From a phage: a stretch of 51,474 nucleotides of DNA. The notes below the pieces were generated by a model that was given only the letters and a program-made list of their open reading frames with translations, did no database searches and was not told the origin of the DNA. The stretch is taken from sequence record PZ445410.1; one strand, written 5' to 3'. This document shows positions 1 to 51,474 of the stretch, in pieces. Positions within the stretch are counted from its first letter, which is position 1, and every line of letters starts with the position of its first letter. Both the position numbers and the translations under genes were made by a program.

Positions 1-362
1 TTGGAGATGCGCCAATTGGCGGCGGGAAGACGTCAATTCAGCAAATCATTGGCGAGGAGATCCACAAGGCAGCCGTTAAAATGAAAGCACCTGTAGGCTG
101 GCGTATTGACAAGAGCGCCTTTGCATATCAAGAAATCGTAACGCAGGGCAAAATTGAAGATATGCCGCTTGGCGCTTCAATCATCGGCATCAGAGACAAT
201 AACGGCGACTGGAATGATGTTTCATTCCCTGTCAAGCGGATCGAGTTGCACGAAGACCTGATTTGCATCCTGGCGCATCATGGCAGCTATAAGGACAAGC
301 CATTCGCCGCCGAGCTTAACATCAAGCGCGGAACTATGGTTAAGTGGAAAGTCAAAGTGTAA
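1..362 (+). CDS. hypothetical protein, 3' portion (5' end outside window or continuous with the ORF at 50946..51474)
   Basis: Frame of track ORF 81..362 is open back to nt 3; no convincing RBS before the ATG at 81; same phase as the ORF running off the window end. Confidence 0.4.
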   Translation, partial: GDAPIGGGKTSIQQIIGEEIHKAAVKMKAPVGWRIDKSAFAYQEIVTQGKIEDMPLGASIIGIRDNNGDWNDVSFPVKRIELHEDLICILAHHGSYKDKPFAAELNIKRGTMVKWKVKV

Positions 363-363
363 A

Positions 364-405
364 TAGCACGAATTGTTAAAACTCAAATGTGGGGCCAGGT
401 ATAAT
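364..405 (+). promoter_or_regulatory. TAGCAC-box promoter-like cassette (TAGCACGAATTGTTAAAAC, spacer, TATAAT at 400-405)
   Basis: Conserved 19-nt element directly after upstream stop; GGCC..GGCC inverted repeat flanks the TATAAT; gene start 31 nt downstream. Confidence 0.5.
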
Positions 406-435
406 GGCCTCACTTTCAACGAAGGAGATAAAACG

Positions 436-654
436 ATGTACATTAGCAAGAAGATGAAATGCGTTTCCGTTAATTATGGTTGTGCTGGAATGTTCAAGCC
501 TGGCGAAATCTATACGGCGCAAAAACTGAAATCATCAACCGGATCCTTTTACGTCAGCAACAGCAAAGGGCATCGCATGTTCCTGAACGGAGGTGAAGGC
601 ACTAAGGTTATGGCACACGCTATGGTAATTGCTGAATTTGAGGAAGTGAAATAA
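436..654 (+). CDS. hypothetical protein (73 aa)
   Basis: Internal ATG of track ORF 373..654 preceded by AAGGAGA RBS; lies downstream of the promoter-like cassette. Confidence 0.55.
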   Translation: MYISKKMKCVSVNYGCAGMFKPGEIYTAQKLKSSTGSFYVSNSKGHRMFLNGGEGTKVMAHAMVIAEFEEVK

Positions 655-1193
655 TGAAAAAATACGAATTTGAACTTTGGGGCAGCAAATACCATTTTTC
701 CACTAGCAAGCCGATTGTTATCGTTGACCTGGACGGAACGTTATCAGACGGAACGCATCGCTTACACCTTCTTCCGACAGAGGATTTACACCTTACAGAA
801 AGCTGGTCTGAGTTCAATAAGGCGGCTGTTGGCGATTCGCCGATTAAGAGCACTGTTGCAGTGGTTAACGGTTTGTGGATGTCAGGATTTGCCATCGTTA
901 TCCTGACCGGACGTAGCGATGAAGTGATGGAGGACACCTGCAAATGGATTAACGAAAACGGCATCAAGTACGATGCGTTAATCATGCGCCGCAAGGAAGA
1001 CAACCGCAAAGACACAATCATCAAAGAAGAAGTCTTGCGCGCTATCGGACTGGAAAACATTGTGTGCGCTTTTGATGATTCGCCGAACGTGGTTAAGCAC
1101 TTCCGAAGCCTGGGAATCACAACCTATCAGGTCACGGAATACGACAAGCCACACAATCATATCCAATCGCATGGCGTGGAGGAATTGAAATGA
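654..1193 (+). CDS. polynucleotide 3'-phosphatase, HAD superfamily (T4 Pnk C-terminal domain-like), stand-alone
   Basis: VIVDLDGTL (DxDGT HAD motif I), IVILTGRSD, RKDTIIKEEV, CAFDDSPNVV match the order and spacing of the T4 Pnk phosphatase domain motifs as I recall them. Confidence 0.7.
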   Translation: MKKYEFELWGSKYHFSTSKPIVIVDLDGTLSDGTHRLHLLPTEDLHLTESWSEFNKAAVGDSPIKSTVAVVNGLWMSGFAIVILTGRSDEVMEDTCKWINENGIKYDALIMRRKEDNRKDTIIKEEVLRAIGLENIVCAFDDSPNVVKHFRSLGITTYQVTEYDKPHNHIQSHGVEELK

Positions 1194-1351
1194 CCTGGAT
1201 TCTATTTGTGATTATCACAAGCTACAATTCAGCCGCCATTGAGTCTCGCGAGTTCCACGGTGAATCAAGATGTCAGGCCGCGAGAGAGCAAGTAATTTTG
1301 CATATGTCAGATAACGATAAAGAAGTTGAAGTATTCTGCATTCGTAAATAG
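1190..1351 (+). CDS. small hypothetical protein (53 aa), not in ORF track
   Basis: ATGA overlap with phosphatase stop, GGAGG RBS; stop TAG is the first triplet of the next TAGCAC-box. Confidence 0.35.
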   Translation: MTWILFVIITSYNSAAIESREFHGESRCQAAREQVILHMSDNDKEVEVFCIRK

Positions 1352-1391
1352 CACTTTTTGCAAAAACAGATTGTCGGGCTTGCGGTATAGT
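1349..1391 (+). promoter_or_regulatory. TAGCAC-box promoter-like cassette (variant TAGCACTTTTTGCAAAAAC; TATAGT at 1386-1391)
   Basis: Motif plus GGGCTT..AAGCCC inverted repeat around the -10-like hexamer; gene start at 1423. Confidence 0.45.
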
Positions 1392-1422
1392 AAGCCCATC
1401 GACAACAAACGAGGATTAAATC

Positions 1423-1686
1423 ATGGTTAATAAAGTTGAGTTTTTCAAAGCGGTAGACAAGATTGACGGCGCGCCAAGTTTCTTTGCTATCCATTCCATT
1501 GACGGCGAAGACGTTGAATACAACGTGATTAGTCGAGACGGTATATCAAAACTTAGTGACCTGGTGGGTTATATTGTGGCGAACGGGAAATGTGCATGGC
1601 CCGATTCACCACGAGAGCCGCGCCGCCGCGACATGCAAAATCCAGTTCTGCTTTACACGCTGGTAATTGAAGTAGTCAACAAATGA
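1423..1686 (+). CDS. hypothetical protein (87 aa)
   Basis: ORF with GAGGA RBS. Confidence 0.55.
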   Translation: MVNKVEFFKAVDKIDGAPSFFAIHSIDGEDVEYNVISRDGISKLSDLVGYIVANGKCAWPDSPREPRRRDMQNPVLLYTLVIEVVNK

Positions 1687-1868
1687 TTTGGTTACTTGTA
1701 TTTTTAGTAGTTTTCTTTTATATTTCAGGCTTATTCATCTTCCGCGCATTGGTTAAAGAGTGTGATTGCACTGATAAAGATCAGCCTCTTGTTCTGATGT
1801 TCTGGTTTGTGTGGTTTTGGGTGGCGCTTTACCAGATTGTACGGGATGAAAGCGGTTTTAAGTGGTGA
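1683..1868 (+). CDS. small membrane protein (61 aa)
   Basis: Hydrophobic N-terminus LLVFLVVFFYISGLFIF; ATGA-type overlap with upstream gene. Confidence 0.45.
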   Translation: MIWLLVFLVVFFYISGLFIFRALVKECDCTDKDQPLVLMFWFVWFWVALYQIVRDESGFKW

Positions 1869-1923
1869 TTCTTACTATAGCGCATTCACGCAGTGCGCTA
1901 TGTTGAGATAACAACAGGAGTTC

Positions 1924-2061
1924 ATGAAGATGCGAAACTTCGAAAAAATCGTAACCAAGAAAAAGCGCTACAGCTACGACGAGCACCGCGAGATGAATCA
2001 ACGCTATCGCAAGAAGCGCCAGCGCACAGGTAAACATTCAAGCAGATATGGAGAAAACTAA
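1924..2061 (+). CDS. small basic protein (45 aa), not in ORF track
   Basis: ACAGGAG RBS then ATG; Lys/Arg-rich; stop 1 nt before next gene. Confidence 0.3.
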   Translation: MKMRNFEKIVTKKKRYSYDEHREMNQRYRKKRQRTGKHSSRYGEN

Positions 2062-2062
2062 T

Positions 2063-2653
2063 ATGAAGCGAGACATTATCATCCTTAACGGACCGCCAGG
2101 AGTTGGCAAGGATACGCTTGCGGCATACTTAACTGGCCATCGTTACGCAGCCGTTAAAGCGTCGTTTAAGCAACCGATGTTTGATATTGCATTCTCCATG
2201 CTTGGCGTTTACCTATATGACGAGTTCATTGATCTGTATAACGACCGCGAGCAGAAAGAAAAGCCTCAAGCAATCTTGCAAGGCAATTCGCCTCGCAAGT
2301 TCATGATCTGGATTAGCGAAGAAGTCATGAAGCCAGCTTTTGGCGAGCAATATTTCGGAAATCGCATGGTTGAGCAAGTACACGAGATGTACAGAGATTT
2401 GGCTGTTGTAATTAGTGATGGCGGATTCCCTGAAGAAATCAAGCCGCTCGTTAAGGCAGGCCATGAAGTTCACATTTGCCGACTGCATCGCGAAGGATTC
2501 ACGTTTGATGGCGATTCGCGAAACTATATTGACCTGAGCGGATACCATCACCGAGTCAAGCATTACGACTTCACAATGATTGATGGCGAGCCAGAAAAGA
2601 CTGTTGACGAGATCATCAAAACGGTGCAGTGGAAACACACAAAGATTGAATAG
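2063..2653 (+). CDS. P-loop nucleotide kinase (T4 gp1 dNMP kinase-like)
   Basis: Walker A GPPGVGKDT near N-terminus; GKDT..A..Y.AVK pattern resembles dNMP kinase as I recall it; start chosen at internal ATG with GGAG RBS. Confidence 0.5.
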   Translation: MKRDIIILNGPPGVGKDTLAAYLTGHRYAAVKASFKQPMFDIAFSMLGVYLYDEFIDLYNDREQKEKPQAILQGNSPRKFMIWISEEVMKPAFGEQYFGNRMVEQVHEMYRDLAVVISDGGFPEEIKPLVKAGHEVHICRLHREGFTFDGDSRNYIDLSGYHHRVKHYDFTMIDGEPEKTVDEIIKTVQWKHTKIE

Positions 2654-2693
2654 CACGAATTGCTAAAAGCGGGGCACAATGCCTCGCTATAAT
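2651..2693 (+). promoter_or_regulatory. TAGCAC-box promoter-like cassette (variant TAGCACGAATTGCTAAAAG; TATAAT at 2688-2693)
   Basis: TAG of motif is the kinase stop codon. Confidence 0.45.
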
Positions 2694-2723
2694 ACAAACA
2701 CCAATCAACGAGAGGAAATCATC

Positions 2724-3125
2724 ATGGTAGAGTTAAACGACATTCGCGTTGGGACAAAATTTCGCGTAACCTGGGCAGATAAATATTGCGGAGTTAGCAA
2801 GGGCCAGATTGTTACTGTGGATAGTATTTATCGCGGATGCAGCAAAGACTTTCGGCGCCCACGCATCAAGAATGGCTATATCATTACTCGCCGTTTTGGG
2901 TTTGATCATTATTGCGTAGTGTCAACTCAAGGCGCTTTGATTGAGCTTAAGCGAATAAGCGATCATCGCGGCTGTCATGTTAAGACAATGAAAACACCAT
3001 TTCAGCGAGCGCGATACGATGCGCGACGGATGCGCCGACTTGCTCGAAATGCGATCAAGTTCAAAAAGCCTGGCAGTAATTTTTACAGAATGTACAAAGG
3101 GATTGCGCGAAATGCTGGGAAATAA
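2724..3125 (+). CDS. hypothetical protein (133 aa), basic C-terminus
   Basis: Internal ATG with GAGAGGAAA RBS. Confidence 0.55.
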   Translation: MVELNDIRVGTKFRVTWADKYCGVSKGQIVTVDSIYRGCSKDFRRPRIKNGYIITRRFGFDHYCVVSTQGALIELKRISDHRGCHVKTMKTPFQRARYDARRMRRLARNAIKFKKPGSNFYRMYKGIARNAGK

Positions 3126-3224
3126 CAACAACGCAACCAATCCAAAGCCGCCATTTGATTTTCATGAAATCATGATTGTGTTATTCTTGATTCTCTTAGT
3201 TGTTTATTCAGTGAGGGCCGCAAT

Positions 3225-3488
3225 ATGGTTTTTAATGCACTAAAACGAATCTTTAAACCTGAATACCGGATCGTTGCTTGCACAGAATGTAAGATTTATT
3301 ACCTGCAACGCCGCCGCGTTATTAGTGGGGATTGTGAATATCTAACTGATGATGCTTTCGGATTTTGGGCTATGGAGTTCAATAGCTACAGCGAAGCGCG
3401 TGAATACGCTAAAAAGTTGCACAAGTTCAGACCTTACAAGCTGCGTTTGCTGGTTGTCAAAAAATGCGATGTGTGGGATCACGAATGA
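3225..3488 (+). CDS. hypothetical protein (87 aa), Cys pairs suggest a zinc ribbon
   Basis: ORF; CTEC...C motif. Confidence 0.45.
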   Translation: MVFNALKRIFKPEYRIVACTECKIYYLQRRRVISGDCEYLTDDAFGFWAMEFNSYSEAREYAKKLHKFRPYKLRLLVVKKCDVWDHE

Positions 3489-3664
3489 AAAGAGTAATTA
3501 TCATTTTTATTGCCGTTATCGCTGGTTGTTACCTGGCTTATAATTATAGCGGCATTGTTGAGTCAATCGGCGGGTTGATTATCTTCATGGCTGGTGGGTA
3601 TGCTGGCTATTGTGATGGATTCGAGAACGGAAAGCGTTACGTGCTGACCGGAAAAAAGAAGTAA
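3485..3664 (+). CDS. small membrane protein (59 aa)
   Basis: ATGA overlap with upstream stop; hydrophobic segment VIIIFIAVIAGCYLAY. Confidence 0.45.
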   Translation: MKRVIIIFIAVIAGCYLAYNYSGIVESIGGLIIFMAGGYAGYCDGFENGKRYVLTGKKK

Positions 3665-3707
3665 TGTTAACCGCGCCGCTTCGGTGGCGCTAAAAGGAGG
3701 AAACAAA

Positions 3708-3995
3708 ATGGCTAAAAGCAATCGTAAAATGTTGATTAACGCATTCGAAAAGGAAGCGCTTGAGCGTGGTTGGAATGACTCATTTCACACAGCAAACTGT
3801 ATCCGCCGTTACGGATTCAAGGATTGCCGATCCTGGGCGCGTCAAATGGCTTCATGGTATGATCTTGATGCGCATTACCTTGATATGGATTGCGCCCTGG
3901 TTGAAATGATTGAGCAGGCCGCACTAGAGGATCGACCATTAACGCAATCTGATTTTGACGATTTTGTGCGCGATGAAATCTATTACATGAGCTAA
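3708..3995 (+). CDS. hypothetical protein (95 aa)
   Basis: AAAGGAGGAAA RBS before ATG. Confidence 0.55.
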   Translation: MAKSNRKMLINAFEKEALERGWNDSFHTANCIRRYGFKDCRSWARQMASWYDLDAHYLDMDCALVEMIEQAALEDRPLTQSDFDDFVRDEIYYMS

Positions 3996-4039
3996 TAGCA
4001 CTTTTTGTTAAAACTTCCGCGAGGGCATTTGTTAAAGTG
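3996..4039 (+). promoter_or_regulatory. TAGCAC-box promoter-like cassette (weak -10-like TAAAGT)
   Basis: Exact 19-nt motif directly after stop codon; gene start at 4071. Confidence 0.35.
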
Positions 4040-4070
4040 TCCTCATTGAAGCGAAACAGAGTAAATCAAA

Positions 4071-4283
4071 ATGAAAATTCGAATCACCAGGGTTGACATT
4101 GACCGTAACGACGGAAGCATTACCCTTGAACAATGTGGATTCAAAGTTGGTGACATTGTAGAGGTTGACGGATTCTTTCGCGATGGTTCTTACTGCGTGT
4201 TAGCAATCCGCAACACGGAAGAAATTCGAATCGGTGATAACATCGGCGTAAACCATGACGAATGCGAGGTAGTAGAGGAATGA
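4071..4283 (+). CDS. hypothetical protein (70 aa)
   Basis: ORF downstream of motif. Confidence 0.5.
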   Translation: MKIRITRVDIDRNDGSITLEQCGFKVGDIVEVDGFFRDGSYCVLAIRNTEEIRIGDNIGVNHDECEVVEE

Positions 4284-4588
4284 TCACGATTAACCTTTCA
4301 GAAGAGCAAGCAAAGAAACTCCTGCATGCTGTAGGTTCTCGTGCGCTTTGCGGATCAACTGATGAAATGATGATTGATCATGAGGTTGCAAGAGAGCTTT
4401 TTACTCAGCTTGAGCAAAAATTCTCACCACGTCCGACTGACGCGGCAGAAACCGCAAAATGGCTTGCTGAGAATGGATACACGGCTTTAAAAGTTCATAA
4501 CTGGAAGCGAAAGAATGAAAGCATGGAGTCGGCATTTGCCAATTACGCCAAATCAGTTGCAAAGCAGGTAACGGAGAAATATAAATGA
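4280..4588 (+). CDS. hypothetical protein (102 aa)
   Basis: ATGA overlap, GAGGTAGTAGAGGA RBS. Confidence 0.5.
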   Translation: MITINLSEEQAKKLLHAVGSRALCGSTDEMMIDHEVARELFTQLEQKFSPRPTDAAETAKWLAENGYTALKVHNWKRKNESMESAFANYAKSVAKQVTEKYK

Positions 4589-4899
4589 TTTACATTCACT
4601 ACTACCATATCGGGACAAACGAAAACAAGCAGGAGCGCAGAACAATTTGTGACACACTCGACGATGCTAAAGCACAGCAACGCGTTTTGGGTGGTGTAAT
4701 TCAGGCTTTTGAGCCAGTGGAAGACATAGAGCACCGAGAGCATTTGAAAGAGATTATTGTTGATGAAATTTCATCACTAATCGACGACATGACAAATCAC
4801 GGTCCTGGTTCTACGTGGGAAGAAGCTGGATCGACGGAGTGGGATTGTGCTAAGGTTGCAACGCTTAACAACTTTCGTGAGTTGCTCGACGATTTTTAA
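4585..4899 (+). CDS. hypothetical protein (104 aa)
   Basis: ATGA overlap with upstream gene. Confidence 0.5.
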   Translation: MIYIHYYHIGTNENKQERRTICDTLDDAKAQQRVLGGVIQAFEPVEDIEHREHLKEIIVDEISSLIDDMTNHGPGSTWEEAGSTEWDCAKVATLNNFRELLDDF

Positions 4900-4969
4900 T
4901 TAAAATTGAATGCCTCATACAGCGAACAGGACGCATTTTGACGAGGCATTTTTTAGGTAAGGTGATTCA

Positions 4970-5098
4970 ATGGATAGCTACATAAAACCGTCGCAGTGGT
5001 GCGCACAGAAGCAAGAGGAAGCATTGGAGCGCGGCGATACTGAAACAGCAATGCACTATTTCGAAATGTACAACTTGTGGAAGGGTAGAGGTCTGTAA
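4970..5098 (+). CDS. small hypothetical protein (42 aa), not in ORF track
   Basis: AGGTGA RBS; TAATG overlap with next gene. Confidence 0.3.
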   Translation: MDSYIKPSQWCAQKQEEALERGDTETAMHYFEMYNLWKGRGL

Positions 5099-5328
5099 TG
5101 TTTGGAATGAATGAGGCGCAATTCAACGCTGCAAAACGCCAGGCTAAGAAGTGCGGCGAGGCAATGAAGGCGGATGTTGAAAAGCGCGGGAAGTATGTTG
5201 ATGAAGTCATGAAGGGCATTATTGCCGAACATTATCAGCCAGTTGCGCCAATGCTGACAATTACCCAATTCATCTGGTTGTGTGGTTATCTTCGTGGGAG
5301 ATGGGGAAACGCATTTGACCGCGAATGA
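5098..5328 (+). CDS. hypothetical protein (76 aa)
   Basis: ORF. Confidence 0.5.
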   Translation: MFGMNEAQFNAAKRQAKKCGEAMKADVEKRGKYVDEVMKGIIAEHYQPVAPMLTITQFIWLCGYLRGRWGNAFDRE

Positions 5329-5357
5329 TTGACAACGATTTCCTGATTGGTTAGCAT
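5329..5357 (+). promoter_or_regulatory. sigma70-type promoter (TTGACA, 17 nt, TAGCAT)
   Basis: Near-consensus -35 and -10 with 17-nt spacer. Confidence 0.5.
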
Positions 5358-5363
5358 ATTCAA

Positions 5364-5464
5364 CGTTTACATAAGAGCGGCATTAGTGCCGAACGGGTGG
5401 CGCGGTTGCCACGCAACAACGGCGATATGCAGGTTTTTACCGTAAGACGTATCGCCTTTTTTTT
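5364..5464 (+). ncRNA. candidate small non-coding RNA (~100 nt) between promoter and intrinsic terminator
   Basis: No ORF longer than 14 codons; GTGGC..GCCAC stem and terminal GGCGATA..TATCGCC stem followed by T8. Confidence 0.25.
5421..5464 (+). terminator. intrinsic terminator
   Basis: GGCGATA...TATCGCC stem then TTTTTTTT. Confidence 0.5.
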
Positions 5465-5476
5465 ATAGGTGAATAT

Positions 5477-5710
5477 ATGGAAAAGTACAAATTAACTTTC
5501 ATGTTTAATAGCATGGTGATGAATCCATTAAATGGTTACGCTTGCAATAGCTTTTCTGTTACCGTTAATGAGGATGAAATTGATGATGATGGAAAACTCA
5601 TTCGAATTGGTGAATACTTGTACCCCGTTCACAATATCAATTGCATCAAACGCGAGATCGTAAAAGATGAAGTACAAGGTAAGGTTGACGATCAGGCGAA
5701 TGGGGCGTAA
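5477..5710 (+). CDS. hypothetical protein (77 aa)
   Basis: ORF. Confidence 0.45.
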   Translation: MEKYKLTFMFNSMVMNPLNGYACNSFSVTVNEDEIDDDGKLIRIGEYLYPVHNINCIKREIVKDEVQGKVDDQANGA

Positions 5711-5852
5711 TTGCTCGTCATGTAGACAAAGTTTTGAATGTGAGGTTGAAGCGCGCGGAGAGCTTGAGGCAGCAGCAAGAGCAAAAGAGTTGTCCGGCGC
5801 TAATCAAGACACTCACCAGTTTTCAATAGATCTTGTAAGGAAAATGTCATGA
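5667..5852 (+). CDS. small Cys-rich hypothetical protein (start uncertain)
   Basis: Track ORF; CSSCRQSFEC. Confidence 0.3.
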   Translation: MKYKVRLTIRRMGRNCSSCRQSFECEVEARGELEAAARAKELSGANQDTHQFSIDLVRKMS

Positions 5853-6088
5853 GTTCTGTAATTATTGGTTTGGTTGCTTTAATCATTGGTGTTCTAATCG
5901 GCTTTGTTGCTGTATCTTTCGTGGTGGCTGTCGGTGTTCGCTATAAGTCAAAAAAAGGTGAATTTGCTTTAGCGTTTTGGGATGAAGAACAGAAAGTTTG
6001 GCAGGTTCGCGGTCACTATTTATCAATCGGTGGCAGGATTCACAGCACTATGAAGACAAATCCAGAAAAAGTAAAATACAAGTATTGA
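5849..6088 (+). CDS. membrane protein (79 aa, one TMD)
   Basis: IIGLVALIIGVLIGFVAVSFVVAV hydrophobic stretch. Confidence 0.5.
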   Translation: MSSVIIGLVALIIGVLIGFVAVSFVVAVGVRYKSKKGEFALAFWDEEQKVWQVRGHYLSIGGRIHSTMKTNPEKVKYKY

Positions 6089-6094
6089 ACAACT

Positions 6095-6118
6095 ACCCGC
6101 CAAATGGCGGGTTTTTTA
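6095..6118 (+). terminator. intrinsic terminator
   Basis: CCCGCC-AAAT-GGCGGG then TTTTTT. Confidence 0.55.
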
Positions 6119-6168
6119 TTGCCTGCAATTTGTCTATAATGAGGCTTTGTTATAAAGGAGGGCGCATT

Positions 6169-6690
6169 ATGGCTAAAAACGTTGAGCCAGCAGTAAAGGC
6201 TTGCAATTTTAAAAAACTATATAATAAGAAATATGGCGATATAGCAAAAATGACAAAGGCGCACAAGTACACGCCGGAGCAGGTATTTGATCTGGCTGTT
6301 CGTTACTTTACGTGGGCTGAGGAAAACCATATACAGGCTGCGGAAACGGCATCCTTTCAGGGTGACGTATACGAAAGCAAGATTCACAAGCCGCGCGTGT
6401 TCACCTTAAACGGATTCCGATTATTCGCTGGCCTTTCTGCTTCCGTGCTTGAAAAATGGCGACGTGAGCCAGGATTCAGCGATGTTATGGACTTTATCGA
6501 CGGCGTTGTTTACGAGCAAAAATTCCAGCTTGCCGCAAACAATATTGTTAACGCCGGATTCATTGGTAAAGAGATCGGCATTGAAAAGCCAGCTACCGTT
6601 ACCATTGAGAATAACACAAGCGCCAGCGTTGACGCTGTAACGGCGGAGGAAGTCAAAGAGGCGGTAATTGACATTCTGGAGAAGATATAA
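6169..6690 (+). CDS. terminase small subunit (putative)
   Basis: 173-aa ORF immediately upstream of and overlapping the large terminase; AAAGGAGGG RBS; track N-terminal extension rejected. Confidence 0.55.
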   Translation: MAKNVEPAVKACNFKKLYNKKYGDIAKMTKAHKYTPEQVFDLAVRYFTWAEENHIQAAETASFQGDVYESKIHKPRVFTLNGFRLFAGLSASVLEKWRREPGFSDVMDFIDGVVYEQKFQLAANNIVNAGFIGKEIGIEKPATVTIENNTSASVDAVTAEEVKEAVIDILEKI

Positions 6691-8258
6691 TGCTGATTTG
6701 GGAAGACTTAACAGCGGCGCAAAAACGCGCCATTAAGGAAATGAGCGAATATTCATTCGAAAAGATGATCCGCATTTGGTTTCAACTTCTCCAGGGGCAA
6801 AGGTTCTTAGGAAACTGGCATTTCAGTTACCTATGCAGCGAAGTTGAAAAAATCATCAAAGGCGAGTCACAGAATGTAATTTTCAACATAACGCCAGGCA
6901 GCGGTAAAACAGAGATATTCTCGATCCACATGTCACCTTATGCGTCATTGAAAAGTAAGAAGGTGAGAAATCTTAATTTGTCGTTTAGTGATGGCCTTGT
7001 CCAGCAGAACAGCAACCGCATCAAAGAGATTATTGGTTCTCCAGAATGGCAGGAGCTATGGCCTGGAAAGCTGGCAAAGGCGAGCGCAAAGGATTTGATT
7101 GTAACCGATGGCGGCAAGGTTAAATTGCAAGTTAACTCGCGATCAATTGGTGGTCAGGTTACTGGTCTGCGTGGCGGCTACATGGACGATGGTTTTACTG
7201 GTATGTTGGTTCTTGATGATCCAGACAAGCCGGATGACATGCTTTCTAAGGTGAAGCGCGAAGCCGGACACATGCGCCTAAAGAACACGGTGCGATCGCG
7301 TCGAATGAAAGACACTACGCCAATTGTGATGGTTCAGCAACGTCTACACGTCAATGATTCAACATGGTTCATGACAAACGGCGGCATGGGCGGCATCCAG
7401 TTTAAGGTGGTCAGTATTCCAGCGCTCGTTACTAAGGAATATCGCGAAACTCTTCCTGATTGGTTAAAGCCTGAGTTTGATCGCGATGTTTTGTCCAGTA
7501 AGCCAGTGATGATTGATGGCGTTGCTCATTATTCATTCTGGCCTGCTAAGGAAAGCGCTGAGGAATTACTTGCACTTCGCAATGCTGATCCGTACACGTT
7601 CGCTAGTCAGTATCAGCAACAGCCTGTTGCGCTTGGCGGTAACGTGTTTAAAACAGAGTGGTTTCAGTATTACGGCAGCAGCGAGAAATGCACGCTACCA
7701 AAACCGGATCGCTTTGAATATACATTTATCACGGTTGATACCGCGCAGAAAACAGGTGAGCTTAACGACTACTCCGTGATCTGTTATTGGGGGATGTATA
7801 AAGATCGCGTTTACTTCATTGATGGTGTTCGCGGAAAATGGGAAGCACCAGACCTTGAGAATAATTTTGTTGCGTTCGTTAATCAGTGCTGGAAGCGCAA
7901 TAAAGAATGCGGAACGTTGCGAAGGATTCATGTTGAAGATAAGTCATCTGGCACTGGCTTGATTCAGAGTGCAGCGAAAAAAATCATGATCAAGATCAAT
8001 CCCGTTCAGCGCGATAAAGACAAGGTTACTCGCGCAATGGACGCAGCGCCAGTAATGCGCGCCGGACGCGTAGCACTTCCAGAATCGCATCCTATGCTGG
8101 CTGAGATACTAGCTGAAGTTGCGGCGTTTACATTCGATGATAGCCATCCTCATGATGATATTGTTGATAACATCATTGATGCGGTTAACATTGAAATGAA
8201 CATGGCAGATGATCCGGTTGGAAGAATGAAAAAATTGGCAGGTTTGCGGAACAAATAG
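6690..8258 (+). CDS. terminase large subunit
   Basis: 522 aa, GSGKT P-loop-like motif, directly upstream of portal. Confidence 0.75.
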   Translation: MLIWEDLTAAQKRAIKEMSEYSFEKMIRIWFQLLQGQRFLGNWHFSYLCSEVEKIIKGESQNVIFNITPGSGKTEIFSIHMSPYASLKSKKVRNLNLSFSDGLVQQNSNRIKEIIGSPEWQELWPGKLAKASAKDLIVTDGGKVKLQVNSRSIGGQVTGLRGGYMDDGFTGMLVLDDPDKPDDMLSKVKREAGHMRLKNTVRSRRMKDTTPIVMVQQRLHVNDSTWFMTNGGMGGIQFKVVSIPALVTKEYRETLPDWLKPEFDRDVLSSKPVMIDGVAHYSFWPAKESAEELLALRNADPYTFASQYQQQPVALGGNVFKTEWFQYYGSSEKCTLPKPDRFEYTFITVDTAQKTGELNDYSVICYWGMYKDRVYFIDGVRGKWEAPDLENNFVAFVNQCWKRNKECGTLRRIHVEDKSSGTGLIQSAAKKIMIKINPVQRDKDKVTRAMDAAPVMRAGRVALPESHPMLAEILAEVAAFTFDDSHPHDDIVDNIIDAVNIEMNMADDPVGRMKKLAGLRNK

Positions 8259-8284
8259 CACGAATCGACAAACCAATATATAAT
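8256..8284 (+). promoter_or_regulatory. TAGCAC-box variant (TAGCACGAATCGACAAACC) with TATAAT at 8279-8284
   Basis: TAG is the terminase stop; followed directly by a terminator-like hairpin. Confidence 0.4.
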
Positions 8285-8285
8285 C

Positions 8286-8312
8286 AAAGGCTGGTAAATC
8301 CAGCCTTTTTTA
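8286..8312 (+). terminator. intrinsic terminator-like hairpin (possible attenuator)
   Basis: AAAGGCTGG-TAAAT-CCAGCCTTT then TTTTT. Confidence 0.5.
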
Positions 8313-8326
8313 TTGGAGGAAAGATA

Positions 8327-9607
8327 ATGAGTAAATCACGAATCGTTAAGGCTGATGGCTATAACGAGATCTTTAAAGGCGAGAATTGCAAATCGCGAGT
8401 AGAGCAACCATTCTACATGCAATCAATGCCATACAAGACACTTGCTGACTTTTACGAAAAAGACGGCCTGGCAAAAAGGGTTATTGACGTAGTACCAGAG
8501 GAAATGGTTTCCCCTGGCTTCACGGTTGACGGCGTGGCAGACGAGGCAGCATTCCGTTCTTTGTGGGATGAGAAGCGATTGAATGCAAAAATTATTGATG
8601 CGCTTTGCTGGTCGCGTTTGTTTGGCGGATCTGCAATCATTGCTCTTGTTCAGGATGGTCGGGCGCTCAAATCACCTGTAAAACCTGGTGCCATGCTGGA
8701 AGACGTGCGCGTTTACGATCGTTATCAGATTCGCGTTGAAGCGCGAGAAACAAATCCCCGCAAGGTTCGCTATGGTGAGCCAGTGCTTTACACTGTAACG
8801 CCAGGCGGAGACTTGCCGGAATACCAGGTACACTACACGCGCGTTTGCATTATCGACGGCGAGCGGATACCTAACGCAAAGCGACGCAGCAATGATGGCT
8901 GGGGTGAGTCAGTTCTTAACAAGCGACTTGTTGAGGCTATTGTTGATTATAACTATTGTGAAACATTGGCAACGCAATTATTGCGGCGGAAGCAACAGGC
9001 TGTATGGAAGGCTAAAGGACTCGCTGACTTGTGCGATGATGAGGAAGGTGTTAGCGCGGCACGCCTGAGACTTGCGCAGGTTGACGACGAGGGCGGTGTT
9101 GGCAAAGCAATTGGTATTGATGCTGAGGATGAGGAATATGATGTTCTTAATTCTGACATCAGCGGCGTTGATTCTTTCTTGGAAAAGAAAATGGATCGCA
9201 TCGTTTCCCTTTCAGGTATTCATGAAATCATCCTGAAAAATAAAAACGTTGGCGGCGTTAGCGCAAGCCAAAACACGGCGCTTGAAACATTCTATAAGCT
9301 GATTGAACGAAAACGCATTGAGGATTACAAGCCTATCCTTGAATTTCTATTACCGTTCATCATTAGTGAGCAAGAGTGGAGCATTGAGTTTTCACCTTTG
9401 AGCGTACCTAGCGATAAAGATCAGGCTGAAATTCTGAATAAGAATATCGACTCAATCAGCAAGGCTATTGATGGTCAGTTCCTTGATGTTGAAGAAGCGC
9501 GAGACACGTTGCGAGCAATCGCCCCAAGCGTTAAACTAAAGGACACTAATAAAATCAAGCTGCCGGAGCCAGCGGAGCCGGAGCCAGGCACACAGGGGAA
9601 TGAGTAA
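8327..9607 (+). CDS. portal protein
   Basis: 426 aa; position after large terminase; acidic C-terminus. Confidence 0.7.
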   Translation: MSKSRIVKADGYNEIFKGENCKSRVEQPFYMQSMPYKTLADFYEKDGLAKRVIDVVPEEMVSPGFTVDGVADEAAFRSLWDEKRLNAKIIDALCWSRLFGGSAIIALVQDGRALKSPVKPGAMLEDVRVYDRYQIRVEARETNPRKVRYGEPVLYTVTPGGDLPEYQVHYTRVCIIDGERIPNAKRRSNDGWGESVLNKRLVEAIVDYNYCETLATQLLRRKQQAVWKAKGLADLCDDEEGVSAARLRLAQVDDEGGVGKAIGIDAEDEEYDVLNSDISGVDSFLEKKMDRIVSLSGIHEIILKNKNVGGVSASQNTALETFYKLIERKRIEDYKPILEFLLPFIISEQEWSIEFSPLSVPSDKDQAEILNKNIDSISKAIDGQFLDVEEARDTLRAIAPSVKLKDTNKIKLPEPAEPEPGTQGNE

Positions 9608-10371
9608 TGAAAGTGAAGGGCGTCGTTAAACAATGGCGCTTTCCTGAAGCAAGCGAGCGGCAATTTAGCCGCTCAATTCAGGAGGCAATTAGAGATCTTG
9701 TGGTTCTCATGCGCAAGCGAACAAAAGCGATGAAGTTTGACGCAACAGATAATGAGATCAACATCGCAGAAGATGAAATTAACAGCCTGGCAACTGACCT
9801 TATAGCTGGCATTGTTTCAGCTCTTCCTGCAATCGCGTTGACCATTTATAAATTCAATGCGAAGCAGTTTATCAATGTTGCCAAGTCAACTGGCGGAAAG
9901 GATAACACGGCGGTAATTGTTTTGATCGCGGTTGGCGCTAACGCTAACGAGGATTGGTATCAGACGCTATACGGTCAATGGCACGGGCTTACAGAATCAT
10001 CGCTAAGGAAGTTATTCACAAATATTGTGTCTGACTGGTCAACAAACATTCGCAATGCAAACTTTCGCGGAAGCAATGATAAACAGGTTAATGATCTTGC
10101 AGAAAAGAGATTTGCTGTTTATAGCTCCTGGGGTAAAACTAGATCAGAAAACATTATCGGCGCGTGGAATAGTCGCCTTATGCGCCAGCGCCTTTATGAT
10201 GCTAAGGTGACTCATTATTTCTGGCATGGAATGTTAGATGATAGAGAGCGCTTGCAGCATGTGTTATGGGAAGGTAAAAGAATAGCGCTTGATGCAATTC
10301 ATGATTTCCCTGGTGAGCCGTGGGGTTGCCGTTGCTGGGCGATTCCAGACTGGAATAATAAAGGAGAGTAA
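9607..10371 (+). CDS. head morphogenesis / minor capsid protein
   Basis: 254 aa directly after portal, ATGA overlap; assignment by gene order. Confidence 0.5.
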   Translation: MKVKGVVKQWRFPEASERQFSRSIQEAIRDLVVLMRKRTKAMKFDATDNEINIAEDEINSLATDLIAGIVSALPAIALTIYKFNAKQFINVAKSTGGKDNTAVIVLIAVGANANEDWYQTLYGQWHGLTESSLRKLFTNIVSDWSTNIRNANFRGSNDKQVNDLAEKRFAVYSSWGKTRSENIIGAWNSRLMRQRLYDAKVTHYFWHGMLDDRERLQHVLWEGKRIALDAIHDFPGEPWGCRCWAIPDWNNKGE

Positions 10372-10374
10372 TTA

Positions 10375-11487
10375 ATGAAGTCAAAACAAAGATTTGATAG
10401 CGTCCAGGTTAAGGCGCATTTTGATGATAATGGCTTTTTAGTGGATCGCCCAATTGTGGCGCGAATTGGTTTGCAGGAGTACCGCACACCGTATGGAATC
10501 AGACGAGAGTTCCGACCAGCGTCAGAGGTGTTTAAGGCTGATTCGCTTGCTACGTTCGCAGGCAAGCCGATCACTATCGGTCACGTCACAGTGACGCCAG
10601 ACAATGCGGATCAGGTTGTTGTTGGTTCATGCGCTGGCGCTGGTGTTCCAAATGGGATTGGCGTTGAAGTTCCGTTAAGCATTTACTCAAAGAGAGCAAT
10701 TGAGAGCGCAAAAAAGAAAGACACGGCGGAAATTTCAGTCGGTTACACATCGGTTGATATTGATAAGCCAGGATGGGGTAATAATAAAACTGGTGATTAC
10801 TTGTTTGAGGAAGACCTTAAGGAAGACTGGAAGCCTGATTCTCCTGATTGGGTTAAATTTGACGCCATTCAGACGAATATTCGTGTTAATCACATTGCGC
10901 TCGTCTTTCGTGGTCGTGCTGGAATTGCCAAATTAAATCTTGATAGCGAACAGGATTTTCCGTATAGTGACGAGGTTTCAAATGACAAAGGAGATGAGGA
11001 AATGACAGTAAAAATCAAACTTGATGGCGCGGTAGAATTTGATGTTCCAAAGGCCGTTGCTGATCATATTGAGGCGCTAAAGGCTGACGCAAAAGCTGCA
11101 ACCGAAAAAGCTGATGGCCTTGAGGCAGAGCGCGACGCCCTGAAAACTAAAGTCGATGGCATTCCGGCGCAGATTGCAGAAGCTGTTAAGAAGGCGAAGA
11201 CTGACGCAGAAGAACACGCCAAGCTGGTTGCAGATGCAACTGAAATTGGCATCAAGTGTGACGGCTTGGACGCTAAAGCGATCAAGGTTGCTTACGTCAA
11301 AGAAGTCACTGGCGCTGATATTTCAGAAAAAGCCGATGCATATATTGAAACAGCTTTTGACCTTGCGAAGCAGTCTGATAAAATGGCGGCGCAGCGTAAA
11401 TCTGTTAAGGGCGATTCTTTCGAGTCTGGCAAGAGTGAAAAAACCGACTCCCTTGATCCGACTGCGCGTTTGAAAAAACTTAAATAA
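10375..11487 (+). CDS. putative prohead protease and/or scaffolding protein
   Basis: 370 aa; C-terminal coiled-coil-like Ala/Lys/Glu-rich region; position before capsid genes. Confidence 0.4.
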   Translation: MKSKQRFDSVQVKAHFDDNGFLVDRPIVARIGLQEYRTPYGIRREFRPASEVFKADSLATFAGKPITIGHVTVTPDNADQVVVGSCAGAGVPNGIGVEVPLSIYSKRAIESAKKKDTAEISVGYTSVDIDKPGWGNNKTGDYLFEEDLKEDWKPDSPDWVKFDAIQTNIRVNHIALVFRGRAGIAKLNLDSEQDFPYSDEVSNDKGDEEMTVKIKLDGAVEFDVPKAVADHIEALKADAKAATEKADGLEAERDALKTKVDGIPAQIAEAVKKAKTDAEEHAKLVADATEIGIKCDGLDAKAIKVAYVKEVTGADISEKADAYIETAFDLAKQSDKMAAQRKSVKGDSFESGKSEKTDSLDPTARLKKLK

Positions 11488-11499
11488 GGAGAAATAAAC

Positions 11500-12012
11500 A
11501 TGGCTACAATTGGAGCAAGTTATTTTGCTGTAATGTCTCGTGCGTTACCTGGTCAGGTTTCTGACACTTCAGCTTATAATATTGATAGCGCTTGTGTTCT
11601 TGAGAATGCGGCAGGCAATCAGAATCAGTCTGTTTTTGTTGGTGTGGCGGTCCAGCATGGCGGCGTTGATGCGATGGGTAATAAACTGATCAAGCCCATG
11701 GCGGCAAGCGGCAAGGCTTACGGCGTTGCAATTCGATCTCACTTTCAGACAACTTCGTCTGACGGTCGAATGATTTATGAATCTGGCGGCGGGATCAACG
11801 TAATGACTGAAGGGCGTGTTTGGATGTTGGCTAAAGACGCATCCGCGCCAGCGTTCGGCGCTACAATCAAACTTTCTGATGATGGTCAGGTTGATACCGC
11901 GTCTGGCACTATCGAAACAAACTGGATCGCGACTGGTGATTTCACCGAGTTTCAAGGCTTGAAGCTGGTAGAGGTTCAGGTGCAAAAAGTTCCGGCAGTT
12001 TCAGCAGGTTAA
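11500..12012 (+). CDS. structural protein, paralog 1 (possible head decoration protein)
   Basis: Shares GVAV...VW.L...AP..G...DG....G...W(I)..TG pattern with the next ORF. Confidence 0.5.
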   Translation: MATIGASYFAVMSRALPGQVSDTSAYNIDSACVLENAAGNQNQSVFVGVAVQHGGVDAMGNKLIKPMAASGKAYGVAIRSHFQTTSSDGRMIYESGGGINVMTEGRVWMLAKDASAPAFGATIKLSDDGQVDTASGTIETNWIATGDFTEFQGLKLVEVQVQKVPAVSAG

Positions 12013-12019
12013 TAAATAT

Positions 12020-12042
12020 GGCGCTCACTGAGCGCCTTTTTT
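12020..12042 (+). terminator. intrinsic terminator
   Basis: GGCGCTC-ACTG-AGCGCC then TTTTTT. Confidence 0.55.
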
Positions 12043-12057
12043 ATATTTGGGGTTATC

Positions 12058-12492
12058 ATGAGTGATTATTCAGTCATTGTTGGCGCTGAGTCGCCAGGGT
12101 GCATGGTCGATTCTTCAATAATGGTGATTAACGGATCTTTCGTGTGCGGAGATGAATTTATTGCGCCAGGTAAGATTGTGCGACTATCACATATAACAAA
12201 TGGATACAAAATAGCAAGTGTTAATGGGGATCTTGTTATTGGCGTGGCAGTAAGGCCGCCGGACTCGTGCATATATGAGGAGTGTGATCCCGTCAATGTG
12301 GTTAGTAGAGGTAGTGTGTGGTGCTTAACTTCTGAGAGCGAAGCGCCAGAATATGGAGATAAAGTATTTGTAACGCAAGATGGAGATGCGGCATACAGTG
12401 AAGGCGACTTGCTGACTGGTTGGATCTTTACTGGCGAACATGTAAAGATTGATCATGATTCATATATTGTCGGGGTAAGCATTATCGCATAA
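12058..12492 (+). CDS. structural protein, paralog 2
   Basis: Tandem paralog of 11500..12012. Confidence 0.5.
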   Translation: MSDYSVIVGAESPGCMVDSSIMVINGSFVCGDEFIAPGKIVRLSHITNGYKIASVNGDLVIGVAVRPPDSCIYEECDPVNVVSRGSVWCLTSESEAPEYGDKVFVTQDGDAAYSEGDLLTGWIFTGEHVKIDHDSYIVGVSIIA

Positions 12493-12504
12493 CACAAAAT
12501 TATG

Positions 12505-12532
12505 TTGCACGTTTAACAAAAAATGCTATCAT
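12505..12532 (+). promoter_or_regulatory. sigma70-type promoter (TTGCAC, 16 nt, TATCAT)
   Basis: Hexamers with 16-nt spacer; spacer contains a reverse-oriented partial TAGCAC-box (TTAACAAAAAATGCTA). Confidence 0.4.
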
Positions 12533-12575
12533 TGTGGCGTTACATACTAACAGCCTTTATATATGGAGGAAGAAA

Positions 12576-13550
12576 ATGGAAAAAGAAAAATTTGATCAGC
12601 TAGATGCAGATATTGTTTCTAGTTATCTGGCTACTCGCGGCGTTAAAGGTGATGCGTCCGATATGGGTATTTGGACCGCTCAAGAGCTACACAAGATTCG
12701 CTCTAATGCTTACGAGAAAGAGTATCCGGCAGGTTCGGCGCTTCGTGTGTTCCCTGTAACTAATGAGCTTTCTGATACTGATAAGACTTTTGAATACCAG
12801 ACTTTTGATAAAGTTGGTTACGCAAAAATTATCGCTGATTATACCGACGACCTGCCAACTGTTGACGCTTTAATGTCCAGCGAGTTTGGTAAGGTGTTCC
12901 GACTTGGTAACGCGTTCTTGATCTCCATTGACGAAATCAAGGCTGGTCAGCGTACTGGTAAGAGCCTTTCCACTCGCAAGGCAAACGCAGCGCAAAACGC
13001 TCATGATCAGGAAGTTAACCGCCTGGTGTTTAAGGGTTCAAAGCCGCATAAGATTCTTTCGGTGTTTGAGCACCCTAACCTGACAAAGATCGTGTCAACT
13101 GGCTGGTTAAGTGCTGATGAAAACACTAAGTTCCCGCAGGCGGCATCTGATGAACTGGAAAAGGCTATTGAAACAATTCAGACCATCACCAATGGTCAGC
13201 ATCGAGCAACCAACATCCTGATTCCGCCGTCTATGCGCAAGGTTCTTTCCGTTCGAATGGAAAACACCACTGAAAGTTATCTGGAATACTTCCAGAAACA
13301 AAACAGCGGAATCACCATTGACTCAATCGCAGAGCTTGAGGATATTGATGGCACAGGAACGAAAGGTTGCCTGGTATATGAGAAAGACCCGATGAACATG
13401 TCGATCGAAATTCCAGAAGCATTTAACATGCTTCCGGCGCAACCAAAAGATCTGCATTTCAAAGTTCCGTGCACTTCAAAATGTACTGGCCTGACGATTT
13501 ACCGTCCGTTTACGCTAGTGCTTATTACTGGCTTGAAAAAATCAGGTTAA
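12576..13550 (+). CDS. major capsid protein (putative)
   Basis: 324 aa, GGAGGAAGAAA RBS, own promoter and strong terminator downstream; assignment by position and size. Confidence 0.55.
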   Translation: MEKEKFDQLDADIVSSYLATRGVKGDASDMGIWTAQELHKIRSNAYEKEYPAGSALRVFPVTNELSDTDKTFEYQTFDKVGYAKIIADYTDDLPTVDALMSSEFGKVFRLGNAFLISIDEIKAGQRTGKSLSTRKANAAQNAHDQEVNRLVFKGSKPHKILSVFEHPNLTKIVSTGWLSADENTKFPQAASDELEKAIETIQTITNGQHRATNILIPPSMRKVLSVRMENTTESYLEYFQKQNSGITIDSIAELEDIDGTGTKGCLVYEKDPMNMSIEIPEAFNMLPAQPKDLHFKVPCTSKCTGLTIYRPFTLVLITGLKKSG

Positions 13551-13563
13551 TCGTATAACATTG

Positions 13564-13593
13564 GGGAATCCTTAACTGGATTCCCTTTTTTTA
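13564..13593 (+). terminator. intrinsic terminator
   Basis: GGGAATCC-TTAACT-GGATTCCC then T8. Confidence 0.7.
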
Positions 13594-13607
13594 TTGGAGG
13601 TTATGAA

Positions 13608-13880
13608 ATGGCTAAAGAAAAAACTGTAACGCTAAAGGTTTCCGGCGTGTGCCTTATCATTGTTGATGGTGAGCATTATCATCCAGGCAAAGAGTTTGAC
13701 GTAGAAGAATCAAAATTGAAAACAAGCGCGTTTGAATATCTAATTGCAAAAGGCGATCTGGAGGTTAAAGACAACTCCGCATTGAATGAAGAAATCAAAC
13801 AGAGCGCAGCAAGCAAACGTAAAAAAGACCCGCGAGAGGGCAAGAGCAAAGCCGAACTTGAAGACGGCGGCATCTATTAA
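13608..13880 (+). CDS. hypothetical structural protein (90 aa)
   Basis: ORF with GGAGG RBS. Confidence 0.5.
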   Translation: MAKEKTVTLKVSGVCLIIVDGEHYHPGKEFDVEESKLKTSAFEYLIAKGDLEVKDNSALNEEIKQSAASKRKKDPREGKSKAELEDGGIY

Positions 13881-13927
13881 TAAAGAGGGCGCTATAAGCG
13901 CCCTTTGTCATATCTGGAGGAAACACA

Positions 13928-14344
13928 ATGGTTGATGAATTTTTCACTGACGCAGAAATCACGCAGCAAATCGTGAAATTAGCTCCACCGATGAAACAGA
14001 TTGATCCAGATTTAATGGTGGCATGGATTGATCTGGCAAAGGAATTTGTTTGCAAGAAGCGGTTTAAAGAATCATATCCAAAAGCGGTTGCCCTTTATAC
14101 GTTGCACCTTATGACGCTTGACGGAGCTATGAAGCAAGAAGGGGAAAGCGTAGAGAGTTACTCGCGGCGCGTGGCGTCATTTTCCCTGACTGGTGAATTT
14201 AGTCAGACATTTGATCGCGTGTCAGGCGATTCAAGCGGAAAAGAGATTAGACAAACTCCGTGGGGCAAAATGTATGAGACGTTAAATAGAAAAAAAGGCG
14301 GTGGATTTGGCCTTGTGACTGGATTTCGGAGGCGCTGCAAATGA
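13928..14344 (+). CDS. head-tail connector / adaptor protein (putative)
   Basis: Position between capsid and tail genes. Confidence 0.4.
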
Positions 14345-14712
14345 ACTATAACGAGATCGCAAGAATGGCAACCGAAGGAATTAACTTCTTTAGTGATGGC
14401 AACGGTGAGTTTAAGTGCATAACGCAGCGCGGAAGCGTTGAAATCATCGGAGGCGAAGAAGTAGAAAAGCCAGAGATTAGTGTAATGATTAAGGGTTTAA
14501 TTAGATCCCCCAAAGTCAGAGAGGTTGACGGCGAGACAATACGAGTAACCGATAAGTTGGGAGTTTTTAACAATAAAGTTGAAATTAAGAACGGGTATCA
14601 TATTGATGTTGATGGTGAATTATATGTTGTAGTTGAAGCAAGACCAATCAGACAAACCAATGTCACTGTTGCTTATCGGCCTATTTTGAGAAGGATTTCT
14701 GTACATGGCTAA
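14341..14712 (+). CDS. head closure / neck protein (putative)
   Basis: ATGA overlap; gene order. Confidence 0.4.
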
Positions 14713-15148
14713 AAACTACACGATAAGGGAATTTCACGGCAACATTGATGCGTGGATAAACGCCGTTGATAATGGCCTGAAAGATTGCGTTGAGTTGTTC
14801 GCCGAAAAAGTGCATACAGATCTTGTTAAGCGTTCTCCGGTTGATACTGGTCGTTACCGTGCAAACTGGCAGGTAACAGCAAACAAGCCGCCATTGTATG
14901 CGCTTAACCAGTACGATAAGCACGGAGACAAAACGATCGCGGAAGGCAAGCGAGCCATATACGCGATTTTACGAGGTGGCGGCGCAGTAAGAGCCATTTA
15001 TTTTTCTAACATGCTTATTTATGCTAACGCGCTTGAGTACGGTCATTCAAAACAAGCGCCAGCGGGTGTGCTTGGGGTTGTAGCGGTTAAGTTGAGATCT
15101 TATATGGCTGAAGCAATAAAAGAGTCGAGGGCTAAAAATGCACTATGA
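14705..15148 (+). CDS. tail completion protein (putative)
   Basis: Gene order. Confidence 0.4.
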   Translation: MAKNYTIREFHGNIDAWINAVDNGLKDCVELFAEKVHTDLVKRSPVDTGRYRANWQVTANKPPLYALNQYDKHGDKTIAEGKRAIYAILRGGGAVRAIYFSNMLIYANALEYGHSKQAPAGVLGVVAVKLRSYMAEAIKESRAKNAL

Positions 15149-15536
15149 ATTAATGCTATCGGCGCGTAAGGCGCTGGCGACTGAATACGAAAGCAGATTC
15201 ATGATCGCTTATGAAAACGTAGAGTTTACGCCACCTGGTGACGGTTCGCCGTGGTTGAAGTTTGACTATGCCGAAGTTGACACAGAATACTTGTCATTGG
15301 ATCGCAAATGCGTTTCTTATATCGGAATGATTCAGGTTGGTATTGTGTTTCCACCAGGTTACGGAACTGACAGGCCGCGCGTTCTAGCTAAAGAGATTGC
15401 GCAATTCTTTTACGATGGTAAAATGCTGGAGCATGGTTATATATATGAGGGTGCAAGAGTTCACAAGCCGCTCAAGAGTGAAAGCGGTTGGATTCTCCCA
15501 ATAAGGTTTTATGTTCGAATTGAAACAAAGGAGTAA
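15138..15536 (+). CDS. tail terminator protein (putative)
   Basis: Gene order, immediately before major tail protein. Confidence 0.4.
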   Translation: MHYELMLSARKALATEYESRFMIAYENVEFTPPGDGSPWLKFDYAEVDTEYLSLDRKCVSYIGMIQVGIVFPPGYGTDRPRVLAKEIAQFFYDGKMLEHGYIYEGARVHKPLKSESGWILPIRFYVRIETKE

Positions 15537-15541
15537 AAATT

Positions 15542-16204
15542 ATGCATTTACCAAATGGATCGCAAATTTTCGTTGAGAGCAATCGCGGAAGCGAAATCCA
15601 AGCAACAGCAGTGTCAAACGCCAAAGATCCTGTTTTCACTGTTGCATCTGGCGGCACTGCGTACAAGAAAGGTGATTATGTGATCATCACTGCGTCTTCT
15701 TGGGGTAAGCTGATTGATCGTGTTATGCGTGTAAAGGCTAACGGTGAAGAAACAAGCGTAACTCTTGAAGGCGTAGATACTACTGATCAGAACGTTTTCC
15801 CGTCTGGCGGTACTGCATCTTTTGCCAAAATTGATGCATGGACTGAGATCCCTTGCGTTCAGGATTTGTCGCAGGACGGCGGCGAACAGCAATACTACAC
15901 TTATCAGTGTTTGGCAGACGATCAGGAACAGCAGTTACCTACCTATAAGAGCGCAGTTTCTCTGACATACACTTTTGCTCACGAATACGATAACGCGATC
16001 TATCCGCTATTGCGTTCAGCAGATGAATCAGGCGCTGTAACGGCGCTTCGTATGTATGTACCAAAAGCAAAAGAGATGCGTTGCTGGGCTGGTGTACTTT
16101 CGTTTAACGAAATCCCGCAGACCACAGTTAACGAAATGGAAACTGTTTCCCTTTCTGTATCACTGAAAGGTCGATTCACCTTTCTACCTTCTCAAGTAGA
16201 GTAA
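15542..16204 (+). CDS. major tail protein
   Basis: 220 aa, strong terminator after it, directly upstream of G/GT chaperone and tape measure. Confidence 0.6.
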   Translation: MHLPNGSQIFVESNRGSEIQATAVSNAKDPVFTVASGGTAYKKGDYVIITASSWGKLIDRVMRVKANGEETSVTLEGVDTTDQNVFPSGGTASFAKIDAWTEIPCVQDLSQDGGEQQYYTYQCLADDQEQQLPTYKSAVSLTYTFAHEYDNAIYPLLRSADESGAVTALRMYVPKAKEMRCWAGVLSFNEIPQTTVNEMETVSLSVSLKGRFTFLPSQVE

Positions 16205-16207
16205 TAA

Positions 16208-16232
16208 CAAGGGGCGTTGCGCCCCTTTTTTT
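16208..16232 (+). terminator. intrinsic terminator
   Basis: GGGGCG-TTG-CGCCCC then T7. Confidence 0.7.
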
Positions 16233-16246
16233 GTTACTGTACAATC

Positions 16247-16289
16247 ATGATACACGATTCATAATCAATTCTTTTAACAAAAAGTGCTA
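16247..16289 (-). promoter_or_regulatory. TAGCAC-box cassette in reverse orientation (TATCAT at canonical spacing)
   Basis: Exact reverse complement of the motif 15 nt upstream of the G gene ATG; points into the 16208-16232 terminator. Confidence 0.3.
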
Positions 16290-16303
16290 TCAAGGAGAAA
16301 GAA

Positions 16304-16621
16304 ATGTCAAAAATGAAATTGACGATTGGGCCGCTTCCTGACTTTAAATTACCAGTGAAATTTGCAATGCCTAACGGAGAAGATCAAACAATTATCTTCA
16401 CAGTTCGCCACCGCAAAACAAGTGAGATTCACGAGCGCTACACGTCAGATACTCCAATGAGCGATGTTGAAATGATCACCTTCCTTGCTTCTGGTTGGAA
16501 TCTTGATGATGAATTTAACGAAGAAAATATTAAACAGCTTCTTGATTACTACCCAGCAACAGCAATCGGATTAACTAGCGCATACATGAAAGCGCTTGCG
16601 GGGCAGCGAGTAAAAAACTAA
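16304..16621 (+). CDS. tail assembly chaperone (gpG-like)
   Basis: 105 aa ORF before tape measure, ends just after slippery heptamer. Confidence 0.65.
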   Translation: MSKMKLTIGPLPDFKLPVKFAMPNGEDQTIIFTVRHRKTSEIHERYTSDTPMSDVEMITFLASGWNLDDEFNEENIKQLLDYYPATAIGLTSAYMKALAGQRVKN

Positions 16622-16932
16622 AAAGGGCGGTTTACCTGTTTTATCAGAAACCGCCGACAGATGCAGAGCTTGAGGCTGTTGGCCTTACAAGGGCAGACTA
16701 TGAAGGAGAAGATCCGCCAGAGGTTATATTTGATGAAAGCATGATGCAATCATGGGATATATTTTGCGCAATGCAAACGCAATGGAGATGTTCTGGCGGT
16801 GGAGCTTACGGATTTGATTATAATGTCTTGCCTATGCTTTTTGAGATTTACAAGGTTGAGGATCGCGAGATGGCGCTAAACGACTTGCGAATCATGGAGC
16901 AAAAAGCACTTGAAATGATGCATTCAAAATAA
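16304..16932 (+). CDS. tail assembly chaperone G-T fusion via programmed -1 frameshift at A_AAA_AAC (16612-16618)
   Basis: -1 frame is open from 16579 to 16932; canonical X_XXY_YYZ heptamer 2 codons before G stop. Confidence 0.55.
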
Positions 16933-16953
16933 GCGCCTACGGGCGCTTTTTTA
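16932..16953 (+). terminator. intrinsic terminator
   Basis: AGCGCC-TACG-GGCGCT then TTTTTT. Confidence 0.6.
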
Positions 16954-16971
16954 TTACCTGGAGGATTAATA

Positions 16972-19644
16972 ATGTCAGAACAATACGCAGGCTTGACGCT
17001 TGGGGTTGATGTATCTCAACTCAACAATGCTGTAAAGTCTTTGCAGCAATTCAAGAAGGCAAACGACGACGCAAAGGGAAGCGTTGAGAGTTTTGTTGAT
17101 TCAGAGGTTGTTGCAAGACAAAGAGCCAAACAACTGGCTGAGGAATTGGCAAAGCAGAAGCAAGAATTTAAAGCAATTCAGTCGGCAATAGATCCGACAG
17201 CAAGCAAAATGGATAAGTTGCGCCAGGCTGCGACACAGCTTGATGCACTATGGAAAAAAGGAATTGTGCCGGATGATACATTCTTTGAATTAGGTTCAAT
17301 TCTTGAGACACAGCAAAACAAGCTGATCGCAACGAAAAAGGCGCTAACAGAAGAAGGCCGAGCGGCGATTGAGGAAGCAAAGAATAAAGCCAGGGCAGAG
17401 GCTGAGGCCAGAAAGTTCATTGCGGCATTACAGGCACAAGCAGACGCAGCAGAAAAGACAAAATCAGAACTTGTTGAAATGAGAGCCGCACAACTTGGAG
17501 TTAGTGCGGAGGCCGCGCCATTTATTGCAAAAATGAAGGAGCAGGAAAAACAAGCCTCAAAACTTGGCGTTTCTATGGGGCAGTACAAGCAAGCAATGGC
17601 GCAATTGCCAATGCAGATCACTGACGTTGTTACTTCTCTTGCTTCAGGAATGCCAGTATGGATGATCGCAATCCAGCAGGGCGGGCAGATCAAGGACTCA
17701 TTCGGCGGTGTTGCTAATACTTTTAAAGCGCTAATGACATTTGTCACGCCGCTAAGTGTTGGAATGACGGCGCTGACTGGTGCTCTTGGGTATGCAGCAT
17801 ATAACGCTTACAAAGCCAACGCACAACTGAAGGAGATCACAAAAACCGTTCAGGATGTAACAGGTCTTTCCGGTGAGTTTGCAGAGCGGATCGCAACTGG
17901 AATCCAGGCGCTATCTGACAAGACAGGAGAGAGCGCAGACAATATCGCAAAGGCTTACATAAGCACTAAGGATGGAGCAAGCGAGGCTATACAAAAACTC
18001 GTCGATGTTGGATTTACCTATGACGAAGCAAAGGCAAAAGTAAACGAATACAAAAACGCATCAAGTTTTGTAAGTCTTAACAATGAAATTGCTGATCACA
18101 AAAACAAAGTTCTTGAGCTTGGCGATTCATGGTATGCGGTCTTAAAAGCAAAACGTGATTATGCTTCACCGTCCGGCGGGCTGTTGGGGAAAGAGCTTGG
18201 TTATGTGAATCCAATGCTGCAATTTGCGAAGAACACCTATGAGGATATAGGAAAGATCGTAAAAGATGCGAATAAGGATATGGCGGAACGAGCAGCACGC
18301 ATCGACAGAGAAAACCTTTCCTTAAACAGAGTTCGAGCGGCGCAAGAGGCTTTAAACAAAGCCATAGAGGATCAGAAGAACGTAGCAAGGACAGCAGACG
18401 AAGAGTTGAAAAAACGAGCGGCTGAGAACGTGGAGTTCAGGAGAAAAGAGCTTGAAGAGGCGAAGAAGGCGCAGCAGCAAAAGGAAAAAGTTGGTGGAGT
18501 TGTAAAAGCACCAACAGAGCAGCTTGATAAGGAGCTATATGTTCTCAAAGCGCAACTTGAAACTCTGAAAGAGCACCGAACTGTAAATGATGTTATTTCA
18601 CGCCAGAGGCAATCTTTGTGGAGTATTGAAAAGCAGATCCAGATCCTGGAGGAAGCGCAAAGCAAACGTAAGCTGACAAAAGCGGAACAGGCGTTACTAA
18701 ACGAGCAAAAAACAGTTCTTGCCATGGCAAAAGAAAAGGCCGAGATAGGCGATCAGATTGTTTTGCAACAGAGAAAGAACAAGCAATACCAGGAAGGGCT
18801 AAAGTTCATTCAGCAAACTTCAGATGCCATTGATGCTATGAACTTGCGACAGTCTGGAGCTACAGATCTGCAAATCCAGCGAGAGCTTGAATTGAAAAAG
18901 TTGCGAACTGATTATGTTGCTGGCGGAGGTAGTATCGACGATGAAATTTATCAGCAGATGGAAGAAAAGCTGAAGGAGTATTACGCCACTGAGGATCAGC
19001 TAAGAAATAACTGGATTGCAGGAGCAAAAAACGCATGGGAGGTTTACGGACAAGATGCAATGGATATGTACGGAAACGTGCAAGATATTGCAAGCGAGGC
19101 GCTCAACGGTCTAACCAACCAAATGGCTACATTCCTTGCAACAGGCAAGGCAAACTTTAAGAGCTTCGCAACGTCAATCATCCAAATGATTATCCAGATG
19201 ATCACGAAGATGGTTATCTTTAATGCCATATCTGGTGCGATTGGCGGTGACACTTGGACGATTGGAAGCCTTCTTAAAAATGTTGGATTTGCAACTGGTG
19301 GATACACTGGCGACGGCGGGAAGTATGAGCCAGCAGGTGTTGTCCATAAAGGCGAGTTTGTCATGACGAAGGAGGCCACGAAGCGGATCGGAGTTGGAAA
19401 TCTTTACAAAATGATGCGCGGTTATGCAAATGGCGGCGTTGTTGGCGGAACTTCATACACTGGCGGCGGAGTTTCATCTGGAGCAACAAATCTTAATATT
19501 GGTGGGATCAGCGTTGATATTAACAACGGAAACGATCCGAAAGGGTTGGAGACTGGCGTAAAAATGATTTTCACTGATATGATTAAGCGTTCCTGTACGC
19601 AGGGTGGGGAAGTTTACGAATTTGTTATGTCTAAGCGGGGGTGA
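16972..19644 (+). CDS. tail tape measure protein
   Basis: 890 aa, long Ala/Glu/Lys/Gln-rich coiled-coil-like stretches, Gly-rich C-terminal part; position after G/GT. Confidence 0.8.
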
Positions 19645-19700
19645 TAGTGAAACTTGAGCAATTCAAATGGTGCACGCAAACGCAAGGAGGCGGCGGCACT

Positions 19701-19997
19701 ATGACCACATCAAATAACGACAGGGAAATCTCATTTGGTAATGGTTACACGCAGGTTGCGTCAGGAGGGTTTAACACTGTACGCAGGGAGTTTTCCATTG
19801 TCTATGTGGGTAATGATTACCGAGATGTTGTTGACTTCCTGAATGGTCACAGGTTGAAGCCGTTTTTATGGTTTATGCCTGACGGTCAACCTGGTCTATT
19901 CAGGGTGAAATCTGGTAGCGTTGGATTGACTCCAATATCAGCAACTGTTCAGGAAGTGAAAGCAACATTTACTGAGCAATTTACATCAATGCAATAA
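19701..19997 (+). CDS. minor tail protein (lambda gpM-like)
   Basis: FGNGYTQ...FLWFMPDG resembles lambda M as I recall it; AAGGAGG RBS at internal ATG. Confidence 0.6.
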   Translation: MTTSNNDREISFGNGYTQVASGGFNTVRREFSIVYVGNDYRDVVDFLNGHRLKPFLWFMPDGQPGLFRVKSGSVGLTPISATVQEVKATFTEQFTSMQ

Positions 19998-20002
19998 TTC
20001 AA

Positions 20003-20027
20003 GCCGCCTTTGTGCGGCTTTTTTATT
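20003..20027 (+). terminator. intrinsic terminator
   Basis: AGCCGC-CTTTGT-GCGGCT then TTTTTT. Confidence 0.6.
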
Positions 20028-20058
20028 GATGATACAATGCACGAAAGGAGGTGCAATT

Positions 20059-20820
20059 ATGGCTAATGAAACAACAGGTCGCGCGGATCTTGAAAATTGT
20101 CTGCAAAGCCTTTACCCTGGCGAGATTATCACGCTAATTGAGATTGACGGCACAAAGTTTGGCGCAAACATTTACCGCATACACAATGAGAATATCTCAT
20201 ACACTGCGGAAGAATTATTACAGGCGCGAGAAACTGGAGTTCTTCCGCCGAAAGAGATTACATTCCGTGGTGAGGTTTACGGCGCTCGCCCGTTCGGAAT
20301 ATCTGGAATAAACTTCACAAGCAACGGAAAGGCTGATAAGCCACAATTGATACTATCAAACCTTGATAGCCAGGTGAGCGCGATGATTCGTAACTTTAAC
20401 GGCATGATGCAAGCAAAGGTGACAATATGGATCACGCCAGCCGAATTGATGGGAAAAGATGGTAGCATTAAAGATGGTGCTTCAAGAAGGCTGGTTTATT
20501 ACATTGAACGACCAAGCCATTACAATAGAATGATGGCAAAATTTGATCTGACATCGCCTTATGATATGGATGGAATAATGATTCCTCCGCGAATAACTCA
20601 AAGCGTTTGTTATTGGGCGCAGCGTGGATGGTATCGAAGCGGAAAAGGTTGCGGATACAATGGATCGCGAATGTTTGATAAAGACAACAATCCTGTAACA
20701 GATCCATCTCAAGACTTTTGCGCCGGAACTGTAACAGCGTGCAAACTTCGTTTTGGTGCAGATCAGCAGCTTGATTTTGGCGGCGCACCAGTAGCAAGCC
20801 TGTTAAGGAGAAGTCAGTGA
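20059..20820 (+). CDS. minor tail protein (lambda gpL-like)
   Basis: CYWAQRGWYRSGKGCGY and C-terminal Cys cluster resemble lambda L as I recall it; AGGAGG RBS. Confidence 0.6.
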   Translation: MANETTGRADLENCLQSLYPGEIITLIEIDGTKFGANIYRIHNENISYTAEELLQARETGVLPPKEITFRGEVYGARPFGISGINFTSNGKADKPQLILSNLDSQVSAMIRNFNGMMQAKVTIWITPAELMGKDGSIKDGASRRLVYYIERPSHYNRMMAKFDLTSPYDMDGIMIPPRITQSVCYWAQRGWYRSGKGCGYNGSRMFDKDNNPVTDPSQDFCAGTVTACKLRFGADQQLDFGGAPVASLLRRSQ

Positions 20821-21551
20821 TGATTAGTGCAAAAATAAAACTTGAAATAATGCAGCACGTAAAAGATGAATACCCGCGCGAGGCGTGCGGTGTTATCACT
20901 CAAAAGTCGCGGGTACAGAAATATCACCGCATCACCAACGTGCATGATGATCCTGAAAATCATTTTGAAATGGATGCGGTTGAATACGTTGAAGCGTGTG
21001 AAAGTGGAGAGCTTATTGCTGTTGTGCATAGCCATACTGGAGACGGGGCAAGCACAATTCCAAGCGCACATGATACATGCATGTGTGATGAAATGGGCGT
21101 TTCATGGATTATTGTTTCATGGCCTGAAGGCGACATGAGAATCATTGAGCCTGAATCTCGTCCATTGATTGGTCGTCCGTGGTCGCTTGGGGCATATGAT
21201 TGCTGGGGTCTTATTATGGCATGGCACAAGCAACATGGCGTTATCCTGAATGATTTCAGGAAACCATATGAATGGTGGAAGCCTGAGCACGGCGAAAATC
21301 TTTACCAGGAAAATTATCTGAAAGAGGGTTTTGTTGAAACAGGAGAGCCGCCAAAACCTGGTGATATGGTTATCTTCCAGCTTTCCGCGCCAGTGTGGAA
21401 TCATGCAGGCATTTATCTTGGCAACAATCAGTTGCTTCATCATGCCTTTGGTAAGTTGTCGAGGGTTGATTTGTATTCTGGATGGTATCAGGAACATGCA
21501 AAAATGGTTTGTAGACATAAGGATCTGAAATATGACTTTGAAGGTAATTAA
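20817..21551 (+). CDS. tail tip assembly protein (lambda gpK-like; JAB/MPN plus NlpC/P60 domains)
   Basis: JAMM motif HSHTGDGASTIPSAHD; NlpC/P60-like Cys in YDCWGL and downstream His. Confidence 0.7.
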   Translation: MMISAKIKLEIMQHVKDEYPREACGVITQKSRVQKYHRITNVHDDPENHFEMDAVEYVEACESGELIAVVHSHTGDGASTIPSAHDTCMCDEMGVSWIIVSWPEGDMRIIEPESRPLIGRPWSLGAYDCWGLIMAWHKQHGVILNDFRKPYEWWKPEHGENLYQENYLKEGFVETGEPPKPGDMVIFQLSAPVWNHAGIYLGNNQLLHHAFGKLSRVDLYSGWYQEHAKMVCRHKDLKYDFEGN

Positions 21552-22128
21552 ATTATCTGGATCTTTAGGCCGAAGATTTGGAGTATTTCATAAGCTGGCT
21601 GTTGATTCATACCCCGAAGCAATACGCGCACTATCTTCGCAGGTGGAAGGATTCAAGGACTACATGCAAAGCGAAGTAGGATCGCGAATGCGTTATGCTG
21701 TATTTGTTGACGGTAATAATGTAGGACAGCACGATGAAAAATCGTGGCAATGCGCAAAGGAAGTGAGGATTATTCCAATCCCAACAGGTTCAAAGTCTGG
21801 CGGGTTGTTTCAGGTTGTTCTTGGCGCGGTTATTATGGCGACTGCATTTTTCACTGGCGGCGCTTCACTTGCTTTGATGGGCGCTTTTGCATCTTCTGCT
21901 TTCATGATGGGTGGTGCTATGGTGCTTGGCGGAGTAATGCAAATGATTTCACCGCAGCAAGGAGGATCAAGATTGTCCTCACAGTCAGCAGAAAACAAAC
22001 CGTCTTATGCTTTCGGTGGCGCTGTTAACACAACGGCAGCAGGATACCCAATACCATTGCCATATGGTCAAAGGACCGTTGGGGGAGCTATCTGGTCGGC
22101 TGGCAGCTATGCAGAAGATAAGGCTTAA
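21532..22128 (+). CDS. tail assembly protein (lambda gpI-like)
   Basis: 198 aa, Gly/Ala-rich hydrophobic C-terminal half, between K and J. Confidence 0.55.
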   Translation: MTLKVIKLSGSLGRRFGVFHKLAVDSYPEAIRALSSQVEGFKDYMQSEVGSRMRYAVFVDGNNVGQHDEKSWQCAKEVRIIPIPTGSKSGGLFQVVLGAVIMATAFFTGGASLALMGAFASSAFMMGGAMVLGGVMQMISPQQGGSRLSSQSAENKPSYAFGGAVNTTAAGYPIPLPYGQRTVGGAIWSAGSYAEDKA

Positions 22129-22146
22129 TATAAAAGAGTCGCGCGT

Positions 22147-22174
22147 TGCGCGGCTTTTTTTTTGCCCGTATAAT
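22147..22174 (+). terminator. intrinsic terminator
   Basis: GTCGCGCG-TTG-CGCGCGGC then T9. Confidence 0.6.
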
Positions 22175-22208
22175 TCAACAAATCAAATAGCACAAAAGGT
22201 GAAAAAGC

Positions 22209-25200
22209 ATGGCTGAAAATATGATAACGGGCAGTAAGGGTGGATCATCAAAACCTTATGTGCCGAAAGAGATGGAAGATAACCTGATCTCAATCAACAA
22301 AATCAAAATCCTTCTTGCCGTTTCCGATGGTGAGTGCGATCCAGATTTCACGCTTCGCGATCTGTATCTCGATGATGTTCCGGTAATTGCAGATGATGGA
22401 ACTGTTAACTATCAGGGTGTGAAAGCTGAATTTCGACCCGGAACGCAGACGCAAGATTACATCCAGGGGTTTACTGACACATCAAGCGAAGTGACGCTGG
22501 CGCGTGACATTACGACGACAAATCCTTATGTAATTTCCGTAACCAACAAAACATTATCGGCTATCAGAATCAAAATGCTAATGCCAACAGGCATTAAGCA
22601 AGAGGATAACGGCGATCTTGTCGGCGTTAAGGTTACTTATGCTGTTGATATGGCTGTTGACGGAGACTCTTACAAAGAGGTATTGCTAGACACTATCGAA
22701 GGTAAAACGCGTTCCGGTTACGACAGAAGCCGGAGGATTGACCTTCCGGCATTTAATGATCGCGTATTACTTAGGGTTAGAAGGGTTACGGCAGACAGCA
22801 CATCTTCTCGTGTTACTGATCTGATTAAACTACAAAGTTACGCTGAGGTTATTGATGCAAAATTCCGTTATCCTCTGACTGGTCTTGTTTACGTTGAATT
22901 TGACAGCGAATTGTTCCCAAATCAGATCCCTAACATTTCAATCAAGAAGAAATGGAAGCTGATTAACGTTCCGAGTAACTACGATCCTGTTTTGAGAGAG
23001 TATCACGGTTCATGGGATGGAACATTCAAAAAAGCATGGTCAAATAATCCAGCATGGGTGCTTTATGACATTATCACAAACCAGCGATATGGATTAGATC
23101 AGCGAGAGCTTGGTGTGCAGGTTGACAAATGGAGTCTTTACGAAGCGGCGCAATACTGCGATCAGAAAGTGCCGGACGGAAAAGGCGGCACAGAGCCGCG
23201 TTATCTATGCGACGTTGTGATTCAAAGCCAGATTGAGGCTTATCAGCTTATTCGTGATATTTGCTCAATCTTCAGAGGCATGAGCTTTTGGAATGGAGAG
23301 AGCTTGTCAATCGTCATTGATAAGCCGCGCGATCCGTCGTACATCTTCACAAATGACAATGTTGTTGATGGTGATTTTCAGTACACAACAGCAAGTGAAA
23401 AGAGCATGTACACGCAGTGCAACGTGACGTTCGATGACGAACAAAACATGTATCAACAGGACGTAGAGGGTGTATTCGACACAGAGGCCGCATTGCGATT
23501 TGGATACAATCCTACAAGCATAACCGCGATCGGATGTACACGCAGGAGTGAGGCTAATCGGCGCGGTCGATGGATACTAAAAACCAACTTGCGCAGCACT
23601 ACGGTAAACTTTGCTACTGGACTGGAAGGCATGATCCCATCAATAGGTGATGTGATTGCTATTGCTGACAATTTTCACAGCAGCAACCTTAAATTAAACC
23701 TATCAGGGCGCGTGATGGAAGTTTCCGGCTTGCAGGTGTTCGTTCCGTTTAAGATTGACGCGCGACCAGGTGATTTCATTATCATCAACAAGCCGGACGG
23801 AAAGCCAGTTAAGCGCACAATCTCAAAAGTAAGCGGTGACGGAAAAACCATTGAACTAAACATTGGGTTTGGGTTTGAAGTTAAACCTGACACGGTTTTT
23901 GCAATCGACCGCACTGATATTGCATTGCAGCAATACGTTGTAACGAGTATCGGCAAAGGTGATGATGATGATGAATTTACATACTCCATCACGGCTGTTG
24001 AATATGACCCTAACAAATACGACGAGATTGATTATGGAGTAAACATTGACGACAGGCCAACTTCAATTGTCCAGCCTGACACAATGGCAGCGCCTGAAAA
24101 TGTGCAAATATCCTCATACTCGCGAATTGTCCAGGGTGCAAGCGTTGAGACAATGGTTGTGTCGTGGGATAAAGTACCTTACGCATCGCTGTATGAAATG
24201 CAATGGCGAAAAGGTGATGGCAACTGGCTGAATACACCACAGACCGCAAACAAAGAAATTGAGGTTGAAGGTATTTATTCAGGAAACTACCAGGTAAGGG
24301 TTAGATCTGTTTCCGCTTCAGGTTCTACGTCTCCGTGGTCCAGAATTGTGACAGCATCACTGACTGGTAAGGTAGGAGAGCCAGGCGCGCCAGTTAACTT
24401 AACCGCATCCGACAATGAAGTGTTTGGCATTCGTGTTAAGTGGGGGATGCCAGAAGGGAGCGGAGACACGGCATACATTGAGCTTCATCAGTCGCCGGAT
24501 GGAACGGCTGAAAACTCAAGCCTGCTAACGCTGATCCCGTATCCACAATATGAATACTGGCACGGTACGCTTCCGGCTGGTCATGTTGTATGGTATCGGA
24601 TCAGGAGCGTAGACAGGATCGGCAACGTTTCCGGTTGGACTGATTTTGTTAGAGGTATGGCTTCAGATGATGTGGAGGCTGTTTTAGGAGATATTCTTGA
24701 TAAGATTTTTGATACTGAAGCAGGTCAGGATCTTAAAGAGAACGCCATTGACAGTGCAAACAAGATAAAGGACCAGGCGCAAGCAATCATCCAGAATGCT
24801 CTTGCTAATGATGCTGATATTAAGTGGACGCGAGTACAAAATGGAAAGCGAAAGGCTGAATATGGTCACGCGCTTGAGCTTATCGCCACAGAGACTGAGG
24901 CGCGAGTTACGCAGATTGAAGAATTGAGGGCGTCAATCGACGAGGATATTGTTTCAAGCATAAAGACAGTGCAGGAGGCTATCGCCACAGAATCTGAAAC
25001 GCGAGCAACTCAAATAAATGCTTTGGATTCAAAATTCACAACTGAAATTGACGGTGTAAAACGCGATACAGCCGCAAGCATTAATCAGGTTAATCAAACC
25101 ATTGCCAATGAGTCAGAAGCGCGCGCGCAGGCCGTTAACGCGCTTGATGCGAAGTTCACAAAGGAGATCGAAGATTTAAACGGAGTCATTAAGACTGAGG

Positions 25201-25787
25201 TTGAGGCTAACATCTCTGAAGTGAAACAGGCTATCGCTAACGAGACAGAGGCAAGGGTGCAGGCTGACCAGGCGTTAACAGCTAAGTTTGGAGACGTTGA
25301 ATCTGCATTAGCTCAAAAACTTGATTCGTGGGCTGGCGTTGATTCGGTTGGCGCTAAGTACGCCATGAAATTGGGCCTTACTTACAACGGGCAGAAGTAC
25401 AGCGCAGGAATGGTAATGCAGCTTTCTCAGAGTTCATCCGGCCTTATCTCGCAAATTTTGTTTGATGCGAATAGGTTTGCGATTATGACTAGCTCGACTG
25501 GCGGAGTGTATACGCTGCCTTTCGTTGTTGAAAATAACCAGGTATTCATCAATAGCTTGTTAGTTAAAAACGGATCAATAAACAATGCGATGATCGGTAA
25601 CTTCATCCAATCAAACAATTACGTTTGGAATCAAACAGGATGGAGGTTGGATAAAAACGGCACGTTTGAAAATTATGGTTCTACTCCTGGAGAGGGAGCC
25701 ATGAAAATGACAAACGAAACGATCAGCGTTAGGGATGCAAACGGCGTTTTGCGTGTTCAGATTGGGCGTATCACAGGTTATTGGTAA
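22209..25787 (+). CDS. central tail fibre / host specificity protein (lambda gpJ-like)
   Basis: 1192 aa after M-L-K-I; FN3-like segments; C-terminal tandem ~35-aa repeats. Confidence 0.8.
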   Translation: MAENMITGSKGGSSKPYVPKEMEDNLISINKIKILLAVSDGECDPDFTLRDLYLDDVPVIADDGTVNYQGVKAEFRPGTQTQDYIQGFTDTSSEVTLARDITTTNPYVISVTNKTLSAIRIKMLMPTGIKQEDNGDLVGVKVTYAVDMAVDGDSYKEVLLDTIEGKTRSGYDRSRRIDLPAFNDRVLLRVRRVTADSTSSRVTDLIKLQSYAEVIDAKFRYPLTGLVYVEFDSELFPNQIPNISIKKKWKLINVPSNYDPVLREYHGSWDGTFKKAWSNNPAWVLYDIITNQRYGLDQRELGVQVDKWSLYEAAQYCDQKVPDGKGGTEPRYLCDVVIQSQIEAYQLIRDICSIFRGMSFWNGESLSIVIDKPRDPSYIFTNDNVVDGDFQYTTASEKSMYTQCNVTFDDEQNMYQQDVEGVFDTEAALRFGYNPTSITAIGCTRRSEANRRGRWILKTNLRSTTVNFATGLEGMIPSIGDVIAIADNFHSSNLKLNLSGRVMEVSGLQVFVPFKIDARPGDFIIINKPDGKPVKRTISKVSGDGKTIELNIGFGFEVKPDTVFAIDRTDIALQQYVVTSIGKGDDDDEFTYSITAVEYDPNKYDEIDYGVNIDDRPTSIVQPDTMAAPENVQISSYSRIVQGASVETMVVSWDKVPYASLYEMQWRKGDGNWLNTPQTANKEIEVEGIYSGNYQVRVRSVSASGSTSPWSRIVTASLTGKVGEPGAPVNLTASDNEVFGIRVKWGMPEGSGDTAYIELHQSPDGTAENSSLLTLIPYPQYEYWHGTLPAGHVVWYRIRSVDRIGNVSGWTDFVRGMASDDVEAVLGDILDKIFDTEAGQDLKENAIDSANKIKDQAQAIIQNALANDADIKWTRVQNGKRKAEYGHALELIATETEARVTQIEELRASIDEDIVSSIKTVQEAIATESETRATQINALDSKFTTEIDGVKRDTAASINQVNQTIANESEARAQAVNALDAKFTKEIEDLNGVIKTEVEANISEVKQAIANETEARVQADQALTAKFGDVESALAQKLDSWAGVDSVGAKYAMKLGLTYNGQKYSAGMVMQLSQSSSGLISQILFDANRFAIMTSSTGGVYTLPFVVENNQVFINSLLVKNGSINNAMIGNFIQSNNYVWNQTGWRLDKNGTFENYGSTPGEGAMKMTNETISVRDANGVLRVQIGRITGYW

Positions 25788-25794
25788 AAGCAAA

Positions 25795-25821
25795 GGGAGG
25801 CGCATTGCCTCCCTTTTTTTA
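25795..25821. terminator. bidirectional intrinsic terminator
   Basis: GGGAGGC-GCATT-GCCTCCC flanked by A-run and T-run. Confidence 0.7.
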
Positions 25822-26713
25822 TTAGTCATATTTTGATGCGTCTATAGCAAGTATTGATGAAGAATAATAAACCCCAAGCGGACCAGGCGTTTGAGCAACC
25901 TGCTTTGATATTGAGTAAATATTTGATCCAGATGCGCCGGATTGTGATTCAAATATCATGTGACCGCCAAGTTGAGGATTTGGAACGGAGTTTATTGCCG
26001 TTTGAAATGGCGTTACAGCGCATGTATAACCCAAATAAACATCAAATGTTATTCCGCTAACTGGTATTTGGTGAGCCTCTAAAGGCTTCATTTTTCCGTG
26101 GTATGTCATTTGACCAGCGGAATTATAAAACGCTATTCCGTGACTACCAGGACTTGTTACCATATCGCTAAAAGCGTAAACCCTAATCCATCCAGGGTTG
26201 TCCGTCCTATCAATCCTAAGTGCATGATAACCACCATTATTTATGTGAGAAAAAGCAGTGTATGCACGAGATCCCATTCTCACAAAGAAAAAGCATACAC
26301 GATCAAATGGTATTGATGTTTGATAAATGGAGCCGTTATAAACCCCCATATCACCTCGATTAATTAAATTCACAGGCGTAAAATCAGGACTTAGCCAAAT
26401 TGACCCATCCGGCTTTGTGATCTGCATTCCGTACATGTTACCCCCAAAACGTATATATATATCTTGACTCGCCAGCATTAAGACCAGACCACGAAACAGT
26501 ATTCCCGCTAACGTTTATTGTTGGTGCTCCCCAGTTAACTCCAGCCCACGTCTGCGTTCCAATATATCCAGCCTTTAATGTTTTTCCTGGCGGCTGATTG
26601 TAATATGTCTTGCTTCCTGATGGTTGTGTGAATCTATCCAGGAAGAATACAGGAGTTAATAAACCAGTAACATCCCTTCCTTGTTCGTCGTAAATTGCGT
26701 AACCGTATGCCAT
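25822..26713 (-). pseudogene. frameshift-interrupted gene (fragments 26438..26713 and 25822..26478); function unknown
   Basis: Two ORFs overlap by 41 nt in different frames at a C5/G5 tract (26441-26445); removing one G fuses them into about 299 aa; upstream fragment is coupled (TAATG) to the lipoprotein gene. Confidence 0.4.
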
Positions 26714-26982
26714 TATTTGCACTCCACATAATCAAAATTATCCTCGCTTTGCCACCTGTGAACGAAAGTTACATATTTTTGTGATGGAGCTACGCGATAG
26801 TGTTTTTCACCGAATCTGTTTTCGCGCACAGCGTTTATTTTCACAGGATAGCTATCATTTACAGGGAATGTTTTCACCATGTATGAGCCAACGCAATCAA
26901 CCTCTTTATAGCCCCCATCCATTGACGCAGAACAACCAGTCAGGGCAACGGCGGCAATCAAAACGGCTATTAACTTTTTCAT
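26713..26982 (-). CDS. outer-membrane lipoprotein, Cor/Llp-like superinfection exclusion candidate
   Basis: Signal peptide MKKLIAVLIAAVALTGC with lipobox; 89 aa; just downstream of the J gene on the opposite strand. Confidence 0.5.
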   Translation of the reverse strand: MKKLIAVLIAAVALTGCSASMDGGYKEVDCVGSYMVKTFPVNDSYPVKINAVRENRFGEKHYRVAPSQKYVTFVHRWQSEDNFDYVECK

Positions 26983-27013
26983 TTTGGTGTCTCCTTAGTT
27001 GTTGTTGGTTGCA

Positions 27014-27055
27014 ACTATACACGATCTTGCGGTGGGCGTTTAGCAAAAAGTGCCA
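27014..27055 (-). promoter_or_regulatory. TAGCAC-box variant (TGGCACTTTTTGCTAAACG) with TATAGT
   Basis: Motif at canonical spacing, oriented toward the lipoprotein gene. Confidence 0.4.
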
Positions 27056-27119
27056 TTCTGTTCTTTTTGTTCTCCTGCGTTCTCAAATCTGCGGAGGCTT
27101 AAATTTAGCTCAAAATGTG

Positions 27120-27330
27120 AGCAACAATAGAGCGATATACATACAGATAAATATATATACATACATATAAATCAATAAGTTAGTAGTATATATATTTATA
27201 TTTGTTCTTTATTGTTATCTATGTTTTGTGTGATTTTGTGTGTCTGGTGATTTTTCTGTGATTATGTATGTGTCAGTGGTTGTGTGTGTCTATATATCTA
27301 TATCCGGCGCAAATTGAGGAACAAGAGAAC
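27120..27330. repeat. AT-rich, C-depleted iteron-like element, copy A
   Basis: Shares AAATCAATAAGTTAGT...TATTTATATTTGTT core and GT-rich GGTGAT/GTGAT word repeats with 49265-49480. Confidence 0.6.
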
Positions 27331-27359
27331 AAAAAGACAACAAAGATATTTATCAATCA

Positions 27360-27373
27360 CTTACATGTAAGTT
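27360..27373. promoter_or_regulatory. perfect 14-bp palindrome ACTTACATGTAAGT (operator-like)
   Basis: Perfect dyad 55 nt upstream of the exonuclease promoter -35. Confidence 0.35.
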
Positions 27374-27427
27374 TTGTTATCAAAGATGTCTAGAACGTTG
27401 TTAGAACAGAAAAAACAAAATAACTAT

Positions 27428-27455
27428 TGACTAAACGCATCAAATAGCTACAATG
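27428..27455 (+). promoter_or_regulatory. sigma70-type promoter (TTGACT, 16 nt, TACAAT)
   Basis: Near-consensus hexamers; A/T-rich upstream region. Confidence 0.55.
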
Positions 27456-27483
27456 CAGACATACCAACCAATGAGGGCAAATC

Positions 27484-28545
27484 ATGAATAAGTTTATGGC
27501 GTACACCAGCGAAGAAATGAGCAACGAGCTTTATCACAATCCAGAAGCGTGGACTGCTGATTATGTTAGCGGTTCAAGCCTGGCAGAGATTTACAGCACA
27601 TGCCCGGCAGCGTGGAAGTTCAAGCCGCGTGACGACAAGAGCAAGGCGCTAGTTTTTGGTACGCAGTCGCATACCAATTTTGAAAGCAAGGAGCTTTTCG
27701 AAAAAACCTATCGCCGTGCGCCAGCGCCAGAAGACTTTAAGGATCTGATAACCAGCCAAACGGCGCTTGCTGCAAAGCTAAAATCATTTGGCCTGAAAGG
27801 TACAACAGGAAAGACTTACCCTGAACTTATAAAAATGTTGGTTGACTGCGGAGAAGACCTTAACGTCATGTGGTTAATCGACATGATCGCAGAAAGTCAA
27901 GCCAGGGCCGATGGGGTTCAGTTAATCGAAGCTAAAGATTACGATGCGTGCGTGGCAATGCGCCAGGTTCTGGAATCAATACCGGAACATAACGCATGTA
28001 TGAATAGCAAGACGGCACAACGTGAATTATCGTTATTCGGTGAAATCAACGGCGTAAAAGTCAAAGTGCGATGCGATCACGTTGACGTAACAAAGAACGT
28101 GACAGCAACTCTTATTGATGGTTACGATGAAAAAGGTCAGCCGATTTGCCGCGATATTATTTATCCAGAAGCTATTGTGATCACTGACTACAAAACAACA
28201 ATGAGCGCTAATCCGGTTGAGTTTATGCGCCTGGCTTACAATCACGGCTATTATTTGAAAATGGCGTTGCAATGTGATTTATTCAGAAAAGCGTATCCAG
28301 AAGAAAAGCGACCTATAGTTGTGCGACTGTTAGCGCAAGAGAAGAAAGAGCCTTATTTGCCGTTGGCTTTTCGCATGAATAGCGAGCAATTAAAGATCGG
28401 GCGCATTCAGTACATGAGCGTGATTAACCAGTTTGCCATGTGCCAGCAGCATGACGTTTGGCCTTCGTATTCAAACGGTGAGCCGGAGGTTTGCCTTGAT
28501 ACTCCTGATTGGGTGCGCCGCCAGTTTAAGCAATATCTTATTTAA
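27484..28545 (+). CDS. RecB-family PD-(D/E)XK exonuclease (recombination exonuclease)
   Basis: RCDHVDV and VITDYKTT nuclease motifs; followed by Erf-like and SSB genes. Confidence 0.6.
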   Translation: MNKFMAYTSEEMSNELYHNPEAWTADYVSGSSLAEIYSTCPAAWKFKPRDDKSKALVFGTQSHTNFESKELFEKTYRRAPAPEDFKDLITSQTALAAKLKSFGLKGTTGKTYPELIKMLVDCGEDLNVMWLIDMIAESQARADGVQLIEAKDYDACVAMRQVLESIPEHNACMNSKTAQRELSLFGEINGVKVKVRCDHVDVTKNVTATLIDGYDEKGQPICRDIIYPEAIVITDYKTTMSANPVEFMRLAYNHGYYLKMALQCDLFRKAYPEEKRPIVVRLLAQEKKEPYLPLAFRMNSEQLKIGRIQYMSVINQFAMCQQHDVWPSYSNGEPEVCLDTPDWVRRQFKQYLI

Positions 28546-28626
28546 ACAGCACAAATAGCTAAACAAATGAAAAATGCGGTGTTATAATTCACAGCATAAG
28601 TTAACAGTAAACGAGAGGAAATAAAT

Positions 28627-28908
28627 ATGGAAAACAATAAATCAGTATCAGCGGTAGCAGTTCACATCAATAATTTTGCCACTGGCATGGCTATGTTGCT
28701 TCGTGATTTTGTAGCGCCGCTTGACCCAACGGCAGGCGCAGAAGAAATGGAGTACATCAGAAAAGTAATGGATGCAGTCGATAACGTCATACTTATTGCA
28801 ACAATGAGCGAAGACAACGAGGAAGCAATCAAGGCGGTAAAAGAAAGTTCCGATCGCATGATGGAAAATCTGATTAAATTACACACCAAAGAAGAAACAA
28901 AACATTAA
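28627..28908 (+). CDS. hypothetical protein (93 aa)
   Basis: ORF with GAGAGGAAATAAAT RBS. Confidence 0.5.
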   Translation: MENNKSVSAVAVHINNFATGMAMLLRDFVAPLDPTAGAEEMEYIRKVMDAVDNVILIATMSEDNEEAIKAVKESSDRMMENLIKLHTKEETKH

Positions 28909-28953
28909 CAGCAATAAGGCGGCGAAAGCCGCCATTAATTACGGGAATTAATC

Positions 28954-29610
28954 ATGAAACTATCAGAGCAATTCGACAAGGTTTTACCAGCACTGCATAA
29001 GGCGCGTAGTTTGTTTGTAAAGGTGAAGAAGGATAAGCAAAATACGCACCTTAAAAACCGTTACGCAACACTTGATGCCGTACTTGATGCAATCACTCCA
29101 GCATTGAACGATAACGAGCTAATGTTGATGCAGGATATGATTGAAAGCGAACAACCTAACAGAATCAAGGTTGAGACAACAGTTCTTCATGTTTCTGGTC
29201 AGTGGGTTAAATTTTACGCAGAGCTACCAATCGTCAAAAACGATCCTCAAGGCGTCGGATCTGCATTCACATACGCGCGTCGTTATGCAGCCGCAGCAGC
29301 ATTTGGCTTAAGCCAGGCAGACGATGATGCACAAATTGCTGTTAAATCTGCAAACGACTGGAAACGTGACATTGAGAAATGCGAGAGCGTAAACGAATTG
29401 CAAGAAGTGCTAAAATCAGCATGGAAGGCAAGCGATCCGGCAAGCAAGCAGGTAATTAAAGAGCATTACGAAAAGCGCAAGGCAGAGCTTGAGATCGGCA
29501 AAGCACGAGGATTTAATCCAGCGCAACCAAAGCAAAATCTTGCCTCGCCAGAAGTTGACACAAAAAACGACGAGCAAGTAAAATCACAAAGTATCACTGA
29601 TTTTGAATAA
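28954..29610 (+). CDS. ERF-family single-strand annealing protein (putative)
   Basis: [12 protein letters not shown] motif as recalled for Erf proteins; between exonuclease and SSB. Confidence 0.55.
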
Positions 29611-29654
29611 TTGACATGGGGCGCTTGCGCCCCTTTCTTACAGGAGTATAAAAC

Positions 29655-30107
29655 ATGCATATTATTACTGGTGAGATCCGAAAAGAGCCGCGAGTAAAGC
29701 AAATGCCTAACGGCAGCACACTTTATGTAGTTGAACTTCCAGAGCGATACAAAGATAAAGATGGAAACTGGCAATATACAAACTACAGTTTCTTTTTTAA
29801 TGCTAAAACAGAAGGTATTAAGGGTTGGTATGATGAGGCGTTCCAGGTTGGCAAGGTTATTTCTGTATCTTGCGACACTCTGCGCATTGAAACGCGAGAA
29901 TACAACGGAAAGATGTATTCAAGTTTAATGCCAGGAGGATTTGCAAATCTTATCTTCAGTCAGCGCGGGGAAAGCCAGCAACAATATCAGCAGCGAACGC
30001 AATGGGGATGGGGCCAACCACAACAACAGAATCAACCGCAACAACCGCAACAGCCAAGACAAAGCAATCAGCCACCTATGGATTTTGACGACGACATCCC
30101 TTTTTGA
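29655..30107 (+). CDS. ssb: single-stranded DNA-binding protein
   Basis: OB-fold-like N-terminal region, Gln/Pro-rich linker, C-terminal tip DFDDDIPF as in E. coli SSB. Confidence 0.85.
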   Translation: MHIITGEIRKEPRVKQMPNGSTLYVVELPERYKDKDGNWQYTNYSFFFNAKTEGIKGWYDEAFQVGKVISVSCDTLRIETREYNGKMYSSLMPGGFANLIFSQRGESQQQYQQRTQWGWGQPQQQNQPQQPQQPRQSNQPPMDFDDDIPF

Positions 30108-30111
30108 TCAG

Positions 30112-30136
30112 TAAAGGGGCATTACGCCCCTTTTTC
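30112..30136. terminator. bidirectional intrinsic terminator
   Basis: AGGGGC-ATTAC-GCCCCT flanked by A/T runs. Confidence 0.65.
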
Positions 30137-30379
30137 ACCCTCAGCCATCCCAAGAACAGCAATCACCTTAACAGCAATTCGCTTTGCAAGTTCAGTTTGA
30201 TGAGCGTTCAGCTTTCCAGTGGTCATTATTGACAACATTCCGCTCATACTTCCAAGCCCGTTAAAATCTGACATTGCCGATTTCATGATTGATATTGGTG
30301 AGTGACCCTCATCAGCTATTGTGTGCGCTCTCTCTGACAGGTCTTTAACTACCTGAGCAATTCCTTCACTTTTCGTCAT
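30122..30379 (-). CDS. hypothetical protein (85 aa)
   Basis: ORF, last gene of a minus-strand operon. Confidence 0.45.
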   Translation of the reverse strand: MTKSEGIAQVVKDLSERAHTIADEGHSPISIMKSAMSDFNGLGSMSGMLSIMTTGKLNAHQTELAKRIAVKVIAVLGMAEGEKGA

Positions 30380-30857
30380 TTGCTTTTCCTTCAGGAGTTG
30401 ATTGCTGTTCTGGCATTACAGGCCACGGGCTAATTGATTCCCTTTCTGCTACTGGCTTTTCAGGTTCAATTCCTAAAAACTTTCCTACAAACTCACCAAC
30501 AAAATTTGAGCTATCGCTTACATAAACATGCATCCTGTCTAGATCTGCAACAGTAACGCTATTTGGTGCGATCATGATCCTCTGTTGGTGAAAACCGATA
30601 TACATCACATTAGCCGGACGCTCAAGAGTCCCCATATTTGGCGCAATTACGCCCATTATCCAACAATAATGAATGTTGCCATCAAGCGGCTCACATCCAG
30701 CGTTAAGCCAGTTTACTTTCTGGTGAGGAAACGCCATTGATGAATCAGTAGCATCACGCCGTAACGACCATTTAACTCCGCCAATCTCAATGATTTGTTT
30801 CGGCCTCATCCCGTTGAATTGAGTCACGCCAGCGCCATTTTGATTAATGTTTTGCAT
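30366..30857 (-). CDS. hypothetical protein (163 aa)
   Basis: ORF. Confidence 0.5.
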   Translation of the reverse strand: MQNINQNGAGVTQFNGMRPKQIIEIGGVKWSLRRDATDSSMAFPHQKVNWLNAGCEPLDGNIHYCWIMGVIAPNMGTLERPANVMYIGFHQQRIMIAPNSVTVADLDRMHVYVSDSSNFVGEFVGKFLGIEPEKPVAERESISPWPVMPEQQSTPEGKANDEK

Positions 30858-30871
30858 ATCGGTTAACCTTT

Positions 30872-31195
30872 TTACATTGATTTCATTTTACGCAATGCGC
30901 AGATACAAGCGGCAGCAAGATCGGTTAATTCTTTCTCAATGCCATGATGCGAGCCGTCTGCCTTTTCGGTCATTAGCTCTTTGTATTCCATTTCTACAAT
31001 CGACATTAAGCCGCCTGGCTTGTCAATGTGCGCGTCCCAGGTTTTAGGATAGTGCTTAGTTCTTTCCATAACACTTCCCATAACTGAATCATGTTTGCTA
31101 TCTCGCTCATAATCATCATCATGATCATCACTCCCGATTGAAACTCGCGGCAAATGAATGCGCGGTATTTTATAGCCAGCATAACGGATCTTCAT
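30872..31195 (-). CDS. hypothetical protein (107 aa); weak MazG-like resemblance
   Basis: GAGGGTGAGATA RBS; EMEYKEL...IEKELTDL pattern; preceded by a hairpin. Confidence 0.45.
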   Translation of the reverse strand: MKIRYAGYKIPRIHLPRVSIGSDDHDDDYERDSKHDSVMGSVMERTKHYPKTWDAHIDKPGGLMSIVEMEYKELMTEKADGSHHGIEKELTDLAAACICALRKMKSM

Positions 31196-31244
31196 TATCT
31201 CACCCTCTTGATGAAAAGCGCCCCGAAAGGCGCTTGATTTATTA

Positions 31245-31946
31245 TCAGCCGCAACAGCCAGTAGGCGGAGTCTGAGGAGTAGGCAACTTGAAGTTTACCA
31301 ATTGCTCTACCTGGTTGATTTTGCAATTCAGTGCGGCGGTCTGGTTTGCCTGAGATAGAGCAAAACGCGCTTCCTGCAACTGAGCTTTCATATCGCAAAT
31401 CAAAACAGCCTGAGAATCAGCAAACTGTTGACGAATCAGATCTCGCGTTGCGTTACCTTGTCGCTCAATGTTCAGGTTAGTCTCGCAGCAACATCTTTCG
31501 GCTGCAATCTGCGCCTGATAGGAACGCTCAAGAGCATTAACATCAGCAGCATTAATCGCAGCAACTGTCTGGTTAGTACCGCTAACAATCGCGGTATTCA
31601 GTCCGGCAAAACCTTGCACCGATGCAAGCAGGCTTTGCGTATTCTGGCTGGTAATGCCGTTAAATGTTGATGCGGCGGAGCGCTCAACGGTAAGGTTTGT
31701 GGAGTTTTGGCCTTGCAGAGTTTGCAGCCCCAGGTTGTTTACGCCTGTCTGGATGTTATTAATACCATCAAGAACAGCGTTAGCACCGACAGCAACAGCA
31801 GCACCATCACCACCATAACCACCACGACCATTAAAGCCATTACCAAACCAAGACCCAATCAGGCCACCAACAGCACCGCCAAGACCAGCCGCGCCAGCTT
31901 CGCCACCAAAACCACCACCAGTAGGGAGTAAAGTCATATCTGACAT
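31245..31946 (-). CDS. glycine-zipper protein with Cys-rich C-terminus (233 aa)
   Basis: N-terminal GGGFGGEAGAAGLGGAVGGLIG; Q/N/T-rich middle; CCCE and terminal TGCCG; own AT-rich upstream region. Confidence 0.5.
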   Translation of the reverse strand: MSDMTLLPTGGGFGGEAGAAGLGGAVGGLIGSWFGNGFNGRGGYGGDGAAVAVGANAVLDGINNIQTGVNNLGLQTLQGQNSTNLTVERSAASTFNGITSQNTQSLLASVQGFAGLNTAIVSGTNQTVAAINAADVNALERSYQAQIAAERCCCETNLNIERQGNATRDLIRQQFADSQAVLICDMKAQLQEARFALSQANQTAALNCKINQVEQLVNFKLPTPQTPPTGCCG

Positions 31947-32115
31947 AGTAAATTCCTCTTTGACGTTAAAAAAATTAAAAAAAAGTTTGTAACATTTGCG
32001 TTACGACAAATAGTATGCGCCTAACTGTCAGGAATAGATATAAAGAATTTGTAAGCGATATGTCAGCAACTGGCATAAAGGCGAAAAAAGGCGCAGCCTG
32101 AGCCGCGCCTTGTGA

Positions 32116-32793
32116 TTAAATGTTGTTATTTTTTATTGATTCAATTTGGCTTTTTAATTGCTCTATTTCTTCTTTCATCCGTTTCACATGATGAATTAGC
32201 GGAACAACCAAACGCTCATACATAACGCCTTCTGCAACCATGCCATTGCTTGAGGCGATTTCTGGATCATCACCTTCTTGTAATGGCCTCCAGTGAACGT
32301 ATTCAGACGCAATCTCTCCAACTTCTTCGGCGATCAGTCCATACCAACCCCAATCTTTTCTGTCATTCTCGCAAATCGACCGATACCAGACAGGACGCAT
32401 GTCAAACATTCGATCTGCATATTCATCCATAACAGTTTCAACAGATCTTTTGTATCTTTCGGAAGACGTTGAACGAAGAACGCTTGACACTGCGGCATCT
32501 GGATTGAGATACAAGTTTGCGCCAGCGGTTGTTGTTCCAAGTCTAAAAAAGTAAACGGCCTCTTGTGCTGTTAATGGGTAAAAGTTTCCGCTATGTGTTC
32601 CGCCCTCTAATTCATTTGAAAGCTCGCTTTTCTTCATGTACGTCTTTAACTTGTTGTCAACGTCAGAGCTTGATGGCTTTGTGTTAACTTCTTGCTGCAA
32701 CGTGGAAACATTGCCTTGCAACGTGGAAACATTGCCTTTTAAAGCAGTTATATCAGCCGGAATATTTGTTACGGTAGCCATGATTAAGCCCAC
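32116..32793 (-). CDS. short tail-fibre-like protein carrying a C-terminal S74 intramolecular-chaperone domain
   Basis: SSERYKRSVE (compare SDERLK-type cleavage motif), WGWYGLIAEEVGEI and terminal coiled coil resemble the fibre chaperone domain as I recall it; only ~110 aa precede it. Confidence 0.5.
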   Translation of the reverse strand: MGLIMATVTNIPADITALKGNVSTLQGNVSTLQQEVNTKPSSSDVDNKLKTYMKKSELSNELEGGTHSGNFYPLTAQEAVYFFRLGTTTAGANLYLNPDAAVSSVLRSTSSERYKRSVETVMDEYADRMFDMRPVWYRSICENDRKDWGWYGLIAEEVGEIASEYVHWRPLQEGDDPEIASSNGMVAEGVMYERLVVPLIHHVKRMKEEIEQLKSQIESIKNNNI

Positions 32794-33062
32794 TCCCTAA
32801 GTTTTTGATCCGTCACAACGGTTCTGCTATTGAATAATTTCGCATCGTAATTATCATTAATGATGCGAGCGTTCACAAAATAACCATCATTTTTCTCTAC
32901 AATTTCCTCTCCTTCTTCCGTTACAGATACAACAGTGTAAGTGTTCCCGATAACGTCGAGAAGAATTGCATCCTGAATGGATTCGTTTTCGTTCCATTCA
33001 ATTTCTTCAAGAAAGGCAGAAAACTCTGCCTTGTCTGCAAATTTCAGTGTTAAATCTCTCAT
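32784..33062 (-). CDS. hypothetical protein (92 aa), possible fibre assembly factor
   Basis: ORF coupled between fibre gene and S74-domain gene. Confidence 0.4.
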   Translation of the reverse strand: MRDLTLKFADKAEFSAFLEEIEWNENESIQDAILLDVIGNTYTVVSVTEEGEEIVEKNDGYFVNARIINDNYDAKLFNSRTVVTDQKLREWA

Positions 33063-35017
33063 TATACAATTTCCCCCAATTGATGATCTGTTAATGCCTT
33101 ATGCCAGATCCTAAAGTTTCTAATGTGTCCAAACAAATGGCGCTCTCCAGTTCCTGTTTGTCCGCCAAACCTGATATTTTTATCTCCTGTTACGCCTATG
33201 TAATCGCAGTATGAATCAGACACTGCTATAGCATTGGTGACAACATGAAATTTGCCATCAGATTTTGCAATGCATCCAAAAGTGGATTTTTTTGCAAACA
33301 CATCAGATGCCGCGCTATTAATATATGCCCCAGCAGGCGTTGATAAACTCATGTATAATTTTCCACTTCCTCTATTTATTGCCGCAATTGCTGATTGACC
33401 AGTATTTGCAGCAGCTATATCCCAAACACGAGGGGCAGAATTTGGAGCAACATCCCAACACTTACTAACCTCAAGCAAAAAAGTAAACGGCAATTTATAT
33501 AGGTTGTTTTTTGTTGGAATGCTAACAAGATCGCTAGCTCTCGTTGTTGGCATTGAAGTTATAATAAATGACGATGCTGTATTTCCAAGTTCAATTTGCG
33601 GCGTAGCCATCGTTAACGTTGAATCAGAATAAAATGGTTCGTTGTTAATTTTATTAGTCATGTAAAATGCACAATTAACAGTGTCAACATTTGTATTGGC
33701 TGTATATGTCGCTTGATAATACATCCATTCGCCATCCTGTTCCACTTTAGCGGTTATAAGTGAAGTGTCTCCACTTACCGATGCAACCAAAGTATCAAGA
33801 TCCAAATAAGAATCAGCAGAAAATGTATCTACTCCATCAATAATTGTAGACACTCGAAGCCTGCATCTTGCTTTAGCACCTTTAACCCTACAAGAAAAGG
33901 TGAAACTTTCACCTGACACCAAAGGGAATCTATCGGCTGTAACAACTCCATGAACGGTATAACCTCCAGTAGTACCAACAATACTTTCTACAGGGGTGAC
34001 TGTAGCGTAGTTAAAACCACGATCATCCGTTCCGAAAGTTTTATTTAAAGAAGAATGAATAGTCCAAGAATCTGTTTTATTTGAGTTTCTTAGATAGTTA
34101 GTTCTTTGCCCTTCGATTAAAAGACCTTCTTTTTCAAAACGAGGTTCGTCAATCTCCGCAACAGTCAATACACCTGATTTGTTAATATAAGTTGCTGTTG
34201 AAGCGCGTGAAAATGTAACTACTTTATCTGTTGGCATAGTTATAACATCATTACCAACTGTTATTTTTTTGTAACCAGGTGCAAAGCCTGTAATCATCTC
34301 AAGAGAATCATTAAACGGTATCCACACGTCGGGCAGCGGTTGCAATAAATCTTTGTAAGGTTCTGCGGCCTGCCTTGCGTATTCCTCCGCTTGATCTCGC
34401 GCACTTTCAGCTCCTGCCTTTGCAGTGTTCGCAGCGTTACGCGCGGATTCAGCGCCAGACTTTGCTGTTTCAGCGCCAGTCTTTGCAGTGTTTGCAGCGT
34501 CGCGCGCGGATTCAGCAGCGGTCTTTGCAGTATCAGCGCCTTTCTTGCTGTTTTCTGCATTTGTTGCGCTTTTCTTCGCGTTATTCTCGCTAGTTTTAGC
34601 GGCCTTCTGGCTTGCTGCGGCCGCAGCAGCATCGCTCTTTACGTCAGCCTGTATCTGTTGAAGTTTATCCCAATCAAATGTTTCGATGATCTCAATGAAT
34701 CTGGCAAATTCAGTTTCTTTACCCTGGTAATATCGCAGTGTTTCAGCGACATCTTGCGCCAGGCCATCAACAGTTATTGAATCATGAAGCATGATCAGAT
34801 AGTTTGTCTTTGCTACAACAGCGCCGCCAGTAGTAATGGCGCGAATGCTTGTGTCGCTAATAACCTCAGTGATTACAGCGGCTTGCATTGGATTTGTTAA
34901 GAAAAATATTGTTGCACCAGGGCGAATGAGTGTTAGCTGTTCGCGCCATTTTGTGCCGTATCCAGTTATATAACCTTGCGCGTCCATTGACGCCTGTCCG
35001 GTTCTGTAAATTGCCAT
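33062..35017 (-). CDS. side tail fibre protein
   Basis: T7 gp17-like N-terminal virion-attachment region, Ala-rich tandem repeats, C-terminal lectin-like region; GGGAG RBS at chosen ATG. Confidence 0.65.
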
Positions 35018-35073
35018 GCGTTTTCTCCCATGTTGTATGTTAATGTCAATGCAGATAATAGCATTTGACAAGG

Positions 35074-35098
35074 CAAAAAAAAACCCCGCAATGCGGGG
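35074..35098 (-). terminator. intrinsic terminator (minus strand)
   Basis: CCCCGC-AAT-GCGGGG preceded on the plus strand by A9. Confidence 0.65.
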
Positions 35099-35115
35099 TA
35101 AAGTAGCAGTGACAT

Positions 35116-36048
35116 TTAGAGAATTGATTCAGGTTTGAAAACCTTCCTCTCTATCCCTTGCCTGTAATTATCATTAATCGGCATCATAATTTCAAGTCCT
35201 CTTTCCTCGGCAGCAATGATCGCGTCACGGTCTGTACTCTTACAGACAACTCTCATTCTTCTGTTTCCCTTATACCTGTAAGCCACAATCTCAATGTTAG
35301 TTGCATCAAAGCAGGCCCAGACCTCTTGACCAGTTGCAAGGTGGATGTGTTGCGCATCAATCCAGTCAACGCAAAGATAGATCGTCTTATCTGTACTTCC
35401 TGTTCTCACAATCGACCCTCGCGTGTAGTCCTTTGCGAGAAAAGACTGATTGCCGTCTTCATCAATGAAAAGCACATTGCACATTTCATCATCAATCTCA
35501 TCTGAGTGTACCAGGTGACACGGTAACGCGTGAATGTATCGGCCATCTTTTACGCCGCAATCATAATGACCATCTTCAGGCGGGTATATTCCTTCATATG
35601 TGCTTAACGGCGTGCGATCAAATTTTAGTGTTTTTGACATAACGCGCTCGCAGCATTCATGGCTTGCCTGTTTCCCAAACGAATAACCAGAATCACGAGA
35701 TACTCGCTTATTTGCCTTGATCCTATAGTCCTGCGGAACTTTTCCAAGAAAACGGCCCAAAATATTGATCACTTCGCTGTAAGGTTCTCCGGTTAGCTTC
35801 ATGATCCAACCAATTCCGGTATCATTACCGCACACGTTGCAGATCGCACCGCCATCGCCTTTTTTATCGCCAAGTTTATCCGTCCATCTGAAGCGATCCT
35901 TTCCGCCGCAGTGTGGGCAAGATTGATGCTTTCCGTTAAAAACTTCATTTGGAAGACCGCAAATACTTTGTAGCGCCTCACGCCACAATCCTTGCATATA
36001 TGGGAGAACATCTTCCTTTTGATAAACCATAAAGTTTTCGTTATTCAT
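35116..36048 (-). CDS. DNA primase (zinc-binding)
   Basis: CPHCGG...CNVCG zinc-binding motif; acidic DEIDDE / DEDG region; GAGGTG RBS. Confidence 0.6.
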
Positions 36049-36103
36049 ATACACCTCAAACAAAAAAGCCTGACAGATGATAACATCATGCCAGGCATTG
36101 TTT

Positions 36104-36577
36104 TTAGCAATTAGTGCTTTCAGGTTTATACAGGAATCCGCCAGGTTCATAATCTGACATTCTTACCACTCGCAACATTTCACGCTTATCACATCTCTTT
36201 GTGAGCGGTTTGCCATTGGAATCAAATCGCAGGTCTGGACGACAGAATGATGCGCGATAGCCTTGACATCCATATTTTTTGTAATCGTTATGCACCTTTT
36301 GAGCGCCAGCGGCTGAAATCATACCGCGAACGCGCCACTGATTTACAGTTTGCTGGCTAACGTTAAGACGTTTTGCCATTGCTGACACGCTTCCGTAATA
36401 CTCAATAAGGATGTCAAGTCGCGCTTTTAGTCCGGCGCGCACTTCATCTTTTAAAACATAGTATCCCGTAGGGCGCTTGCGCTTCTTCTTATCCTTTCCT
36501 CTTCGAGTTCCGTTATTGCCATTAATTGTGCGCTTGTCAATCTTGCCTGTTGATACTGCGATTCGTTGCTCTTTCAT
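36104..36577 (-). CDS. HTH DNA-binding protein (Cro/YdaS-like)
   Basis: SVSAMAKRLNVSQQTVNQWRVRG helix-turn-helix; basic N-terminus; divergent from helicase gene. Confidence 0.5.
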   Translation of the reverse strand: MKEQRIAVSTGKIDKRTINGNNGTRRGKDKKKRKRPTGYYVLKDEVRAGLKARLDILIEYYGSVSAMAKRLNVSQQTVNQWRVRGMISAAGAQKVHNDYKKYGCQGYRASFCRPDLRFDSNGKPLTKRCDKREMLRVVRMSDYEPGGFLYKPESTNC

Positions 36578-36591
36578 TATTCATTCTCCAA

Positions 36592-36633
36592 TAGCATTTT
36601 TTGTTAAACGATGATTTAATGATTGTGTATTAT
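36592..36633 (+). promoter_or_regulatory. TAGCAC-box variant (TAGCATTTTTTGTTAAACG) with TATTAT
   Basis: Motif at canonical spacing upstream of helicase. Confidence 0.45.
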
Positions 36634-36666
36634 ACACGCCAAATGGCATTACTCAAAGGTTTTAGA

Positions 36667-38706
36667 ATGATTCCAAACATTGAAAAGCAAATATCAACAC
36701 TTGGTGAAACGGTAATTAAATCCATTCAGGAGCGATTCACTGTTGGCGAGATTGTGCCTTACCATTACCAGTGCGTTGCATACGCTGAGATCGCAAAGCG
36801 TATGAAAAATTATGAGCATCCATTCTTTGTTAAAGCGTCCGTATCGGCTGGCAAAACATTGATGTTTGCAATGGTTGCTCACCAGTGCCGGAAAATGGGC
36901 TTGAAAATGATGGTCCTTGCTCGCCAGGCTGAGATTGTGGATCAGGATTCTGAAGAGATAACAAATCTTGGTGTGCCGAACTCCATCTATTGTGCAGGAC
37001 TGAAGACAAAAAGCGCATACTTTCCGATCGTTGTTGGTTCTGAGGGAACTGTAGTTAATGGACTGTTTAAAGCGCTTGGCGACTATGTTCCGCACGTTAT
37101 CGGGATTGACGAGTGTCACCAGGTGGATTGGGAAGACCTTGCCGACGCAATAGAGAAAGACGAATCATTTTTACAAATGACAACGAAGAAAGGCGAAAAA
37201 GTACCAAATCCAGATTATGACATAACGAGCGATAACGAATGCGAAGAGTTCCTGATTGGTGAGGATGGCTTGCCAATGGAGGGAACAGGCCGCACACAAT
37301 ACACTGTCATTATCATGGAAATGATGCGCCGCTGCCGGAAAACATATGGTCATGAACTGCGCATATTTGGCATGACTGGATCGGAGTTTCGCGGCGTAGT
37401 CCCGATCCTGGTAGAAGACAAAAAACAGAAAGGATTCTGGCGTGAACAGGTTACTAATATTGACACCAACTACCTGATCAAATTCGGTTCTGTTGTGCCA
37501 ACAAATTTTGGCGACGTTGGCGATCTAGGGTATGACCTTTCAGAGTTTGAGGCATCCAGTGAGGATGGAGTTGCAGACTTTGACGCTAAAACGCTTCGCA
37601 GGATGGAACAAAAAATTCATGAAGAAGCGACCATGACAAAGCGCATCATGGCGAAAGTTCACGAGATCTGTAAAAACCGCAACGGCGTACTTGTGACATG
37701 TGCAGGAGAAAGGCATTGCAAAGAGGCAGCGGCAGCGTTGCCACCTGGAACTACTTACAGGATCATTACTGGTAAGACTGGCGACAATCAGCGCAAGGAG
37801 TGGTTGAGGGAAGCATACGAAGGGAAGGTAAAATACATCTTCCAGGTTCAGGCGCTAACTACTGGCGTTAACGTGCCGTTTTGGGATACGTCTGTTATTC
37901 TGCGTAAGATTGGATCGCTAACTTTGCTGATTCAGCTTTTAGGACGCGGAATGCGACTTCTTAAGAAATGGCATAAGGAACAAGGCTTCAAGAAAGATGA
38001 TCACCTGGTTATGGATTTTTCAGGAACGATGGACGAGTTAGGTGAGCTTTATTTTGATCCGATACTGGAACAGGCGCAACATCAGAAGCGATTCAGGAAC
38101 GGTAAAGATCCGAAGCCTTGTCCTGTTTGCGGAACTCTTAATAGCTATTATGCTCGTCGTTGTATGCACGTAGACGAAAACGGCAACAGATGCGAGTGGT
38201 TCTTTAAATTCAGGACATGTGATGATCAGATTGACCCGCGCACTAAAAAGATTATTCAGCGCGGTTGTGGAACGAAAAATGATATTGCGGCCAGGGTATG
38301 CAGACATTGCGACATGTCATTGATTGACCCTAACGAGAAGTTAAGCGGAAAGCACTACACAAAAAACGACTGGTTTCAGGTGCAATCTTTCTCGGTTGAC
38401 ATGACGAAAAACCAGAAAGGGATAATATTTAATTATGAGCTTTCCGATGGCATAGATACTTTCAGGGCGAGAGAGATATTTTTCCCTGAATCTGAGAGCC
38501 AAATTTGCCGCGCAAAATGGCGAAGCGTTGCTCTTAAGCACATACCAGATCGCCGTGTTGCTGGCATGGTGGCGAGCTATCGTAATGCACGAAAAATAAT
38601 GCAATATGTTAATCACATTATGCCGCCATCGCGTGTTACTCACAGAAAGACTAGCAATGGCGAAGATAATTTATACAAGAAGGACTTTAATTATGGCAAT
38701 GACTGA
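36667..38706 (+). CDS. superfamily 2 DEAD/DEAH-type helicase with zinc ribbon
   Basis: Walker A SAGKT, DECH box, C-terminal CPVCG...C...C; start chosen at ATG with AAAGG RBS. Confidence 0.7.
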   Translation: MIPNIEKQISTLGETVIKSIQERFTVGEIVPYHYQCVAYAEIAKRMKNYEHPFFVKASVSAGKTLMFAMVAHQCRKMGLKMMVLARQAEIVDQDSEEITNLGVPNSIYCAGLKTKSAYFPIVVGSEGTVVNGLFKALGDYVPHVIGIDECHQVDWEDLADAIEKDESFLQMTTKKGEKVPNPDYDITSDNECEEFLIGEDGLPMEGTGRTQYTVIIMEMMRRCRKTYGHELRIFGMTGSEFRGVVPILVEDKKQKGFWREQVTNIDTNYLIKFGSVVPTNFGDVGDLGYDLSEFEASSEDGVADFDAKTLRRMEQKIHEEATMTKRIMAKVHEICKNRNGVLVTCAGERHCKEAAAALPPGTTYRIITGKTGDNQRKEWLREAYEGKVKYIFQVQALTTGVNVPFWDTSVILRKIGSLTLLIQLLGRGMRLLKKWHKEQGFKKDDHLVMDFSGTMDELGELYFDPILEQAQHQKRFRNGKDPKPCPVCGTLNSYYARRCMHVDENGNRCEWFFKFRTCDDQIDPRTKKIIQRGCGTKNDIAARVCRHCDMSLIDPNEKLSGKHYTKNDWFQVQSFSVDMTKNQKGIIFNYELSDGIDTFRAREIFFPESESQICRAKWRSVALKHIPDRRVAGMVASYRNARKIMQYVNHIMPPSRVTHRKTSNGEDNLYKKDFNYGND

Positions 38707-39112
38707 TAAAGGCGATTATCTTGAGTTTTACGAAAGAGATCCGACGGATACGCTAAAAGAGGAATCACACCAGATTGGGGCGTTTCAATGGTTAACTTAT
38801 GCTCATCCTGAATTGCTGGCATGGCATACGAAAAACGAGGGCGACAAGGGAATCGCCACAGCAATGATGGATCAGCAAGCTGGACTTGTTAAGGGAGTAA
38901 GTGATTTTATCATCCTGATTGGATTAAAAGGCCGTTACCCGTTCGCGGCAATAGAGATGAAGCGCGTCAATAAGTCCGGCAAGGGGAAGGCTTCACCAGT
39001 CAGCAAGGAGCAAAAAGCCTTCTTGCGCCGCGTGCGTGAGCTTGGCGGATTCGCTGCCGTAACATACGGATATAAGCAATTCATGATCGCGGTAGAATAC
39101 ATGATGAAATAG
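38693..39112 (+). CDS. VRR-NUC domain nuclease (putative)
   Basis: PD-(D/E)XK-like VSDFIIL...AAIEMKR; SKEQKAFL...G pattern; overlaps helicase stop. Confidence 0.5.
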   Translation: MAMTDKGDYLEFYERDPTDTLKEESHQIGAFQWLTYAHPELLAWHTKNEGDKGIATAMMDQQAGLVKGVSDFIILIGLKGRYPFAAIEMKRVNKSGKGKASPVSKEQKAFLRRVRELGGFAAVTYGYKQFMIAVEYMMK

Positions 39113-39152
39113 CACTTTTTGTTAAAACAGGCGCGAAGGATTGCGCCATAAT
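39110..39152 (+). promoter_or_regulatory. TAGCAC-box promoter-like cassette (CATAAT at 39147-39152)
   Basis: TAG is the upstream stop; GGCGC..GCGCC inverted repeat in spacer. Confidence 0.5.
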
Positions 39153-39186
39153 AACACAAGTTCAACAAGCAACAGGTAATTAAGAA

Positions 39187-39888
39187 ATGAGTAAAGAAAC
39201 TGAAGTGACATTTGAACAAATAGAACGAGAAACATTCATTGGCAATGCTCTTGCTACTGGAGGCCATTACCAGGCTGTTAAACCAAATCAATATTTCAAA
39301 GTGACTGGCAACCGCTATAACGGCAGCAATACGCCTGACATTGTGCGCGATTTGTGGTCTACGCCGTATGAACTTGTCGCATGGATGGAAAGCGAATACG
39401 GTGATTATGACATCGACGCGGCGGCAAGCAAAGAAAATGCTGTATGTGAAAAATTCTACAGCAAGGAAACAAATTGCTTAAAGCGTTGGTGGGGTAGTAA
39501 CAAGCATATATGGCTGAATCCGCCGTACAGCAATATAACGCCTTTCGTTAAGAAAGCGATTGAGCAAATGGAGCACAATAACCAGATCGACATTCTGTTA
39601 CCTTGCGACACATCAACAGGATGGTTTTATGAAGCGCAGCAGCGCGCAGCGGAAATCATCTGGATCACTGGCGAAGTTTACCAGGAGGACGGAACAGAAT
39701 ATTCCCGCACAGGACGCCTTGCGTTTACCTCTGCTCTTACAGGTAAACCAGTACAGGGAAACAACAAAGGAAGCGTTATTTTCATCATGCGCGAACTTAA
39801 AGAAGGTGAGCAGCAGAAAACTCGATACGTTAAAATCAGCGACATTTGCCCTTCGGTGGCAGACCGTCGCGCACGGAAACGGAGCTAA
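39187..39888 (+). CDS. dam: DNA N6-adenine methyltransferase (Dam-like)
   Basis: NPPY catalytic motif in WLNPPYSNITPF; 233 aa. Confidence 0.7.
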   Translation: MSKETEVTFEQIERETFIGNALATGGHYQAVKPNQYFKVTGNRYNGSNTPDIVRDLWSTPYELVAWMESEYGDYDIDAAASKENAVCEKFYSKETNCLKRWWGSNKHIWLNPPYSNITPFVKKAIEQMEHNNQIDILLPCDTSTGWFYEAQQRAAEIIWITGEVYQEDGTEYSRTGRLAFTSALTGKPVQGNNKGSVIFIMRELKEGEQQKTRYVKISDICPSVADRRARKRS

Positions 39889-39892
39889 AACA

Positions 39893-40153
39893 ATGCAGAA
39901 AGAAAGAAGAGTTGTACTTAATGAAGATGGCGAATTTCTTTTGTATCGCGCTATGGTATGCGATGCACTTGATAAAAACCCTAACGTGAAAAAGATGATT
40001 GATTGCGATCCGTGGGAATTTTCAAGCGCATTAGATATGAGCTTTGAGGAGACAAAAAAACTCCCACTTGAAAAATGGCACGAACAAATCAGAAATGACA
40101 TGCAAGAATTTGTCGATTCGTGGAATTTTCAGAACGGAATGATCCACCAATAG
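39893..40153 (+). CDS. hypothetical protein (86 aa)
   Basis: GGAG RBS then ATG; track ORF 39560..40153 extends this frame back over the methylase and is rejected. Confidence 0.45.
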   Translation: MQKERRVVLNEDGEFLLYRAMVCDALDKNPNVKKMIDCDPWEFSSALDMSFEETKKLPLEKWHEQIRNDMQEFVDSWNFQNGMIHQ

Positions 40154-40193
40154 CACTTTTTGTTAAAACGCCCGACCTTGTGTCGGGCATAAT
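40151..40193 (+). promoter_or_regulatory. TAGCAC-box promoter-like cassette (CATAAT at 40188-40193)
   Basis: TAG is the upstream stop; GCCCGAC..GTCGGGC inverted repeat in spacer. Confidence 0.5.
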
Positions 40194-40225
40194 TATTTCA
40201 TCAAAACGAACAAGAGGAAAACAAA

Positions 40226-40405
40226 ATGGTTGTTTACGATCCACGCGCTTTTAAAATTGCTCAAGAAGTTTCACGCGAATCTGTTGCTGGCGGTTCGGTT
40301 AACGGATATCAGTTTGATTGGTCGGCAGCAATGACCCTGCTTAAGGTTGCATATGGTCACGCGCCAATTGAAACAGCGGAGGAATATTATAAGCATGAAG
40401 GTTGA
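40226..40405 (+). CDS. small hypothetical protein (59 aa), not in ORF track
   Basis: AGAGGAAAACAAA RBS. Confidence 0.4.
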   Translation: MVVYDPRAFKIAQEVSRESVAGGSVNGYQFDWSAAMTLLKVAYGHAPIETAEEYYKHEG

Positions 40406-40637
40406 ACAAGGTAGGCAGGCCGTATGGGATCACGCAAAGGAGTGCGGGATCTCTGAAGACATAGCCATGATAGCAAAATATTTTGATATTGCTGACATAA
40501 GCATTATCAGCGGCGACAAAATGACATTTCTCAATGAACGACCGCGCAAGATGCATCGCGTACCAGCAATACCAACAAAGATTGATTTCAAAGAGGCTAT
40601 GGCGAAAATTCGCGAGCCGCGCAAATACTACAAATGA
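40395..40637 (+). CDS. hypothetical protein (80 aa)
   Basis: GGAGG RBS before internal ATG of track ORF. Confidence 0.45.
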   Translation: MKVEQGRQAVWDHAKECGISEDIAMIAKYFDIADISIISGDKMTFLNERPRKMHRVPAIPTKIDFKEAMAKIREPRKYYK

Positions 40638-40732
40638 GGATTATTATCATGTGGCGTTTGTTACTTTTGCCCTTACCTGTTATGATGGCGATCTCTATTG
40701 TATACGTTGTCATAATGAGATAAGGAGAATTT

Positions 40733-41851
40733 TTGATGAAGCAAATCAAAATCACAGATGAACAATTTATCAATGAGCGCAAGCAGGGAAAGACATATAA
40801 GCAGATCGCTAATGAGTATGGCATGAACGTTCGCAGCATTGAGCGCCGCGCGGCACGATTAGCAAAGCAAGGTAAAGTTACAACCATCGGATCGCCTGGT
40901 TTTGGTGTTACTGGAGAATCAAAGCTAATTGATAAAGATGGCAATGTGGTTATGACATGGATTAAGACAAGTAAGGACCGCGAACAGCTAGAAGCATTAA
41001 TGCAGGCCGCTATTGATGCATTTAGCGAAGAAGTCCCTCGACTTGATCCGCAGCCAGAATCACAAAAGGATTATAGCGAGACGTTATCACTGTATCCGAT
41101 CTTTGATATGCACTTGGGCGCAATGGCGCATAAGCATGAATGCGGCGAGAACTGGGATACAGCAACAGCAGAGCGCGTAATGAATAATTTCATTGATTAT
41201 TCCATCCAGTGCGCGCCGGATAGCGAAAATGCTGTTTTGCTGATTGGTGGTGACATGCTGCATAGTGACGGCCTGGAAGCGGTGACACCTGCAAGCGGTC
41301 ACGTATTGGATCAAGATAGTCGATACGCAAAACTTGTTTATGTTGCCATCCGGTCAGTGCGTAGAGCAATTACAAAGCTGTTATCAAAACACAAAAACGT
41401 CGAGATTCAGATCATTGAAGGCAACCACGACCAAAGCGGCATGATCTGGTTGCGCGCAGCAATGGCGGCAGCATATGAGAATGAGCCACGAGTGCATGTT
41501 GATGTGTCTCCGCGAGTAGTTCATCACACACAATATGGCAAAACATTCCTGGCATACCATCACGGGCACACTATCCGCAAGCCTGAAACATTGCTCATGA
41601 TGTGCGCAGCAGACTGGCGCGAAGACTTCGGCAATTCAAAAATGATGTATGCTCACGTAGGGCATTGGCATCATCAAACAGTAACCGAAACAAGCCTGGG
41701 AATTGTTGAAGTGCATAGCACTATGGCGGCAAAAGATGCATATGCGGCGCGCGGTGGATGGCGTTCTCGCCGCCGTGCGGCTGTTATTGTTTATGATAAA
41801 GAATACGGAGAAGTGGGGCGATTTATGCATTATCCAGAAATTGCTGGTTGA
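40733..41851 (+). CDS. HTH domain fused to calcineurin-like metallophosphoesterase
   Basis: N-terminal HTH KTYKQIANEYGMNVRSIERR; phosphoesterase motifs DMH, GGDMLHSDG, EGNHD, HHGH. Confidence 0.55.
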   Translation: MMKQIKITDEQFINERKQGKTYKQIANEYGMNVRSIERRAARLAKQGKVTTIGSPGFGVTGESKLIDKDGNVVMTWIKTSKDREQLEALMQAAIDAFSEEVPRLDPQPESQKDYSETLSLYPIFDMHLGAMAHKHECGENWDTATAERVMNNFIDYSIQCAPDSENAVLLIGGDMLHSDGLEAVTPASGHVLDQDSRYAKLVYVAIRSVRRAITKLLSKHKNVEIQIIEGNHDQSGMIWLRAAMAAAYENEPRVHVDVSPRVVHHTQYGKTFLAYHHGHTIRKPETLLMMCAADWREDFGNSKMMYAHVGHWHHQTVTETSLGIVEVHSTMAAKDAYAARGGWRSRRRAAVIVYDKEYGEVGRFMHYPEIAG

Positions 41852-41894
41852 ACTTTTAATCATTAAAATATAAATATAAATCATCAATTTAATT

Positions 41895-41925
41895 GGGCGT
41901 GGCATTTTGCTTCGCCCTTTTTTTA
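41895..41925 (+). terminator. intrinsic terminator
   Basis: GGGCG...CGCCC then T8. Confidence 0.5.
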
Positions 41926-41997
41926 TTCCTTTTTGTGCGTTCAATGGTTAGGATACAAACAATTAATTGTTGACTTTTATATACAGGAGATCTAATC

Positions 41998-42213
41998 ATG
42001 AAAGATTTTTTAAACGCTGCAACTTCCGGCACTGGCGGCGCGTCAATCACTGGCGCGGTAACTGGTCAAACAACTATTGCAATAGCCAGCTTCGTTTTGA
42101 TGGCTGCATTTGGTATGTGGGGCGCTTATCTTCGCTGGCGTGATAGTAAGGCGCTACGTGACGCGCTTGAATGCGGTGATATTAAGAAAGCTATTGAGAT
42201 CAGAGGGAAATAA
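41998..42213 (+). CDS. holin (probable pinholin)
   Basis: 71 aa, hydrophobic TMD, charged C-terminus, immediately upstream of SAR endolysin. Confidence 0.6.
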
Positions 42214-42701
42214 TGAGTATAAAACAAAGAGTGACCGCTGCGGCTTTTGGCGTTGCTCTTGCCCTTACTTCTCCGCTACTGGAGGAAATAGAAGGAGTAA
42301 AACATAAGCCGTACAAAGATATTGCTGGGATATGGACGGTTTGCGCCGGAATAACTGGACCTGACGTAATACAAGGCAAAACGTACACACAAAGAGAGTG
42401 CGATGCACTACTGGCAAAGCATATCAAGATCGCAAAGGATGAAGTTGATAAGCGTGTAAAGGTTGACATTCCTGATACAATGCGCGCAGCAATGTATTCA
42501 TTCACATACAATGCTGGAACTGGAGCTTTTAGAAATTCAACCATGCTTAAGCTGATTAATAACGGTCGTTATATGGAAGCGTGCAATCAGTTATGGCGAT
42601 GGACAAAATACACCAATCCAAAAACAGGAAAGAAAGAAACGTCTAAAGGACTGCGCAACCGCCGCGCGGTGGAATTTAAATATTGCATTAAGGATCTGTA
42701 A
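42213..42701 (+). CDS. SAR endolysin (T4-type lysozyme fold)
   Basis: N-terminal Gly/Ala-rich SAR-like segment then [23 protein letters not shown], close to P21 R-type catalytic region as I recall it. Confidence 0.75.
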
Positions 42702-42703
42702 TC

Positions 42704-43102
42704 ATGAGAAAGTTATCAGCAATCGCGATCGCTGTTATTTTGTCTGGATGTTCAAGCGTTACGCCACTGACCGGATTAATCGGTAGTAAGCCGGAAATCA
42801 CAGCACAGGCAGGAGCGGAGAACGTAAAGCAGACCGTTGGCGTTACCGCAAAGCAGGACACCAGCACAAAACAGGAAACTACAATAAAGGAATCTGCGGT
42901 TGATAAGGTGGACACTTCCAGCAAGAAGGATTTCACTACGTCAACCATTCAGGCTAACACCATCAAGGCTGATAAAATCCAGGTTGTGCAGGGTGAGCAA
43001 AGTAAGTGGTACGATCCTATAATCTATTGCGCTGCAATTTTCAGTGGTCTTTTGTCAATGCTTTACTTTTCCTACCGCAAAGGCAACAAAAAGGAGGCTT
43101 AA
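42704..43102 (+). CDS. unimolecular spanin (T1 gp11-type)
   Basis: Lipoprotein signal with lipobox LSGC plus C-terminal TMD; 132 aa; last gene of lysis cassette. Confidence 0.7.
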   Translation: MRKLSAIAIAVILSGCSSVTPLTGLIGSKPEITAQAGAENVKQTVGVTAKQDTSTKQETTIKESAVDKVDTSSKKDFTTSTIQANTIKADKIQVVQGEQSKWYDPIIYCAAIFSGLLSMLYFSYRKGNKKEA

Positions 43103-43117
43103 CGCCTCCTTTGTTTT
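43093..43117. terminator. bidirectional terminator-like hairpin
   Basis: GGAGGC-TTAAC-GCCTCC then TTTGTTTT. Confidence 0.5.
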
Positions 43118-43352
43118 ATAGTGAATCCATCAAATCTTGAAAGCTGTTTCCGCTATAATCATTCTCGACAAGAATGTAAGCACCTTTCTTCTTTATATCC
43201 CATAGCATTTCATTGTATTCGTAACGATTTATTTCAAACGTGCTGCCATCTTCTCTTGTCGCAGTTCCTTTGTCGTTGAAAACATCAAAAGTTACATTGA
43301 TGATTTTTGTCTCTTTCTTTGTTACTTTGATAGCCATTTTTAAAATCCTCAT
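43116..43352 (-). CDS. hypothetical protein (78 aa)
   Basis: ORF downstream of minus-strand promoter-like cassette. Confidence 0.5.
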   Translation of the reverse strand: MRILKMAIKVTKKETKIINVTFDVFNDKGTATREDGSTFEINRYEYNEMLWDIKKKGAYILVENDYSGNSFQDLMDSL

Positions 43353-43370
43353 ATTCGTTCCGATGAAACA

Positions 43371-43413
43371 AATATACCCGATACGAGATCGGGAGTTTTA
43401 ACAAAAAGTGCTA
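43371..43413 (-). promoter_or_regulatory. TAGCAC-box promoter-like cassette (TATATT)
   Basis: Exact motif on minus strand; its TAG is the stop of ORF 43411..43605. Confidence 0.5.
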
Positions 43414-43605
43414 TTCAATACGCTTTACAGTAACCAACAAAACGCCGTCCTCATCACACAAATTATGCTCTGATATATCAAACGCTCGCATGTCAGAATG
43501 AATGAGCGTTAACATTGCGTGCATGAAGTCGTCATGTGAGATTGAACTTACGGCGCAGAACTTCAATATTTTGTCTATTAGCATTTGACGTAAACAATTC
43601 TTCAT
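43411..43605 (-). CDS. hypothetical protein (start uncertain)
   Basis: Track ORF; overlaps the next ORF by 74 nt so the true start may be internal. Confidence 0.35.
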   Translation of the reverse strand: MKNCLRQMLIDKILKFCAVSSISHDDFMHAMLTLIHSDMRAFDISEHNLCDEDGVLLVTVKRIE

Positions 43606-43924
43606 CGCTCATTTCTCCGATCCTTAAAACATCCCTTACCCATTCGTTTTGCATACCTTCCAGGCTGTAAAGTTCAAACGAGAAAGGGCGATTTGCTGAT
43701 CCTTTCTTACACCAGAACTTTCCACCAACTCCATCAAGATAACCAGCGGTCATCATTCTTGCGCAAAACTCTTTTGAAACGGCGGTTGCAAACATTCTCG
43801 GCGTAAATCCTGCGGCCCTTGCGAGCCGCTCACATTCTCTATGCTGAAATATAAATTTTGCGATATGTTGACGTGTAAACCATTCGAATGACTCACACCA
43901 GCGATACAGATCCAGAAGAAACAT
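43532..43924 (-). CDS. hypothetical protein (130 aa)
   Basis: ORF coupled to upstream ATPase gene. Confidence 0.5.
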   Translation of the reverse strand: MFLLDLYRWCESFEWFTRQHIAKFIFQHRECERLARAAGFTPRMFATAVSKEFCARMMTAGYLDGVGGKFWCKKGSANRPFSFELYSLEGMQNEWVRDVLRIGEMSDEELFTSNANRQNIEVLRRKFNLT

Positions 43925-43926
43925 AA

Positions 43927-45510
43927 TTACCCCAGCAATGTTGGATTTACGAAAACAACGCCATTAATCACACAAATATAATTTCTTTCCTCAAGCATCG
44001 GAAGCAGTTGCGTTTCCATGCGCTTCATTACGCCAGCCTGACCAACAAACGGCTTAACTTTTCGTGCAGCCTCATATATGGCGCGAACATTCAAGATTCC
44101 CTTATTAGCCTTTCCGTGTCGAGTGATGATCTCGATTAGTTTACCCATTTCAGCATCATCACCAGCGTAGCCAGAAGCGTTGGCGGCGCTAATGTATGTT
44201 TTGCTCAACTCGCTAAACATCAACAATGCTTCCTGAACGGTTTCAACCTCAATTTCTTTCGACTTCTGAGGGTATCCACCAGGATTAAACCAGTTGCGGA
44301 TAGTGTGCAAAACTGAAGCAATCCTGATCACCTGCTTATCCATTTTGCCAAGCGCGCCGCGCAGCATTGTATGCGAATACTTTCCGCCATCGGCAAGGTG
44401 CGGTTCCATCTCCTGACGAGCCATGTTAAGAACTCGCATTGCTGATTTGCTGATCTTAAGCTGGATGTTTGATTCGCTCATTATGTTATGGATCAGCTTG
44501 AAATATTGGCTTTTCAGTTCCCCGTCAACAGGTTCATAAGTAGAATCACCGTTATCATCAACAAACTTTCTACGGCCTAAAAATGATTCCTCACGCACAA
44601 GCAAATAACGCTCACTTACACCGATACCGCGCGATCCTGCATCCATGATGGCATTGATTGTTTCATCCTGGGCAATTACCGCCATACAGCCAAGAGCTTT
44701 AAAACTCATATTGTTGTCAGCGTTTGCACGAGCTATAGAAACATGACCATGATCCCAGGCTTTTAATACAAGTTCGCTGTTGGTTTTACGTTCGCTATTG
44801 GCATATGTCAGACCTAAAAGGCTGTTAATACTCGTTGCCTCGTCTGAAATTACAGCAAAGTTTCCCTGGCGGTTGTTGATTCTTGCAAGTCCTTCCGGCG
44901 TGGTGTCGGAGACAGGGAAAACAATGTCACACATCTTTTCCAGTTTTTCTTCCAGATCTTCTTTCTCCTGGTATAGCGATTCCATATCAGCGCCGGAACG
45001 CTCGCTTTTCATCTCTTTTGCAAGACCTGCCAACTTTGCCTGAATCTTTTTTCTTTCCTTCTTTCGCTGATCGTTAATTCTTTCCACTTCTGCAACCATT
45101 GGAGCAAGTGCCAGGCTGTTAACGGCAGACTTACCAGTTGAAGGAGGCTGGCTTGTAACAACGTACAGAGCGGTTGGTTGATCCGTTCCGTGATACTCAA
45201 CCGTGAAGCGTCCAAGCATTGCAGCAGACACGCAGCCGATAAAATGCATATATGCCGATGATTCAGGGAATTGAACAGATCGAGCAATGTTGCGCGCCAA
45301 CTTTCCAACAACATCAACATCATTGCCAAGAGAAATTATAGGGTAGCGATCGTTTCCGTTATTAACATCATTAACCTCACCCCAAAAGCTGGACGATTGA
45401 CGGTATCCGTTTGCCTGAATGGACACGCGCACCGGAGACAATCCTTGTGCATCAGCTAATTCGATAATTTGTTTTGGTGTTAGTTTATTGGTTTCAAACG
45501 AAAAATTCAT
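43927..45510 (-). CDS. P-loop ATPase, putative replication protein
   Basis: Walker A PPSTGKS, Walker B FAVISDEA; 527 aa; AGGAG RBS. Confidence 0.55.
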   Translation of the reverse strand: MNFSFETNKLTPKQIIELADAQGLSPVRVSIQANGYRQSSSFWGEVNDVNNGNDRYPIISLGNDVDVVGKLARNIARSVQFPESSAYMHFIGCVSAAMLGRFTVEYHGTDQPTALYVVTSQPPSTGKSAVNSLALAPMVAEVERINDQRKKERKKIQAKLAGLAKEMKSERSGADMESLYQEKEDLEEKLEKMCDIVFPVSDTTPEGLARINNRQGNFAVISDEATSINSLLGLTYANSERKTNSELVLKAWDHGHVSIARANADNNMSFKALGCMAVIAQDETINAIMDAGSRGIGVSERYLLVREESFLGRRKFVDDNGDSTYEPVDGELKSQYFKLIHNIMSESNIQLKISKSAMRVLNMARQEMEPHLADGGKYSHTMLRGALGKMDKQVIRIASVLHTIRNWFNPGGYPQKSKEIEVETVQEALLMFSELSKTYISAANASGYAGDDAEMGKLIEIITRHGKANKGILNVRAIYEAARKVKPFVGQAGVMKRMETQLLPMLEERNYICVINGVVFVNPTLLG

Positions 45511-45538
45511 TAATGATAACTCCTTTTTTGATGCGGCA

Positions 45539-45581
45539 ATAATACCGCACCAATGCTACCCGCATTTAACAAAAAATGCTA
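45539..45581 (-). promoter_or_regulatory. TAGCAC-box variant (TAGCATTTTTTGTTAAATG) with TATTAT
   Basis: TAG is the stop of ORF 45579..45800. Confidence 0.45.
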
Positions 45582-45800
45582 TTTGATCCGCTCTATGCTA
45601 ACTAAGATTTTTTCTGGTTCCCTTGCGCTATAGCAATTCGCGGTTACGGAATCAGCAAAATCAAAATAAAGTGATTTGTGGTAAGAAAGACCAATCAGCC
45701 ATCCAACCATCGTTTTCTTTATTGGCCTGACTATATCGCCAGGCTTGAAGGTTTTTGTTGCTGAATGAGTCACCTTATAGCGATATTCAGCCTTGATCAC
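45579..45800 (-). CDS. hypothetical protein (73 aa)
   Basis: ORF. Confidence 0.5.
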   Translation of the reverse strand: MIKAEYRYKVTHSATKTFKPGDIVRPIKKTMVGWLIGLSYHKSLYFDFADSVTANCYSAREPEKILVSIERIK

Positions 45801-46183
45801 TTATACATAGCCTCAAACAAATGACATCCACCAGCGGAAAAGCCTACTTCTTCGCGGTATAGCGTCCAGCGGTCGCCAGCTTCATCAAACACATAACCAG
45901 CAACAGCGCCAAGCGCGCGGCCTTGCTCAATCTGGTAGCGCTTTCCTTCTTTGAAATGCTTTTTGCACGGGATCTTGTGATCTACAAAGGTGCATTTAAT
46001 TGTTTTTGTCTTGATATGACGATAGTCAGACTCAACAGCGTTTTGCCACTTGCTACCCTTTGTAATGCTCTTTACCTGGAATTGTTCCAATTCGATCACA
46101 TCATCGCTACCAGCAATTTTTTCGTATACAGCTATATAACGACCGTTCATCAAAACATTGGTTTTATTGCAGATAACTTTCAT
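45797..46183 (-). CDS. hypothetical protein (128 aa)
   Basis: AGGAGAAATAAA RBS. Confidence 0.55.
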   Translation of the reverse strand: MKVICNKTNVLMNGRYIAVYEKIAGSDDVIELEQFQVKSITKGSKWQNAVESDYRHIKTKTIKCTFVDHKIPCKKHFKEGKRYQIEQGRALGAVAGYVFDEAGDRWTLYREEVGFSAGGCHLFEAMYK

Positions 46184-46214
46184 CGTTTATTTCTCCTTTC
46201 GTTCCGGTGAAGTG

Positions 46215-46257
46215 ATTATGCCAGGCTTTTACACCTGGCTTTTAACAAAAAGTGCTA
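46215..46257 (-). promoter_or_regulatory. TAGCAC-box promoter-like cassette (CATAAT)
   Basis: TAG is the stop of the methyltransferase-like gene; CCAGG..CCTGG inverted repeat in spacer. Confidence 0.5.
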
Positions 46258-46965
46258 TTTTGCGTTTGCTTCAAAGACGGCGCGAGCAAAACCGCGCGGT
46301 GTGAGGGAGCGGATCATCTTTGTGCGAGATGATTTTCCGCCAGTTTTGGCCCAACCAGGATTATCCTTGTCGTCCTCTTTCGGAAGGATTGTTGCGCGCG
46401 GAGGAATAACAAAACCGTTTCCAGTCCAAAGACATGTTTTCTTAAAGTACCGATCCCGCGCCGGAATAATATCAGGGAAGTCGGGATGCTTATCATCTTC
46501 CGGCAGATAGCCAGCATAATCGCACGGATGGAACGTATAATCAGGCTTGCGCCATAACGTTGACAGCTTGCCTACAGGATTCTCTATCATGTACGGAACA
46601 CCGAAATAATCAGCGATATGCGACGCAATTTTGCAAGTGTCGGCGGCCTCATCCTGGAAAGATGGATTCTCAAGGCGTTTTTTGGCCCAATGGCGAGATC
46701 CGCTATTTGCAAGGTCAGTGCATGGAGGGAATGCCATAATAAAATCAGGCTTACCCCAATTTTCAAGTTTTGCGGTATATTTGAATAGCTCATCAATCCA
46801 CACATTAACGTAAAAAATATTGTCGTGGATTATGCGCACTGATTGGTAGTCGCCATGATCTGCATCATCGTAATTAAAGCAAATGCACTTATATCCAGCG
46901 TCGGCCCAATCTTTAACAGCCTTTCCAGATCCATCAAACAAAGAGAAAATTAAACCTTTATACAT
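46255..46965 (-). CDS. compact C5-cytosine methyltransferase-like protein
   Basis: FDGSGK (motif I-like), FPPCTD (PC motif), MIENPVG (ENV-like) in canonical order; only 236 aa, no obvious target-recognition domain. Confidence 0.45.
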   Translation of the reverse strand: MYKGLIFSLFDGSGKAVKDWADAGYKCICFNYDDADHGDYQSVRIIHDNIFYVNVWIDELFKYTAKLENWGKPDFIMAFPPCTDLANSGSRHWAKKRLENPSFQDEAADTCKIASHIADYFGVPYMIENPVGKLSTLWRKPDYTFHPCDYAGYLPEDDKHPDFPDIIPARDRYFKKTCLWTGNGFVIPPRATILPKEDDKDNPGWAKTGGKSSRTKMIRSLTPRGFARAVFEANAK

Positions 46966-46974
46966 TTCATTACC

Positions 46975-47199
46975 TCAAAACGGAAAGCATCTAGGACAGT
47001 TCGGATCAAAATTGCAACCACAATCATTAACAATCATAGTTGGATCTGCAAATGCAGCGCCGCATTCATGGTTCATATCCATTTCACCCAACGCATCATC
47101 AAGCGTCCTGATTTTATATGCGACTTCAAGCGCTGCCTCTTTATTCAGTCCGGCATCTTCTGCTTTTTGCAGTCGCTCAAAAAAACCGTCTTGACTCAT
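46975..47199 (-). CDS. small Cys-rich protein (74 aa)
   Basis: C-terminal CGCNFDPNCPRC. Confidence 0.5.
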   Translation of the reverse strand: MSQDGFFERLQKAEDAGLNKEAALEVAYKIRTLDDALGEMDMNHECGAAFADPTMIVNDCGCNFDPNCPRCFPF

Positions 47200-47309
47200 T
47201 TAATAAACTCCTTAACAACAGCAAGAATAATCACAAGCCCAGCAGTAAAAACAAGCAAACCGACAAGGCCAATCATAACACCAAATAAAATATCAAGCGT
47301 CTTAATCAT
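47196..47309 (-). CDS. small hydrophobic peptide (37 aa), not in ORF track
   Basis: Minus-strand ATG to TGA reading MIKTLDILFGVMIGLVGLLVFTAGLVIILAVVKEFIK; 4-nt overlap with downstream gene; weak RBS. Confidence 0.3.
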   Translation of the reverse strand: MIKTLDILFGVMIGLVGLLVFTAGLVIILAVVKEFIK

Positions 47310-47356
47310 TTATTCACCATTGATAAAACGGGAGTCGGAAACCTCCCATTGATTAA

Positions 47357-47617
47357 TCATACAGCCTTCCAGCTTTCAATAAACATGCTGTTTTCTTCCA
47401 GCAGTTTAATCAATTCTTCGCGCGTATATTTGCGGATTTTACTACCTGGATGTGAGCCAACAACAAACACACCTTTACCACTCGTGATTGTTAACTGGTT
47501 GATTCCGCAAGATTTATCCATCTTAATGGCGACGCGGTGATGTGCATCAACAGTGTGCATGATGTTAGTGACTTTAGCTTTCATTATGCGATCCTCATTG
47601 TACTTAGTGTAGGACAT
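47357..47617 (-). CDS. hypothetical protein (86 aa)
   Basis: ORF. Confidence 0.5.
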   Translation of the reverse strand: MSYTKYNEDRIMKAKVTNIMHTVDAHHRVAIKMDKSCGINQLTITSGKGVFVVGSHPGSKIRKYTREELIKLLEENSMFIESWKAV

Positions 47618-47622
47618 TATAT

Positions 47623-47856
47623 TTACTTCAAATTCTCGATCTTGTTATTGCCAATTGAAGAATGAACGCAACGCTCTTGCGACTCCTTGTCGCCATGAAC
47701 ATCAATATAATAACCAGGTATGACAGTAAAAAACCAATTGCCACGCCAGAAGAAATAAAGGCCATGCTTGCTTCCTTTCGCGCATTTATTAGCATTTTTA
47801 GGTATTGGAAGTCCGTGTACTCTACGCAATTCTACATTCTTGTTAAAATTTGGCAT
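47623..47856 (-). CDS. hypothetical protein (77 aa)
   Basis: ORF. Confidence 0.5.
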   Translation of the reverse strand: MPNFNKNVELRRVHGLPIPKNANKCAKGSKHGLYFFWRGNWFFTVIPGYYIDVHGDKESQERCVHSSIGNNKIENLK

Positions 47857-48050
47857 TACACAACCTCCATAATAGTATTGAATCCACGCAGTTTGAAAGC
47901 ATTTCCATGTTTAACAACGTTCCATGTCAGGCCGGAGTGATACGCAACCATATCCTCAAGATCAATGGTGATGATAGCGCCTTTCTTAAAGATTCCTTTC
48001 TCGTGAGTAGTGTCACGCTGTACAACTTTAACATCAACTTGATTTTCCAT
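47856..48050 (-). CDS. hypothetical protein (64 aa)
   Basis: ORF downstream of promoter-like cassette. Confidence 0.5.
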   Translation of the reverse strand: MENQVDVKVVQRDTTHEKGIFKKGAIITIDLEDMVAYHSGLTWNVVKHGNAFKLRGFNTIMEVV

Positions 48051-48081
48051 TTTTAAATCCTCGTTCGTTGTCGATGCGCAT

Positions 48082-48124
48082 AATATACCAATCAGAGGCG
48101 CATCGGTTTTAACAAAAAGTGCTA
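48082..48124 (-). promoter_or_regulatory. TAGCAC-box promoter-like cassette (TATATT)
   Basis: Motif follows TAA stop of ORF 48126..; CGATGCGC..GCGCATCG inverted repeat flanks the -10-like box. Confidence 0.5.
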
Positions 48125-48125
48125 T

Positions 48126-48392
48126 TTAGTCCAGGAGTTCGATTTCGCGCTCGCCAGTTAACGGATCTTTAATCCAGAATCCAAGCGCCTCACCGTAAAT
48201 ACCGCCATAGAATCCAAGCGCCGACAGTTCCTCACCTTTAACAAATACCAGATCACCGCTACGGCTTACGTGAGACACGTTAACGATAACCGGAAATGTG
48301 CGGTTTTTAAATGCAGGCCGCAGGGCGTAACACCCGTTATTGAGAAAACGTGCTTTGCGCTTAACTGGAATAGGTGCATTGATTCGCGCCAT
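48126..48392 (-). CDS. hypothetical protein (88 aa)
   Basis: Internal ATG with AAGGAGAAATAAAG RBS; track start at 48431 is TTG. Confidence 0.5.
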   Translation of the reverse strand: MARINAPIPVKRKARFLNNGCYALRPAFKNRTFPVIVNVSHVSRSGDLVFVKGEELSALGFYGGIYGEALGFWIKDPLTGEREIELLD

Positions 48393-48405
48393 CTTTATTT
48401 CTCCT

Positions 48406-48651
48406 TCATTGTTGATCGTGTTTAACGGCAATCAGAACATCACAGGACTCGTTAATAAATTTTGCCATGCGCTTATCATCACCAACAGGGATTAGCGCAT
48501 TACACTCGCGCTTGCTACTGAATACCGTCACTTTATGAAACGATGCGAACGGCATCGACGGGAACTCGACTGTTTGCGTCAAGATCCGCAATCCCATCTT
48601 TTTGGCCCTTACCTGGGCCTCGGCAAGTTCAAAATCCACTTCATTAATCAT
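48406..48651 (-). CDS. hypothetical protein (81 aa)
   Basis: ORF. Confidence 0.5.
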   Translation of the reverse strand: MINEVDFELAEAQVRAKKMGLRILTQTVEFPSMPFASFHKVTVFSSKRECNALIPVGDDKRMAKFINESCDVLIAVKHDQQ

Positions 48652-48920
48652 TTCTTGATCTCCTCAGCAATAAATTTCAGGACTTTGCGCAAAAACACTT
48701 CATTATTGATGGTCGCTGGCAATTCCTCTTTCACTTCTTGCGGCAGGTAAACGTTGCCATGCCAGGTCAAGCAATCGTAGTTGATACGATAAGAGCAAAG
48801 CCACTCGCAATCGTTATCCGCTTCCCAAATGCAGAGTTGCAGAACATCGCCGAAGTCTTCAACAGTCAGGTCCAGACCGTGACGCTTTGCAAAGTTGAAA
48901 GTGGTTTTGCTGATGTTCAT
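48648..48920 (-). CDS. hypothetical protein (90 aa)
   Basis: First gene of leftward early operon. Confidence 0.5.
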   Translation of the reverse strand: MNISKTTFNFAKRHGLDLTVEDFGDVLQLCIWEADNDCEWLCSYRINYDCLTWHGNVYLPQEVKEELPATINNEVFLRKVLKFIAEEIKK

Positions 48921-48958
48921 TTGCTTTCTCCTGATGGGTATCTCGTTTCGATGGGATA

Positions 48959-49001
48959 ACTATACCAGGTTATCCCGATCGTGCTTTAACAAAAAGTGCT
49001 A
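48959..49001 (-). promoter_or_regulatory. TAGCAC-box promoter-like cassette (TATAGT inside GGGATAAC..GTTATCCC hairpin loop)
   Basis: Motif on minus strand at canonical spacing; first promoter of the leftward early operon. Confidence 0.5.
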
Positions 49002-49264
49002 TTTGCTGACTGGTCATTATTCCACATATTCCATTAATCAGGAATAACAGGAATAATTCATTCGCGATCACCTGGATTGTGAGACTTTGAGTTTGATCAA
49101 TTTTAATCAGTTGATTAACTTTTTGTGTGGAGGGGATAGAGAAATGCGGCCCTCTTGCATCCTTTCCGGCAATCCTGGCGCGCACATCTGTTATTTCTGT
49201 TCCCCGTGTTATCTCAAATAAGCCTCCGCACTTTTAGATAACAGAATCGGCGTTCATCAACAAA

Positions 49265-49480
49265 AAGAACAAAATAAAATTTATATATATACCCATAAAA
49301 TCAATAAGTTAGTTATATATGTATTTATATTTGTTATTTACTGTTGAGCTTGTTCTATTGGTATATGGTGGGGTGGTATTGTTTGTGGTGATATGTATGT
49401 GTGATTGTATATTTTTTAATCAATGGTGATGTGTGGTGATTTTTGTATGTATATATATGGGTATGGGGCAATCCTCCGTC
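49265..49480. repeat. AT-rich, C-depleted iteron-like element, copy B
   Basis: Shares core with copy A; three GGTGAT words; about 110 nt with almost no C on the plus strand. Confidence 0.6.
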
Positions 49481-49593
49481 AACCAAGTCAACAAGGTCAT
49501 TTTTAACAGAAAAACCAATGGCTTAACTGAAGCATTTTGTTATCTTTAAACACGCCATGCGCCAAAAATTGTTATTAAAACACAAAAATACAT

Positions 49594-49621
49594 TGACATG
49601 CAGGAAGGGCAAGGCAATAAT
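49594..49621 (+). promoter_or_regulatory. sigma70-type promoter (TTGACA, 16 nt, AATAAT)
   Basis: Consensus -35; A/T-rich upstream region. Confidence 0.5.
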
Positions 49622-49657
49622 GCATTAAGTTTAAACGCAACAAAAGGAGTAGATGCC

Positions 49658-50128
49658 ATGATCGAAGAAAATATTAGCACCATGTCGCGTAGTGAGTTCT
49701 GCGATATGCTTCGCGACCTGGGCGCGGCAATTGGTAGTGGTGAGCGTAATAATGTATTCATGCCAGCGCTTTTTTTGTGCGCTAATGTGGAGAACGGCGA
49801 AGCAATTACGGCATCGTACATGCGCCAGGTTGTCAACCGCGTACCTGAAGTAAAGCAAAAAGGCGTGATCAGCATTAAGCGAAAGGTGACTGATGAGGGT
49901 GATGGCTTTGTGTTTGCGCTCACTGAAGCCAAAAGCAAACCTCGTGTTCTGACTGGGGATGATATAGCGAAACTTGAAATCAAGTGGCGAGCAAAGTTTA
50001 TTGCTCAACTACTGAAAACACAGCCGCGAATCAGTGATCTGGAAGGTGAGCGCCTGGAGGGTGCGGCAATCGCACTTGAGCGAATGAATGAAATGCTCAA
50101 CGAGATGGTAAAGGTGGGGGATGAATAA
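49658..50128 (+). CDS. hypothetical early protein (157 aa)
   Basis: AAAAGGAG RBS before internal ATG of track ORF. Confidence 0.5.
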   Translation: MIEENISTMSRSEFCDMLRDLGAAIGSGERNNVFMPALFLCANVENGEAITASYMRQVVNRVPEVKQKGVISIKRKVTDEGDGFVFALTEAKSKPRVLTGDDIAKLEIKWRAKFIAQLLKTQPRISDLEGERLEGAAIALERMNEMLNEMVKVGDE

Positions 50129-50388
50129 TGAATAAGGCATTAATTGGAGTTTTGATTGCAATTGCTACCCTGACCGGATGCGAAAAGGCATCTGAATCAA
50201 CGGTAGTCGTAGGCGTGGAGTCAGATTTTAAAGTCGGTCGCCTGTTTACTGTTGATGGATGCACTGCGTACCGATTCTATGACAACGGTCGGGCAATCTA
50301 TTACACCAATTGTAAGGGCGCAACGGATAGCACATACCGCAGCGGCAAAAACGTAATGCACCAACAAGTCACAACAGATATGAAATAG
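50128..50388 (+). CDS. lipoprotein (86 aa), early-expressed
   Basis: Signal peptide MNKALIGVLIAIATLTGC with lipobox. Confidence 0.55.
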   Translation: MNKALIGVLIAIATLTGCEKASESTVVVGVESDFKVGRLFTVDGCTAYRFYDNGRAIYYTNCKGATDSTYRSGKNVMHQQVTTDMK

Positions 50389-50428
50389 CACTTTTTGTTA
50401 AAACGCCAGGTGCAAATCCTGGCATAAT
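50386..50428 (+). promoter_or_regulatory. TAGCAC-box promoter-like cassette (CATAAT at 50423-50428)
   Basis: TAG is the lipoprotein stop; GCCAGG..CCTGGC inverted repeat in spacer. Confidence 0.5.
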
Positions 50429-50460
50429 AGCCTCATCGAAACGAGATTGAGGAAAACAAA

Positions 50461-50646
50461 ATGGCACGTCGCATTACCAAAGACCTTAAAGTACTGAACA
50501 AAGAAAACGTAGTTAAAATCCTGGTAATCTGGGGATACAACGAAGAAACAGCAAAGCAGAAGGTAGATGCGGGTTATGACCTGGCTGTAAAAGCAATGCC
50601 AAACGACGACGCCAAAGGCATTGCAAACTATGTAGCTTTCTTTTAA
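50461..50646 (+). CDS. hypothetical protein (61 aa)
   Basis: GAGGAAAACAAA RBS. Confidence 0.5.
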   Translation: MARRITKDLKVLNKENVVKILVIWGYNEETAKQKVDAGYDLAVKAMPNDDAKGIANYVAFF

Positions 50647-50661
50647 TTAGCAGGTGAATAA

Positions 50662-50847
50662 ATGAAAACGAAATTAGTCCATAAATCAGAAATCAAGATC
50701 GGCGATACTGTGATTCACAACGGAGAGCTTAGAACGGTTGGCAAAGAGTCAATAAGCCGCGATGAATTTATGGGGATCTTGTTGTTCGGTGACTCTTATC
50801 GGCTGGGTTATAAAATGGTTGAGCTTGTGGAAGAGGTAAAATTCTAA
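50662..50847 (+). CDS. hypothetical protein (61 aa)
   Basis: ORF. Confidence 0.5.
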   Translation: MKTKLVHKSEIKIGDTVIHNGELRTVGKESISRDEFMGILLFGDSYRLGYKMVELVEEVKF

Positions 50848-50848
50848 A

Positions 50849-50891
50849 TAGCACTTTTTGTTAAAACTCAAAAACGATAACCAGGCATAAT
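50849..50891 (+). promoter_or_regulatory. TAGCAC-box promoter-like cassette (CATAAT at 50886-50891)
   Basis: Motif directly after TAA stop. Confidence 0.5.
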
Positions 50892-50945
50892 ACACACATA
50901 GGGCGGCACGGCGTCGCCCAGTTAAACCAATCAGGAGAAAGCACT

Positions 50946-51474
50946 ATGTTAAAACTTGCTAACATTAAATTCCCGATCACCTTCGAATCTCGCGGCGTTG
51001 GTCACTTCATGTTTTCCGACAAAAATACATGCACTAAGTTTAACGAATACGGAAAGCCTGATGTTTCAACAATGGAGATTGAGCACCTCATTGATGCGCA
51101 CAATAAGCACTACAACTCGCTTAAAGACTATGGCTACGCAATGCCAGGCTATACATGTTTTCACTACAAGCCATATAAGGGCCAGGTGTTACCAGTGCGC
51201 TCACCGGAACGCGCAGAGATTCCGATGGTCGAGATGAAAACCTGCGACTATAAAAAATTGTGGTGCTTAAGAGTGGATAACATCAAGTATCCGATCACGT
51301 TCTACACGGCTGGTAATTCAACGATTCGCTTCACATCGCGCGAAAATGGCGTTTATAGCGATGGTACGAAATCAGAGTTGAAAGTTGATTTCTTTGTCAA
51401 TGGTCACAACAAATTCAATCCGCACAACGAAGAGGATAAGGTTTACTACGTGGAAGACATTACAAAACACTTGT
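50946..51474 (+). CDS. hypothetical protein with internally duplicated domain, 3' end beyond window (possibly continuing at 1..362)
   Basis: AGGAGAAAG RBS then ATG at 50946; frame open to last base; two similar segments (IKFPITFESRG... / IKYPITFYTAG...). Confidence 0.5.
   Translation, partial: MLKLANIKFPITFESRGVGHFMFSDKNTCTKFNEYGKPDVSTMEIEHLIDAHNKHYNSLKDYGYAMPGYTCFHYKPYKGQVLPVRSPERAEIPMVEMKTCDYKKLWCLRVDNIKYPITFYTAGNSTIRFTSRENGVYSDGTKSELKVDFFVNGHNKFNPHNEEDKVYYVEDITKHL

Follow-up and report, generated by a model that had tools for sequence, protein, structure and literature searches.

A short direct repeat that recurs along the genomes of T1-like phages was described in 2024 in phage TLS (PMC11447400). 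The repeat has 21 nt with the consensus aaATAGCACnnnTTGnTAAAA, and it is found in 18 intergenic copies (DR1-DR18) that are oriented with transcription, lie about 76 nt 5' of start codons and fall into the subtypes TTT, GAA and AAA (PMC11447400). These authors recognized repeats of the same type in T1, Rtp and Rogue1, assigned only three sigma-70 promoters to TLS (P01, P51 and P57) and floated for the repeat the roles of a stoperator, an enhancer site or a UP-like element, placing its function among the open questions of the field (PMC11447400).

The second system to be considered belongs to the bacterial host, and it is the marbox, the site of the E. coli activators MarA, SoxS and Rob, for which a consensus AYNGCACNNWNNRYYAAAYN has been established (PMC2064960, PMC3709825), together with a second one, gcactaattgctaaa, derived from MarA ChIP-seq (PMC5684230). 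In class II marbox promoters the box lies in forward orientation and overlaps the -35 element (PMC12052159, PMC6900184), with its centre between -36 and -55 (PMC12052159); that of micF is centred at -41 to -41.5 (PMC8811837, PMC9638938). Activation complexes of Rob, SoxS and RamA have been solved by cryo-EM, and in that of Rob with RNA polymerase and the micF promoter, Rob prevents sigma region 4 from occupying the -35 element and contacts -47G, -45A, -38G, -37T and -35/-34 (PMC9178005).

The window analysed here, which comprises the 51,474 nucleotides of a phage sequence record (PZ445410.1), is about 95% identical to Drexlerviridae T1-like phages of the Hanrivervirus type (herni, egaa, pSf-1) and has a gene order collinear with that of T1, and, judged by its sequence, it is itself a T1-like phage of the Drexlerviridae. 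A first-pass annotation of this DNA had described a genome-wide family of promoter-like cassettes under the pattern TAGCAC-N5-TTGTTAAAAC, giving the element a length of 19 nt. The length was right and the pattern was not: position 364 reads TAGCAC-GAA-TTGTTAAAAC, so that the element is a 19-mer with an N3 gap, while the N5 spacing yields one match, at chance level. Allowing up to three mismatches, TAGCAC-N3-TTGTTAAAAC matches the window 17 times against 0.68 expected, a number reached by none of 100 shuffles. All 16 sites listed at first are present, two of them, 8256(+) and 27055(-), at four mismatches, and to these were added the copies at 12528(-), 16289(-), 36119(-), 28546(+) and 22187(+). 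In its consensus, its intergenic copies, their direction and the distance of about 76 nt to the start codon, the element of the window agrees with the 21-nt direct repeat of the Drexlerviridae, and it is the same element as DR1-DR18 of TLS, including counterparts for the odd copies DR7, DR8, DR10 and DR11.

Thus, the repeat itself is already known, and what is not described in PMC11447400 is its link to a -10 hexamer and its function; the fixed spacing of that hexamer, the marbox match and the hairpin enrichment presented below go unmentioned there. Literature searches on the motif, on marbox and phage, on Rob and Drexlerviridae and on transcriptomes of the family returned the TLS paper as the sole relevant report, with no paper linking marboxes to T1-like repeats and no 5'-end mapping for the T1-like family. 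As far as the literature searched shows, the functional assignment as a marbox appears to be new.

The near-constant spacing initially reported holds in 17 cassettes, where 17-18 nt separate the 19-mer from a -10-like hexamer, and breaks down at 8256, which is devoid of a -10; this amounts to 17 of 20, for a background rate of 8.3% (binomial P = 3.5e-16). In these 17 cassettes the box, the -10 and the downstream gene are co-oriented, and the cassettes stand in front of non-structural genes (Table 1). Several details of the initial description were borne out as well. The TAG that opens the element is the stop codon of the upstream gene in eight copies and follows TAA, directly or via one A, in four more; the next start codon comes 70-75 nt past the motif in most copies; and TTGTTA is separated from the -10-like hexamer by 22 bp and is not usable as a -35. 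Indeed, no -35 hexamer was found at a workable spacing of 16-19 bp from the -10, and the stretch from -35 to -30 is occupied by the AAAAC end of the box. The two canonical promoters named at first, at 27427 and 49593, were found again and a third was added at 36656(-), which leaves the proposed two-tier layout standing, with three canonical sigma-70 promoters and about 17 box cassettes.

A sigma-54 promoter has the form TGGCAC-N5-TTGC, with GG and GC exactly 10 bp apart at -24/-12, and has no -10 hexamer. This reading of the repeat was discarded, given that most copies have AG and not GG, that the spacing is 8 bp and that a -10 of the sigma-70 type lies downstream.

Table 1. Box cassettes, box-like sites, canonical promoters and associated features along the window; promoters and starts are predictions.
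Feature	Position	Strand	Box	-10 or promoter elements	Remarks
Cassette	363..412	+	ATAGCACGAATTGTTAAAAC, 363-382	TATAAT 400-405, 17-nt spacer	predicted +1 ~412; gene ATG 436; marbox 13/14; MarA ChIP 13/15
Cassette	1348..1398	+	1348-1367	TATAGT 1386-1391	6-bp stem around -10
Cassette, GAA type	2650..2700	+	2650-2669	TATAAT 2688-2693	MarA ChIP consensus 14/15
Cassette	3995..4045	+	3995-4014	TAAAGT 4033-4038	
Degenerate box	8255..8308	+	8255-8274	none at class II spacing	after large terminase gene
Terminator hairpin, 9-bp	8286-8308	+			3' of degenerate box 8255-8274
Reverse box	12479..12529	-	12529-12510	poor -10 at 18 nt	within late plus-strand operon, upstream of capsid gene
Reverse cassette	16240..16290	-	16290-16271	TATCAT	aimed into bidirectional terminator 16209-16227
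Box-like site, AAA type	22187..22206	+			adjoins ATG 22209 of 1192-aa tail protein
Cassette	27007..27056	-	ATGGCACTTTTTGCTAAACG	TATAGT 27019-27014	marbox 14/14
Canonical sigma-70 promoter	27427..27454	+		TTGACT-16-TACAAT	upstream of recE-like gene; TLS P51
Cassette	28546..28595	+	ACAGCACAAATAGCTAAACA	TG-extended TATAAT 28583-28588, 17-nt spacer	marbox 14/14
Cassette	36070..36120	-	includes GCACTAATTGCTAAA	TATCAT within hairpin loop, then TTTTTTGTTT	between regulator and primase genes; MarA ChIP 15/15; TLS T57/DR10
Cro-like HTH regulator gene	36104..36577	-			157 aa, phrog_2856
Helicase cassette	36591..36640	+	36591-36610	TATTAT 36628-36633	opposes regulator's canonical promoter
Canonical sigma-70 promoter	36629..36656	-		TTGAGT-16-TATAAT	for Cro-like regulator; TLS P57
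Cassette	39109..39159	+	39109-39128	CATAAT 39147-39152	upstream of Dam methylase gene; 5-bp spacer hairpin
Cassette	40150..40200	+	40150-40169	CATAAT 40188-40193	
Spacer hairpin, 7-bp	40170-40188	+			in cassette 40150..40200; T-rich tail
Cassette	43364..43414	-	43414-43395	TATATT	6-bp spacer hairpin with tail TATATTTGTT
Cassette	45532..45582	-	45582-45563 (GCAT variant)	TATTAT	
Cassette	46208..46258	-	46258-46239	CATAAT	6-bp spacer hairpin
Cassette	48075..48125	-	48125-48106	TATATT	8-bp stem around -10
Cassette, first leftward	48952..49002	-	49002-48983	TATAGT	8-bp stem around -10
Canonical sigma-70 promoter	49593..49621	+		TTGACA-17-AATAAT	upstream of DUF7174 gene (true ATG 49658); TLS P01
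Cassette	50385..50435	+	50385-50404	CATAAT 50423-50428	6-bp spacer hairpin
Cassette	50848..50898	+	50848-50867	CATAAT 50886-50891	longer leader, ATG 97 nt from motif start

A motif search in relatives, one of the checks suggested in the first-pass annotation, made it possible to describe the cassette as a family. It produced 189 unique cassettes from 46 sequences, namely T1, the window and 44 viral contigs encoding the family's regulator, and all profile values refer to this set. Conservation of the box spans offsets -3 to 18 and is asymmetric, with an A at position 1 and AAA at 16-18, and therefore fits a monomeric reader and not a palindromic operator. The spacer that follows carries nearly no information. 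Next comes the hexamer at offsets 37-42, with frequencies of T.65, A.80, T.82, a.47, A.71 and T.84, which is preceded at offset 35 (position -14) by a G in 84% of the cassettes, the T at -15 of an extended -10 not being conserved. Finally, a CA stands at offsets 48-49 (A in 80%), 7 nt past the hexamer, which is where sigma-70 promoters begin, and the start is predicted at this dinucleotide. Such a profile is characteristic of a real sigma-70 promoter, one that is predicted to lean on its -10 region. With the -10 and the conserved CA as reference points, whose positions are the sole basis of the start sites given here, the box extends from about -50 to -31, and this is the place where a class II activator binds. 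For the window, the starts predicted in this way are 412, 1398, 2700, 4045, 28595, 36640, 39159, 40200, 50435 and 50898 on the plus strand, and 27007, 36070, 43364, 45532, 46208, 48075 and 48952 on the minus strand.

The same set of sequences is informative about the history of the element. Spacers and leaders have diverged freely next to an unchanged box, and this argues that its constancy stems from selection on the box and not from recent copying. The box is essentially invariant in T1, TLS, Klebsiella-phage-like contigs and phage Vc1. The hosts of the phages in which it stays invariant include Escherichia, Klebsiella and Salmonella, among others, and even the Vibrio phage Vc1, with its different host, still has cassettes. 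Over this range the phage proteins diverge to about 50% identity, so that the invariance of the box is as expected of a conserved host reader.

A host site that resembles the box is indeed available. The consensus AYNGCACNNWNNRYYAAAYN, allowing at most one mismatch, matches the window 20 times for 1.34 expected, with none of 100 shuffles reaching 20; 17 of the matches are boxes of the repeat family, and 14 of these belong to working cassettes. The copy at 28546, missed by the search with the phage 19-mer, matches AYNGCACNNWNNRYYAAAYN perfectly. Each copy of the window agrees with the consensus at 12-14 of the 14 specified positions, and 157 of the 189 family cassettes do so at 13 or more. When gcactaattgctaaa is used instead, the score is 15/15 for 36119(-), 14/15 for the GAA type and 12/15 for the commonest subtype, and in the family it reaches 15/15 in 19 cassettes and 14/15 in 28; the invariant TTG of the phage box also forms part of this consensus. 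The phage 20-mer has the form A-TAGCAC-TTT-TTG-T-TAAA-AC, and its variation among copies stays inside the degeneracy of the host consensus (Y2 as T/C, W10 as T/A and Y14 as T/C).

The resemblance extends to the architecture of the promoter. Read directly, the E. coli micF promoter consists of ACAGCACTGAATGTCAAAAC, 18 nt and TAGAAT, and its phage counterpart of ATAGCACTTTTTGTTAAAAC, 18 nt and (T/C)ATAAT; the two boxes are identical at 15 of 20 positions, have the same orientation and keep the same distance to the -10. The mar marbox, ATGCCACGTTTTGCTAAATC, shares 16 of 20 positions with the TTGCTA variant of the phage. Both micF and the cassette display a 20-bp asymmetric box with GCAC and (C/T)AAA, placed forward over the -35 and centred at about -41, in a promoter that depends on recognition of the -10. 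On sequence, the cassette shows those features of a class II site that concern the box itself (the 20-bp asymmetric GCAC/YAAA box, its forward orientation and its overlap with the -35). The distance from the end of the phage box to the -10 is 17-18 bp, for 18 in micF, and the centre falls at about -40.5 to -41.5 with the starts as predicted. Moreover, when +1 is set on the CA, the contacts made by Rob correspond to the near-invariant phage bases G2, A4, G11, T/C12, A14 and A15. The cassettes differ from micF in that they belong to a virulent phage that has about 17 near-identical copies in 51 kb, in the fusion of the box to an upstream stop codon, in the GC-rich hairpin located in the spacer or around the -10, and in that, for them, binding and activation are predictions. 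Three observations count against a marbox: consensus position 19 (Y) is mostly A in the phage, soxbox B has CAAA where the phage has TAAA, and the copies are more alike than a degenerate host consensus requires, a near-identity that could point to a more specific reader.

All these observations can be integrated in a reading that we consider probable, if only by a little, in which the cassettes are class II marbox promoters served by host activators of the MarA/SoxS/Rob type. The chain of events that we infer, from binding and activator dependence to the start site and the identity of the activator, would be the following. Each cassette would act as a class II activator-dependent sigma-70 promoter, having a good -10 and the G at -14 and lacking a usable -35, and its 20-bp asymmetric box, A-TAGCAC-nnW-TTG-Y-TAAA-AC, at about -50 to -31, would be a marbox, a site for MarA, SoxS and Rob, activators that have two HTH units and act as monomers (in Klebsiella, for RamA). 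The host activator, most plausibly Rob, would bind the box in forward orientation and then act as solved for micF, displacing sigma-70 region 4 from the -35 position and retaining RNA polymerase by touching both sigma region 4 and the alpha C-terminal domain, and transcription would start about 7 nt past the -10. The cassette is packed tightly against the upstream gene, the TAG often doubling as its stop codon, and it usually has a GC-rich hairpin, either within the spacer or bracketing the -10; in those copies in which a T-rich -10 region follows, the hairpin would probably damp upstream read-through. The three canonical promoters (49593+, 27427+ and 36656-) would run without any activator.

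An activator is probably needed for the cassettes, and the predicted reader is more likely to be a host activator than a phage one, because no AraC-like or MotA-like phage protein was found. A Pfam scan of the 55 non-structural ORFs detected no MotA, AsiA or AraC-type domain, and a phmmer query of the six-frame translation with the E. coli MarA sequence gave no match (best E-value 0.73); on these two results a phage-encoded MarA-like protein was set aside. The idea of factor-dependent promoters analogous to those of MotA, as it was advanced initially, is thus retained in part: the cassettes look like promoters and their architecture fits the need for a factor, but a phage-encoded factor finds no support in these domain searches. 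Of the MarA/SoxS/Rob trio, it is Rob that is abundant and stable, and for this reason it is favoured here. T1-like phages grow fast on laboratory strains and MarA and SoxS are scarce in unstressed cells, and both facts count against the marbox reading. A further caveat is that Rob has been reported to be largely sequestered (PMC5684230).

The possibility that the box is read by a phage protein, either a MotA-like activator that replaces the -35 or a later-acting stoperator or Cro-like repressor, is doubtful in our opinion, and its best candidate is the Cro-like regulator. No other transcription factor is recognisable in the phage; the regulator has homologues in 842 phage records, its model (pLDDT 85) displays an all-alpha Cro fold, and its gene has a canonical promoter. 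That promoter opposes the helicase cassette in such a way that the two -10 elements overlap in the near-palindrome GTGTATAATACAC, and the 5' UTR of the regulator contains a reverse-oriented box, placed roughly between +15 and +35 of the regulator transcript. The face-to-face promoters and the box in the UTR are kept in T1, in Klebsiella-phage-like contigs and in Vc1, and the layout looks like a switch with autoregulation. A partial dyad in the box, TAGCA-N5-TG(C/T)TA, would go well with a Cro fold that dimerizes, a stringent reader is suggested by how closely the copies agree, and fast growth in unstressed hosts would be easier with a phage factor. However, over the family the recognition helix predicted for the regulator changes whereas the box is constant. 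In addition, the box is asymmetric, since AAA flanks it on both sides on the same strand and the T/C polymorphism breaks the dyad, and the partial dyad is already contained in the host marbox consensus. The regulator was consequently retained as a rival candidate and not as the favoured reader. A need for a phage activator would also leave the entire leftward arm without any factor-independent promoter. Inspection by eye for an operator common to the three canonical promoters gave nothing convincing, and the model of DUF7174 (pLDDT 78), encoded by the first gene after the P01 equivalent, had no PDB match at E <= 0.001.

Two phage systems offer a comparison. The middle promoters of T4 resemble the cassettes in having a box in place of the -35, a normal -10 and the position of a second tier beside canonical early promoters. 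The T4 MotA box is centred near -30 and requires the phage proteins MotA and AsiA. In contrast, the box of the cassettes has another sequence and a centre at about -41, and no MotA or AsiA domain was detected in the 55 ORFs, and on these grounds a middle promoter of the MotA type was rejected. The stoperators of mycobacteriophage L5, which the TLS paper cites, share with the repeat the abundance of short asymmetric sites, their orientation with transcription and their location in short intergenic gaps; unlike the repeat, they are not tied to the position of a -10, and in their phage, a temperate one, they bind the repressor and block elongation.

A second alternative dispenses with the factor altogether: the -10 and the G at -14 would suffice, helped by an A/T-rich box acting as a UP-like element or as bent DNA, and the uniformity of the copies would come from spread or homogenization by recombination, a process that has been proposed for the mobile promoter/stem-loop cassettes of T4-type phages. 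The near-consensus -10 hexamers, the frequency of that G and the T and A tracts beside the core of the box speak for it, as does the location of cassettes at gene-module boundaries, abutting stop codons, as mobile modules would; a UP-like role is also among those proposed by the TLS authors (PMC11447400). Nevertheless, we regard it as unlikely, and clearly so. Conservation is highest at GCAC and TTG and not in the A/T tracts, the T at -15 of an extended -10 is not conserved, and the free divergence of spacers and leaders beside a constant box argues for selection and not recent copying. The UP element has an A/T-only consensus at about -59 to -38, where the alpha-CTD binds. The box, with its invariant GCAC and TTG, extends from -50 down to -31, and it was not accepted as a UP element. 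Under this alternative, moreover, the exact match in register with micF would be a coincidence.

The hairpins of the cassettes had also been noticed at first, as short GC-rich inverted repeats, and their enrichment over shuffles and coding controls was confirmed. Perfect stems of 6 bp or more are found in 52% of the 189 cassettes (shuffles 9.5%, coding controls 4.8%), and those of 5 bp or more, at offsets 17-62, in 77%, as compared with 30% of shuffles; the mean folding energy is -11.6 kcal/mol in cassettes vs -5.8 kcal/mol. About 41% of the hairpins are located in the spacer and about 38% around the -10. Some of them look like terminators. In the GenBank record of T1, three cassette hairpins, directly after the box, are annotated as rho-independent terminators; in Vc1 and at 36070-36120 a clear T-tract that includes or follows the -10 comes after the hairpin; and on the opposite strand a hairpin followed by GTTTTAAC is terminator-like. 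T-rich tails are present only in some copies (36070-36120, 40150, 43414 and 8255). The site 36070..36120 would be a fusion of terminator and promoter, because its -10 sits in the hairpin loop and is followed by TTTTTTGTTT. That the cassette may also damp or process upstream read-through is the least certain part of this report.

In T4-type phages, the PeSL modules combine an early promoter and a stem-loop between genes, and they are proposed recombination sites. The cassettes are similar to them as repeated, compact modules of promoter and stem-loop at gene boundaries in non-structural regions, although PeSL promoters are ordinary early sigma-70 promoters with no activator box. A role outside initiation, as terminator, as site of RNA processing or stability, or as recombination or replication site with an incidental -10, could draw on the strong hairpin enrichment and the terminator-like copies, but is very improbable, given that the -10, the G at -14 and the CA are fixed relative to the box over the whole family (with the P value given above in the window), that 17 cassettes lie at a fixed distance before a co-oriented gene, that most hairpins have no T-tract and vary in position, and that the box is not part of the hairpin.

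If the marbox reading is true, it would provide about 17 missing promoters to a phage type in which, as judged from TLS, three had been found, and it offers a concrete and cheaply testable hypothesis for the function of the repeat. Few coliphages and Klebsiella phages are as common as those of the T1 type, many of which are considered for use in therapy. The marbox reading would also connect phage development with the multidrug-resistance regulators MarA, SoxS, Rob and RamA, a connection that would bear on phage-antibiotic combinations. A broader claim, that the T1-like Drexlerviridae, as a whole family of virulent enterobacterial phages, gave the activation of most of their promoters to the host stress and antibiotic-resistance regulators MarA, SoxS, Rob and RamA, by way of consensus-grade class II marboxes joined to stop codons and terminator-like hairpins, is put forward as possible rather than probable. 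In that case, phage gene expression would depend on what the host senses, for example bile salts, oxidative stress or salicylate, and sensitivity to these phages would shift with any mutation or drug that alters mar/sox/rob activity. The cassette is, in addition, a compact and portable unit that joins a stop codon, an activator site, a hairpin and a promoter, and it might serve as a genetic part.

Four to five copies (8255, 12529-, 16290- and 22187) do not resemble a simple class II promoter, and they count against the marbox reading. The box-like site at 22187..22206 is no promoter for the gene of the 1192-aa tail protein, and it is kept both in T1 (25021-25040) and in TLS (DR8). The two reverse-oriented boxes at 12529 and 16290 are kept as well, that at 12529-12510(-) in T1 (15067-15086) and TLS (DR7), and that at 16290-16271(-) in T1 at 18831-18850.

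The promoters of the Cro-like regulator, a helix-turn-helix protein encoded at 36104-36577 (-), and of the helicase gene are placed face to face, an arrangement that looks like a mutually exclusive switch. The minus-strand promoter of the regulator is canonical (TTGAGT-16-TATAAT), and its near-palindromic -10 sequence, GTGTATAATACAC (36625-36637), is also that of the plus-strand helicase cassette. Furthermore, the box of this cassette (the box being the 20-bp conserved element of the repeated cassettes) falls at approximately +15 to +35 of the regulator transcript, adjoining the ribosome-binding site of the regulator. The same opposed layout is kept in T1, in Klebsiella-phage-like contigs and in Vc1.

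As for the regulator itself, the peptide DKRTINGNNGTRRGKDKKxRK, at its N-terminus, is invariant among relatives and is predicted to be disordered while, unlike this peptide, the recognition helix of the HTH varies among them. It was also observed that the regulator of this coliphage is 100% identical to that found in GenBank MG065638.1 and in about 20 other records named 'Campylobacter phage', and the DNA of these records, labelled as phages of Campylobacter jejuni, matches the window as well. These records probably represent contamination by a T1-like phage or a wrongly assigned host.

Canonical sigma-70-like sites are rarer than in shuffled sequences in each third of the genome (22 vs. 29.6, 26 vs. 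36.4 and 20 vs. 32.7, respectively), and only three in the whole window show a sensible intergenic placement. In many cassettes, an A-rich leader, CAUCGAAACGA, starts at the predicted +1, 5' of the ribosome-binding site, and this leader is conserved across the family.

Coordinates of the promoter pair, box-like sites, leaders and non-coding stretch
Feature	Position	Strand	Context
Degenerate box and strong bidirectional terminator	8255-8308		3' of large terminase gene
Reverse-oriented box	12510-12529	-	just upstream of capsid gene
Reverse-oriented box	16271-16290	-	just upstream of gene at 16304
Box-like site, AAA type	22187-22206		ends 2 nt ahead of ATG of tail-protein gene (1192 aa)
Opposed promoter pair	36591-36661		regulator (-), helicase cassette (+)
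A-rich leader, example	40199-40211		
AT-rich non-coding stretch, ~375 bp	49186-49560		between divergent arms
A-rich leader, example	50434-50446		

Several boxes are atypical. The AAA-type site is kept in T1 (25021-25040) and corresponds to DR8 of the direct repeats published for phage TLS (PMC11447400), and its closeness to the ATG means that it cannot be a class II promoter of the tail-protein gene. In the degenerate box next to the terminase gene, the TAG provides the stop codon, and the strong bidirectional terminator lies downstream in place of a -10 box; this locus may represent either a cassette that has decayed or a putative site for factor binding only. Both reverse-oriented boxes face against the plus-strand late operon and have counterparts in T1, at 15067-15086 for the box near the capsid gene (which corresponds to TLS DR7) and at 18831-18850 for the other. 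The latter box has a -10 sequence 18 nt away, and a predicted antisense RNA made from this copy would stop at the bidirectional terminator at 16209-16227, after ~40 nt.

Finally, the AT-rich stretch between the divergent arms contains degenerate repeats, both direct and inverted, with TATATAT runs and GGTGAT/TGTGGTGA motifs, and it may be an origin or a packaging region.

Follow-up and report, generated by a model that had tools for sequence, protein, structure and literature searches.

Two genes in a phage sequence of 51,474 nucleotides (PZ445410.1; the whole stretch is called the window here) probably form a conserved two-enzyme module of deoxynucleotide metabolism in T1-like phages, and not a system of RNA repair. 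One gene (PHO) encodes a stand-alone phosphatase of the type found in T4 polynucleotide kinase-phosphatase (Pnkp), and the other (DNK) encodes a predicted deoxynucleoside monophosphate (dNMP) kinase. The gene pair has already been annotated and partly characterised and is not a new type of system. The features of the window discussed below are the following:

654..1193, plus strand: PHO, stand-alone Pnkp-type HAD phosphatase (ORF of 179 aa with a match to PF25109)
1190-1351, 1423-1686, 1683-1868 and 1924-2061, plus strand: four small ORFs between PHO and DNK (matches only to PHROGs of unknown function)
2063..2653, plus strand: DNK, predicted P-loop deoxynucleoside monophosphate kinase (196 aa; P-loop GPPGVGKDT; PHROG 139)
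40733..41851, plus strand: protein with the PHROG label 'DNA repair exonuclease' (PHROG 704, E 1.4e-150)

PHO has a good ribosome-binding site (GAGGAAG), and its start codon, ATG, shares bases with the stop codon of the ORF before it. The protein matches the Pfam family HAD_PNKP (PF25109) over profile positions 3-140 of 143 with 80 bits (E 2.4e-22; cut-off 27.6 bits), and its sequence matches in the PDB include Pnkp1 (4xrp, E 8e-9) and T4 Pnkp (1ltq/5uj0). All seven residues that are essential to the T4 Pnkp phosphatase can be found in PHO in the same order in HMMER alignments (PHO/T4 Pnkp: D25/D165, D27/D167, R36/R176, R87/R213, D120/D254, D141/D277, D142/D278), and within the DLDGT motif D25 is the predicted nucleophile and D27 the predicted acid/base. 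The model of PHO is poor at residues 28-64, a region that likely sets specificity. The ORF contains neither a P-loop nor a polynucleotide 5'-kinase domain of the AAA_33 type, and NCBIfam returned nothing above its cut-offs for PHO or DNK. These alignments support the placement of PHO in the HAD subfamily of T4 Pnkp, without the kinase domain. An earlier note on this DNA had read the T4 Pnkp phosphatase motifs, in order, and a missing kinase domain from the letters of this ORF; the PF25109 match and the seven residues bear out the former, the absence of a P-loop the latter, and the profile search places the protein in HAD_PNKP and not in an unrelated HAD subfamily.

For DNK, a start at 2048, annotated as an alternative, would extend the product to 201 aa (2048-2653), an ORF that contains 2063-2653. 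The ATG at 2063 is the likelier start: it is preceded by GGAG at a distance of 9 nt, the ORF before it ends with its stop codon at 2059-2061, and 196 aa is the length called for most homologues. DNK matches PHROG 139 ('deoxynucleoside monophosphate kinase') with E 5.8e-50, and the fold that it matches best is that of T4 gp1 (hhalign probability 80.8%, E 1.3e-5), consistent with a P-loop NMP-kinase fold. A direct sequence and profile search of the PDB gave generic P-loop matches to AAA+ ATPases alone, so that fold comparison was required. The Pnk-type domain AAA_33 is not significant in DNK by Pfam, which returned a single sub-threshold match to AAA_18; the fused Pnkp relatives P0302, P0327 and P0380 carry AAA_33 with E 1e-16 to 1e-18. 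Hydroxyl kinases such as Pnk use an acidic residue after the second strand as general base, and in our reading of the DNK family alignment no invariant acidic residue follows this strand. The window DNK is letter-identical over 201 aa to the DNK of phage KarlJaspers (Bas06), which is toxic when co-expressed with KomABC of the Kongming defence system (bioRxiv 10.1101/2024.12.20.629578), and is 46% identical to R1DNK of phage Rao1. R1DNK phosphorylates dAMP, dGMP, dCMP and dTMP in vitro, dADP is raised in vivo, and the K15A mutant loses the ability to trigger Kongming toxicity (bioRxiv 10.1101/2024.12.20.629578). By sequence, DNK is a dNMP kinase and not a polynucleotide kinase, with dNMP phosphorylation known from the R1DNK orthologue; the resemblance to dNMP kinases suggested earlier agrees with both PHROG 139 and the T4 gp1 fold match. 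The laboratory fitness of Rao1 is not measurably reduced by deletion of dnk (bioRxiv 10.1101/2024.12.20.629578), and the benefit of salvage may thus be conditional.

The two genes are regularly found together. Of 36 viral loci with a PHO of ~48% identity or more, 26 have DNK after PHO, and in 17 of those 26 the genes abut or overlap by 4 nt. Such abutting or overlapping pairs occur in many other T1-like phages and in some RNA-polymerase-encoding phages of ~40-45 kb; adjacency extends over Drexlerviridae (Hanrivervirus, Webervirus), the T1-like phage Rao1 and Autographiviridae (Gajwadongvirus ECBP5), VAC2 shows this arrangement too, and adjacency is kept down to about 50% identity, in many cases with a 4-nt overlap of stop and start codons. 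In Rao1, for instance, PHO is gp57, 58% identical to the window PHO and directly upstream of DNK. Two metagenomic proteins (P0256 and P0259, mutually 37% identical) are PHO-linker-DNK fusions. P0256 is present on 3 contigs, and searches of viral_contigs and metagenome_contigs found none that encode it; the fusions are therefore supported by two sequences that diverge from each other, plus this number of contigs. In the remaining 10 loci, a protein with a PF18909 dATP/dGTP diphosphohydrolase domain (E 8.7e-32) occupies the position after PHO. DNK and the PF18909 protein are never both present after PHO in these loci, and P0258 is a PHO-PF18909 fusion.

Gene order and fusions together show a functional link between PHO and DNK, and comparative genomics identifies the two as a real conserved unit of T1-like phages, with the 870-nt gap in the window as a local trait of this phage lineage. 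The two activities had been called unlinked in the earlier note, which is misleading, as the genes abut, overlap or are fused elsewhere. The small ORFs in the gap vary among close relatives (two in phiE31-2, four in Bas07), those of Bas07 match the window ones in size only partly, and the ORFs at 1190..2061 are variable accessory genes outside the conserved pair. A scan of positions 1-3300 for sigma-70 promoters and terminators yielded fewer sites than shuffled sequence did and was uninformative on operon structure. In other Drexlerviridae, the PHROG 704 exonuclease gene lies immediately upstream of PHO and DNK; its counterpart in the window is about 11 kb from the pair, assuming a circularly permuted genome. 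The order exonuclease, PHO, DNK is found in Rao1, VAC2 and ECBP5 and was also noted in PMC13164509. In ECBP5 and other RNA-polymerase-encoding phages, the pair directly follows genes for an exonuclease, endonuclease VII and a DNA repair exonuclease, and more distant DNKs neighbour exonucleases, endonuclease VII, thymidylate synthase and ribonucleotide reductase. Where distant homologues of PHO occur in enterobacterial prophage-like loci, their neighbours are a lambda-type phosphatase, a coiled-coil protein and type I restriction-modification genes, which gave no functional lead.

The adjacency or fusion to DNK, together with a dNTP pyrophosphohydrolase of PF18909 in the kinase slot of sister phages, points to deoxynucleotide metabolism, and nucleotide salvage, which the earlier note had offered as a fallback, is the best-supported role. 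A role in nucleotide supply was suggested independently in PMC13164509. DNK would act as a broad-specificity kinase that converts dNMPs (released, for instance, by DNA breakdown) to dNDPs in an ATP-dependent reaction, and host nucleoside diphosphate kinase would then turn the dNDPs into dNTPs for phage replication. For PHO we predict Mg-dependent phosphomonoesterase activity of the HAD type, via an acyl-phosphate intermediate at Asp25, and infer that the enzyme acts on deoxynucleotide-level substrates of the DNK pathway. Since PHO is far more similar to Pnkp phosphatase domains than to the T5 phosphatase Dmp, its most likely reaction would be the removal of 3'-phosphates from DNA breakdown products. 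Candidate substrates are 3'-dNMP, deoxynucleoside 3',5'-bisphosphates and 3'-phosphorylated oligonucleotides, and the dephosphorylated products would enter the stream of exonuclease, DNK and polymerase. No nuclease yielding 3'-phosphates was identified in the window. We also propose, tentatively, that PHO is an obligate partner of a nucleotide enzyme (dNMP kinase or dNTP pyrophosphohydrolase) and defines an undescribed phage pathway. This partnership may be a 3'-to-5' phosphate switch in salvage (3'-dNMP or pdNp to 5'-dNMP to dNDP), or it may be a selective dNMP valve that excludes dIMP and methylated or damaged dNMPs and modulates Kongming-like immunity.

A less likely alternative is that PHO is a 5'-deoxynucleotidase like T5 Dmp, which experiments have verified as a 5'-dNMP phosphatase and as a factor against Kongming. 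PHO would then convert 5'-dNMPs, or a subset such as dAMP and dIMP, to nucleosides and form a valve on the dNMP pool together with DNK; it could also blunt nucleotide-sensing immunity, for example Kongming triggered by the phage's own DNK. T5 Dmp aligns to the PHO family with an hhalign probability of 85% (E 6e-6), with the motifs DxDGT-x5-HR, AC..D, T[GA]R, D...K and DD lined up and Dmp D22 opposite PHO D25, and it falls in PHROG 415 like PHO (E 3.6e-57). Because the seven catalytic residues are apparently common to T5 Dmp as well, they do not distinguish 3' from 5' specificity. Dmps and DNKs are also found together in phage genomes, and a neighbouring or fused dNTP pyrophosphohydrolase suits a 5'-nucleotidase no less well, as it produces 5'-dNMPs and the two would form a sequential pathway. 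Conversely, PHO scores 3.7-8.7 bits against the Dmps of T5 and VPG01 in phmmer (about 4-9), as compared with 85-96 bits for the phosphatase domains within fused proteins of the Pnkp type, jackhmmer started from T5 Dmp recovered no T1-like PHO, and a 5'-nucleotidase translationally coupled or fused to a dNMP kinase would compete with it for one substrate. Rao1, despite its 58%-identical PHO, is restricted by Kongming, escapes through dnk mutations only and shows a 2-3 fold rise in dAMP during infection (bioRxiv 10.1101/2024.12.20.629578). This last argument is weak, since Bas26 is Kongming-sensitive despite a functional Dmp. A role of PHO against cyclic-nucleotide defence signals was also considered and dropped, as no context supported it. 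A study of retron Eco2 has no bearing on PHO, since T4 PNK figures there just as a commercial reagent.

The headline of the earlier note, a split end-healing module, is very unlikely to hold. In such a module, PHO would heal 3'-phosphate or 2',3'-cyclic phosphate ends, the P-loop protein would phosphorylate the 5'-OH of broken tRNA or DNA, and a host ligase would seal the breaks, countering anticodon or other defence nucleases. PHO is genuinely a Pnkp-type phosphatase, its tight pairing or fusion with a kinase mirrors the logic of Pnkp, and ECBP5 has PHO, DNK and an ATP-dependent DNA ligase in this order with the genes abutting. However, the kinase lacks a significant AAA_33 domain and belongs to a characterised dNMP kinase family, in which identical and orthologous proteins have been tested and act as dNMP kinases. 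The ECBP5 ligase sits within a cluster of DNA-metabolism genes with nucleases upstream, and its adjacency may be coincidental. Pfam searches of ten larger ORFs of the window, chosen from outside the genes for head, tail and packaging, gave no RNA or DNA ligase, tblastn and phmmer with a phage ATP-dependent DNA ligase as query had no match in the window, and no ligase is listed for the close relative Bas07 in its curated annotation, in line with the earlier reading that a ligase is missing. Escherichia coli RtcB ligates 5'-OH ends to ends that carry a 3'-phosphate or cyclic phosphate, so a 3'-phosphatase on its own would work against this repair and not assist it. A dNTP pyrophosphohydrolase, which takes the place of DNK after PHO in some loci, has no role in end healing. 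That PHO and DNK lie near each other in a gene-dense early region without any functional relation, paired by an accident of shared ancestry, would fit the four unrelated small ORFs and 870 nt between them here, the many distant PHO homologues with no DNK within 10 kb and the distant DNKs without PHO, but is most improbable given adjacency that persists to about 50% identity in more than one family, the 4-nt stop/start overlap in many loci and the two divergent fusion proteins.

The practical value of reading PHO and DNK as a deoxynucleotide module is corrective. Many phage records name a kinase-less PHO 'polynucleotide kinase' or '3'-phosphatase, 5'-polynucleotide kinase', labels that invite the wrong inference of tRNA repair by these phages. 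The coupling rule, in which a phosphatase is joined to a kinase or to a pyrophosphohydrolase with fused forms of both pairings, poses a concrete biochemical question. Kongming uses the phage dNMP kinase to make its dITP signal, which makes the kinase a known immune trigger, and an enzyme translationally coupled to DNK could therefore affect both the nucleotide economy of the phage and its visibility to nucleotide-sensing defences.

Among known systems, the closest to PHO are the C-terminal 3'-phosphatase of T4 Pnkp (pseT) and Capnocytophaga Pnkp1. PHO lacks the AAA_33 polynucleotide kinase domain that is fused at the N-terminus of T4 Pnkp, and the partner RNA ligase was not found in its genome by the Pfam, DNA-ligase and Bas07 comparisons given above. 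PHO also begins with a beta-hairpin of ~18 residues at its N-terminus, the segment that connects its motifs I and II is different, and its partner kinase comes from another family and is located downstream rather than upstream. DNK is closest to the phage dNMP kinases T4 gp1 (PDB 1DEK), T5 Dnk, R1DNK and KarlJaspers DNK (the Kongming triggers), with which it shares PHROG 139 and a GKDT P-loop. It is ~16% identical to T4 gp1 over the structural alignment and shorter (196 versus 241 aa), and the T1-like dnk is coupled to a phosphatase gene, whereas T4 gene 1 is not. T5 Dmp is a distant homologue of PHO with aligned catalytic motifs and the same PHROG, and both occur in phages with a DNK; Dmp, in contrast, is 244 aa long with a C-terminal extension, and its gene is remote from dnk, in the first-step-transfer DNA that is the first to enter the host cell. 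Host-DNA salvage in T7 relies on the gp3 endonuclease, the gp6 exonuclease and the nucleotide kinase gp1.7, which is not a P-loop kinase, and T7 is not known to have a Pnkp-type phosphatase. The proposed PHO-DNK pathway would resemble T7 salvage in its logic, which combines nucleases with a phage dNMP kinase.

The phosphatase PHO and the P-loop deoxynucleoside monophosphate (dNMP) kinase DNK form one unit. The window contains their genes and a homologue of an exonuclease gene that precedes the pair in other phages:

654-1193, + strand: PHO, putative stand-alone Pnkp-type HAD phosphatase, 179 aa; GAGGAAG upstream, ATG overlapping the stop of the preceding ORF
2063-2653, + strand: DNK, dNMP kinase, 196 aa
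40733-41851: homologue of the "DNA repair exonuclease" gene

Gene pairing was surveyed in 80 viral loci with PHO relatives, searched by profiles of both PHO and DNK. In all 36 loci whose PHO is at least about 48% identical to that of the window (L004-L038, L041), the next functional gene encodes either DNK or a protein with the PF18909 dATP/dGTP-diphosphohydrolase N-terminal domain (E 8.7e-32); the slot after PHO lies at about 10,000-11,100 in most of them. DNK follows PHO in 26 loci, abutting it or overlapping it by 4 nt in 17 and starting about 0.6-1.6 kb past its end, as in the window, in the remaining 9. The PF18909 protein follows in 10, in every case with its gene touching or overlapping the end of PHO, and shares a locus with DNK in none of the 36. 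Among 1.84 billion cluster representatives, two proteins are PHO–linker–DNK fusions (P0256, 403 aa, three contigs; P0259, 461 aa; 37% identical to each other) and one is a PHO–PF18909 fusion (P0258). The earlier note had called the two activities unlinked, which is misleading, since pairs elsewhere abut, overlap or are fused. Thus, the 870 nt between them in the window reflect small, variable accessory ORFs that this lineage has gained inside a pair that is tight in other phages.

Rao1 (gp56-gp57-gp58) and, with a 4-nt overlap, Webervirus VAC2 have a "DNA repair exonuclease" gene, PHO and DNK in that order, an arrangement mentioned in passing in PMC13164509. In ECBP5 (Autographiviridae), this order continues into an ATP-dependent DNA ligase (L085:3414-5519), the genes abutting or overlapping, with genes for an exonuclease, endonuclease VII and the DNA repair exonuclease immediately before PHO. 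In no other locus examined does a ligase neighbour the pair.

The PHO–DNK interval is a hotspot of small accessory ORFs in Hanrivervirus (window 1190-2061; L001:4422-4915; L003:46454-47284), with four in the window, two in phiE31-2 and four in Bas07 that correspond partially to those of the window. Judged by sequence alone, the ORF at 1683-1868 has the look of a membrane protein, and several small ORFs near the pair (81-654, 2679-3125, 4071-4283) look like small beta-rich domains; some of the latter are called 'HNH endonuclease' in related records, a label that seems doubtful. In enterobacterial prophage-like contigs (L051-L083), genes for a lambda-type calcineurin-like phosphatase and a coiled-coil protein of 420 aa precede that for a 168-aa PHO homologue (38-40% identity), which adjoins type I restriction-modification-like genes in seven loci and has no DNK within 10 kb.

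By its sequence, PHO belongs to the Pnkp-type HAD family. It matches Pfam HAD_PNKP at 80 bits (cut-off 27.6 bits) over nearly the entire profile, in the PDB only T4 Pnkp and Pnkp1 from the RNA-repair complex of Capnocytophaga match it significantly, and HMMER alignments recover, with spacing kept, all seven residues essential to the T4 3'-phosphatase (D25, D27, R36, R87, D120, D141 and D142). The ORF holds no P-loop. Thus, the earlier observation of Pnk-like HAD motifs without a kinase domain stands, and the ORF did not fall into an unrelated HAD subfamily, the outcome named as its refutation. Catalysis would almost certainly follow the standard HAD mechanism through an Asp25 acyl-phosphate intermediate. 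Stand-alone forms are the rule, not the exception: those of 140-180 aa dominate the best 150 of 8,778 representatives, and no more than a handful of these 150 are fused Pnkps of about 300 aa.

Close relatives of PHO (P0001, P0003, P0010, P0027) have variable C-terminal add-ons: an insert of about 27 aa (CxxC...CxxC) with repeated GV(D/E)ELK on both flanks, a tail of about 58 aa, or, in P0027, both. The tail of some homologues resembles a small beta-rich domain. In the window (1170-1351), PHO ends at 179 aa, and a 53-aa ORF overlapping it by 4 nt comes next.

DNK probably starts at ATG 2063, as first proposed, because a GGAG precedes this codon by 9 nt, the stop codon of the upstream ORF (1924-2061) is at 2059-2061, and 196 aa is the length called for most homologues; the annotated start of a 201-aa form, ATG 2048, has no Shine-Dalgarno sequence. 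Pfam and PDB sequence searches recognised the P-loop alone. DNK matches PHROG 139 "deoxynucleoside monophosphate kinase" (E 5.8e-50) and aligns with T4 gp1 by hhalign (80.8% probability). The translation of 2048-2653 (201 aa) is letter-identical to QXV82329.1 of Escherichia phage KarlJaspers (Bas06, MZ501090), printed in a supplementary table of bioRxiv 10.1101/2024.12.20.629578, so the window very probably comes from KarlJaspers or from a phage nearly identical to it. Phage DNKs of this family trigger KomABC (Kongming) immunity. R1DNK (Rao1 gp58, 46% identical to window DNK) phosphorylates dAMP, dGMP, dCMP and dTMP in an ATP-dependent manner and increases dADP in vivo, the K15A variant of R1DNK no longer triggers Kongming toxicity, and the DNKs of KarlJaspers and Drexlerviridae phage VAC2 also trigger toxicity (bioRxiv 10.1101/2024.12.20.629578). 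Given these experiments, the window kinase is an experimentally supported dNMP kinase, as its look had suggested, and not a polynucleotide kinase; the AAA_33 kinase domain of genuine fused Pnkp relatives of PHO is absent from it. The DNK homologue of Kuravirus MN03 (L091:3189-4082) is extended by about 110 aa at its N-terminus and has an exonuclease gene directly downstream.

Positions 1-6 kb of the window are 91-96% identical to T1-like Hanrivervirus (Drexlerviridae, Tempevirinae), whose records already name PHO ("polynucleotide kinase", "kinase-phosphatase") and DNK ("ATP-binding protein", "dNMP kinase", "P-loop NTPase"). Annotations of the pair are widespread and often misleading. PHROG 415 is labelled 'polynucleotide kinase' despite having no kinase domain, and the label spreads into many phage annotations.

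Both alternative partners of PHO act on free deoxynucleotides, and more distant DNKs have nucleases, thymidylate synthase and ribonucleotide reductase as neighbours. The pair therefore most likely works on deoxynucleotide pools, in salvage of DNA breakdown products; of the roles weighed in the earlier note, nucleotide salvage gains from this and broken-RNA repair loses. The sequence of PHO favours removal of the 3'-phosphate from 3'-dNMPs, pdNp or 3'-phosphorylated DNA ends, all of which are classical T4 Pnkp substrates (PMC6714547), because PHO scores 85-96 bits against phosphatase domains from genuine Pnkp proteins and 4-9 bits against T5 Dmp, an experimentally verified 5'-dNMP phosphatase that counteracts Kongming. 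PHO might instead be a 5'-dNMP phosphatase like T5 Dmp (L086:124-858), a detectable distant homologue that aligns with it by hhalign (85%) with all catalytic motifs in register and is a full-length member of the same PHROG 415. As the motifs are common to both, the conserved residues do not decide between 3' and 5'. Rao1, whose PHO (58% identical to window PHO) lies next to its DNK, is restricted by Kongming and shows increased dAMP during infection (bioRxiv 10.1101/2024.12.20.629578), which argues mildly against strong 5'-dAMP phosphatase activity. As Bas26 shows, however, a phage with a functional Dmp can still be sensitive to Kongming.

The reported lack of a ligase was confirmed: none was found by Pfam in ten larger ORFs outside the head, tail and packaging genes, none is listed in the curated Bas07 annotation, and a phage DNA ligase used as query had no match in the window. 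The locus was also considered as a Pnkp and rejected on kinase domain and ligase. With a dNMP kinase, no ligase found and partners acting on free deoxynucleotides, the split end-healing module once suggested is not supported; the locus resembles T4-type Pnkp in the family membership of its phosphatase but differs in that neither the Pnkp kinase domain nor a ligase was found. The kinase is already known and tested as a dNMP kinase, and the co-occurrence of the pair is in print; what may be new is that PHO is coupled strictly to one or the other of DNK and a dNTP pyrophosphohydrolase, and that both kinds of fusion exist. The coupling and fusions are not a new kind of system; they sharpen a testable question about the phosphatase.

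Follow-up and report, generated by a model that had tools for sequence, protein, structure and literature searches.

A conserved structured leader RNA at the entry to the late genes of T1-like phages

Results

Gene content around the leader

The window analysed here (51,474 nt, 51.5 kb; PZ445410.1) is the complete genome of a T1-like siphophage belonging to Drexlerviridae, Tempevirinae, Hanrivervirus. Its segment 4900-5900 shares 96-98.6% identity with related phages of Escherichia and Shigella such as phiE31-2, Henu8 and pSf-1, the last of which is classified in Drexlerviridae, Tempevirinae, Hanrivervirus. Twenty records deposited as 'UNVERIFIED Campylobacter phage' (MG0656xx, e.g. locus L004) are also Hanriverviruses, about 95% identical to the window, and their host label is doubtful.

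The leader under study (Table 1) is preceded on the + strand by genes for a PNK-type phosphatase, a dNMP kinase and a series of small early-type genes, and is followed on the same strand by three small genes (5477-6088) and the genes of the small and large terminase subunits, TerS and TerL. TerS, which starts at about 6169 and was assigned to PHROG 606, is the sole downstream gene identified with a tool; the large + strand ORFs up to 25787 are taken to be the portal, head and tail (structural) genes. Judged by the gene content on either side, the placement of the element between an early block and the late operon, which had been proposed from the letters of the DNA, is fair.

The gene immediately upstream encodes a 76-aa protein with about 47% identity to Ipe of the temperate phage mEp021 (locus L014, 626-877). 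Ipe stands for 'inducer of pleiotropic effects', and homologues occur in 834 phage records, mostly T1-like (Drexlerviridae), plus mEp021. The GenBank record on mEp021 Ipe describes peptides toxic to E. coli and a role in a haemolytic phenotype; speculatively, the Ipe phenotype would fit a general effect on transcription termination or silencing. The AF2 model of the 76-aa protein is a confident small helical bundle (pLDDT 90.8), generic in shape and with uninformative structural neighbours, and sequence searches of Pfam, PHROG and PDB were uninformative too, with no match to a Q or N family. By its position only, the Ipe-like protein is a candidate trans factor, and in Tunavirus and Webervirus the Ipe homologue is one to three genes distant from the leader element. 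Further upstream, a second long-loop hairpin followed by U6 was observed at 4908-4957 (+; -12.9 kcal/mol, z -2.5), ahead of a 42-aa gene at 4970-5098 and the Ipe-like gene, so that these two genes lie between two terminators without a recognisable promoter of their own.

Table 1 Features of the leader, its surroundings and the late transcription unit (positions in the window)
Feature	Position	Strand	Remark
Upstream 76-aa gene, homologue of T1p59 and mEp021 Ipe	5098..5328	+	stop codon abuts the -35 hexamer
-35 hexamer TTGACA	5329..5334	+	TTGAC invariant in 60 distinct promoter variants of relatives
Spacer motif CTGATTGG (CTGAYYGG in relatives)	5343..5350	+	directly upstream of the -10 hexamer
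-10 hexamer TAGCAT	5352..5357	+	TAnnnT form in almost all of the 60 variants
Unpaired conserved 5' segment CGUUUACAUAAGAG	5364..5377	+	
Hairpin H1 (CGGCA-UUAG-UGCCG)	5378..5391	+	some 14 unpaired nt precede it
Linker AACGG (AACGCG in most relatives)	5392..5396	+	A30, A31, G33 and G35 of alignment A4 invariant
Hairpin H2 (GUGGC-GCGGUU-GCCAC)	5397..5412	+	loop GCGAUA-like in relatives
Hairpin H3, terminator stem	5421..5456	+	outer 9 bp 5421-5429/5448-5456, arms GGCGAUAUG/CGUAUCGCC
T8 (U-tract) of intrinsic terminator	5457..5464	+	
Ribosome-binding site (GGUG) and ATG of first downstream gene (5477-5710)	5468..5479	+	4-13 nt past the T-run
Next intrinsic terminator of the same transcription unit	6095..6117	+	just before the small terminase gene; first of seven more up to 25816
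Large terminase (TerL)	6690..8258	+	
Copies of repeat ATAGCACnnnTTGnTAAAA	363, 1348, 2650, 3995, 36591, 39109, 40150, 50385, 50848	+	
Copies of repeat ATAGCACnnnTTGnTAAAA	27056, 36120, 43414, 45582, 46258, 48125, 49002	-	

Promoter and transcription start

The homologous region was gathered from 21 GenBank phages and 80 IMG/VR contigs, with the upstream 76-aa gene as the anchor. The near-consensus sigma70 promoter that the sequence-only reading had reported was located exactly where it had been placed, and it is kept in 60 distinct variants, with a 17-bp spacer in the window and in 58 of the 60. TTGACA-17-TAGCAT scores 10/12 in a promoter scan; within 20 kb, 25 matches at this score were observed versus 33.7 expected in shuffles. 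Because shuffles give more such sites, the 10/12 match is not significant alone, and the case for the promoter rests on conservation and covariation among relatives.

Within the spacer, TGATTGG is invariant in alignment A1, Webervirus has CTGACCGG and Tunavirus has CTGAGCGG; the motif could represent an extended -10-like G or a regulator site. The 5-6 nt from the -10 hexamer to a CGU vary freely among the 60 variants, and conservation restarts exactly at the CGU. Transcription is predicted to start at 5363-5365, and conservation from the predicted +1 onwards is what a function at the RNA level would lead one to expect.

Two covarying hairpins behind a conserved unpaired segment

Within the 5' segment, ACAUAAGA is invariant in Tempevirinae, takes the form ACAYAMGAG family-wide and occurs a single time in the window; most lineages also have an SD-like AAGAGG there. 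The internal stems claimed earlier correspond to H1 and H2 and do covary, and a comparison across relatives, which had been suggested as a check, extended this to all three hairpins of the leader. The modelled H1 stem (5378-5381/5388-5391) has compensatory changes at 4/4 pairs, with stem variants such as CGGC/GCCG, CAGC/GCUG, GCUC/GAGC, UGUG/CACA and GCGG/CCGC; its loop ranges from 4 to 8 nt among relatives, and the window adds a fifth pair, 5382-5387. All 5 pairs of H2 are 100% paired in 47 distinct sequences, 4/5 with compensatory changes.

Alignment A4 of H1 and H2 holds 21 sequences from Hanriver-, Warwick-, Henuseptima-, Tls-, Tuna- and Kyungwonvirus. In this alignment 96.8% of the cells of the two stems are paired, compared with 25-51% after shifting the 3' partners by 1-3 columns, compensatory double changes are found at 8/9 pairs, and the observed covariation score was reached by 0 of 500 shuffles. 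RNAalifold independently predicts the same two helices. The larger set of 47 distinct sequences gives 98.2% pairing in an alignment that was fitted to the model, so that its counts lean towards structure. A covariance model built from the 21-sequence alignment, R1, has a single match in the window, at 5363-5418 (+; 69.5 bits, E 6e-18); of 100 related loci, 82 have one match each, without exception on the gene strand, and the weaker scores are those of Webervirus and Rogunavirus, whose 5' segments differ. As a whole, the 101-nt RNA folds at -33.0 kcal/mol (z -2.1), compared with -28.1 kcal/mol (z -1.3) for the reverse strand.

A promoter-proximal terminator in the lineage of the window

The stem and T8 terminator that had been described some 60 nt downstream of the promoter is H3, which begins 63 nt past the -10 hexamer (-15 kcal/mol, z -4.3) and whose 9-bp stem is followed immediately by U8, as expected of an intrinsic terminator; it escaped a consensus terminator scan solely on account of a loop of more than 8 nt. 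H3 also has a short inner stem (5432-5433 with 5440-5441) and, on its 3' side, a conserved unpaired CCGUAAGAC at 5440-5448, with GUAAGACG invariant. Across 14 distinct sequences from Tempevirinae, pairing in the outer stem is 100%, and 5/9 of its pairs show compensatory changes. In some relatives a 17-nt insert lengthens the tip of H3 as a longer stem, and in the closest genera (Hanriver-, Warwick- and Henuseptimavirus) the T-run varies from T4 to T8. H3 with its U8 shares the defining hairpin and U-tract of an ordinary intrinsic (Rho-independent) terminator. In contrast to such a terminator, H3 has an internal loop (UAAGA) that is asymmetric and conserved, varies at its tip and is situated 60 nt past its own promoter and 4 nt before a ribosome-binding site.

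The terminator is less widespread than the elements before it. Tunavirus, Tlsvirus, Rogunavirus and Sauletekiovirus lack a U-tract and keep H1 and H2, and in the first three the promoter is kept as well. The last hairpin of the leader in these lineages bears a conserved CCGUAA loop, and the RNA continues from it straight to the first gene. In Webervirus, H1 is joined only by an H2 that resembles a terminator. The constant core is thus the promoter, the 5' segment, H1 and H2, and the terminator is lineage-specific. In Tunavirus and Tlsvirus (Shfl1, L018 1470-1505; Sazh, L016) the loop of the final hairpin reads (A)CCGUAA, a motif that is also embedded in H3 of the window, and a small hairpin after it partly sequesters the first gene's Shine-Dalgarno sequence. 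For one subgroup, that of BEK7 and the 'Campylobacter phage' records (L004, L005), homology stops in the T-run, at about 5461; the terminator coincides with a mosaic recombination junction, beyond which this subgroup has a different first gene. Since the first downstream gene is swapped in this subgroup and the leader is kept, the promoter and leader behave as an autonomous module.

Non-coding status and RNA-family scans

The longest ATG-initiated ORF of the element has 13 codons (5427-5468), and TTG and GTG starts give 32 and 23 aa. The ATG result agrees with the earlier statement that no ORF exceeds 14 codons, and the frames from TTG/GTG starts are broken by indels in relatives. A coding reading was rejected because the short ORFs are interrupted among relatives by a 2-nt loop deletion, the 17-nt insert and the T4-T8 variation. 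The tRNA and Rfam scans recommended in the sequence-only reading were run and yielded no family: ARAGORN found 0 tRNA or tmRNA genes in the whole window, Rfam 15 gave no match at the gathering threshold in the window, and at E<=10 the region 5250-5550 returned just two snoRNA noise matches of about 10-12 bits.

A cis-acting leader rather than a small RNA gene or an attenuator

A gene for a trans-acting small RNA would have no downstream dependants, and here the ribosome-binding site and ATG of the next gene come directly behind the T-run (Table 1). As there is no space for a promoter after the T-run, this gene and those behind it can be transcribed only by read-through. No site complementary to the unpaired motifs ACAUAAGAG and GUAAGACG was found elsewhere in the phage genome. 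The dependence on read-through, the lineages that lack the U-tract, the missing genomic complement of the motifs and the behaviour as a module together favour a cis-acting leader over a small RNA gene.

Likewise, no upstream segment complements GGCGAUAUG, and no mutually exclusive antiterminator pairing was found. The terminator arms change among relatives (AGCGCCGCG, GGUGAUGUG), and the conserved motifs upstream are fixed. A classical attenuator or riboswitch is excluded because the 5' arm of the terminator has no upstream partner and varies while the motifs stay. The earlier alternative of a stand-alone small RNA or a leader/attenuator can be narrowed on these grounds: a structured non-coding RNA with its promoter and terminator is supported by covariation and by the R1 match, a leader is favoured, and the classical attenuator and the independent small RNA gene are not upheld.

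Several other structures were tried and set aside. An alternative antiterminator pairing, a K-turn, a pseudoknot joining the 5' segment to the CCGUAA loop and a reading of the H3 internal loop as an 11-nt tetraloop-receptor were each compared with the variants by eye, and covariation supported none of them. An RfaH ops element was considered as H1 of Webervirus, GGCGGTAAGC, resembles GGCGGTAG; the H1 sequences of the other lineages are unrelated. A replication origin or primer RNA was also rejected, as cumulative GC skew tracks gene orientation and makes no turn near 5.4 kb.

Terminators and promoters of the late operon

Behind the leader, hairpin/T-run terminators occupy intergenic gaps of the + strand at 6095, 8286, 12020, 13563, 16209, 16931 and 20001. 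After most operon terminators the next gene follows within about 5-80 nt, mostly too close for a promoter to lie in the gap, although promoters may lie within coding sequences. The operon-end terminator at 25792-25816 (+) has an unusually long 11-bp stem, a feature reported to confer resistance to processive antitermination (PMC10325885).

A 21-nt repeat, ATAGCACnnnTTGnTAAAA, occurs 24 times in the genome versus 2.9 expected, and nearly every strong copy has a near-consensus -10 hexamer about 18-21 nt downstream (TATAAT, CATAAT or TATAGT), many of the spacers containing a G+C-rich inverted repeat. From this arrangement, the repeat with its -10 looks like the early/middle promoter class of the phage. 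This class serves the early regions, and the + strand of the late region has almost no copies of it. In phage TLS the 21-nt repeats have been reported as unexplained direct repeats. A re-annotation of TLS lists 21 intergenic terminators and only three sigma70 promoters, among which the leader promoter is absent (PMC11447400). Two antisense copies of ATAGCACnnnTTGnTAAAA were observed in the late region, at 12511-12529 (-) and 16272-16290 (-); each faces a bidirectional terminator (12020-12036 and 16209-16227) and could yield short antisense transcripts.

Distribution of the element

The element is present as one copy per phage genome, and H1 and H2 are retained throughout the sampled subfamilies and genera. 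All copies confirmed by R1 lie on phage contigs of about 39-53 kb, the majority of which had entered the analysis earlier as Ipe-homologue (Drexlerviridae-like) loci. In IMG/VR the pattern ACATAAGAG-N9-17-AACGCG gave mostly chance matches. A stricter pattern, applied to 185,579 species of bacteria and archaea at one genome per species, gave one match of 16.8 bits without H1, which is taken to be chance, and 5,426 complete E. coli genomes gave none.

Discussion

A putative elongation-control signal at the start of the late operon

Phages use processive antitermination where one promoter feeds a long operon through many terminators, and it is at the start of the transcript that nut and put signals are found. 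The element most likely controls the read-through of RNA polymerase into the late genes. Our main reading, to which we give a probability of roughly 0.45, is that it may be a late-operon leader combining an antitermination signal (nut/put-like) with a promoter-proximal terminator, as at lambda PR'-tR'. Antitermination is favoured by the single promoter, the 20-kb operon, the eight terminators (H3 and seven more) and the conserved structured RNA at the 5' end. The short gaps behind most of the terminators, the scarcity of the ATAGCACnnnTTGnTAAAA promoter class on the late + strand and the terminator and promoter counts in TLS speak for it as well.

In the course of events that we infer, including the start site, the termination efficiency, the temporal control and the antitermination function, host sigma70 RNA polymerase would start at about 5364, and the nascent RNA would present the unpaired CGUUUACAUAAGAG, then H1 and H2 and, in the lineage of the window, H3 and U8. 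By default, a large share of polymerases would stop at H3/U8 and release an RNA of about 100 nt, and only read-through transcripts would reach the small genes at 5477-6088 and, behind them, the terminase, portal, head and tail genes. The H1/H2 module with the conserved unpaired motifs would serve as the elongation-control (antitermination) signal, acting either alone on its own polymerase (put-like) or via a recruited phage or host protein (nut-like), and the polymerase so modified would read through H3 and then the other seven intergenic terminators in the 20-kb operon.

Several observations argue against antitermination. No antiterminator protein was identified, the upstream 76-aa protein being without a Q or N match; there is no sigma pause element and no + strand boxA, H1 and H2 are short (4-5 bp) compared with the stems of put, and R1 gives no hit in HK022. 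Moreover, terminators in phage late operons can be leaky and thereby set expression ratios, and the -10 hexamer is conserved in a weak form (TAnnnT), so regulation could act at initiation instead.

Comparison with known antitermination systems

The leader resembles known antitermination systems in layout and is homologous to neither nut/put nor lambda PR'-tR'. In the lambda PR'-qut-tR' region, a 194-nt '6S' transcript is made and the antiterminator is Q. The T1-like leader shares with it a sigma70 promoter directly before the late genes, a terminator within about 100-200 nt, a short RNA as the default product, late genes that need read-through and a small phage gene immediately upstream. However, the promoter-proximal terminator is found only in Tempevirinae of the type of the window and, more weakly, in Webervirus, and no Q-family antiterminator was found upstream. 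By inspection, the best hexamers for a sigma-dependent pause within 5364-5395 agree with TATAAT in 3-4 of 6 positions, and none of them has its final T. Conserved covarying hairpins are not, to our knowledge, a known trait of the lambda 6S region; in the T1-like leader no feature is more conserved than the RNA structure. In addition, the T1-like family is virulent and not lambdoid.

HK022 put acts in cis on RNA polymerase, through the beta' zinc-binding domain and without protein factors. Like putL and putR, H1 and H2 are two adjacent stem-loops right after a promoter and upstream of a long terminator-bearing operon, and conserved unpaired nucleotides are found in both systems, those of put contacting the polymerase (PMC9378689). 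In contrast, put is about 70 nt in size and has two long irregular stems, much longer (PMC9378689) than the 4-5 bp hairpins H1 and H2, which lie within about 35 nt. A one-way search of HK022 22000-40751 (immunity and Q regions) with R1, run with filters off, showed no resemblance in sequence or structure, the top score being 5.8 bits (E 1.4). We consider it distinctly unlikely that H1/H2 is a self-sufficient put-like RNA that binds E. coli RNA polymerase and renders it terminator-resistant over the whole 20-kb operon.

With lambda nut (boxA and boxB, N and Nus factors) the leader has in common a conserved single-stranded segment followed by a short 5-bp hairpin near the 5' end of an operon that has terminators to cross. 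H2 is boxB-like in size, with a 5-bp stem and a conserved loop of 5-6 nt; unlike nut, the leader has two hairpins and not one. A boxA of the form CGCUCUUA was sought and rejected, as only the complementary strand reads CGCTCTTA (5380-5373), overlapping ACAUAAGAG, in the wrong orientation and order. Arginine-rich ORFs were scanned for, with 2679-3125 as the only weak genic candidate; it has no family, and no N-like protein of this kind could be named with confidence.

Alternative explanations

The main rival reading is a passive leader with a leaky terminator, in which the promoter would drive the late operon and H3/U8 would only insulate the late genes from early read-through and let a fixed low level of transcription pass. 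H1, H2 and the CCGUAA hairpin would then act in stabilising or processing the mRNA or in translation of the first gene, and not in modifying the polymerase. The hairpins do persist in several genera where the terminator is missing, the last hairpin of Tunavirus and Tlsvirus adjoins a ribosome-binding site that is itself partly sequestered, the SD-like AAGAGG of the 5' segment recurs in most lineages, and leaky intergenic terminators are common in phage late operons. However, the roughly 14 unpaired nt ahead of H1 are not the geometry of a protective 5'-terminal hairpin, and the replacement of the first gene in some relatives that keep the leader shows that the latter is not tied to the translation of one gene. 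Passive passage across eight successive terminators would also let little transcription reach the genes in the second half of the operon, and we regard this explanation as somewhat unlikely. That the RNA of about 100 nt is itself the functional product, a stand-alone small RNA acting in trans on host or phage mRNAs or proteins, seems quite improbable. In the lineage of the window it would be a complete promoter-terminator unit with strong structure, whose conserved unpaired motifs could be seed or protein-binding regions, but H1 and H2 are conserved family-wide and the terminator is not, the downstream gene has no promoter of its own, and neither ACAUAAGAG nor GUAAGACG has a complement in the phage genome.

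The inverted repeats might also belong to the DNA, as operators for a dimeric phage regulator just past the start site, with covariation reflecting the maintenance of palindromes. Diverging palindromic operators also retain reverse-complement symmetry, and CTGAYYGG is conserved inside the promoter spacer. Nevertheless, strand-specific G-U wobble is frequent, with 8 cells in H1/H2 (A4) and 19 in H3 (A5), 27 in total. A-C mismatches, the form that a G-U pair takes on the opposite strand, number 2 in A4, and A5 has no more than 2 non-standard cells; one U-G pair of H3 is kept in 11/14 sequences. The loop of H1, at 4-8 nt, and the 17-nt insert in the tip of H3 fit poorly with a fixed spacing of half-sites, and the three stems have three unrelated sequences. 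The asymmetry between G-U and A-C cells, the better fold of the + strand and the variable loop lengths disfavour a duplex-DNA operator, which we hold to be very improbable.

Novelty and significance

T1 is one of the original T phages, and the element bears on how T1-like phages time and drive their late transcription with an unmodified host polymerase. No description of the element was found in the literature on late transcription and terminators of T1, T1-like phages and Drexlerviridae; this coverage did not extend to the original T1 genome paper, which may mention the promoter or terminator. In our view the element is a structured leader RNA that is new and specific to the family, occupies a familiar regulatory position and has a putative mechanism. 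A single, family-wide and structurally constrained RNA at the entry to the late genes offers a concrete and easily mutated handle. If it is a true antitermination signal, it would add an RNA family to a very short list (nut, put and EAR) and could supply a compact, portable read-through element for engineering in E. coli; if it is truly put-like, it would be a second, unrelated family of protein-independent antiterminator RNAs, common to the whole of Drexlerviridae including T1.

Even if the element is only a leader with an insulating terminator, its recognition defines the late promoter of the family and corrects mis-annotated public coding sequences. A 303-nt coding sequence starting inside the leader and terminator is annotated in pSf-1 (gp57; L001 1707-2009) and egaa (gp61; L002 807-1109). 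This frame is open in pSf-1 and egaa only because they have T6 instead of T8, and the annotation is probably a mis-annotation of a 77-aa gene.

Follow-up and report, generated by a model that had tools for sequence, protein, structure and literature searches.

A conserved -10-like hexamer and terminator hairpin at the terL-portal junction of a T1-like phage, a possible compact boundary between late transcription units

The window analysed here, 51,474 nucleotides of sequence record PZ445410.1, is the complete genome of a T1-like phage (Drexlerviridae, Hanrivervirus). The large terminase gene terL occupies positions 6690-8258 and ends in a TAG stop codon at 8256-8258. Between this stop and the portal gene lie a TATAAT hexamer, a hairpin whose stem is separated by 1 nt from the hexamer and by 27 nt from the terL stop, a run of T and the portal ribosome-binding site. 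The position that the initial annotation gave for the TATAAT is correct as read from the sequence, and the 9-bp stem, the T-run and the ribosome-binding site that it described were confirmed. The features of the junction are as follows:

8253-8273, + strand: degenerate "DR" copy of the family repeat, aaATAGCACgaaTTGcTAAAA, 17 of 21 positions, includes the terL stop TAG
8256-8261, + strand: TAGCAC, the only hexamer at the -35 position, weak (sequence, weight-matrix scan)
8279-8284, + strand: -10-like hexamer TATAAT (sequence and conservation across junctions)
8286-8308, + strand: terminator hairpin, arms AAAGGCTGG (8286-8294) and CCAGCCTTT (8300-8308), loop TAAAT (fold, scan, orthologous annotations)
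8291-8293, + strand: predicted transcription start, 7th to 9th nt past the -10, within the 5' arm
8306-8314, + strand: terminator tail, T-run TTTTTT (8306-8311) followed by ATT (invariant TTTTTATT in alignment A1)
8315-8329, + strand: portal ribosome-binding site GGAGG (8315-8319) and start codon ATG (8327-8329) (sequence)

The junction is ordinary phage gene punctuation, unusually tightly packed. No Rfam family matched anywhere in the window, no RNA-derived contigs ending at the junction were found, the portal gene being carried only by long genomic contigs, and the searchable literature yielded no 5'- or 3'-end transcript mapping for T1-like phages. A 9-nt repeat, CACGAATCG (8259 and 8336), is probably due to chance, since seven of its nine bases are simply the DR core. 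A pac site was also considered and set aside, since in the T1 record the terminal repeat and terS are about 8 kb apart, with the repeat upstream.

That the hairpin at 8286-8308 is a canonical intrinsic terminator is well supported. Five of the nine pairs in its stem are G-C, and the loop has 5 nt. The RNA of 8250-8330 folds at -18.8 kcal/mol (z = -4.25 against shuffles), the hairpin alone at -13.5 kcal/mol and its core stem at -10.1 kcal/mol. The U-tract after the stem (8306-8314) has a T score of 4.76 and gives a d-score of +27, calculated with a formula that is reportedly that of d'Aubenton-Carafa 1990. The records of T1 (NC_005833, 10545..10573), SA32RD (2150..2181) and TLS (as T30) give the orthologous hairpin as a rho-independent terminator, at the same junction, in the same orientation and with the same build of G+C stem, T-run and portal ribosome-binding site. 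The stem of the window, GGCTGG/CCAGCC, is nearly that of TLS.

Furthermore, the stem is kept as a structure while its sequence is replaced. At least seven different stems occur at the terL-portal junction, with GGCTGG/CCAGCC, GGCTGTC/GACGGCC, GGGCCA/TGGCCC, GGCTAGG/CCTAGCC and GCCCC/GGGGC in different lineages, and the compensatory changes include A-T to G-C swaps at the stem base between relatives. The loop varies from 3 to 7 nt across lineages, and close relatives of the window vary in the loop only. The tail TTTTTATT is invariant in an alignment of 21 junctions (alignment A1) and is common to all other late terminators. In the Klebsiella-phage (Webervirus-type) group the hairpin is kept and the T-run is absent, and the hairpin may therefore serve a role besides, or other than, termination. 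Extra pairing around the hairpin (ATAAT/ATTAT or CCAATA/TATTGG) was rejected, as it is absent in T1 and in the relatives bearing TACAAT.

Intrinsic terminators are frequent in the late operon. A strict scan of the + strand of 5400-25900 found nine, versus 0.44 +/- 0.65 expected from 100 dinucleotide shuffles, and all nine late-strand terminators are intergenic, in a region where intergenic sequence makes up 722 of 20354 nt (3.5%). The other terminators listed in the initial annotation are all present (at 6095, 12020, 13563, 16209, 16931, 20001 and 22140), and one at 25792 can be added:

6095-6112, + strand: terminator before terS, upstream boundary of the terS-terL unit (scan, fold)
12020-12036, + strand: late-operon terminator (scan, fold)
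13563-13586, + strand: terminator 3' of the major capsid gene (scan, fold)
16209-16245, + strand: terminator after the major tail gene (16209-16227), with TTGCGC (16217-16222), 17 nt and TACAAT (16240-16245)
16931-16948, + strand: terminator after the tail chaperone gene (scan)
20001-20038, + strand: terminator (20001-20020) with TTGTGC (20010-20015), 17 nt and TACAAT (20033-20038)
22140-22174, + strand: terminator (22140-22154) with TTGCGC (22146-22151), 17 nt and TATAAT (22169-22174)
25792-25816, + strand: terminator closing the late operon (scan, fold)

Three of these overlap promoters of the form TTGnGC-17-TAnAAT, which are conserved in four of four genomes; at the major tail gene the TTGCGC (16217-16222) sits in the loop and 3' arm of the terminator. 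The strongest hairpins stand 3' of the major capsid (13563) and major tail (16209) genes, which fits the earlier suggestion that the hairpins tune stoichiometry. This is similar to T7, where the terminator T-phi after gene 10 follows a highly expressed structural gene and sets mRNA ratios. Unlike T-phi, the terL-portal terminator stands behind the gene of a low-abundance protein and ahead of those of more abundant ones, so that a restart promoter is needed. Likewise, several terminators precede the capsid and tail genes, and re-initiation is therefore needed within the operon.

Of the 58 distinct terL/portal junctions in the family, 57 have a -10-like hexamer immediately 5' of the hairpin, a count that does not represent 57 independent trials since the junction sequences share ancestry. 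In these 57 it has the form [T/C]AnnnT and lies 0-6 nt 5' of the stem core, and A2 and T6 never vary. Within the 21 junctions of alignment A1 the invariant columns are exactly the T, A, -, -, A, T of the hexamer together with the T-run. The L119 lineage lacks the hexamer. Both T1 (TATAAT) and TLS (TAAAAT) carry it next to the hairpin, and the records of T1, SA32RD and TLS give a terminator only, the adjacent hexamer being neither annotated nor discussed. The comparative result, that -10 and hairpin form one conserved unit, is new; the initial annotation had missed this unit and its repetition before the capsid gene.

The significance of the TATAAT comes only from this conservation. A perfect TATAAT occurs 30 times on both strands of the genome and is hence unremarkable within one genome. 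Moreover, a hexamer stands next to the stem at 17 of 61 other late terminators (28%), an adjacency that is commonplace in part because of TAA stop codons, and with such a background the argument for a promoter rests on conservation. A -35/-10 weight matrix, built on promoter frequencies from general knowledge, ranked the site 176 of 102876 (about 175 positions score as well), and it is in the top 0.2% only because of the perfect -10; the matrix says little for this phage, as its canonical DR promoters rank even lower. The site went uncalled in a sigma-70 consensus promoter scan, since every hexamer 16-18 nt upstream falls short of 4/6 matches to the -35; TAGCAC at 17 nt matches TTGACA in 2/6 and ATAGCA at 18 nt in 3/6 positions. 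An extended -10 (TGn) is absent from the window site. The -35 is poor in T1 and TLS as well, and the -35 spacing of 17-18 nt is kept in DR-bearing relatives. At the same junction the Klebsiella-phage (Webervirus-type) group has a good promoter, TTGAAA-17-CATAAT, and the Rtp group has TGATAAACT, of the extended -10 type. We infer from these comparisons of sequence a promoter at 8279-8284.

The same layout, in this case with a good -35, is found before the major capsid gene, the ATG of which is at 12576:

12505-12556, + strand: TTGCAC (12505-12510), 16-nt spacer, TATCAT (12527-12532) and hairpin (12536-12556)

The hairpin of this element is imperfect, and its 16-nt spacer holds a reversed DR. 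The layout of TTGACG/TTGCAC/TTGAAC, 16-nt spacer, TATnAT, 2-3 nt and hairpin is conserved in 69 distinct junctions, and the depositors of SA32RD annotated a promoter and a terminator back to back at the capsid junction.

A C-A at exactly 6-7 nt past the -10 is conserved in about a dozen promoters of the phage itself. By analogy with C6-A7 of these promoters, transcription from the TATAAT is predicted to start at 8291-8293. The stem core begins 4 nt past the -10, ahead of this expected start, and RNA starting at 8291-8293 folds at -3.8 to -1.5 kcal/mol, versus -13.5 kcal/mol for the full hairpin. A literature search for a precedent of a start site inside a terminator gave nothing relevant; its only candidate, a Mycoplasma transcriptome study, was not pertinent.

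We read the junction as a compact boundary of two late transcription units, with a terminator for terS-terL and a restart promoter for the portal and head genes, and give this reading about even chances. The hairpin and T-run would serve as intrinsic terminator for the terS-terL unit, with the terminator at 6095 as the upstream border of that unit. Polymerase arriving from terL would make the full 9-bp hairpin and release at about 8311-8316, whereby the terminase mRNA would be kept apart from the head-gene mRNA. The TATAAT would be the -10 of a host sigma-70 promoter for the portal and head genes, its -35 being the weak TAGCAC that lies 17 nt upstream within the degenerate DR box, and the start would fall 7-9 nt past the hexamer, among the final bases of the 5' arm. 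RNA begun there would lack that arm and therefore could not form the terminator; it would continue to the portal ribosome-binding site via 8306-8314, which would double as the U-rich leader of the portal mRNA. The terminator would act on incoming transcripts only, so that expression would be reset at the junction. The anatomy of the junction, its conservation, the compensatory changes in the stem and the recurrence of the layout at the capsid gene are observed, whereas the firing of the hexamer, its start position and the efficiency of termination are inferred.

A lesser possibility, although one to be taken seriously, is that the site is a leaky terminator and nothing else, which reduces or modulates the transcription that continues from terL into the head genes, the TATAAT being an AT-rich flank (the A-tract side) that is kept by descent or aids termination. 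The strong terminator features, the weak -35 and the absence of a call in the consensus scan are consistent with this, as are the TAnnnT that adjoins the stem at 28% of the other late terminators and the fact that the depositors of T1, TLS and SA32RD annotated just a terminator at the junction. A role as A-tract does not, however, predict the invariance of hexamer positions 1, 2, 5 and 6 alone while the surrounding bases change freely. It also leaves unexplained the good -35 in the Klebsiella-phage (Webervirus-type) group and the identical layout, with a near-consensus promoter, at the capsid gene. Furthermore, pure attenuation would yield the least mRNA for the most abundant downstream proteins.

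We consider it unlikely that the hairpin acts mainly in RNA stability or processing, protecting the 3' end of the terL mRNA or marking cleavage in the preceding AU-rich stretch, with little termination. RNase E sites usually lie in an AU-rich segment with a stem 3' of it, as found here, many promoters in the genome carry variable inverted repeats without T-runs, and the Webervirus-type group retains the hairpin without one. In all other lineages, however, TTTTTATT is invariant, as it is common to all other late terminators, and termination, not protection, requires such a tail.

The DR box belongs to a repeat family of the T1-like phages. According to a published account, these phages have a 21-nt direct repeat of consensus aaATAGCACnnnTTGnTAAAA, which stands about 76 nt before the start codon (PMC11447400). 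The copy at 8253-8273 resembles it as a "G-type" copy (17/21), and it starts 74 nt before the portal ATG at 8327, an intergenic-type placement in the direction of transcription. The motif variant that the initial annotation saw at the terL stop is real, with the correction that the TAG lies inside the motif core and is not its start. Over its first 12 nt (AATAGCACGAAT) the copy does not differ from those at 363 and 2650, and further copies lie at 12512, 22185 and 50385; it has kept the ATAGCAC core, and its TTGnTAAAA half is degenerate (CGACAAAC). Counted from the A of ATAGCAC, the -10 begins at an offset of 37-38 nt in canonical copies and of 24 here. As a result, this box extends over the -35 and spacer, whereas canonical boxes lie upstream of them. 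The canonical C-A at +6/+7 and the CATCGAAACGA leader are both absent at the 8253 copy. A canonical DR promoter with its -10 at offset 37-42 (8292-8297, TGGTAA) was rejected, as this sequence is not conserved in relatives. Many relatives have an intact copy (21/21) at the terL-portal junction, and T1 and TLS have none there and keep the hexamer and hairpin. The box at the terL stop is probably inherited, and the copy in the window phage is probably decaying; in Rtp and JulesPiccard the DR probably drives an extra gene inserted between terL and the hairpin.

The promoter-like box, the hairpin and the many late terminators of the initial annotation all stand, and its proposal of a lambda Q-like antitermination found no support. 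Under that proposal a phage factor of Q or N type would make a single late transcript resistant to terminators, with the box and DR as loading or pause site. The many terminators in one co-oriented 20-kb late operon would suit it, and at lambda pR' the Q-binding element sits in the core-promoter region, with which the DR box likewise overlaps at this junction and before the capsid gene. The likeness to lambda pR'-tR' extends to a promoter closely before a terminator at the head of the late genes. However, the lambda transcript contains the terminator and requires Q protein, whereas here the stem precedes the expected start, and the transcript of the box would therefore have no terminator to read through or be rescued from. 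The annotations of T1, Rtp, TLS and pSf-1 contain no Q/N-type protein, and none was found among the 10 candidate proteins scanned (Pfam, PHROGs), where the only hits were a Cro/YdaS-like HTH regulator and a dNMP kinase. The retention of hexamer and hairpin without the DR in T1 and TLS also speaks against the proposal. Finally, conserved sigma-70-type promoter elements are interleaved with the late terminators, which points to re-initiation and not to one antiterminated transcript, and we regard antitermination as very unlikely. Least credible of all is a DNA operator, in which the inverted repeat just downstream of the -10 would bind a dimeric phage repressor of the portal promoter: it spans -5 to +18 relative to the predicted start, a typical position for operators, and a Cro/YdaS-like HTH protein is encoded at 36104-36577 on the - strand, but the arms differ completely between lineages, loop length ranges from 3 to 7 nt, and G+C-rich stems are followed by a T-run, which is the signature of an RNA terminator and not of a protein site.

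The timing and balance of late expression in T1-like phages, which are common laboratory contaminants and therapy candidates, are essentially unstudied. The TLS account describes T1 "transcriptons" (Roberts et al. 2004), late modules that are flanked by terminators and contain RpoD-type promoters, and its authors could not confirm them in TLS (PMC11447400). The transcriptons share with the boundary proposed here a general logic of many terminators with re-initiation between them. The nesting of one element in the other, with a start inside the stem at the portal and capsid genes and a -35 in the terminator loop elsewhere, is absent from the accessible text of that account (PMC11447400).

A wider reading, tentative and on balance doubtful, is that promoters lying physically within terminators control the late genes of Drexlerviridae, that this nesting takes two forms, and that the DR is a possible timer site of the early-to-late switch. 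In the first form (portal, capsid) the start may lie inside the 5' arm, and the promoter's own RNA may be immune to the terminator. In the second form (tail) the terminator loop may supply the -35, with the T-run as spacer. Within about 60 nt, each junction would both cancel the transcription arriving from upstream and fix a new level. If true, this would explain how abundant capsid and tail proteins are made from a terminator-peppered 20-kb late operon without a known antiterminator, and it would provide a natural, very short insulation and restart part, useful for synthetic operons. If wrong, the site is simply the already annotated terL terminator. The nesting gives exact, testable predictions of 5' and 3' ends.

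The DR itself overlaps the core of both start-in-stem promoters, lies upstream of early promoters and stands face to face with the late promoter at 16240-16252. From this placement, a single regulator that sets the timing of the early-to-late switch could act at the DR.

The 51.5-kb window is a complete T1-like genome; across 6000-10000 it shares 97% identity with Escherichia phage Henu8 and Shigella phage pSf-1 (Drexlerviridae, Tempevirinae, Hanrivervirus). The + strand carries the late genes (about 5477 to 25787), beginning with three small ORFs and terS/terL and ending with the J-like tail protein. A candidate promoter for entry into the late region is a TTGACA-17-TAGCAT match at 5329-5357, which ranks third among sigma-70 matches in the genome and lies directly 5' of the first late-strand ORFs. 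Some near-identical relatives (loci L122 and L126, 849-1361) have an HNH endonuclease gene between terS and terL; the window does not.

The initial annotation described a promoter-like box followed by a terminator before the portal gene. Inspection of the sequence confirmed this as an observation, with all junction coordinates correct:

8256-8258, + strand, terL stop codon TAG
8279-8284, + strand, TATAAT, -10-like hexamer
8286-8308, + strand, hairpin AAAGGCTGG / loop TAAAT / CCAGCCTTT
8306-8314, + strand, six T followed by ATT
8315-8319, + strand, GGAGG, portal ribosome-binding site
8327, + strand, portal ATG

A single base separates TATAAT from the stem, and the region folds at -18.8 kcal/mol (z = -4.25 versus shuffles). 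The motif variant noted at the terL stop can now be specified as a copy of the 21-nt direct repeat (DR) of T1-like phages, matching at 17/21 positions (8253-8273), its ATAGCAC core enclosing the stop codon. The junction element is the known, annotated terL terminator of T1-like phages, against which a conserved, so far unannotated -10 is nested. It amounts to the usual promoter/terminator punctuation in compact form rather than a novel type of system.

The terminator role of the hairpin is well supported. The T1 RefSeq record has a rho-independent terminator at this junction (10545..10573) and others following the corresponding late genes; the TLS re-annotation lists the junction terminator as T30, and the SA32RD record annotates it too. 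All seven other late terminators proposed initially are present, plus one more at 25792. A strict scan found nine late-strand terminators, compared with 0.44 +/- 0.65 in 100 dinucleotide shuffles, and all nine are intergenic (intergenic share of the region, 3.5%). All of these score positive in a d'Aubenton-Carafa-type formula. As relayed in the TLS paper, the T1 genome paper describes the late region of T1 as terminator-flanked "transcriptons" with RpoD promoters inside, which the TLS authors could not confirm for TLS (PMC11447400). The literature searched contained no transcript mapping for T1-like phages.

The terL/portal junction was compared among IMG/VR contigs, T1, TLS, Rtp, SA32RD, JulesPiccard and Klebsiella phage RCIP0042, the last, whose record carries no taxonomy, taken as Webervirus-like by our own assignment. 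Across 21 aligned sequences, the only columns without variation are T, A, -, -, A, T of the hexamer and TTTTTATT 3' of the stem, and the bases from stop codon to hexamer vary freely. A [T/C]AnnnT hexamer ends 0-6 nt 5' of the hairpin G+C core in 57 of 58 distinct junctions, a count over sequences that share descent.

Hexamers at the 57 distinct junctions that have one (number of junctions)
TATAAT, 30
CATAAT, 9
TACAAT, 4
TAAAAT, 3
TATGAT, 3
CATGAT, 3
TAAACT, 2
TATCAT, 2
TACACT, 1

A at position 2 and T at position 6, the -10 positions that sigma-70 reads most strictly, are constant across the 57. The stems differ (GGCTGG/CCAGCC, GGCTGG/CCGGCC, GGCTGTC/GACGGCC, GGGCCA/TGGCCC, GGCTAGG/CCTAGCC, GCCCC/GGGGC, GTGGGCC/GGCCCAC), with A-T pairs exchanged for G-C at the base of the stem; among the window's close relatives, only the loop differs. 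A changing stem with fixed hexamer bases is the pattern expected of a selected RNA hairpin beside a selected -10 element.

It is quite possible that the element does nothing but terminate and that its AT-rich flank has no function. Hexamer-hairpin adjacency alone is weak evidence, because TAnnnT adjoins the stem at 17/61 other late terminators in seven genomes, often from TAA stop codons. A consensus promoter scan did not call the -10 at 8279-8284, and scoring with a simple weight matrix puts it at rank 176 among 102876 positions. In the window and DR-bearing relatives the sequence 17 nt upstream is TAGCAC (2/6 -35 matches), and T1 and TLS have none better, so the putative window promoter would be "-10 only". 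In the Klebsiella-phage (Webervirus-type) group the sequence is TTGAAA-17-CATAAT, in L079 it is TTGCTG-16-TATAAT, and in the Rtp group it is TGATAAACT, readable as an extended -10; a promoter here is therefore plausible across the family. The promoter role of TATAAT is inferred from conservation and from the capsid-gene parallel described next.

Before the major capsid gene, a good -35 (TTGACG, TTGCAC, TTGAAC or TTGACC), a 16-nt spacer and a TATnAT -10 are conserved at 69 distinct Drexlerviridae junctions, the spacer and start of the -10 being a reversed DR (TTTAACAAAAAGTGC). A hairpin that varies in sequence and in T-run quality follows 2-3 nt past the -10 in Tunavirinae, Tempevirinae and many others. 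The window has:

12505-12510, + strand, -35 TTGCAC
12527-12532, + strand, -10 TATCAT
12536-12556, + strand, weak hairpin

At this site the SA32RD depositors marked a promoter directly adjoined by a terminator; Braunvirinae and the Klebsiella-phage group have the opposite order, terminator then promoter. A terminator that kills the promoter's own transcript would not stand directly behind a near-consensus promoter serving the virion protein made in greatest amount.

The role of the DR (aaATAGCACnnnTTGnTAAAA) was left open in the TLS paper (PMC11447400). The window has about 18 canonical copies, before early genes on both strands, including the following promoters:

363, 1348, 2650, 3995, 39109, 40150, 50385, 50848, + strand, canonical DR promoters
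43414, 45582, 46258, 48125, 49002, 27056, - strand, canonical DR promoters

Their -10 lies 37-38 nt after ATAGCAC, and a shared leader, CATCGAAACGA, follows the C-A initiator. Nearly every one has a variable-sequence inverted repeat in the spacer or around the -10, resembling a terminator on the opposite strand (hairpin then GTTTTAAC). In Rtp and JulesPiccard the DR at the terL stop stands at the head of a canonical promoter that serves an additional gene before the same hairpin:

L037 8426-8912 (Rtp) and L040 2175-2681 (JulesPiccard), extra gene between terL and portal

This gene is cassette-like, with the promoter starting from the terL stop codon 5' and the conserved hairpin 3'. The window copy was probably inherited and appears to be decaying. 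An "A-type" copy (aaATAGCACaaaaGGTGAAAAA, 22185-22205) falls within the 5' leader predicted for the J-like tail gene, whose ribosome-binding site it includes, and brings the promoter-relative DR positions to four: -49..-29, -36..-16, -33..-13 reversed and +6..+26.

In about a dozen canonical DR promoters C-A falls exactly 6-7 nt after the -10, so a start is expected at the 7th base. For 8279-8284 this predicts 8291 (8293 if the pyrimidine-purine rule is applied), at the end of the 5' arm of the stem. RNA from 8291-8293 folds at -3.8 to -1.5 kcal/mol versus -13.5 for the complete hairpin. The hexamer-to-core gap is 0-5 nt in every lineage, so this relation is general. We propose that terS-terL transcripts would stop at 8309-8318 and that a sigma-70 promoter with TATAAT as its -10 would restart transcription within the stem; starting there, the new RNA would be immune to the terminator, and the U-rich tail would become portal leader.

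A stability or processing hairpin is suggested by the Klebsiella-phage group (L106-L117, L041 1600-1650), where an 8-bp G+C hairpin directly follows CATAAT before portal with no T-run and hence cannot be a standard terminator, but the T-run is invariant elsewhere. Q- or N-type antitermination, raised initially as a lambda Q-like option, is disfavoured because no such protein was annotated or found (T1, Rtp, TLS, pSf-1; 10 scanned proteins), the stem lies ahead of the predicted start site, and promoters alternate with the terminators. A protein operator is unlikely because arms and loops vary.

Restart from promoters set into terminators may extend further. Three longer-spacer late terminators carry a -35-like TTGnGC in the loop or 3' arm, exactly 17 nt, and TAnAAT, with the T-run within the spacer:

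16217-16245, + strand, weight-matrix rank 42nd
20010-20038, + strand, rank 57th
22146-22174, + strand, rank 9th

The spacing is the same at 12/12 junctions of the window, T1, SA32RD and TLS; Rtp and JulesPiccard have TAGTGC-17-TAGAAT. This gives the late region the look of a terminator chain into which promoters are built. At 16209-16292 two promoters stand face to face, a layout kept in T1 and SA32RD:

16217-16222 TTGCGC and 16240-16245 TACAAT, + strand, late promoter, predicted start ~16252
16290-16270 DR and 16252-16247 TATCAT, - strand, canonical DR promoter, predicted start ~16240

RNA polymerase could not sit on both at once, and the - strand promoter (16290-16247) would direct antisense transcription into the major tail gene; the pair may be an early/late switch.

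Two further repeats were seen. Inside the tail fibre gene (34405-34530, - strand) a 63-nt unit occurs twice in tandem, the copies 83% identical and encoding an alanine/lysine-rich repeat. Two non-coding GT-rich blocks of short TGTGTGATT-like units (27169-27278 and 49298-49462) are 71% alike and 22 kb apart.

Follow-up and report, generated by a model that had tools for sequence, protein, structure and literature searches.

The 21-nt repeats of Drexlerviridae are the closest described relatives of the elements analysed here. In a 2024 reannotation of phage TLS (PMC11447400), aaATAGCACnnnTTGnTAAAA is reported as a direct repeat that occurs 21 times, with 18 of the copies in intergenic regions (DR1-DR18). 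These repeats are oriented with transcription about 76 nt 5' of start codons, and the same repeat is also found in T1, Rtp and Rogue1 (PMC11447400). Its function is listed in that work as an open question, for which roles as stoperators, enhancer sites or UP elements are proposed. Supplementary Table S1 of the same paper places DR7 on the negative strand (15044-15024), beside hairpin 'T35', and the reversed orientation of this copy is passed over without discussion.

The genome studied here, a stretch of 51,474 nucleotides that is called the window below, contains the same element. Its 'TAGCAC box' is the published Drexlerviridae repeat, which is found at about 20 copies per genome and as TTT and GAA sub-types in both this phage and TLS. 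Two copies in the window are reversed with respect to the late genes around them. One lies upstream of the capsid gene and is the homologue of TLS DR7. The other lies upstream of the tail chaperone gene and, unlike the window, the TLS lineage lacks it.

Several other phage systems offer partial parallels. Mycobacteriophage L5 and Bxb1 stoperators, an analogy put forward by the TLS authors (PMC11447400), are many short, asymmetric and orientation-biased sites, some of them in transcribed leaders, where protein bound to them could halt elongation, as is the case here. Unlike stoperators, most boxes in the window are located upstream of a -10 element in an activator-like position, not within transcription units, and this phage has neither a lysogeny repressor nor an integrase. 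The site-type logic proposed for the box is that of the lambda CI site OR2, from which PRM is activated at about -42 and PR is repressed. Cro/CI-type regulators combine a helix-turn-helix protein with a partly symmetric operator, and the predicted fold of a candidate Cro-type protein described below suggests a similar pairing. However, lambda relies on a tripartite operator, whereas this virulent phage has about 20 dispersed sites and a regulator whose role is predicted.

T4-type PeSL cassettes are repeated promoter and stem-loop units found between small early genes, where they may serve as substrates of modular shuffling (PMC2839356, PMC4122927), and the early copies of the box are embedded in comparable cassettes. 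The reversed copies differ from PeSL units because they are conserved parts of late promoters and not junctions of variable genes. Opposed promoters that share one polymerase footprint are found in the P22 Pant/Psar and coliphage 186 pR/pL pairs and in bidirectional promoters with a symmetric -10. The same kind of overlap, which permits occlusion or interference, occurs in the chaperone intergenic region and in the region between the regulator and helicase genes. Unlike the P22 and 186 pairs, one partner in each overlap here would depend on an upstream 21-nt box, and the promoters are predicted from sequence.

Identity and census of the repeat

The window represents all or nearly all of the genome of a T1-like siphophage (Drexlerviridae, Tempevirinae, Hanrivervirus). 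Sequence identity is about 97% to the phages egaa and aaroes (both Escherichia) and pSf-1 (Shigella). Its plus-strand late structural genes span approximately 6.1 to 25.8 kb. A consensus search allowing up to four mismatches finds about 21 convincing boxes in the window. Nineteen of these are co-oriented with their flanking genes, and only the copies at 12511-12531 and 16272-16292 are opposed (Table 1). A 20-mer derived from both reversed copies matches 13 sites in the window with three or fewer mismatches, compared to 0.03 expected. The bare hexamer TAGCAC is not enriched in the window (24 found, 19 expected), and the meaningful unit is therefore the 20-21-mer.

Both reversed copies are intergenic and reside in the gaps at 12493-12575 and 16205-16303, respectively. 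They deviate from the 17 specified consensus bases at four positions in the capsid copy and at two in the chaperone copy. Neither shows the typical placement, with transcription and about 76 nt 5' of an ATG, since the two copies end 44 nt and 11 nt from the next start codon. The reversed copies belong to the repeat family by sequence, and their placement is atypical. A first-pass annotation had described a reversed TAGCAC copy near the chaperone gene and a second inside the spacer of the capsid promoter. It located and oriented the first correctly; the minus-strand TAGCAC lies at 16284-16289, 14 nt before the ATG at 16304. The second is borne out by a match at 17 of 21 positions.

Table 1. Coordinates of boxes, promoters and associated features in the window
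Feature	Position	Strand	Remarks
Forward degenerate box over the -35 region of a TATAAT promoter, 5' of the portal gene	8253..8273	+	Centre at about -28
Capsid promoter: TTGCAC (12505-12510), 16 nt, TGc, TATCAT (12527-12532)	12505..12532	+	Predicted start near 12539
Reversed, more degenerate repeat copy (capsid copy)	12511..12531	-	Minus strand reads TGATAGCATTTTTTGTTAAAC
Major-tail-protein terminator hairpin	16209..16227	both	Terminator-like on both strands in scan
Putative chaperone sense promoter: TTGCGC (16217-16222), 17 nt, TACAAT (16240-16245)	16217..16245	+	Inferred; start near 16252
-10-like hexamer TATCAT, exactly 19 nt past the box	16247..16252	-	Predicted start near 16240
Reversed 21-nt repeat copy (chaperone copy)	16272..16292	-	Plus strand TTTTAACAAAAAGTGCTATCA, minus strand TGATAGCACTTTTTGTTAAAA
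Forward box before the J-like tail gene, 10 nt past TATAAT and 3 nt before the ATG	22185..22205	+	Centre at about +15
Candidate box-binding protein, 157 aa, Cro-type helix-turn-helix	36104..36577	-	T1 ST23 homologue
Box common to the divergent helicase and regulator promoters	36589..36609	+	Third reversed copy relative to the regulator gene

The shape of the box was examined in a pool of 58 promoter-type copies from the window, T1, Vibrio phage Vc1, Citrobacter phage HCF1 and the TLS table. Positions A3, A5-G6-C7-A8, T13, G15 and A18-A20 are invariant in this pool. The centre is TTT, GAA or AAA, and position 16 is divided between C (28 boxes) and T (30 boxes). In the GAA variant the T-tract is lost, and yet ATAGCAC and TAAAA are unchanged. 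Within the core, TAGCA-N5-TG(C/T)TA forms a partial inverted repeat whose half-site centres are 10 bp apart. Agreement between half-sites is 5/5 in 20 of the 58 boxes and 4/5 in 34, and the A-rich flanks are asymmetric. Such a partial dyad hints at a dimeric helix-turn-helix protein, for which it is weak evidence by itself. The 5-bp dyad is short, and the strict orientation of the early copies would be needless for a purely symmetric site.

The sigma-54 consensus is TGGCACG-N4-TTGCW; the box has AG in place of GG and an offset of 9 nt instead of the canonical 11 nt, and was rejected as a sigma-54 promoter. Visual comparison with the consensus sequences of CRP, IHF and Fis gives no convincing fit. 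The E. coli Lrp SELEX consensus, yAGhAwATTwTdCTr, agrees with TAGCACTTTTTG(C/T)TA at 12-13 of 15 positions in a single hand-picked comparison, and with the GAA variant at 11 of 15; this resemblance is no more than a lead. Literature searches with the box motif as a sequence string returned nothing relevant, and those for T1-like phage transcriptomes returned nothing useful.

Early promoters carrying forward boxes

Forward boxes in the window are usually components of promoters. In 17 of the 19, a [T/C]AnnnT hexamer such as CATAAT, TATAAT, TATAGT or TATATT follows the box after 18-19 nt. The offset is 19 nt in 14 of these 17 promoter-type boxes and 18 nt in the other three. Because TTGTTA lies 22 nt from the -10 hexamer, these early box promoters have no usable -35. 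The 19-nt stretch between box and -10 is usually a hairpin that differs in sequence from copy to copy, and some early copies instead have the -10 inside the hairpin. From 7 nt past the hexamer there is a conserved leader resembling CATCGAAACGA, followed by a Shine-Dalgarno sequence and ATG. If transcription starts at the A of CATCGAAACGA, the dyad centre of the box is at about -42; here and below, all transcription start sites are inferred from -10 hexamers.

All 17 early-type box promoters precede early or DNA-metabolism genes, and the same architecture is found in T1. Upstream early genes end inside the forward boxes. The early cassettes, each consisting of a box, a variable hairpin and a -10, look like mobile promoter and stem-loop units.

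The capsid copy

The capsid copy is built into a sigma-70-type promoter. Its position was compared across 10 GenBank relatives and 80 IMG/VR loci, which reduce to 76 distinct sequences. A TTGNNN element is located exactly 16 nt ahead of a TATNNT hexamer in 74 of them, and transcription in the window is predicted to start near 12539, within a hairpin at 12536-12556 and ahead of the capsid ATG at 12576. The reversed core is retained with two or fewer mismatches at 14 specified bases in 64 of the 76 sequences, while most shuffled controls need 5-6 mismatches. Both the TTT variant and the GAA ('G-group') variant occur at this position, the latter as TTTAGCAATTCGTGCTATTCT in Klebsiella-phage lineages. 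The box constitutes the promoter spacer together with the TGn and TAT of the extended -10, such that its dyad centre falls at about -18. Promoter spacers normally vary freely, and conservation of the box core within this one implies sequence-specific recognition.

The first-pass annotation needs correcting on one point. No -10-like hexamer is found at the cassette spacing on the minus strand of the capsid copy, and T-7 is present at the cassette position in just one of 40 distinct relatives. An antisense promoter at the capsid copy was rejected on this basis.

The box could instead be an UP-element-like or host-factor site, bound by the alpha C-terminal domain of RNA polymerase or by Lrp and boosting promoters that have no -35, with the reversed copies kept merely as promoter parts because they supply a TGCTAT extended -10. 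TTTTGTTAAA agrees with the UP consensus over its TTTTnnnAAA part, the box core resembles the Lrp consensus, and TGCTATNAT is used by late promoters, that of the tail-fibre gene among them. UP elements are also among the proposals of the TLS authors (PMC11447400). However, the GAA variant dispenses with the T-tract while ATAGCAC and TAAAA stay invariant, and conservation of a whole core within a promoter spacer is unexpected for an UP element. The chaperone copies also make poor -10 elements on the plus strand, as described below. This explanation seems distinctly unlikely.

The chaperone copy and its overlapping promoters

The chaperone copy is closer to the early consensus, with TGATAGCACTTTTTGTTAAAA sharing 19 of 21 positions with the early box that is commonest. 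On the plus strand, its right end lies directly 5' of the Shine-Dalgarno sequence GGAG. On the minus strand, a TATCAT hexamer (16252-16247) follows at canonical spacing and is aimed at the major-tail terminator hairpin, an arrangement that the first-pass annotation had pointed out and that is confirmed here. The same region was collected from GenBank relatives and 75 IMG/VR loci, which provide 23 distinct sequences that carry the box.

All 23 have the box, then exactly 19 nt, then T-A-n-n-n-T on the minus strand. The 19-nt spacer is poorly conserved (0.73 bit per position), whereas T-12, A-11 and T-7 are invariant (2.0 bits each) and the inner hexamer positions carry 0.37-0.58 bit. A TGn precedes the hexamer in 20 of the 23. 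This pattern of conservation is typical of a sigma-70 -10, here at early-cassette spacing, and it makes a putative antisense promoter at this site credible. Hence the short antisense transcripts that the first-pass annotation had suggested are plausible at the chaperone copy but not at the capsid copy.

The plus strand of the same region appears to carry the chaperone promoter. Its TTGCGC -35 falls within the major-tail terminator, spanning loop and right arm, and TTGC is found in the terminator loops of most relatives. Most box-bearing relatives keep CTGTA[ACG]AAT, or a minor variant of it, 3' of the terminator, and in most relatives without the box a comparable -10-like element (TGTAATAT or TATAAT) occupies that place. 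Two other plus-strand arrangements were rejected. A promoter reported by a scan (TGTACA, 16 nt, CATAAT) has a -10 that is unconserved in relatives. The chaperone copy itself offers TGcTATCAA, but this hexamer is never T-final in any relative (TATCAA, TATAAG, TATTAC and others occur) and its start in the window would land inside the Shine-Dalgarno sequence. The two observations on TGcTATCAA count against retention of the chaperone copies merely as extended -10 elements.

The sense and antisense promoters are arranged face to face, and each predicted start lies within the -10 of the other (16252 and 16240). As a result, the two promoters could not be occupied simultaneously. The invariant TA of the minus-strand -10 coincides with positions -1/+1 of the plus-strand start, so its conservation could partly serve the sense promoter. 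Lineages without the box have CA, CT or AT at these positions instead of TA. The TA therefore tracks the box, although the lineages are not independent samples.

One possible output of the antisense promoter is an RNA that adjusts how much major tail protein is made relative to chaperone and tape-measure protein. It could take the form of a hairpin RNA of about 40 nt that ends at the major-tail terminator, or of a longer RNA that reads through the terminator and is complementary to the 3'-terminal part of the major-tail mRNA. A complete and conserved minus-strand promoter is present according to the sequence comparison, the hairpin is terminator-like on the minus strand as well, and the predicted 45-nt minus-strand RNA (16240-16196) has a folding energy of -16.2 kcal/mol (z = -3.9). 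Against such an RNA, the U-tract past the hairpin on this strand is weak (UUGUUAUUA), the pairing target is already a stable hairpin, and an Rfam scan of the whole window gives no match. It would also leave unexplained both the capsid copy, which has no minus-strand -10, and the forward boxes in late leaders. A regulatory role for the RNA product itself is unlikely.

The phylogenetic distribution of the chaperone copy is patchy. It is present in Hanrivervirus, Warwickvirus, Tunavirus (T1 at 18852), Sertoctavirus (as the GAA variant) and further IMG/VR lineages. Tlsvirus, several Klebsiella phages, Rogunavirus and Hanrivervirus BEK12B lack it and have shorter intergenic regions. Its absence from several lineages implies that the copy is dispensable, and an indel origin is possible for the same reason.

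Such a distribution bears on a further proposal, that shuffling of promoter cassettes comparable to the T4-like PeSL units left the reversed copies behind as inert relics; relics of cassette shuffling were also one reading in the first-pass annotation. The chaperone copy does behave as an indel between lineages, intergenic regions without the box seem to keep remnants (TTTAAC, GCT..CAACC), and the early cassettes have the appearance of mobile units. Nonetheless, the sequence, the exact 19-nt spacing and the T/A/T positions are conserved across several genera beside a spacer that varies freely, and the capsid copy is conserved nearly family-wide. Deep conservation of this kind makes inert relics very unlikely. 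The comparison with homologous regions that had been recommended earlier finds both reversed copies conserved in relatives.

Other boxes in the late region

Additional boxes are associated with late promoters in either orientation, on the promoter or just downstream of it. The arrangement before the J-like tail gene recurs in T1 (at 25019) and as TLS DR8. The box over the portal promoter is absent from that place in T1. T1 has a forward box directly before the Shine-Dalgarno sequence of the small terminase gene and a reversed box directly before its minus-strand tail-fibre gene; the tail-fibre promoter of the window retains only the TGCTATTAT end of the box. Late-region boxes are more degenerate than early ones, with 2-4 mismatches compared to 0-1 for most early copies. 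Boxes within predicted transcribed regions, whether late or at the regulator gene, are centred at about +31 (chaperone), +15 (J-like) and +24 (regulator) from the predicted starts.

A Cro-fold regulator with a box in its own leader

When 50 early proteins were scanned against Pfam for domains that bind DNA, one clear candidate emerged, a 157-aa protein. A 371-aa early protein was set aside, as its helix-turn-helix match is weak and PHROGs files it as a DNA repair exonuclease. The 157-aa protein is a homologue of T1 ST23, which is annotated as 'transcriptional regulator', and it matches phrog_2856 of the same description (3e-78). It matches Pfam YdaS and P22_Cro just under the cut-off, and its sequence matches the PDB Cro proteins 5w8y and 3bd1. 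An AlphaFold model (pLDDT 85.6) compared by Foldseek with Xfaso1 Cro and N15 Cro gives target-normalised TM-scores of 0.70-0.75. The protein also carries extra conserved basic regions at its N and C termini. Each of the 118 homologues with a source name is assigned to a T1-like phage or an enterobacterial host, and the longer contigs that bear a homologue are mostly about 50 kb.

The regulator gene is itself preceded by a box, which it shares with the divergently transcribed helicase gene. For helicase, this box is in the forward orientation and is followed after 18 nt by TATTAT. For the regulator, a consensus-like promoter (TTGAGT, 16 nt, TATAAT) reads leftwards through the box to the Shine-Dalgarno sequence and ATG. 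This layout, in which a gap of about 22 nt separates the promoter from the reversed box and the Shine-Dalgarno sequence comes next, is maintained in 36 of 37 distinct IMG/VR loci. It is also found in Vibrio phage Vc1, Citrobacter phage HCF1 and a metagenomic relative, where the protein is 46-54% identical. Co-variation between regulator and box is uninformative in Vc1 and HCF1 because both are conserved. Only three consensus promoters were found in TLS (PMC11447400). One of these, 'P57', lies next to DR11, and its position is equivalent to that of the regulator promoter in the window.

The order of promoter, reversed box and Shine-Dalgarno sequence is the same for the regulator gene as for the chaperone gene. 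A reversed box in the regulator's own leader suggests autoregulation. Together with the partial dyad and the presence of boxes on or downstream of sigma-70-type promoters in both orientations, it makes a factor-binding site that works either way round the best supported of the three readings offered by the first-pass annotation, to judge from these sequence patterns.

The two leaders also invite an explanation at the RNA level. The reversed boxes of the chaperone and regulator leaders could pair over about 19 nt with early mRNAs that read through forward boxes, leading to masking of the Shine-Dalgarno sequence or to cleavage. The complementarity is perfect over 19 nt, the box is immediately 5' of the Shine-Dalgarno sequence in both leaders, and read-through RNA would carry forward boxes since early genes end within them. 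However, the capsid copy is upstream of its own predicted start, and the forward boxes in late leaders (J-like; T1 small terminase) cannot pair with forward-box RNA. The chaperone leader also has no special RNA structure on the plus strand (z = 0.28). Pairing of this type is scarcely to be expected.

A proposed mechanism

We tentatively propose that the box is the operator of the conserved Cro-fold regulator (T1 ST23 family), which would activate early promoters and hinder late ones; we give this reading somewhat less than an even chance. Both reversed copies would then be selectively maintained members of the repeat family that act at the DNA level as regulatory sites on sigma-70-type late promoters. 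Reversed boxes probably help to keep late genes off early in infection. A host factor might bind the box in place of the phage regulator.

Under the proposed mechanism, the regulator would be made soon after infection from its consensus promoter. Bound at about -42, it would switch on the box-dependent early promoters that have no -35. Lambda CI bound at OR2 and class II activators are known to activate from about -42. The same protein would hinder transcription where the box lies over a promoter (capsid, portal) or in a leader (J-like, chaperone, and the regulator's own gene). On the capsid box, at about -18, it would exclude RNA polymerase.

The chaperone copy may act in two ways. It would represent a whole early-type promoter turned onto the minus strand, and polymerase recruited to this box-dependent antisense promoter would occlude the chaperone sense promoter. 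In addition, protein bound at about +31 of the chaperone transcript, just before the Shine-Dalgarno sequence, could be a roadblock. Late promoters would be held down until the regulator is diluted or titrated, and it is speculation that their release comes through titration on replicated DNA. Whether one Cro-fold protein could run the whole temporal programme of a virulent phage that encodes neither a polymerase nor a sigma factor, from about 17 early promoters through autoregulation, late repression (at -28, -18, +15 and +31) and antisense occlusion to release by titration off the more degenerate late sites, is a more doubtful matter, and we consider it possible on the strength of site positions but rather unlikely.

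Implications for T1-like phages

The repeat family itself was already known (PMC11447400). Absent from that account are the reversed copies that overlap promoters and the fixed 18-19-nt link between box and -10. It also does not include the dyad core, the apparent conserved antisense promoter at the chaperone gene, or the reversed leader box of the Cro-fold regulator gene.

T1-like phages (Drexlerviridae) include very common coliphages as well as Klebsiella phages and are present in phage therapy collections. Their ordering of early and late expression relies solely on host RNA polymerase, and the role of the repeat in it is now testable. This testability rests on the fixed geometry of box and -10, on the late boxes that lie on sigma-70-type promoters, and on the box in the leader of the only DNA-binding regulator that is recognisable in the family. 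If the proposed mechanism is true, engineering of T1-like phages would also gain useful components in the boxes and the regulator.

Architecture of the early cassettes

The early cassettes begin with the box, the 21-nt Drexlerviridae intergenic repeat containing ATAGCAC, and the stop codon of the upstream early gene often falls within this element or at its edge. These stops are either the TAG of ATAGCAC itself or a TAA immediately 5' of the box, so the start of the cassette coincides exactly with the end of the preceding gene. The approximately 19 nt separating the box from the -10 hexamer form G+C-rich hairpins whose sequences vary between copies (CCAGG..CCTGG, GCCCGA..TCGGGC and GGCGC..GCGCC). 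In other early copies, a hairpin encloses the -10, and its end is the inferred transcription start. Some early-cassette hairpins carry a terminator annotation in the records for G29-2 and T1, yet no T-run follows them. They could possibly stabilize the upstream mRNA, terminate transcription on the opposite strand or form cruciforms.

The inferred starts of box-dependent promoters share a conserved CATCGAAACGA-like motif approximately 7 nt past each early -10, with variants that include ATCGGAACGA and ATCGACAACGA. Early mRNAs would therefore have one 5' end in common.

Window positions of the features discussed
Feature	Position	Strand
Upstream-gene stop at box	3993-3995, 39110-39112, 40151-40153, 50386-50388, 50845-50847	
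Hairpin, box to -10	39128-39146, 40169-40187, 43377-43395, 46221-46239, 50404-50422	
Hairpin enclosing -10	1367-1400, 48070-48106, 48950-48983	
CATCGAAACGA-like start motif (examples)	50435-50445, 40199-40210, 43354-43364	
64-aa early protein	47859-48050	minus
Near-consensus sigma-70 promoter	49593-49621	
Large divergent intergenic region	49186-49657	
Regulator	36104-36577	minus
Portal promoter with terminator	8279-8311	
Capsid promoter with terminator	12527-12560	
Chaperone promoter with terminator	16209-16245	
Tail chaperone gene	16304-16621	
Second short ORF	16741-16932	
Tail-fibre gene	33062-35017	minus
Tail-fibre promoter region	35035-35075	minus

Other early genes and the regulator

A near-consensus sigma-70 promoter (TTGACA, 17 nt, AATAAT) sits within the large divergent intergenic region and is likely to be immediate-early and independent of the box. 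The 64-aa early protein has a Pfam match at 3e-37, PF25180 ('Phage antiviral trigger protein Gp54'), and several small early proteins encoded nearby have DUF matches only (DUF7274, DUF7180, DUF7299, DUF7174 and DUF7421).

Two parts of the regulator, a Cro-fold protein, are conserved outside the Cro-like domain. One is a very conserved, strongly basic N-terminus (DKRTxNGNNGTRRGKDKKPRKR), modelled with low confidence, and the other is a C-terminal motif, GYRASFCRPDLRFDxNGKP. Neither stretch matches a known family.

Late promoters and terminators

Late promoters are interlocked with terminators. At the capsid and portal genes, a hairpin and T-run lie directly downstream of the -10 hexamer, which places the inferred start within the left arm of the hairpin. 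These hairpins would terminate transcripts arriving from upstream and let those begun at the promoters themselves escape. The -35 of the chaperone promoter (TTGCGC) is in the loop of the terminator, and TTGC is kept in that loop in most relatives.

The tail-fibre promoter, TCAAATGCTATTAT, is located after a terminator and has an extended -10 in which the TGCTAT half is all that remains of the box. In T1, the corresponding site (L218, 34900-34920) holds a complete box in reversed orientation.

Apparent loss of the chaperone box

The second short ORF lies between the tail chaperone and tape-measure genes, the usual site of a programmed frameshift product of the G/GT type. Upstream of the chaperone gene, the box-less major tail-chaperone intergenic regions of L004, L008 and L027-L031 were compared by eye only with window positions 16246-16303. 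Tlsvirus-type box-less sequences retain TTTAAC 5' of the Shine-Dalgarno sequence, and Klebsiella-type box-less sequences retain GCT..CAACCAATCAGGAG. From these remnants, the box-less lineages seem to have arisen by deletions that left different ends of the box in place, which would mean that the chaperone box has been lost independently at least twice.

Follow-up and report, generated by a model that had tools for sequence, protein, structure and literature searches.

Programmed -1 frameshifting in the tail assembly chaperone genes is already known for the T1-like phage family and is merely unannotated in the records closest to the phage considered here. Joined coding sequences that span both chaperone reading frames are annotated in phage TLS (tfmS, alongside tfmA and tfmB), in Citrobacter phage Sazh (as the "Tape measure chaperone frameshift product") and in Klebsiella phage Sushi, and their lengths fit the -1 slip described below. 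These genes, together with genes 40/39 of T1, are orthologues of the present pair, with 47-73% identity over the fusion, and likewise lie between the genes for the major tail protein and the tape measure protein. Papers on the T1-like phages Stevie (PMC4319613), U136B (PMC8104045) and Rogue1 (PMC3496638) were counted in support, and a search of the searchable literature found no direct protein, ribosome-profiling or reporter demonstration in any T1-like phage.

A passage of PMC4493119, citing Xu et al. 2004, 2013 and 2014, sets out the general G/GT model, in which the tape measure protein of lambda is the binding partner of G and of the G domain of GT, and the T domain serves to recruit the major tail protein. 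For lambda G/GT itself, Xu, Hendrix and Duda 2004 is the work cited in passages of both PMC4493119 and PMC8104045.

The sequence analysed, PZ445410.1, is that of a T1-like siphophage of the genus Hanrivervirus (Drexlerviridae, Tempevirinae), a coliphage; "the window" refers to the whole stretch of 51,474 nucleotides. The region from 15500 to 17500 is 97.5% identical to that of Escherichia phage JLBYU09 and 95-97% identical to those of ∼40 other records, and the closest Hanrivervirus records are without a join annotation. The analysis described below indicates that the tail assembly chaperone pair of this siphophage is very probably expressed by -1 programmed ribosomal frameshifting of the lambda G/GT type.

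Results

Organization of the G-T locus

Two ORFs separate the major tail protein gene from the tape measure gene. They and their surroundings are arranged as follows.

15138-15536: tail terminator gene (Pfam Phage_tail_terminator_5)
15542-16204: major tail (tube) protein gene (Pfam Phage_tail_3, 2.6e-64)
about 16209-16235, + strand: intrinsic terminator separating the major tail protein gene from G (equivalent annotated in T1, Sazh and Sushi)
16293-16297, + strand: Shine-Dalgarno sequence AGGAG of G, 6 nt before ATG 16304 (anti-Shine-Dalgarno duplex -8.5 kcal/mol)
16304-16621, + strand: ORF of the G-like tail assembly chaperone, 105 aa, translated in the zero frame (PF08748 Phage_TAC_4, E 1.8e-30)
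16612-16618, + strand: slippery heptamer A_AAA_AAC, with AAA (Lys) as P-site and AAC (Asn) as A-site codon
16618-16932, + strand: T segment as read following a -1 slip, 104 codons and then the stop at 16930-16932 (PF08809 DUF1799, E 3.5e-12)
16619-16621, + strand: zero-frame stop codon TAA, abutting the heptamer
16626-16655, + strand: candidate stimulatory hairpin, starting 7 nt 3' of the heptamer
16741-16932, + strand: 63-aa ORF, read here as the C-terminal part of T and not as an independent gene (a separate gene in many GenBank records)
about 16931-16956, + strand: intrinsic terminator that overlaps the stop codon of T and precedes the tape measure gene (equivalent annotated in T1, Sazh and Sushi)
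16972-19644: tape measure protein gene, 890 aa, ATG 16972 (Pfam TMP_2 and Tape_meas_lam_C)
19641-19997: lambda M-like gene (Pfam Phage_min_tail)

The two intrinsic terminators, whose narrower bounds are 16209-16227 and 16931-16948, bracket the G-T unit, a layout that is annotated in the same form in T1, Sazh and Sushi; they may tune the ratios of chaperone, tape measure and tube proteins at the level of transcription.

Three further observations concern neighboring genes. The mechanically assigned start of a major-capsid-like ORF of 338 aa, GTG 12534, has no Shine-Dalgarno sequence (+2.2 kcal/mol), and an in-frame ATG at 12576 behind GGAGG (-9.3 kcal/mol) is the likelier start. The TTG start listed for a lambda-L-like ORF at 20026 (20026-20060 of the window) also has no Shine-Dalgarno sequence (-1.7 kcal/mol), and translation may in fact begin at an internal ATG (MANETTG...). 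An in-frame A_AAA_AAA occurs within 14290-14344, 15 codons before the stop of the gene at 13928-14344; the -1 frame entered from it runs into the gene at 14341-14712, a gene with an ATG and a Shine-Dalgarno sequence of its own, and the site is probably coincidental.

The slip site and the -1 reading frame

The initial annotation had placed the heptamer A_AAA_AAC at 16612-16618, near the end of a gpG-like ORF of 105 aa. Direct reading of the sequence bears out both the site and the ORF (16304-16621), the last zero-frame codons of which are GTA (16610), AAA (16613), AAC (16616) and the stop TAA (16619-16621). The statement that this ORF ends two codons after the heptamer was wrong: its last two sense codons lie inside the heptamer, with the stop immediately 3' of it. 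As had been described, the -1 frame is open from 16579 to 16932, being closed upstream by a TAG at 16576-16578 and ended by the TAA at 16930-16932. It was also placed correctly ahead of the tape measure gene, the gap to ATG 16972 being 39 nt, not 40.

In the zero frame the heptamer is in the X_XXY_YYZ register, as a tandem -1 slip needs, and the downstream ORF overlaps the end of G in the -1 frame without initiation signals of its own. The predicted G-T fusion is 209 aa in length, with the junction ...AGQRVKN-LKRAVYLFYQKPPTD... (that is, ...GQRVKN-LKRAVYL...). The correct gene model is G (16304-16621) plus a joined GT coding sequence, join(16304..16618,16618..16932). Use of the +1 frame, which closes after 19 codons, was rejected, as was read-through of the G stop codon, beyond which the zero frame continues for 40 unconserved codons. 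A GGGG at 16600-16603 was considered as an upstream Shine-Dalgarno stimulator like that of dnaX and was dropped, as it is not conserved in T1 or Shfl1.

Taken by itself, the heptamer is unremarkable: the window contains 20 copies of AAAAAAC, against 22.3 ± 4.3 expected from shuffles, and its ORFs of at least 80 aa hold 61 in-frame X_XXY_YYZ sites. What does stand out is the open -1 frame: its 117 stop-free codons have a probability of ∼0.0007 from base composition, and the longest of 407 background stop-free -1 runs, taken from eight long genes of the window, was 53 codons. The A_AAA_AAC at 16612-16618 is the sole in-frame heptamer located where a gene ends and followed by a long, startless open frame; the other in-frame heptamers with a long -1 extension either reach the next annotated gene or lie within a nested spurious ORF.

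Family membership of G and T

Against Pfam PF08748 (Phage_TAC_4), G scored 106.2 bits (cutoff 21.1), with residues 1-105 aligned to positions 1-124 of the 124-position profile, and it also matched PHROG 569. T scored 46.8 bits against PF08809 (DUF1799; cutoff 26), residues 127-206 of the fusion being aligned to positions 2-80 of 80; this match starts 20 residues ahead of the point where the -1 frame has its first methionine.

PHROG 17368 (213 positions), a family built from fused G-T proteins of T1-like phages, was matched by both halves, G at positions 1-107 (2.9e-39) and T at 109-211 (1.6e-55). The -1-frame peptide aligns to it from its first residue, the two halves are contiguous across the junction, and the join in the family falls where the heptamer is.

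Similarity to the lambda proteins was not detected: a GT profile of 11 sequences compared with lambda GT gave an hhalign probability of 0.3%, and Pfam gave no match to the lambda G/T families at E values up to 0.01. A sequence search of the PDB with the GT profile returned nothing below E 0.17. The AlphaFold2 model of the GT fusion, computed from single-sequence input, had a pLDDT of 42.5 and was unusable. A homologous-protein search with the fusion gave three matches, all of them T-frame ORFs of 123-136 aa and too few to align.

Conservation of the arrangement

A tblastn search with the fusion matched 1155 phage records, and in 1078 of these the query is matched over at least 80% of its length by two segments that lie in different frames. 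The comparison set consisted of the window, 20 annotated relatives (down to 28% identity) and 80 IMG/VR loci; the relatives include T1, TLS, Sazh, Shfl1, phiKP26, Sushi, a Dhillonvirus, and Pseudomonas and Ralstonia phages.

T lies in the -1 frame with respect to G in all 21 sequences formed by the window and its annotated relatives, and in 79 of the 80 IMG/VR loci. In the same sequences the T frame stays open through the G stop, spanning 103-174 codons, and the +1 frame closes quickly. The peptide that follows the slip is conserved from its first residue in the 21 phages, with the motif L-K/R-R-A-V-Y-L-x-Y-Q-x-P-P-T-D-x-E-L in the enterobacterial phages and L-x-x-A-x-x-x-L-Y-x-x-x-P in the distant ones. 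Gene order, the conserved -1 relation and the slip site together bear out the match to the G/GT arrangement of long-tailed phages that the initial annotation had drawn.

All 21 of these sequences, and 79 of 80 IMG/VR loci, have a slip site within the final codons of G; it exists in five sequence variants, not all of which are canonical. Most annotated relatives have A_AAA_AAC at the same position. Among the IMG/VR loci, the seven bases before the G stop are A_AAA_AAC in 61 of 79, A_AAA_GTT in 15 (Webervirus) and A_AAG_GTC in three (Rogunavirus). Other heptamers among the annotated phages are A_AAG_GGT (BabyEgg) and G_GGA_AAC (Pseudomonas phage YMC11/02/R656 and Ralstonia phage YO104_1), so that three canonical heptamers, A_AAA_AAC, A_AAG_GGT and G_GGA_AAC, are seen at the site. 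The stop codon lies directly 3' of the slip-site 7-mer in every scored locus except the most distant one, HBM00, where it is one codon further.

Tandem tRNA slippage is impossible on the A_AAA_GTT of Webervirus (L014, Sushi, at about 716-727, and L055-L070) and on the A_AAG_GTC of Rogunavirus (L011 and L051-L053), in which, moreover, no stable hairpin forms downstream (-1.8 to -3.4 kcal/mol). The possible slip on these two sequences is that of tRNA-Lys on A_AAA or A_AAG alone. Since neither lineage has a canonical tandem-slip heptamer, the slip mechanism may differ across the family.

The single exception to the -1 relation is the IMG/VR locus L071 (IMGVR_UViG_2619619144_000009), in which a run of eight A at about 913-935, where its relatives have seven, fuses G and T in frame. 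This locus has a second frame break within T, at a run of five G (about 1141-1165), and its breaks are most likely homopolymer sequencing errors, or else mark a decaying prophage.

A candidate downstream hairpin

The initial annotation had proposed a search for a downstream stimulatory structure, and a candidate hairpin was found 7 nt 3' of the heptamer. Its outer stem is formed by GGCGGUUU (16626-16633) pairing with AAACCGCC (16648-16655) and its inner stem by CUG (16636-16638) pairing with CAG (16645-16647). The minimum free energy is -15.1 kcal/mol, which corresponds to a z value of -2.4 relative to dinucleotide shuffles. Because the hairpin region encodes conserved residues (RAV...KPP), synonymous recodings of the -1-frame peptide, made with the phage's own codon usage, served as a further control; relative to these the z value is -3.4, and 0.25% of 2000 recodings were equally stable.

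The hairpin is also more stable than its recodings in T1, Shfl1, TLS, Sazh, EcoS-95 and K50_evo14 (z values of -3.1 to -5.4) but not in BabyEgg, CS01, phiKP26, PsgS01F, K62PH164C2, Ec_L1 or Sushi. It is present in most Hanrivervirus, Tlsvirus and Tunavirus relatives but is missing or poorly formed in Rogunavirus, in Ec_L1 and in CS01. Two Warwickvirus-like IMG/VR loci (L022 and L030, ∼90% protein identity) have lost its 5' arm. In an alignment of 35 sequences, 79% of cells were paired, compared with 37-51% when the partners were slid. The covariation score in these 35 sequences was no better than that of the slid controls, the changes being almost all one-sided (U-A to U-G). An H-type pseudoknot (loop 26-31 with columns 47-52 of alignment A2) found no support: its helix 2 is 68% paired, shows no covariation and competes with the inner stem. 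An Rfam scan of 16200-17000 at E values up to 1 gave sub-threshold matches to unrelated small RNA families and no frameshift element. The hairpin is, then, a credible and correctly spaced candidate stimulator for PZ445410.1 and the nearest genera, and is neither universal nor proven.

Proposed mechanism

From this anatomy we infer that most ribosomes would translate G (105 aa) and terminate at the TAA at 16619-16621, and that a minority would slip back by one base while the P site holds tRNA-Lys paired to AAA and the A site tRNA-Asn paired to AAC. Both tRNAs would then re-pair with AAA AAA, after which the ribosome would decode CUA (Leu, 16618-16620) and continue in the -1 frame to 16932, yielding the 209-aa GT protein. 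The hairpin at 16626-16655 probably acts as a roadblock at the mRNA entrance that raises the frequency of slipping, and the abutting stop codon may also contribute. Lambda G/GT suggests by analogy that the G part, common to both products, would coat the tape measure protein and that the T part (DUF1799), carried by the rare fusion, would recruit the major tail protein; neither G nor GT would be expected in the virion. As no similarity to lambda G/T is detectable, this functional model is carried over by synteny and architecture, not by homology.

A variant of this scheme gives the stop codon a larger part. The near-universal abutting stop and the existence of two non-canonical lineages, one of them without a hairpin, raise the speculative possibility that the stop or a P-site slip of tRNA-Lys outweighs the hairpin. 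The stop would then be integral to the recoding signal, with the slip assisted by a termination pause and the hairpin serving as a lineage-specific booster; we consider this rather unlikely. If it were true, these phages would form a natural series for hairpin-independent -1 frameshifting in E. coli and Klebsiella.

Alternative explanations

The T frame could instead be a small separate gene, the 63-aa DUF1799 protein being translated from ATG 16741 with no frameshift. Most GenBank entries for close relatives do annotate it in this way, a separate ORF of ∼63 aa being given for JLBYU09, Henu8, EcoS-95, BabyEgg, T1 and others, and the ATG is present in PZ445410.1 and its near relatives. It lies, however, 41 codons past the slip point, and the -1 frame contains no ATG, GTG or TTG between 16579 and 16741. 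The anti-Shine-Dalgarno duplex energy at ATG 16741 is -2.7 kcal/mol, about the level of a random ATG (the median of all ATGs in the region is -2.2), compared with -8 to -10 kcal/mol at true starts, among them those of G (-8.5), the major tail protein (-8.2) and the tape measure protein (-9.3). The 41 codons ahead of this ATG also encode conserved protein from the slip point onward, to which DUF1799 and PHROG 17368 align. Among the relatives, moreover, the first ATG of the T frame is found anywhere from T residue 9 to residue 91, and in the Ralstonia phage a start there leaves 12 residues. Independent translation of the 63-aa ORF thus has little support and is judged very unlikely.

Transcriptional slippage would bring G and T into frame if RNA polymerase added one A within the A6 run, giving the junction ...VKK-LKR..., and a ribosomal slip confined to the P site would also yield VKK-L. 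The slip site does hold a run of six A (seven in one clade), and L071 is an instance of a homopolymer-length variant whose eight A give an in-frame fusion. Productive transcriptional slippage, however, normally needs homopolymer runs of about 8-9 or more, and the second break of L071, at its G5 run, suggests sequencing error. The relatives with A_AAG_GGT and G_GGA_AAC keep the same arrangement with no long homopolymer, both heptamers being canonical ribosomal slip sites. That canonical heptamers replace one another at a single codon is what would be expected of a ribosomal slip site under selection and argues against homopolymer slippage by the polymerase, and a hairpin at the classic 7-nt spacing likewise fits ribosomal frameshifting. 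Transcriptional slippage is regarded as highly improbable.

That the break is an artefact or a product of decay (a sequencing indel, a pseudogenised single G-T gene or a chance open frame) has a negligible probability and is, on the comparative sequence data, as good as refuted, for although the heptamer by itself is no commoner than chance, the same -1 break recurs at the same codon in about 100 independent genomes of several genera and hosts, the open -1 frame far exceeds any background run, and the T frame shows protein-level conservation and a Pfam match.

Discussion

Ribosomal -1 frameshifting at A_AAA_AAC remains our preferred reading of the G-T locus, and its practical value is one of annotation, in the form of a corrected gene model with a joined GT. 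Hanrivervirus records (JLBYU09, Henu8, damhaus) list G and a shortened 63-aa "T" as separate ORFs or omit T; in phage damhaus T is omitted entirely and G is named "TfmS." RefSeq or PHROG-derived labels call both G and the shortened T ORF "tail length tape measure protein" (L001, L002, L009 and relatives). Such labels mislead automated pipelines. Biologically nothing is new, this being another case of the G/GT strategy setting the chaperone ratio in siphophage tail assembly. Accurate models of the isoforms are of some use in another respect, since tail assembly chaperones are reported to trigger a bacterial Avs sensor (bioRxiv 10.64898/2026.01.04.697583).

The locus resembles lambda G/GT in its overlapping ORFs between the major tail and tape measure genes, in the startless downstream ORF in the -1 frame and in an X_XXY_YYZ site near the end of G. 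Also lambda-like in PZ445410.1 are its tape measure protein and its homologues of M, L, K, I and J. It differs from lambda in the Pfam families of the pair, here Phage_TAC_4 and DUF1799, with no detectable sequence similarity in G or T, and in the heptamer, which is A_AAA_AAC in PZ445410.1 and G_GGA_AAG in lambda. The stop codon abuts the heptamer in PZ445410.1, whereas lambda G continues for six more codons, and a further point of contrast with lambda is the hairpin placed 7 nt 3' of the heptamer.

Among A-rich -1 sites of E. coli are those of IS1 insAB' (A_AAA_AAC) and dnaX (A_AAA_AAG). For dnaX, a passage of PMC4344849 describes the heptamer together with flanking mRNA structural barriers. 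PZ445410.1 shares with both systems the host translation machinery and the same or nearly the same heptamer, which relies on the slippery tRNA-Lys, and with dnaX it also shares a downstream stem-loop. Unlike dnaX, it has no evident conserved upstream Shine-Dalgarno-like stimulator, and its proteins are unrelated to those of IS1 insAB' and dnaX.

The closest correspondence is with the T1-like orthologues, which depart from the present pair by no more than divergence in sequence. Where PZ445410.1 has A_AAA_AAC, Sushi (Webervirus) has the non-canonical A_AAA_GTT; TLS, Sazh and T1 have the identical A_AAA_AAC-TAA and the same hairpin as PZ445410.1.
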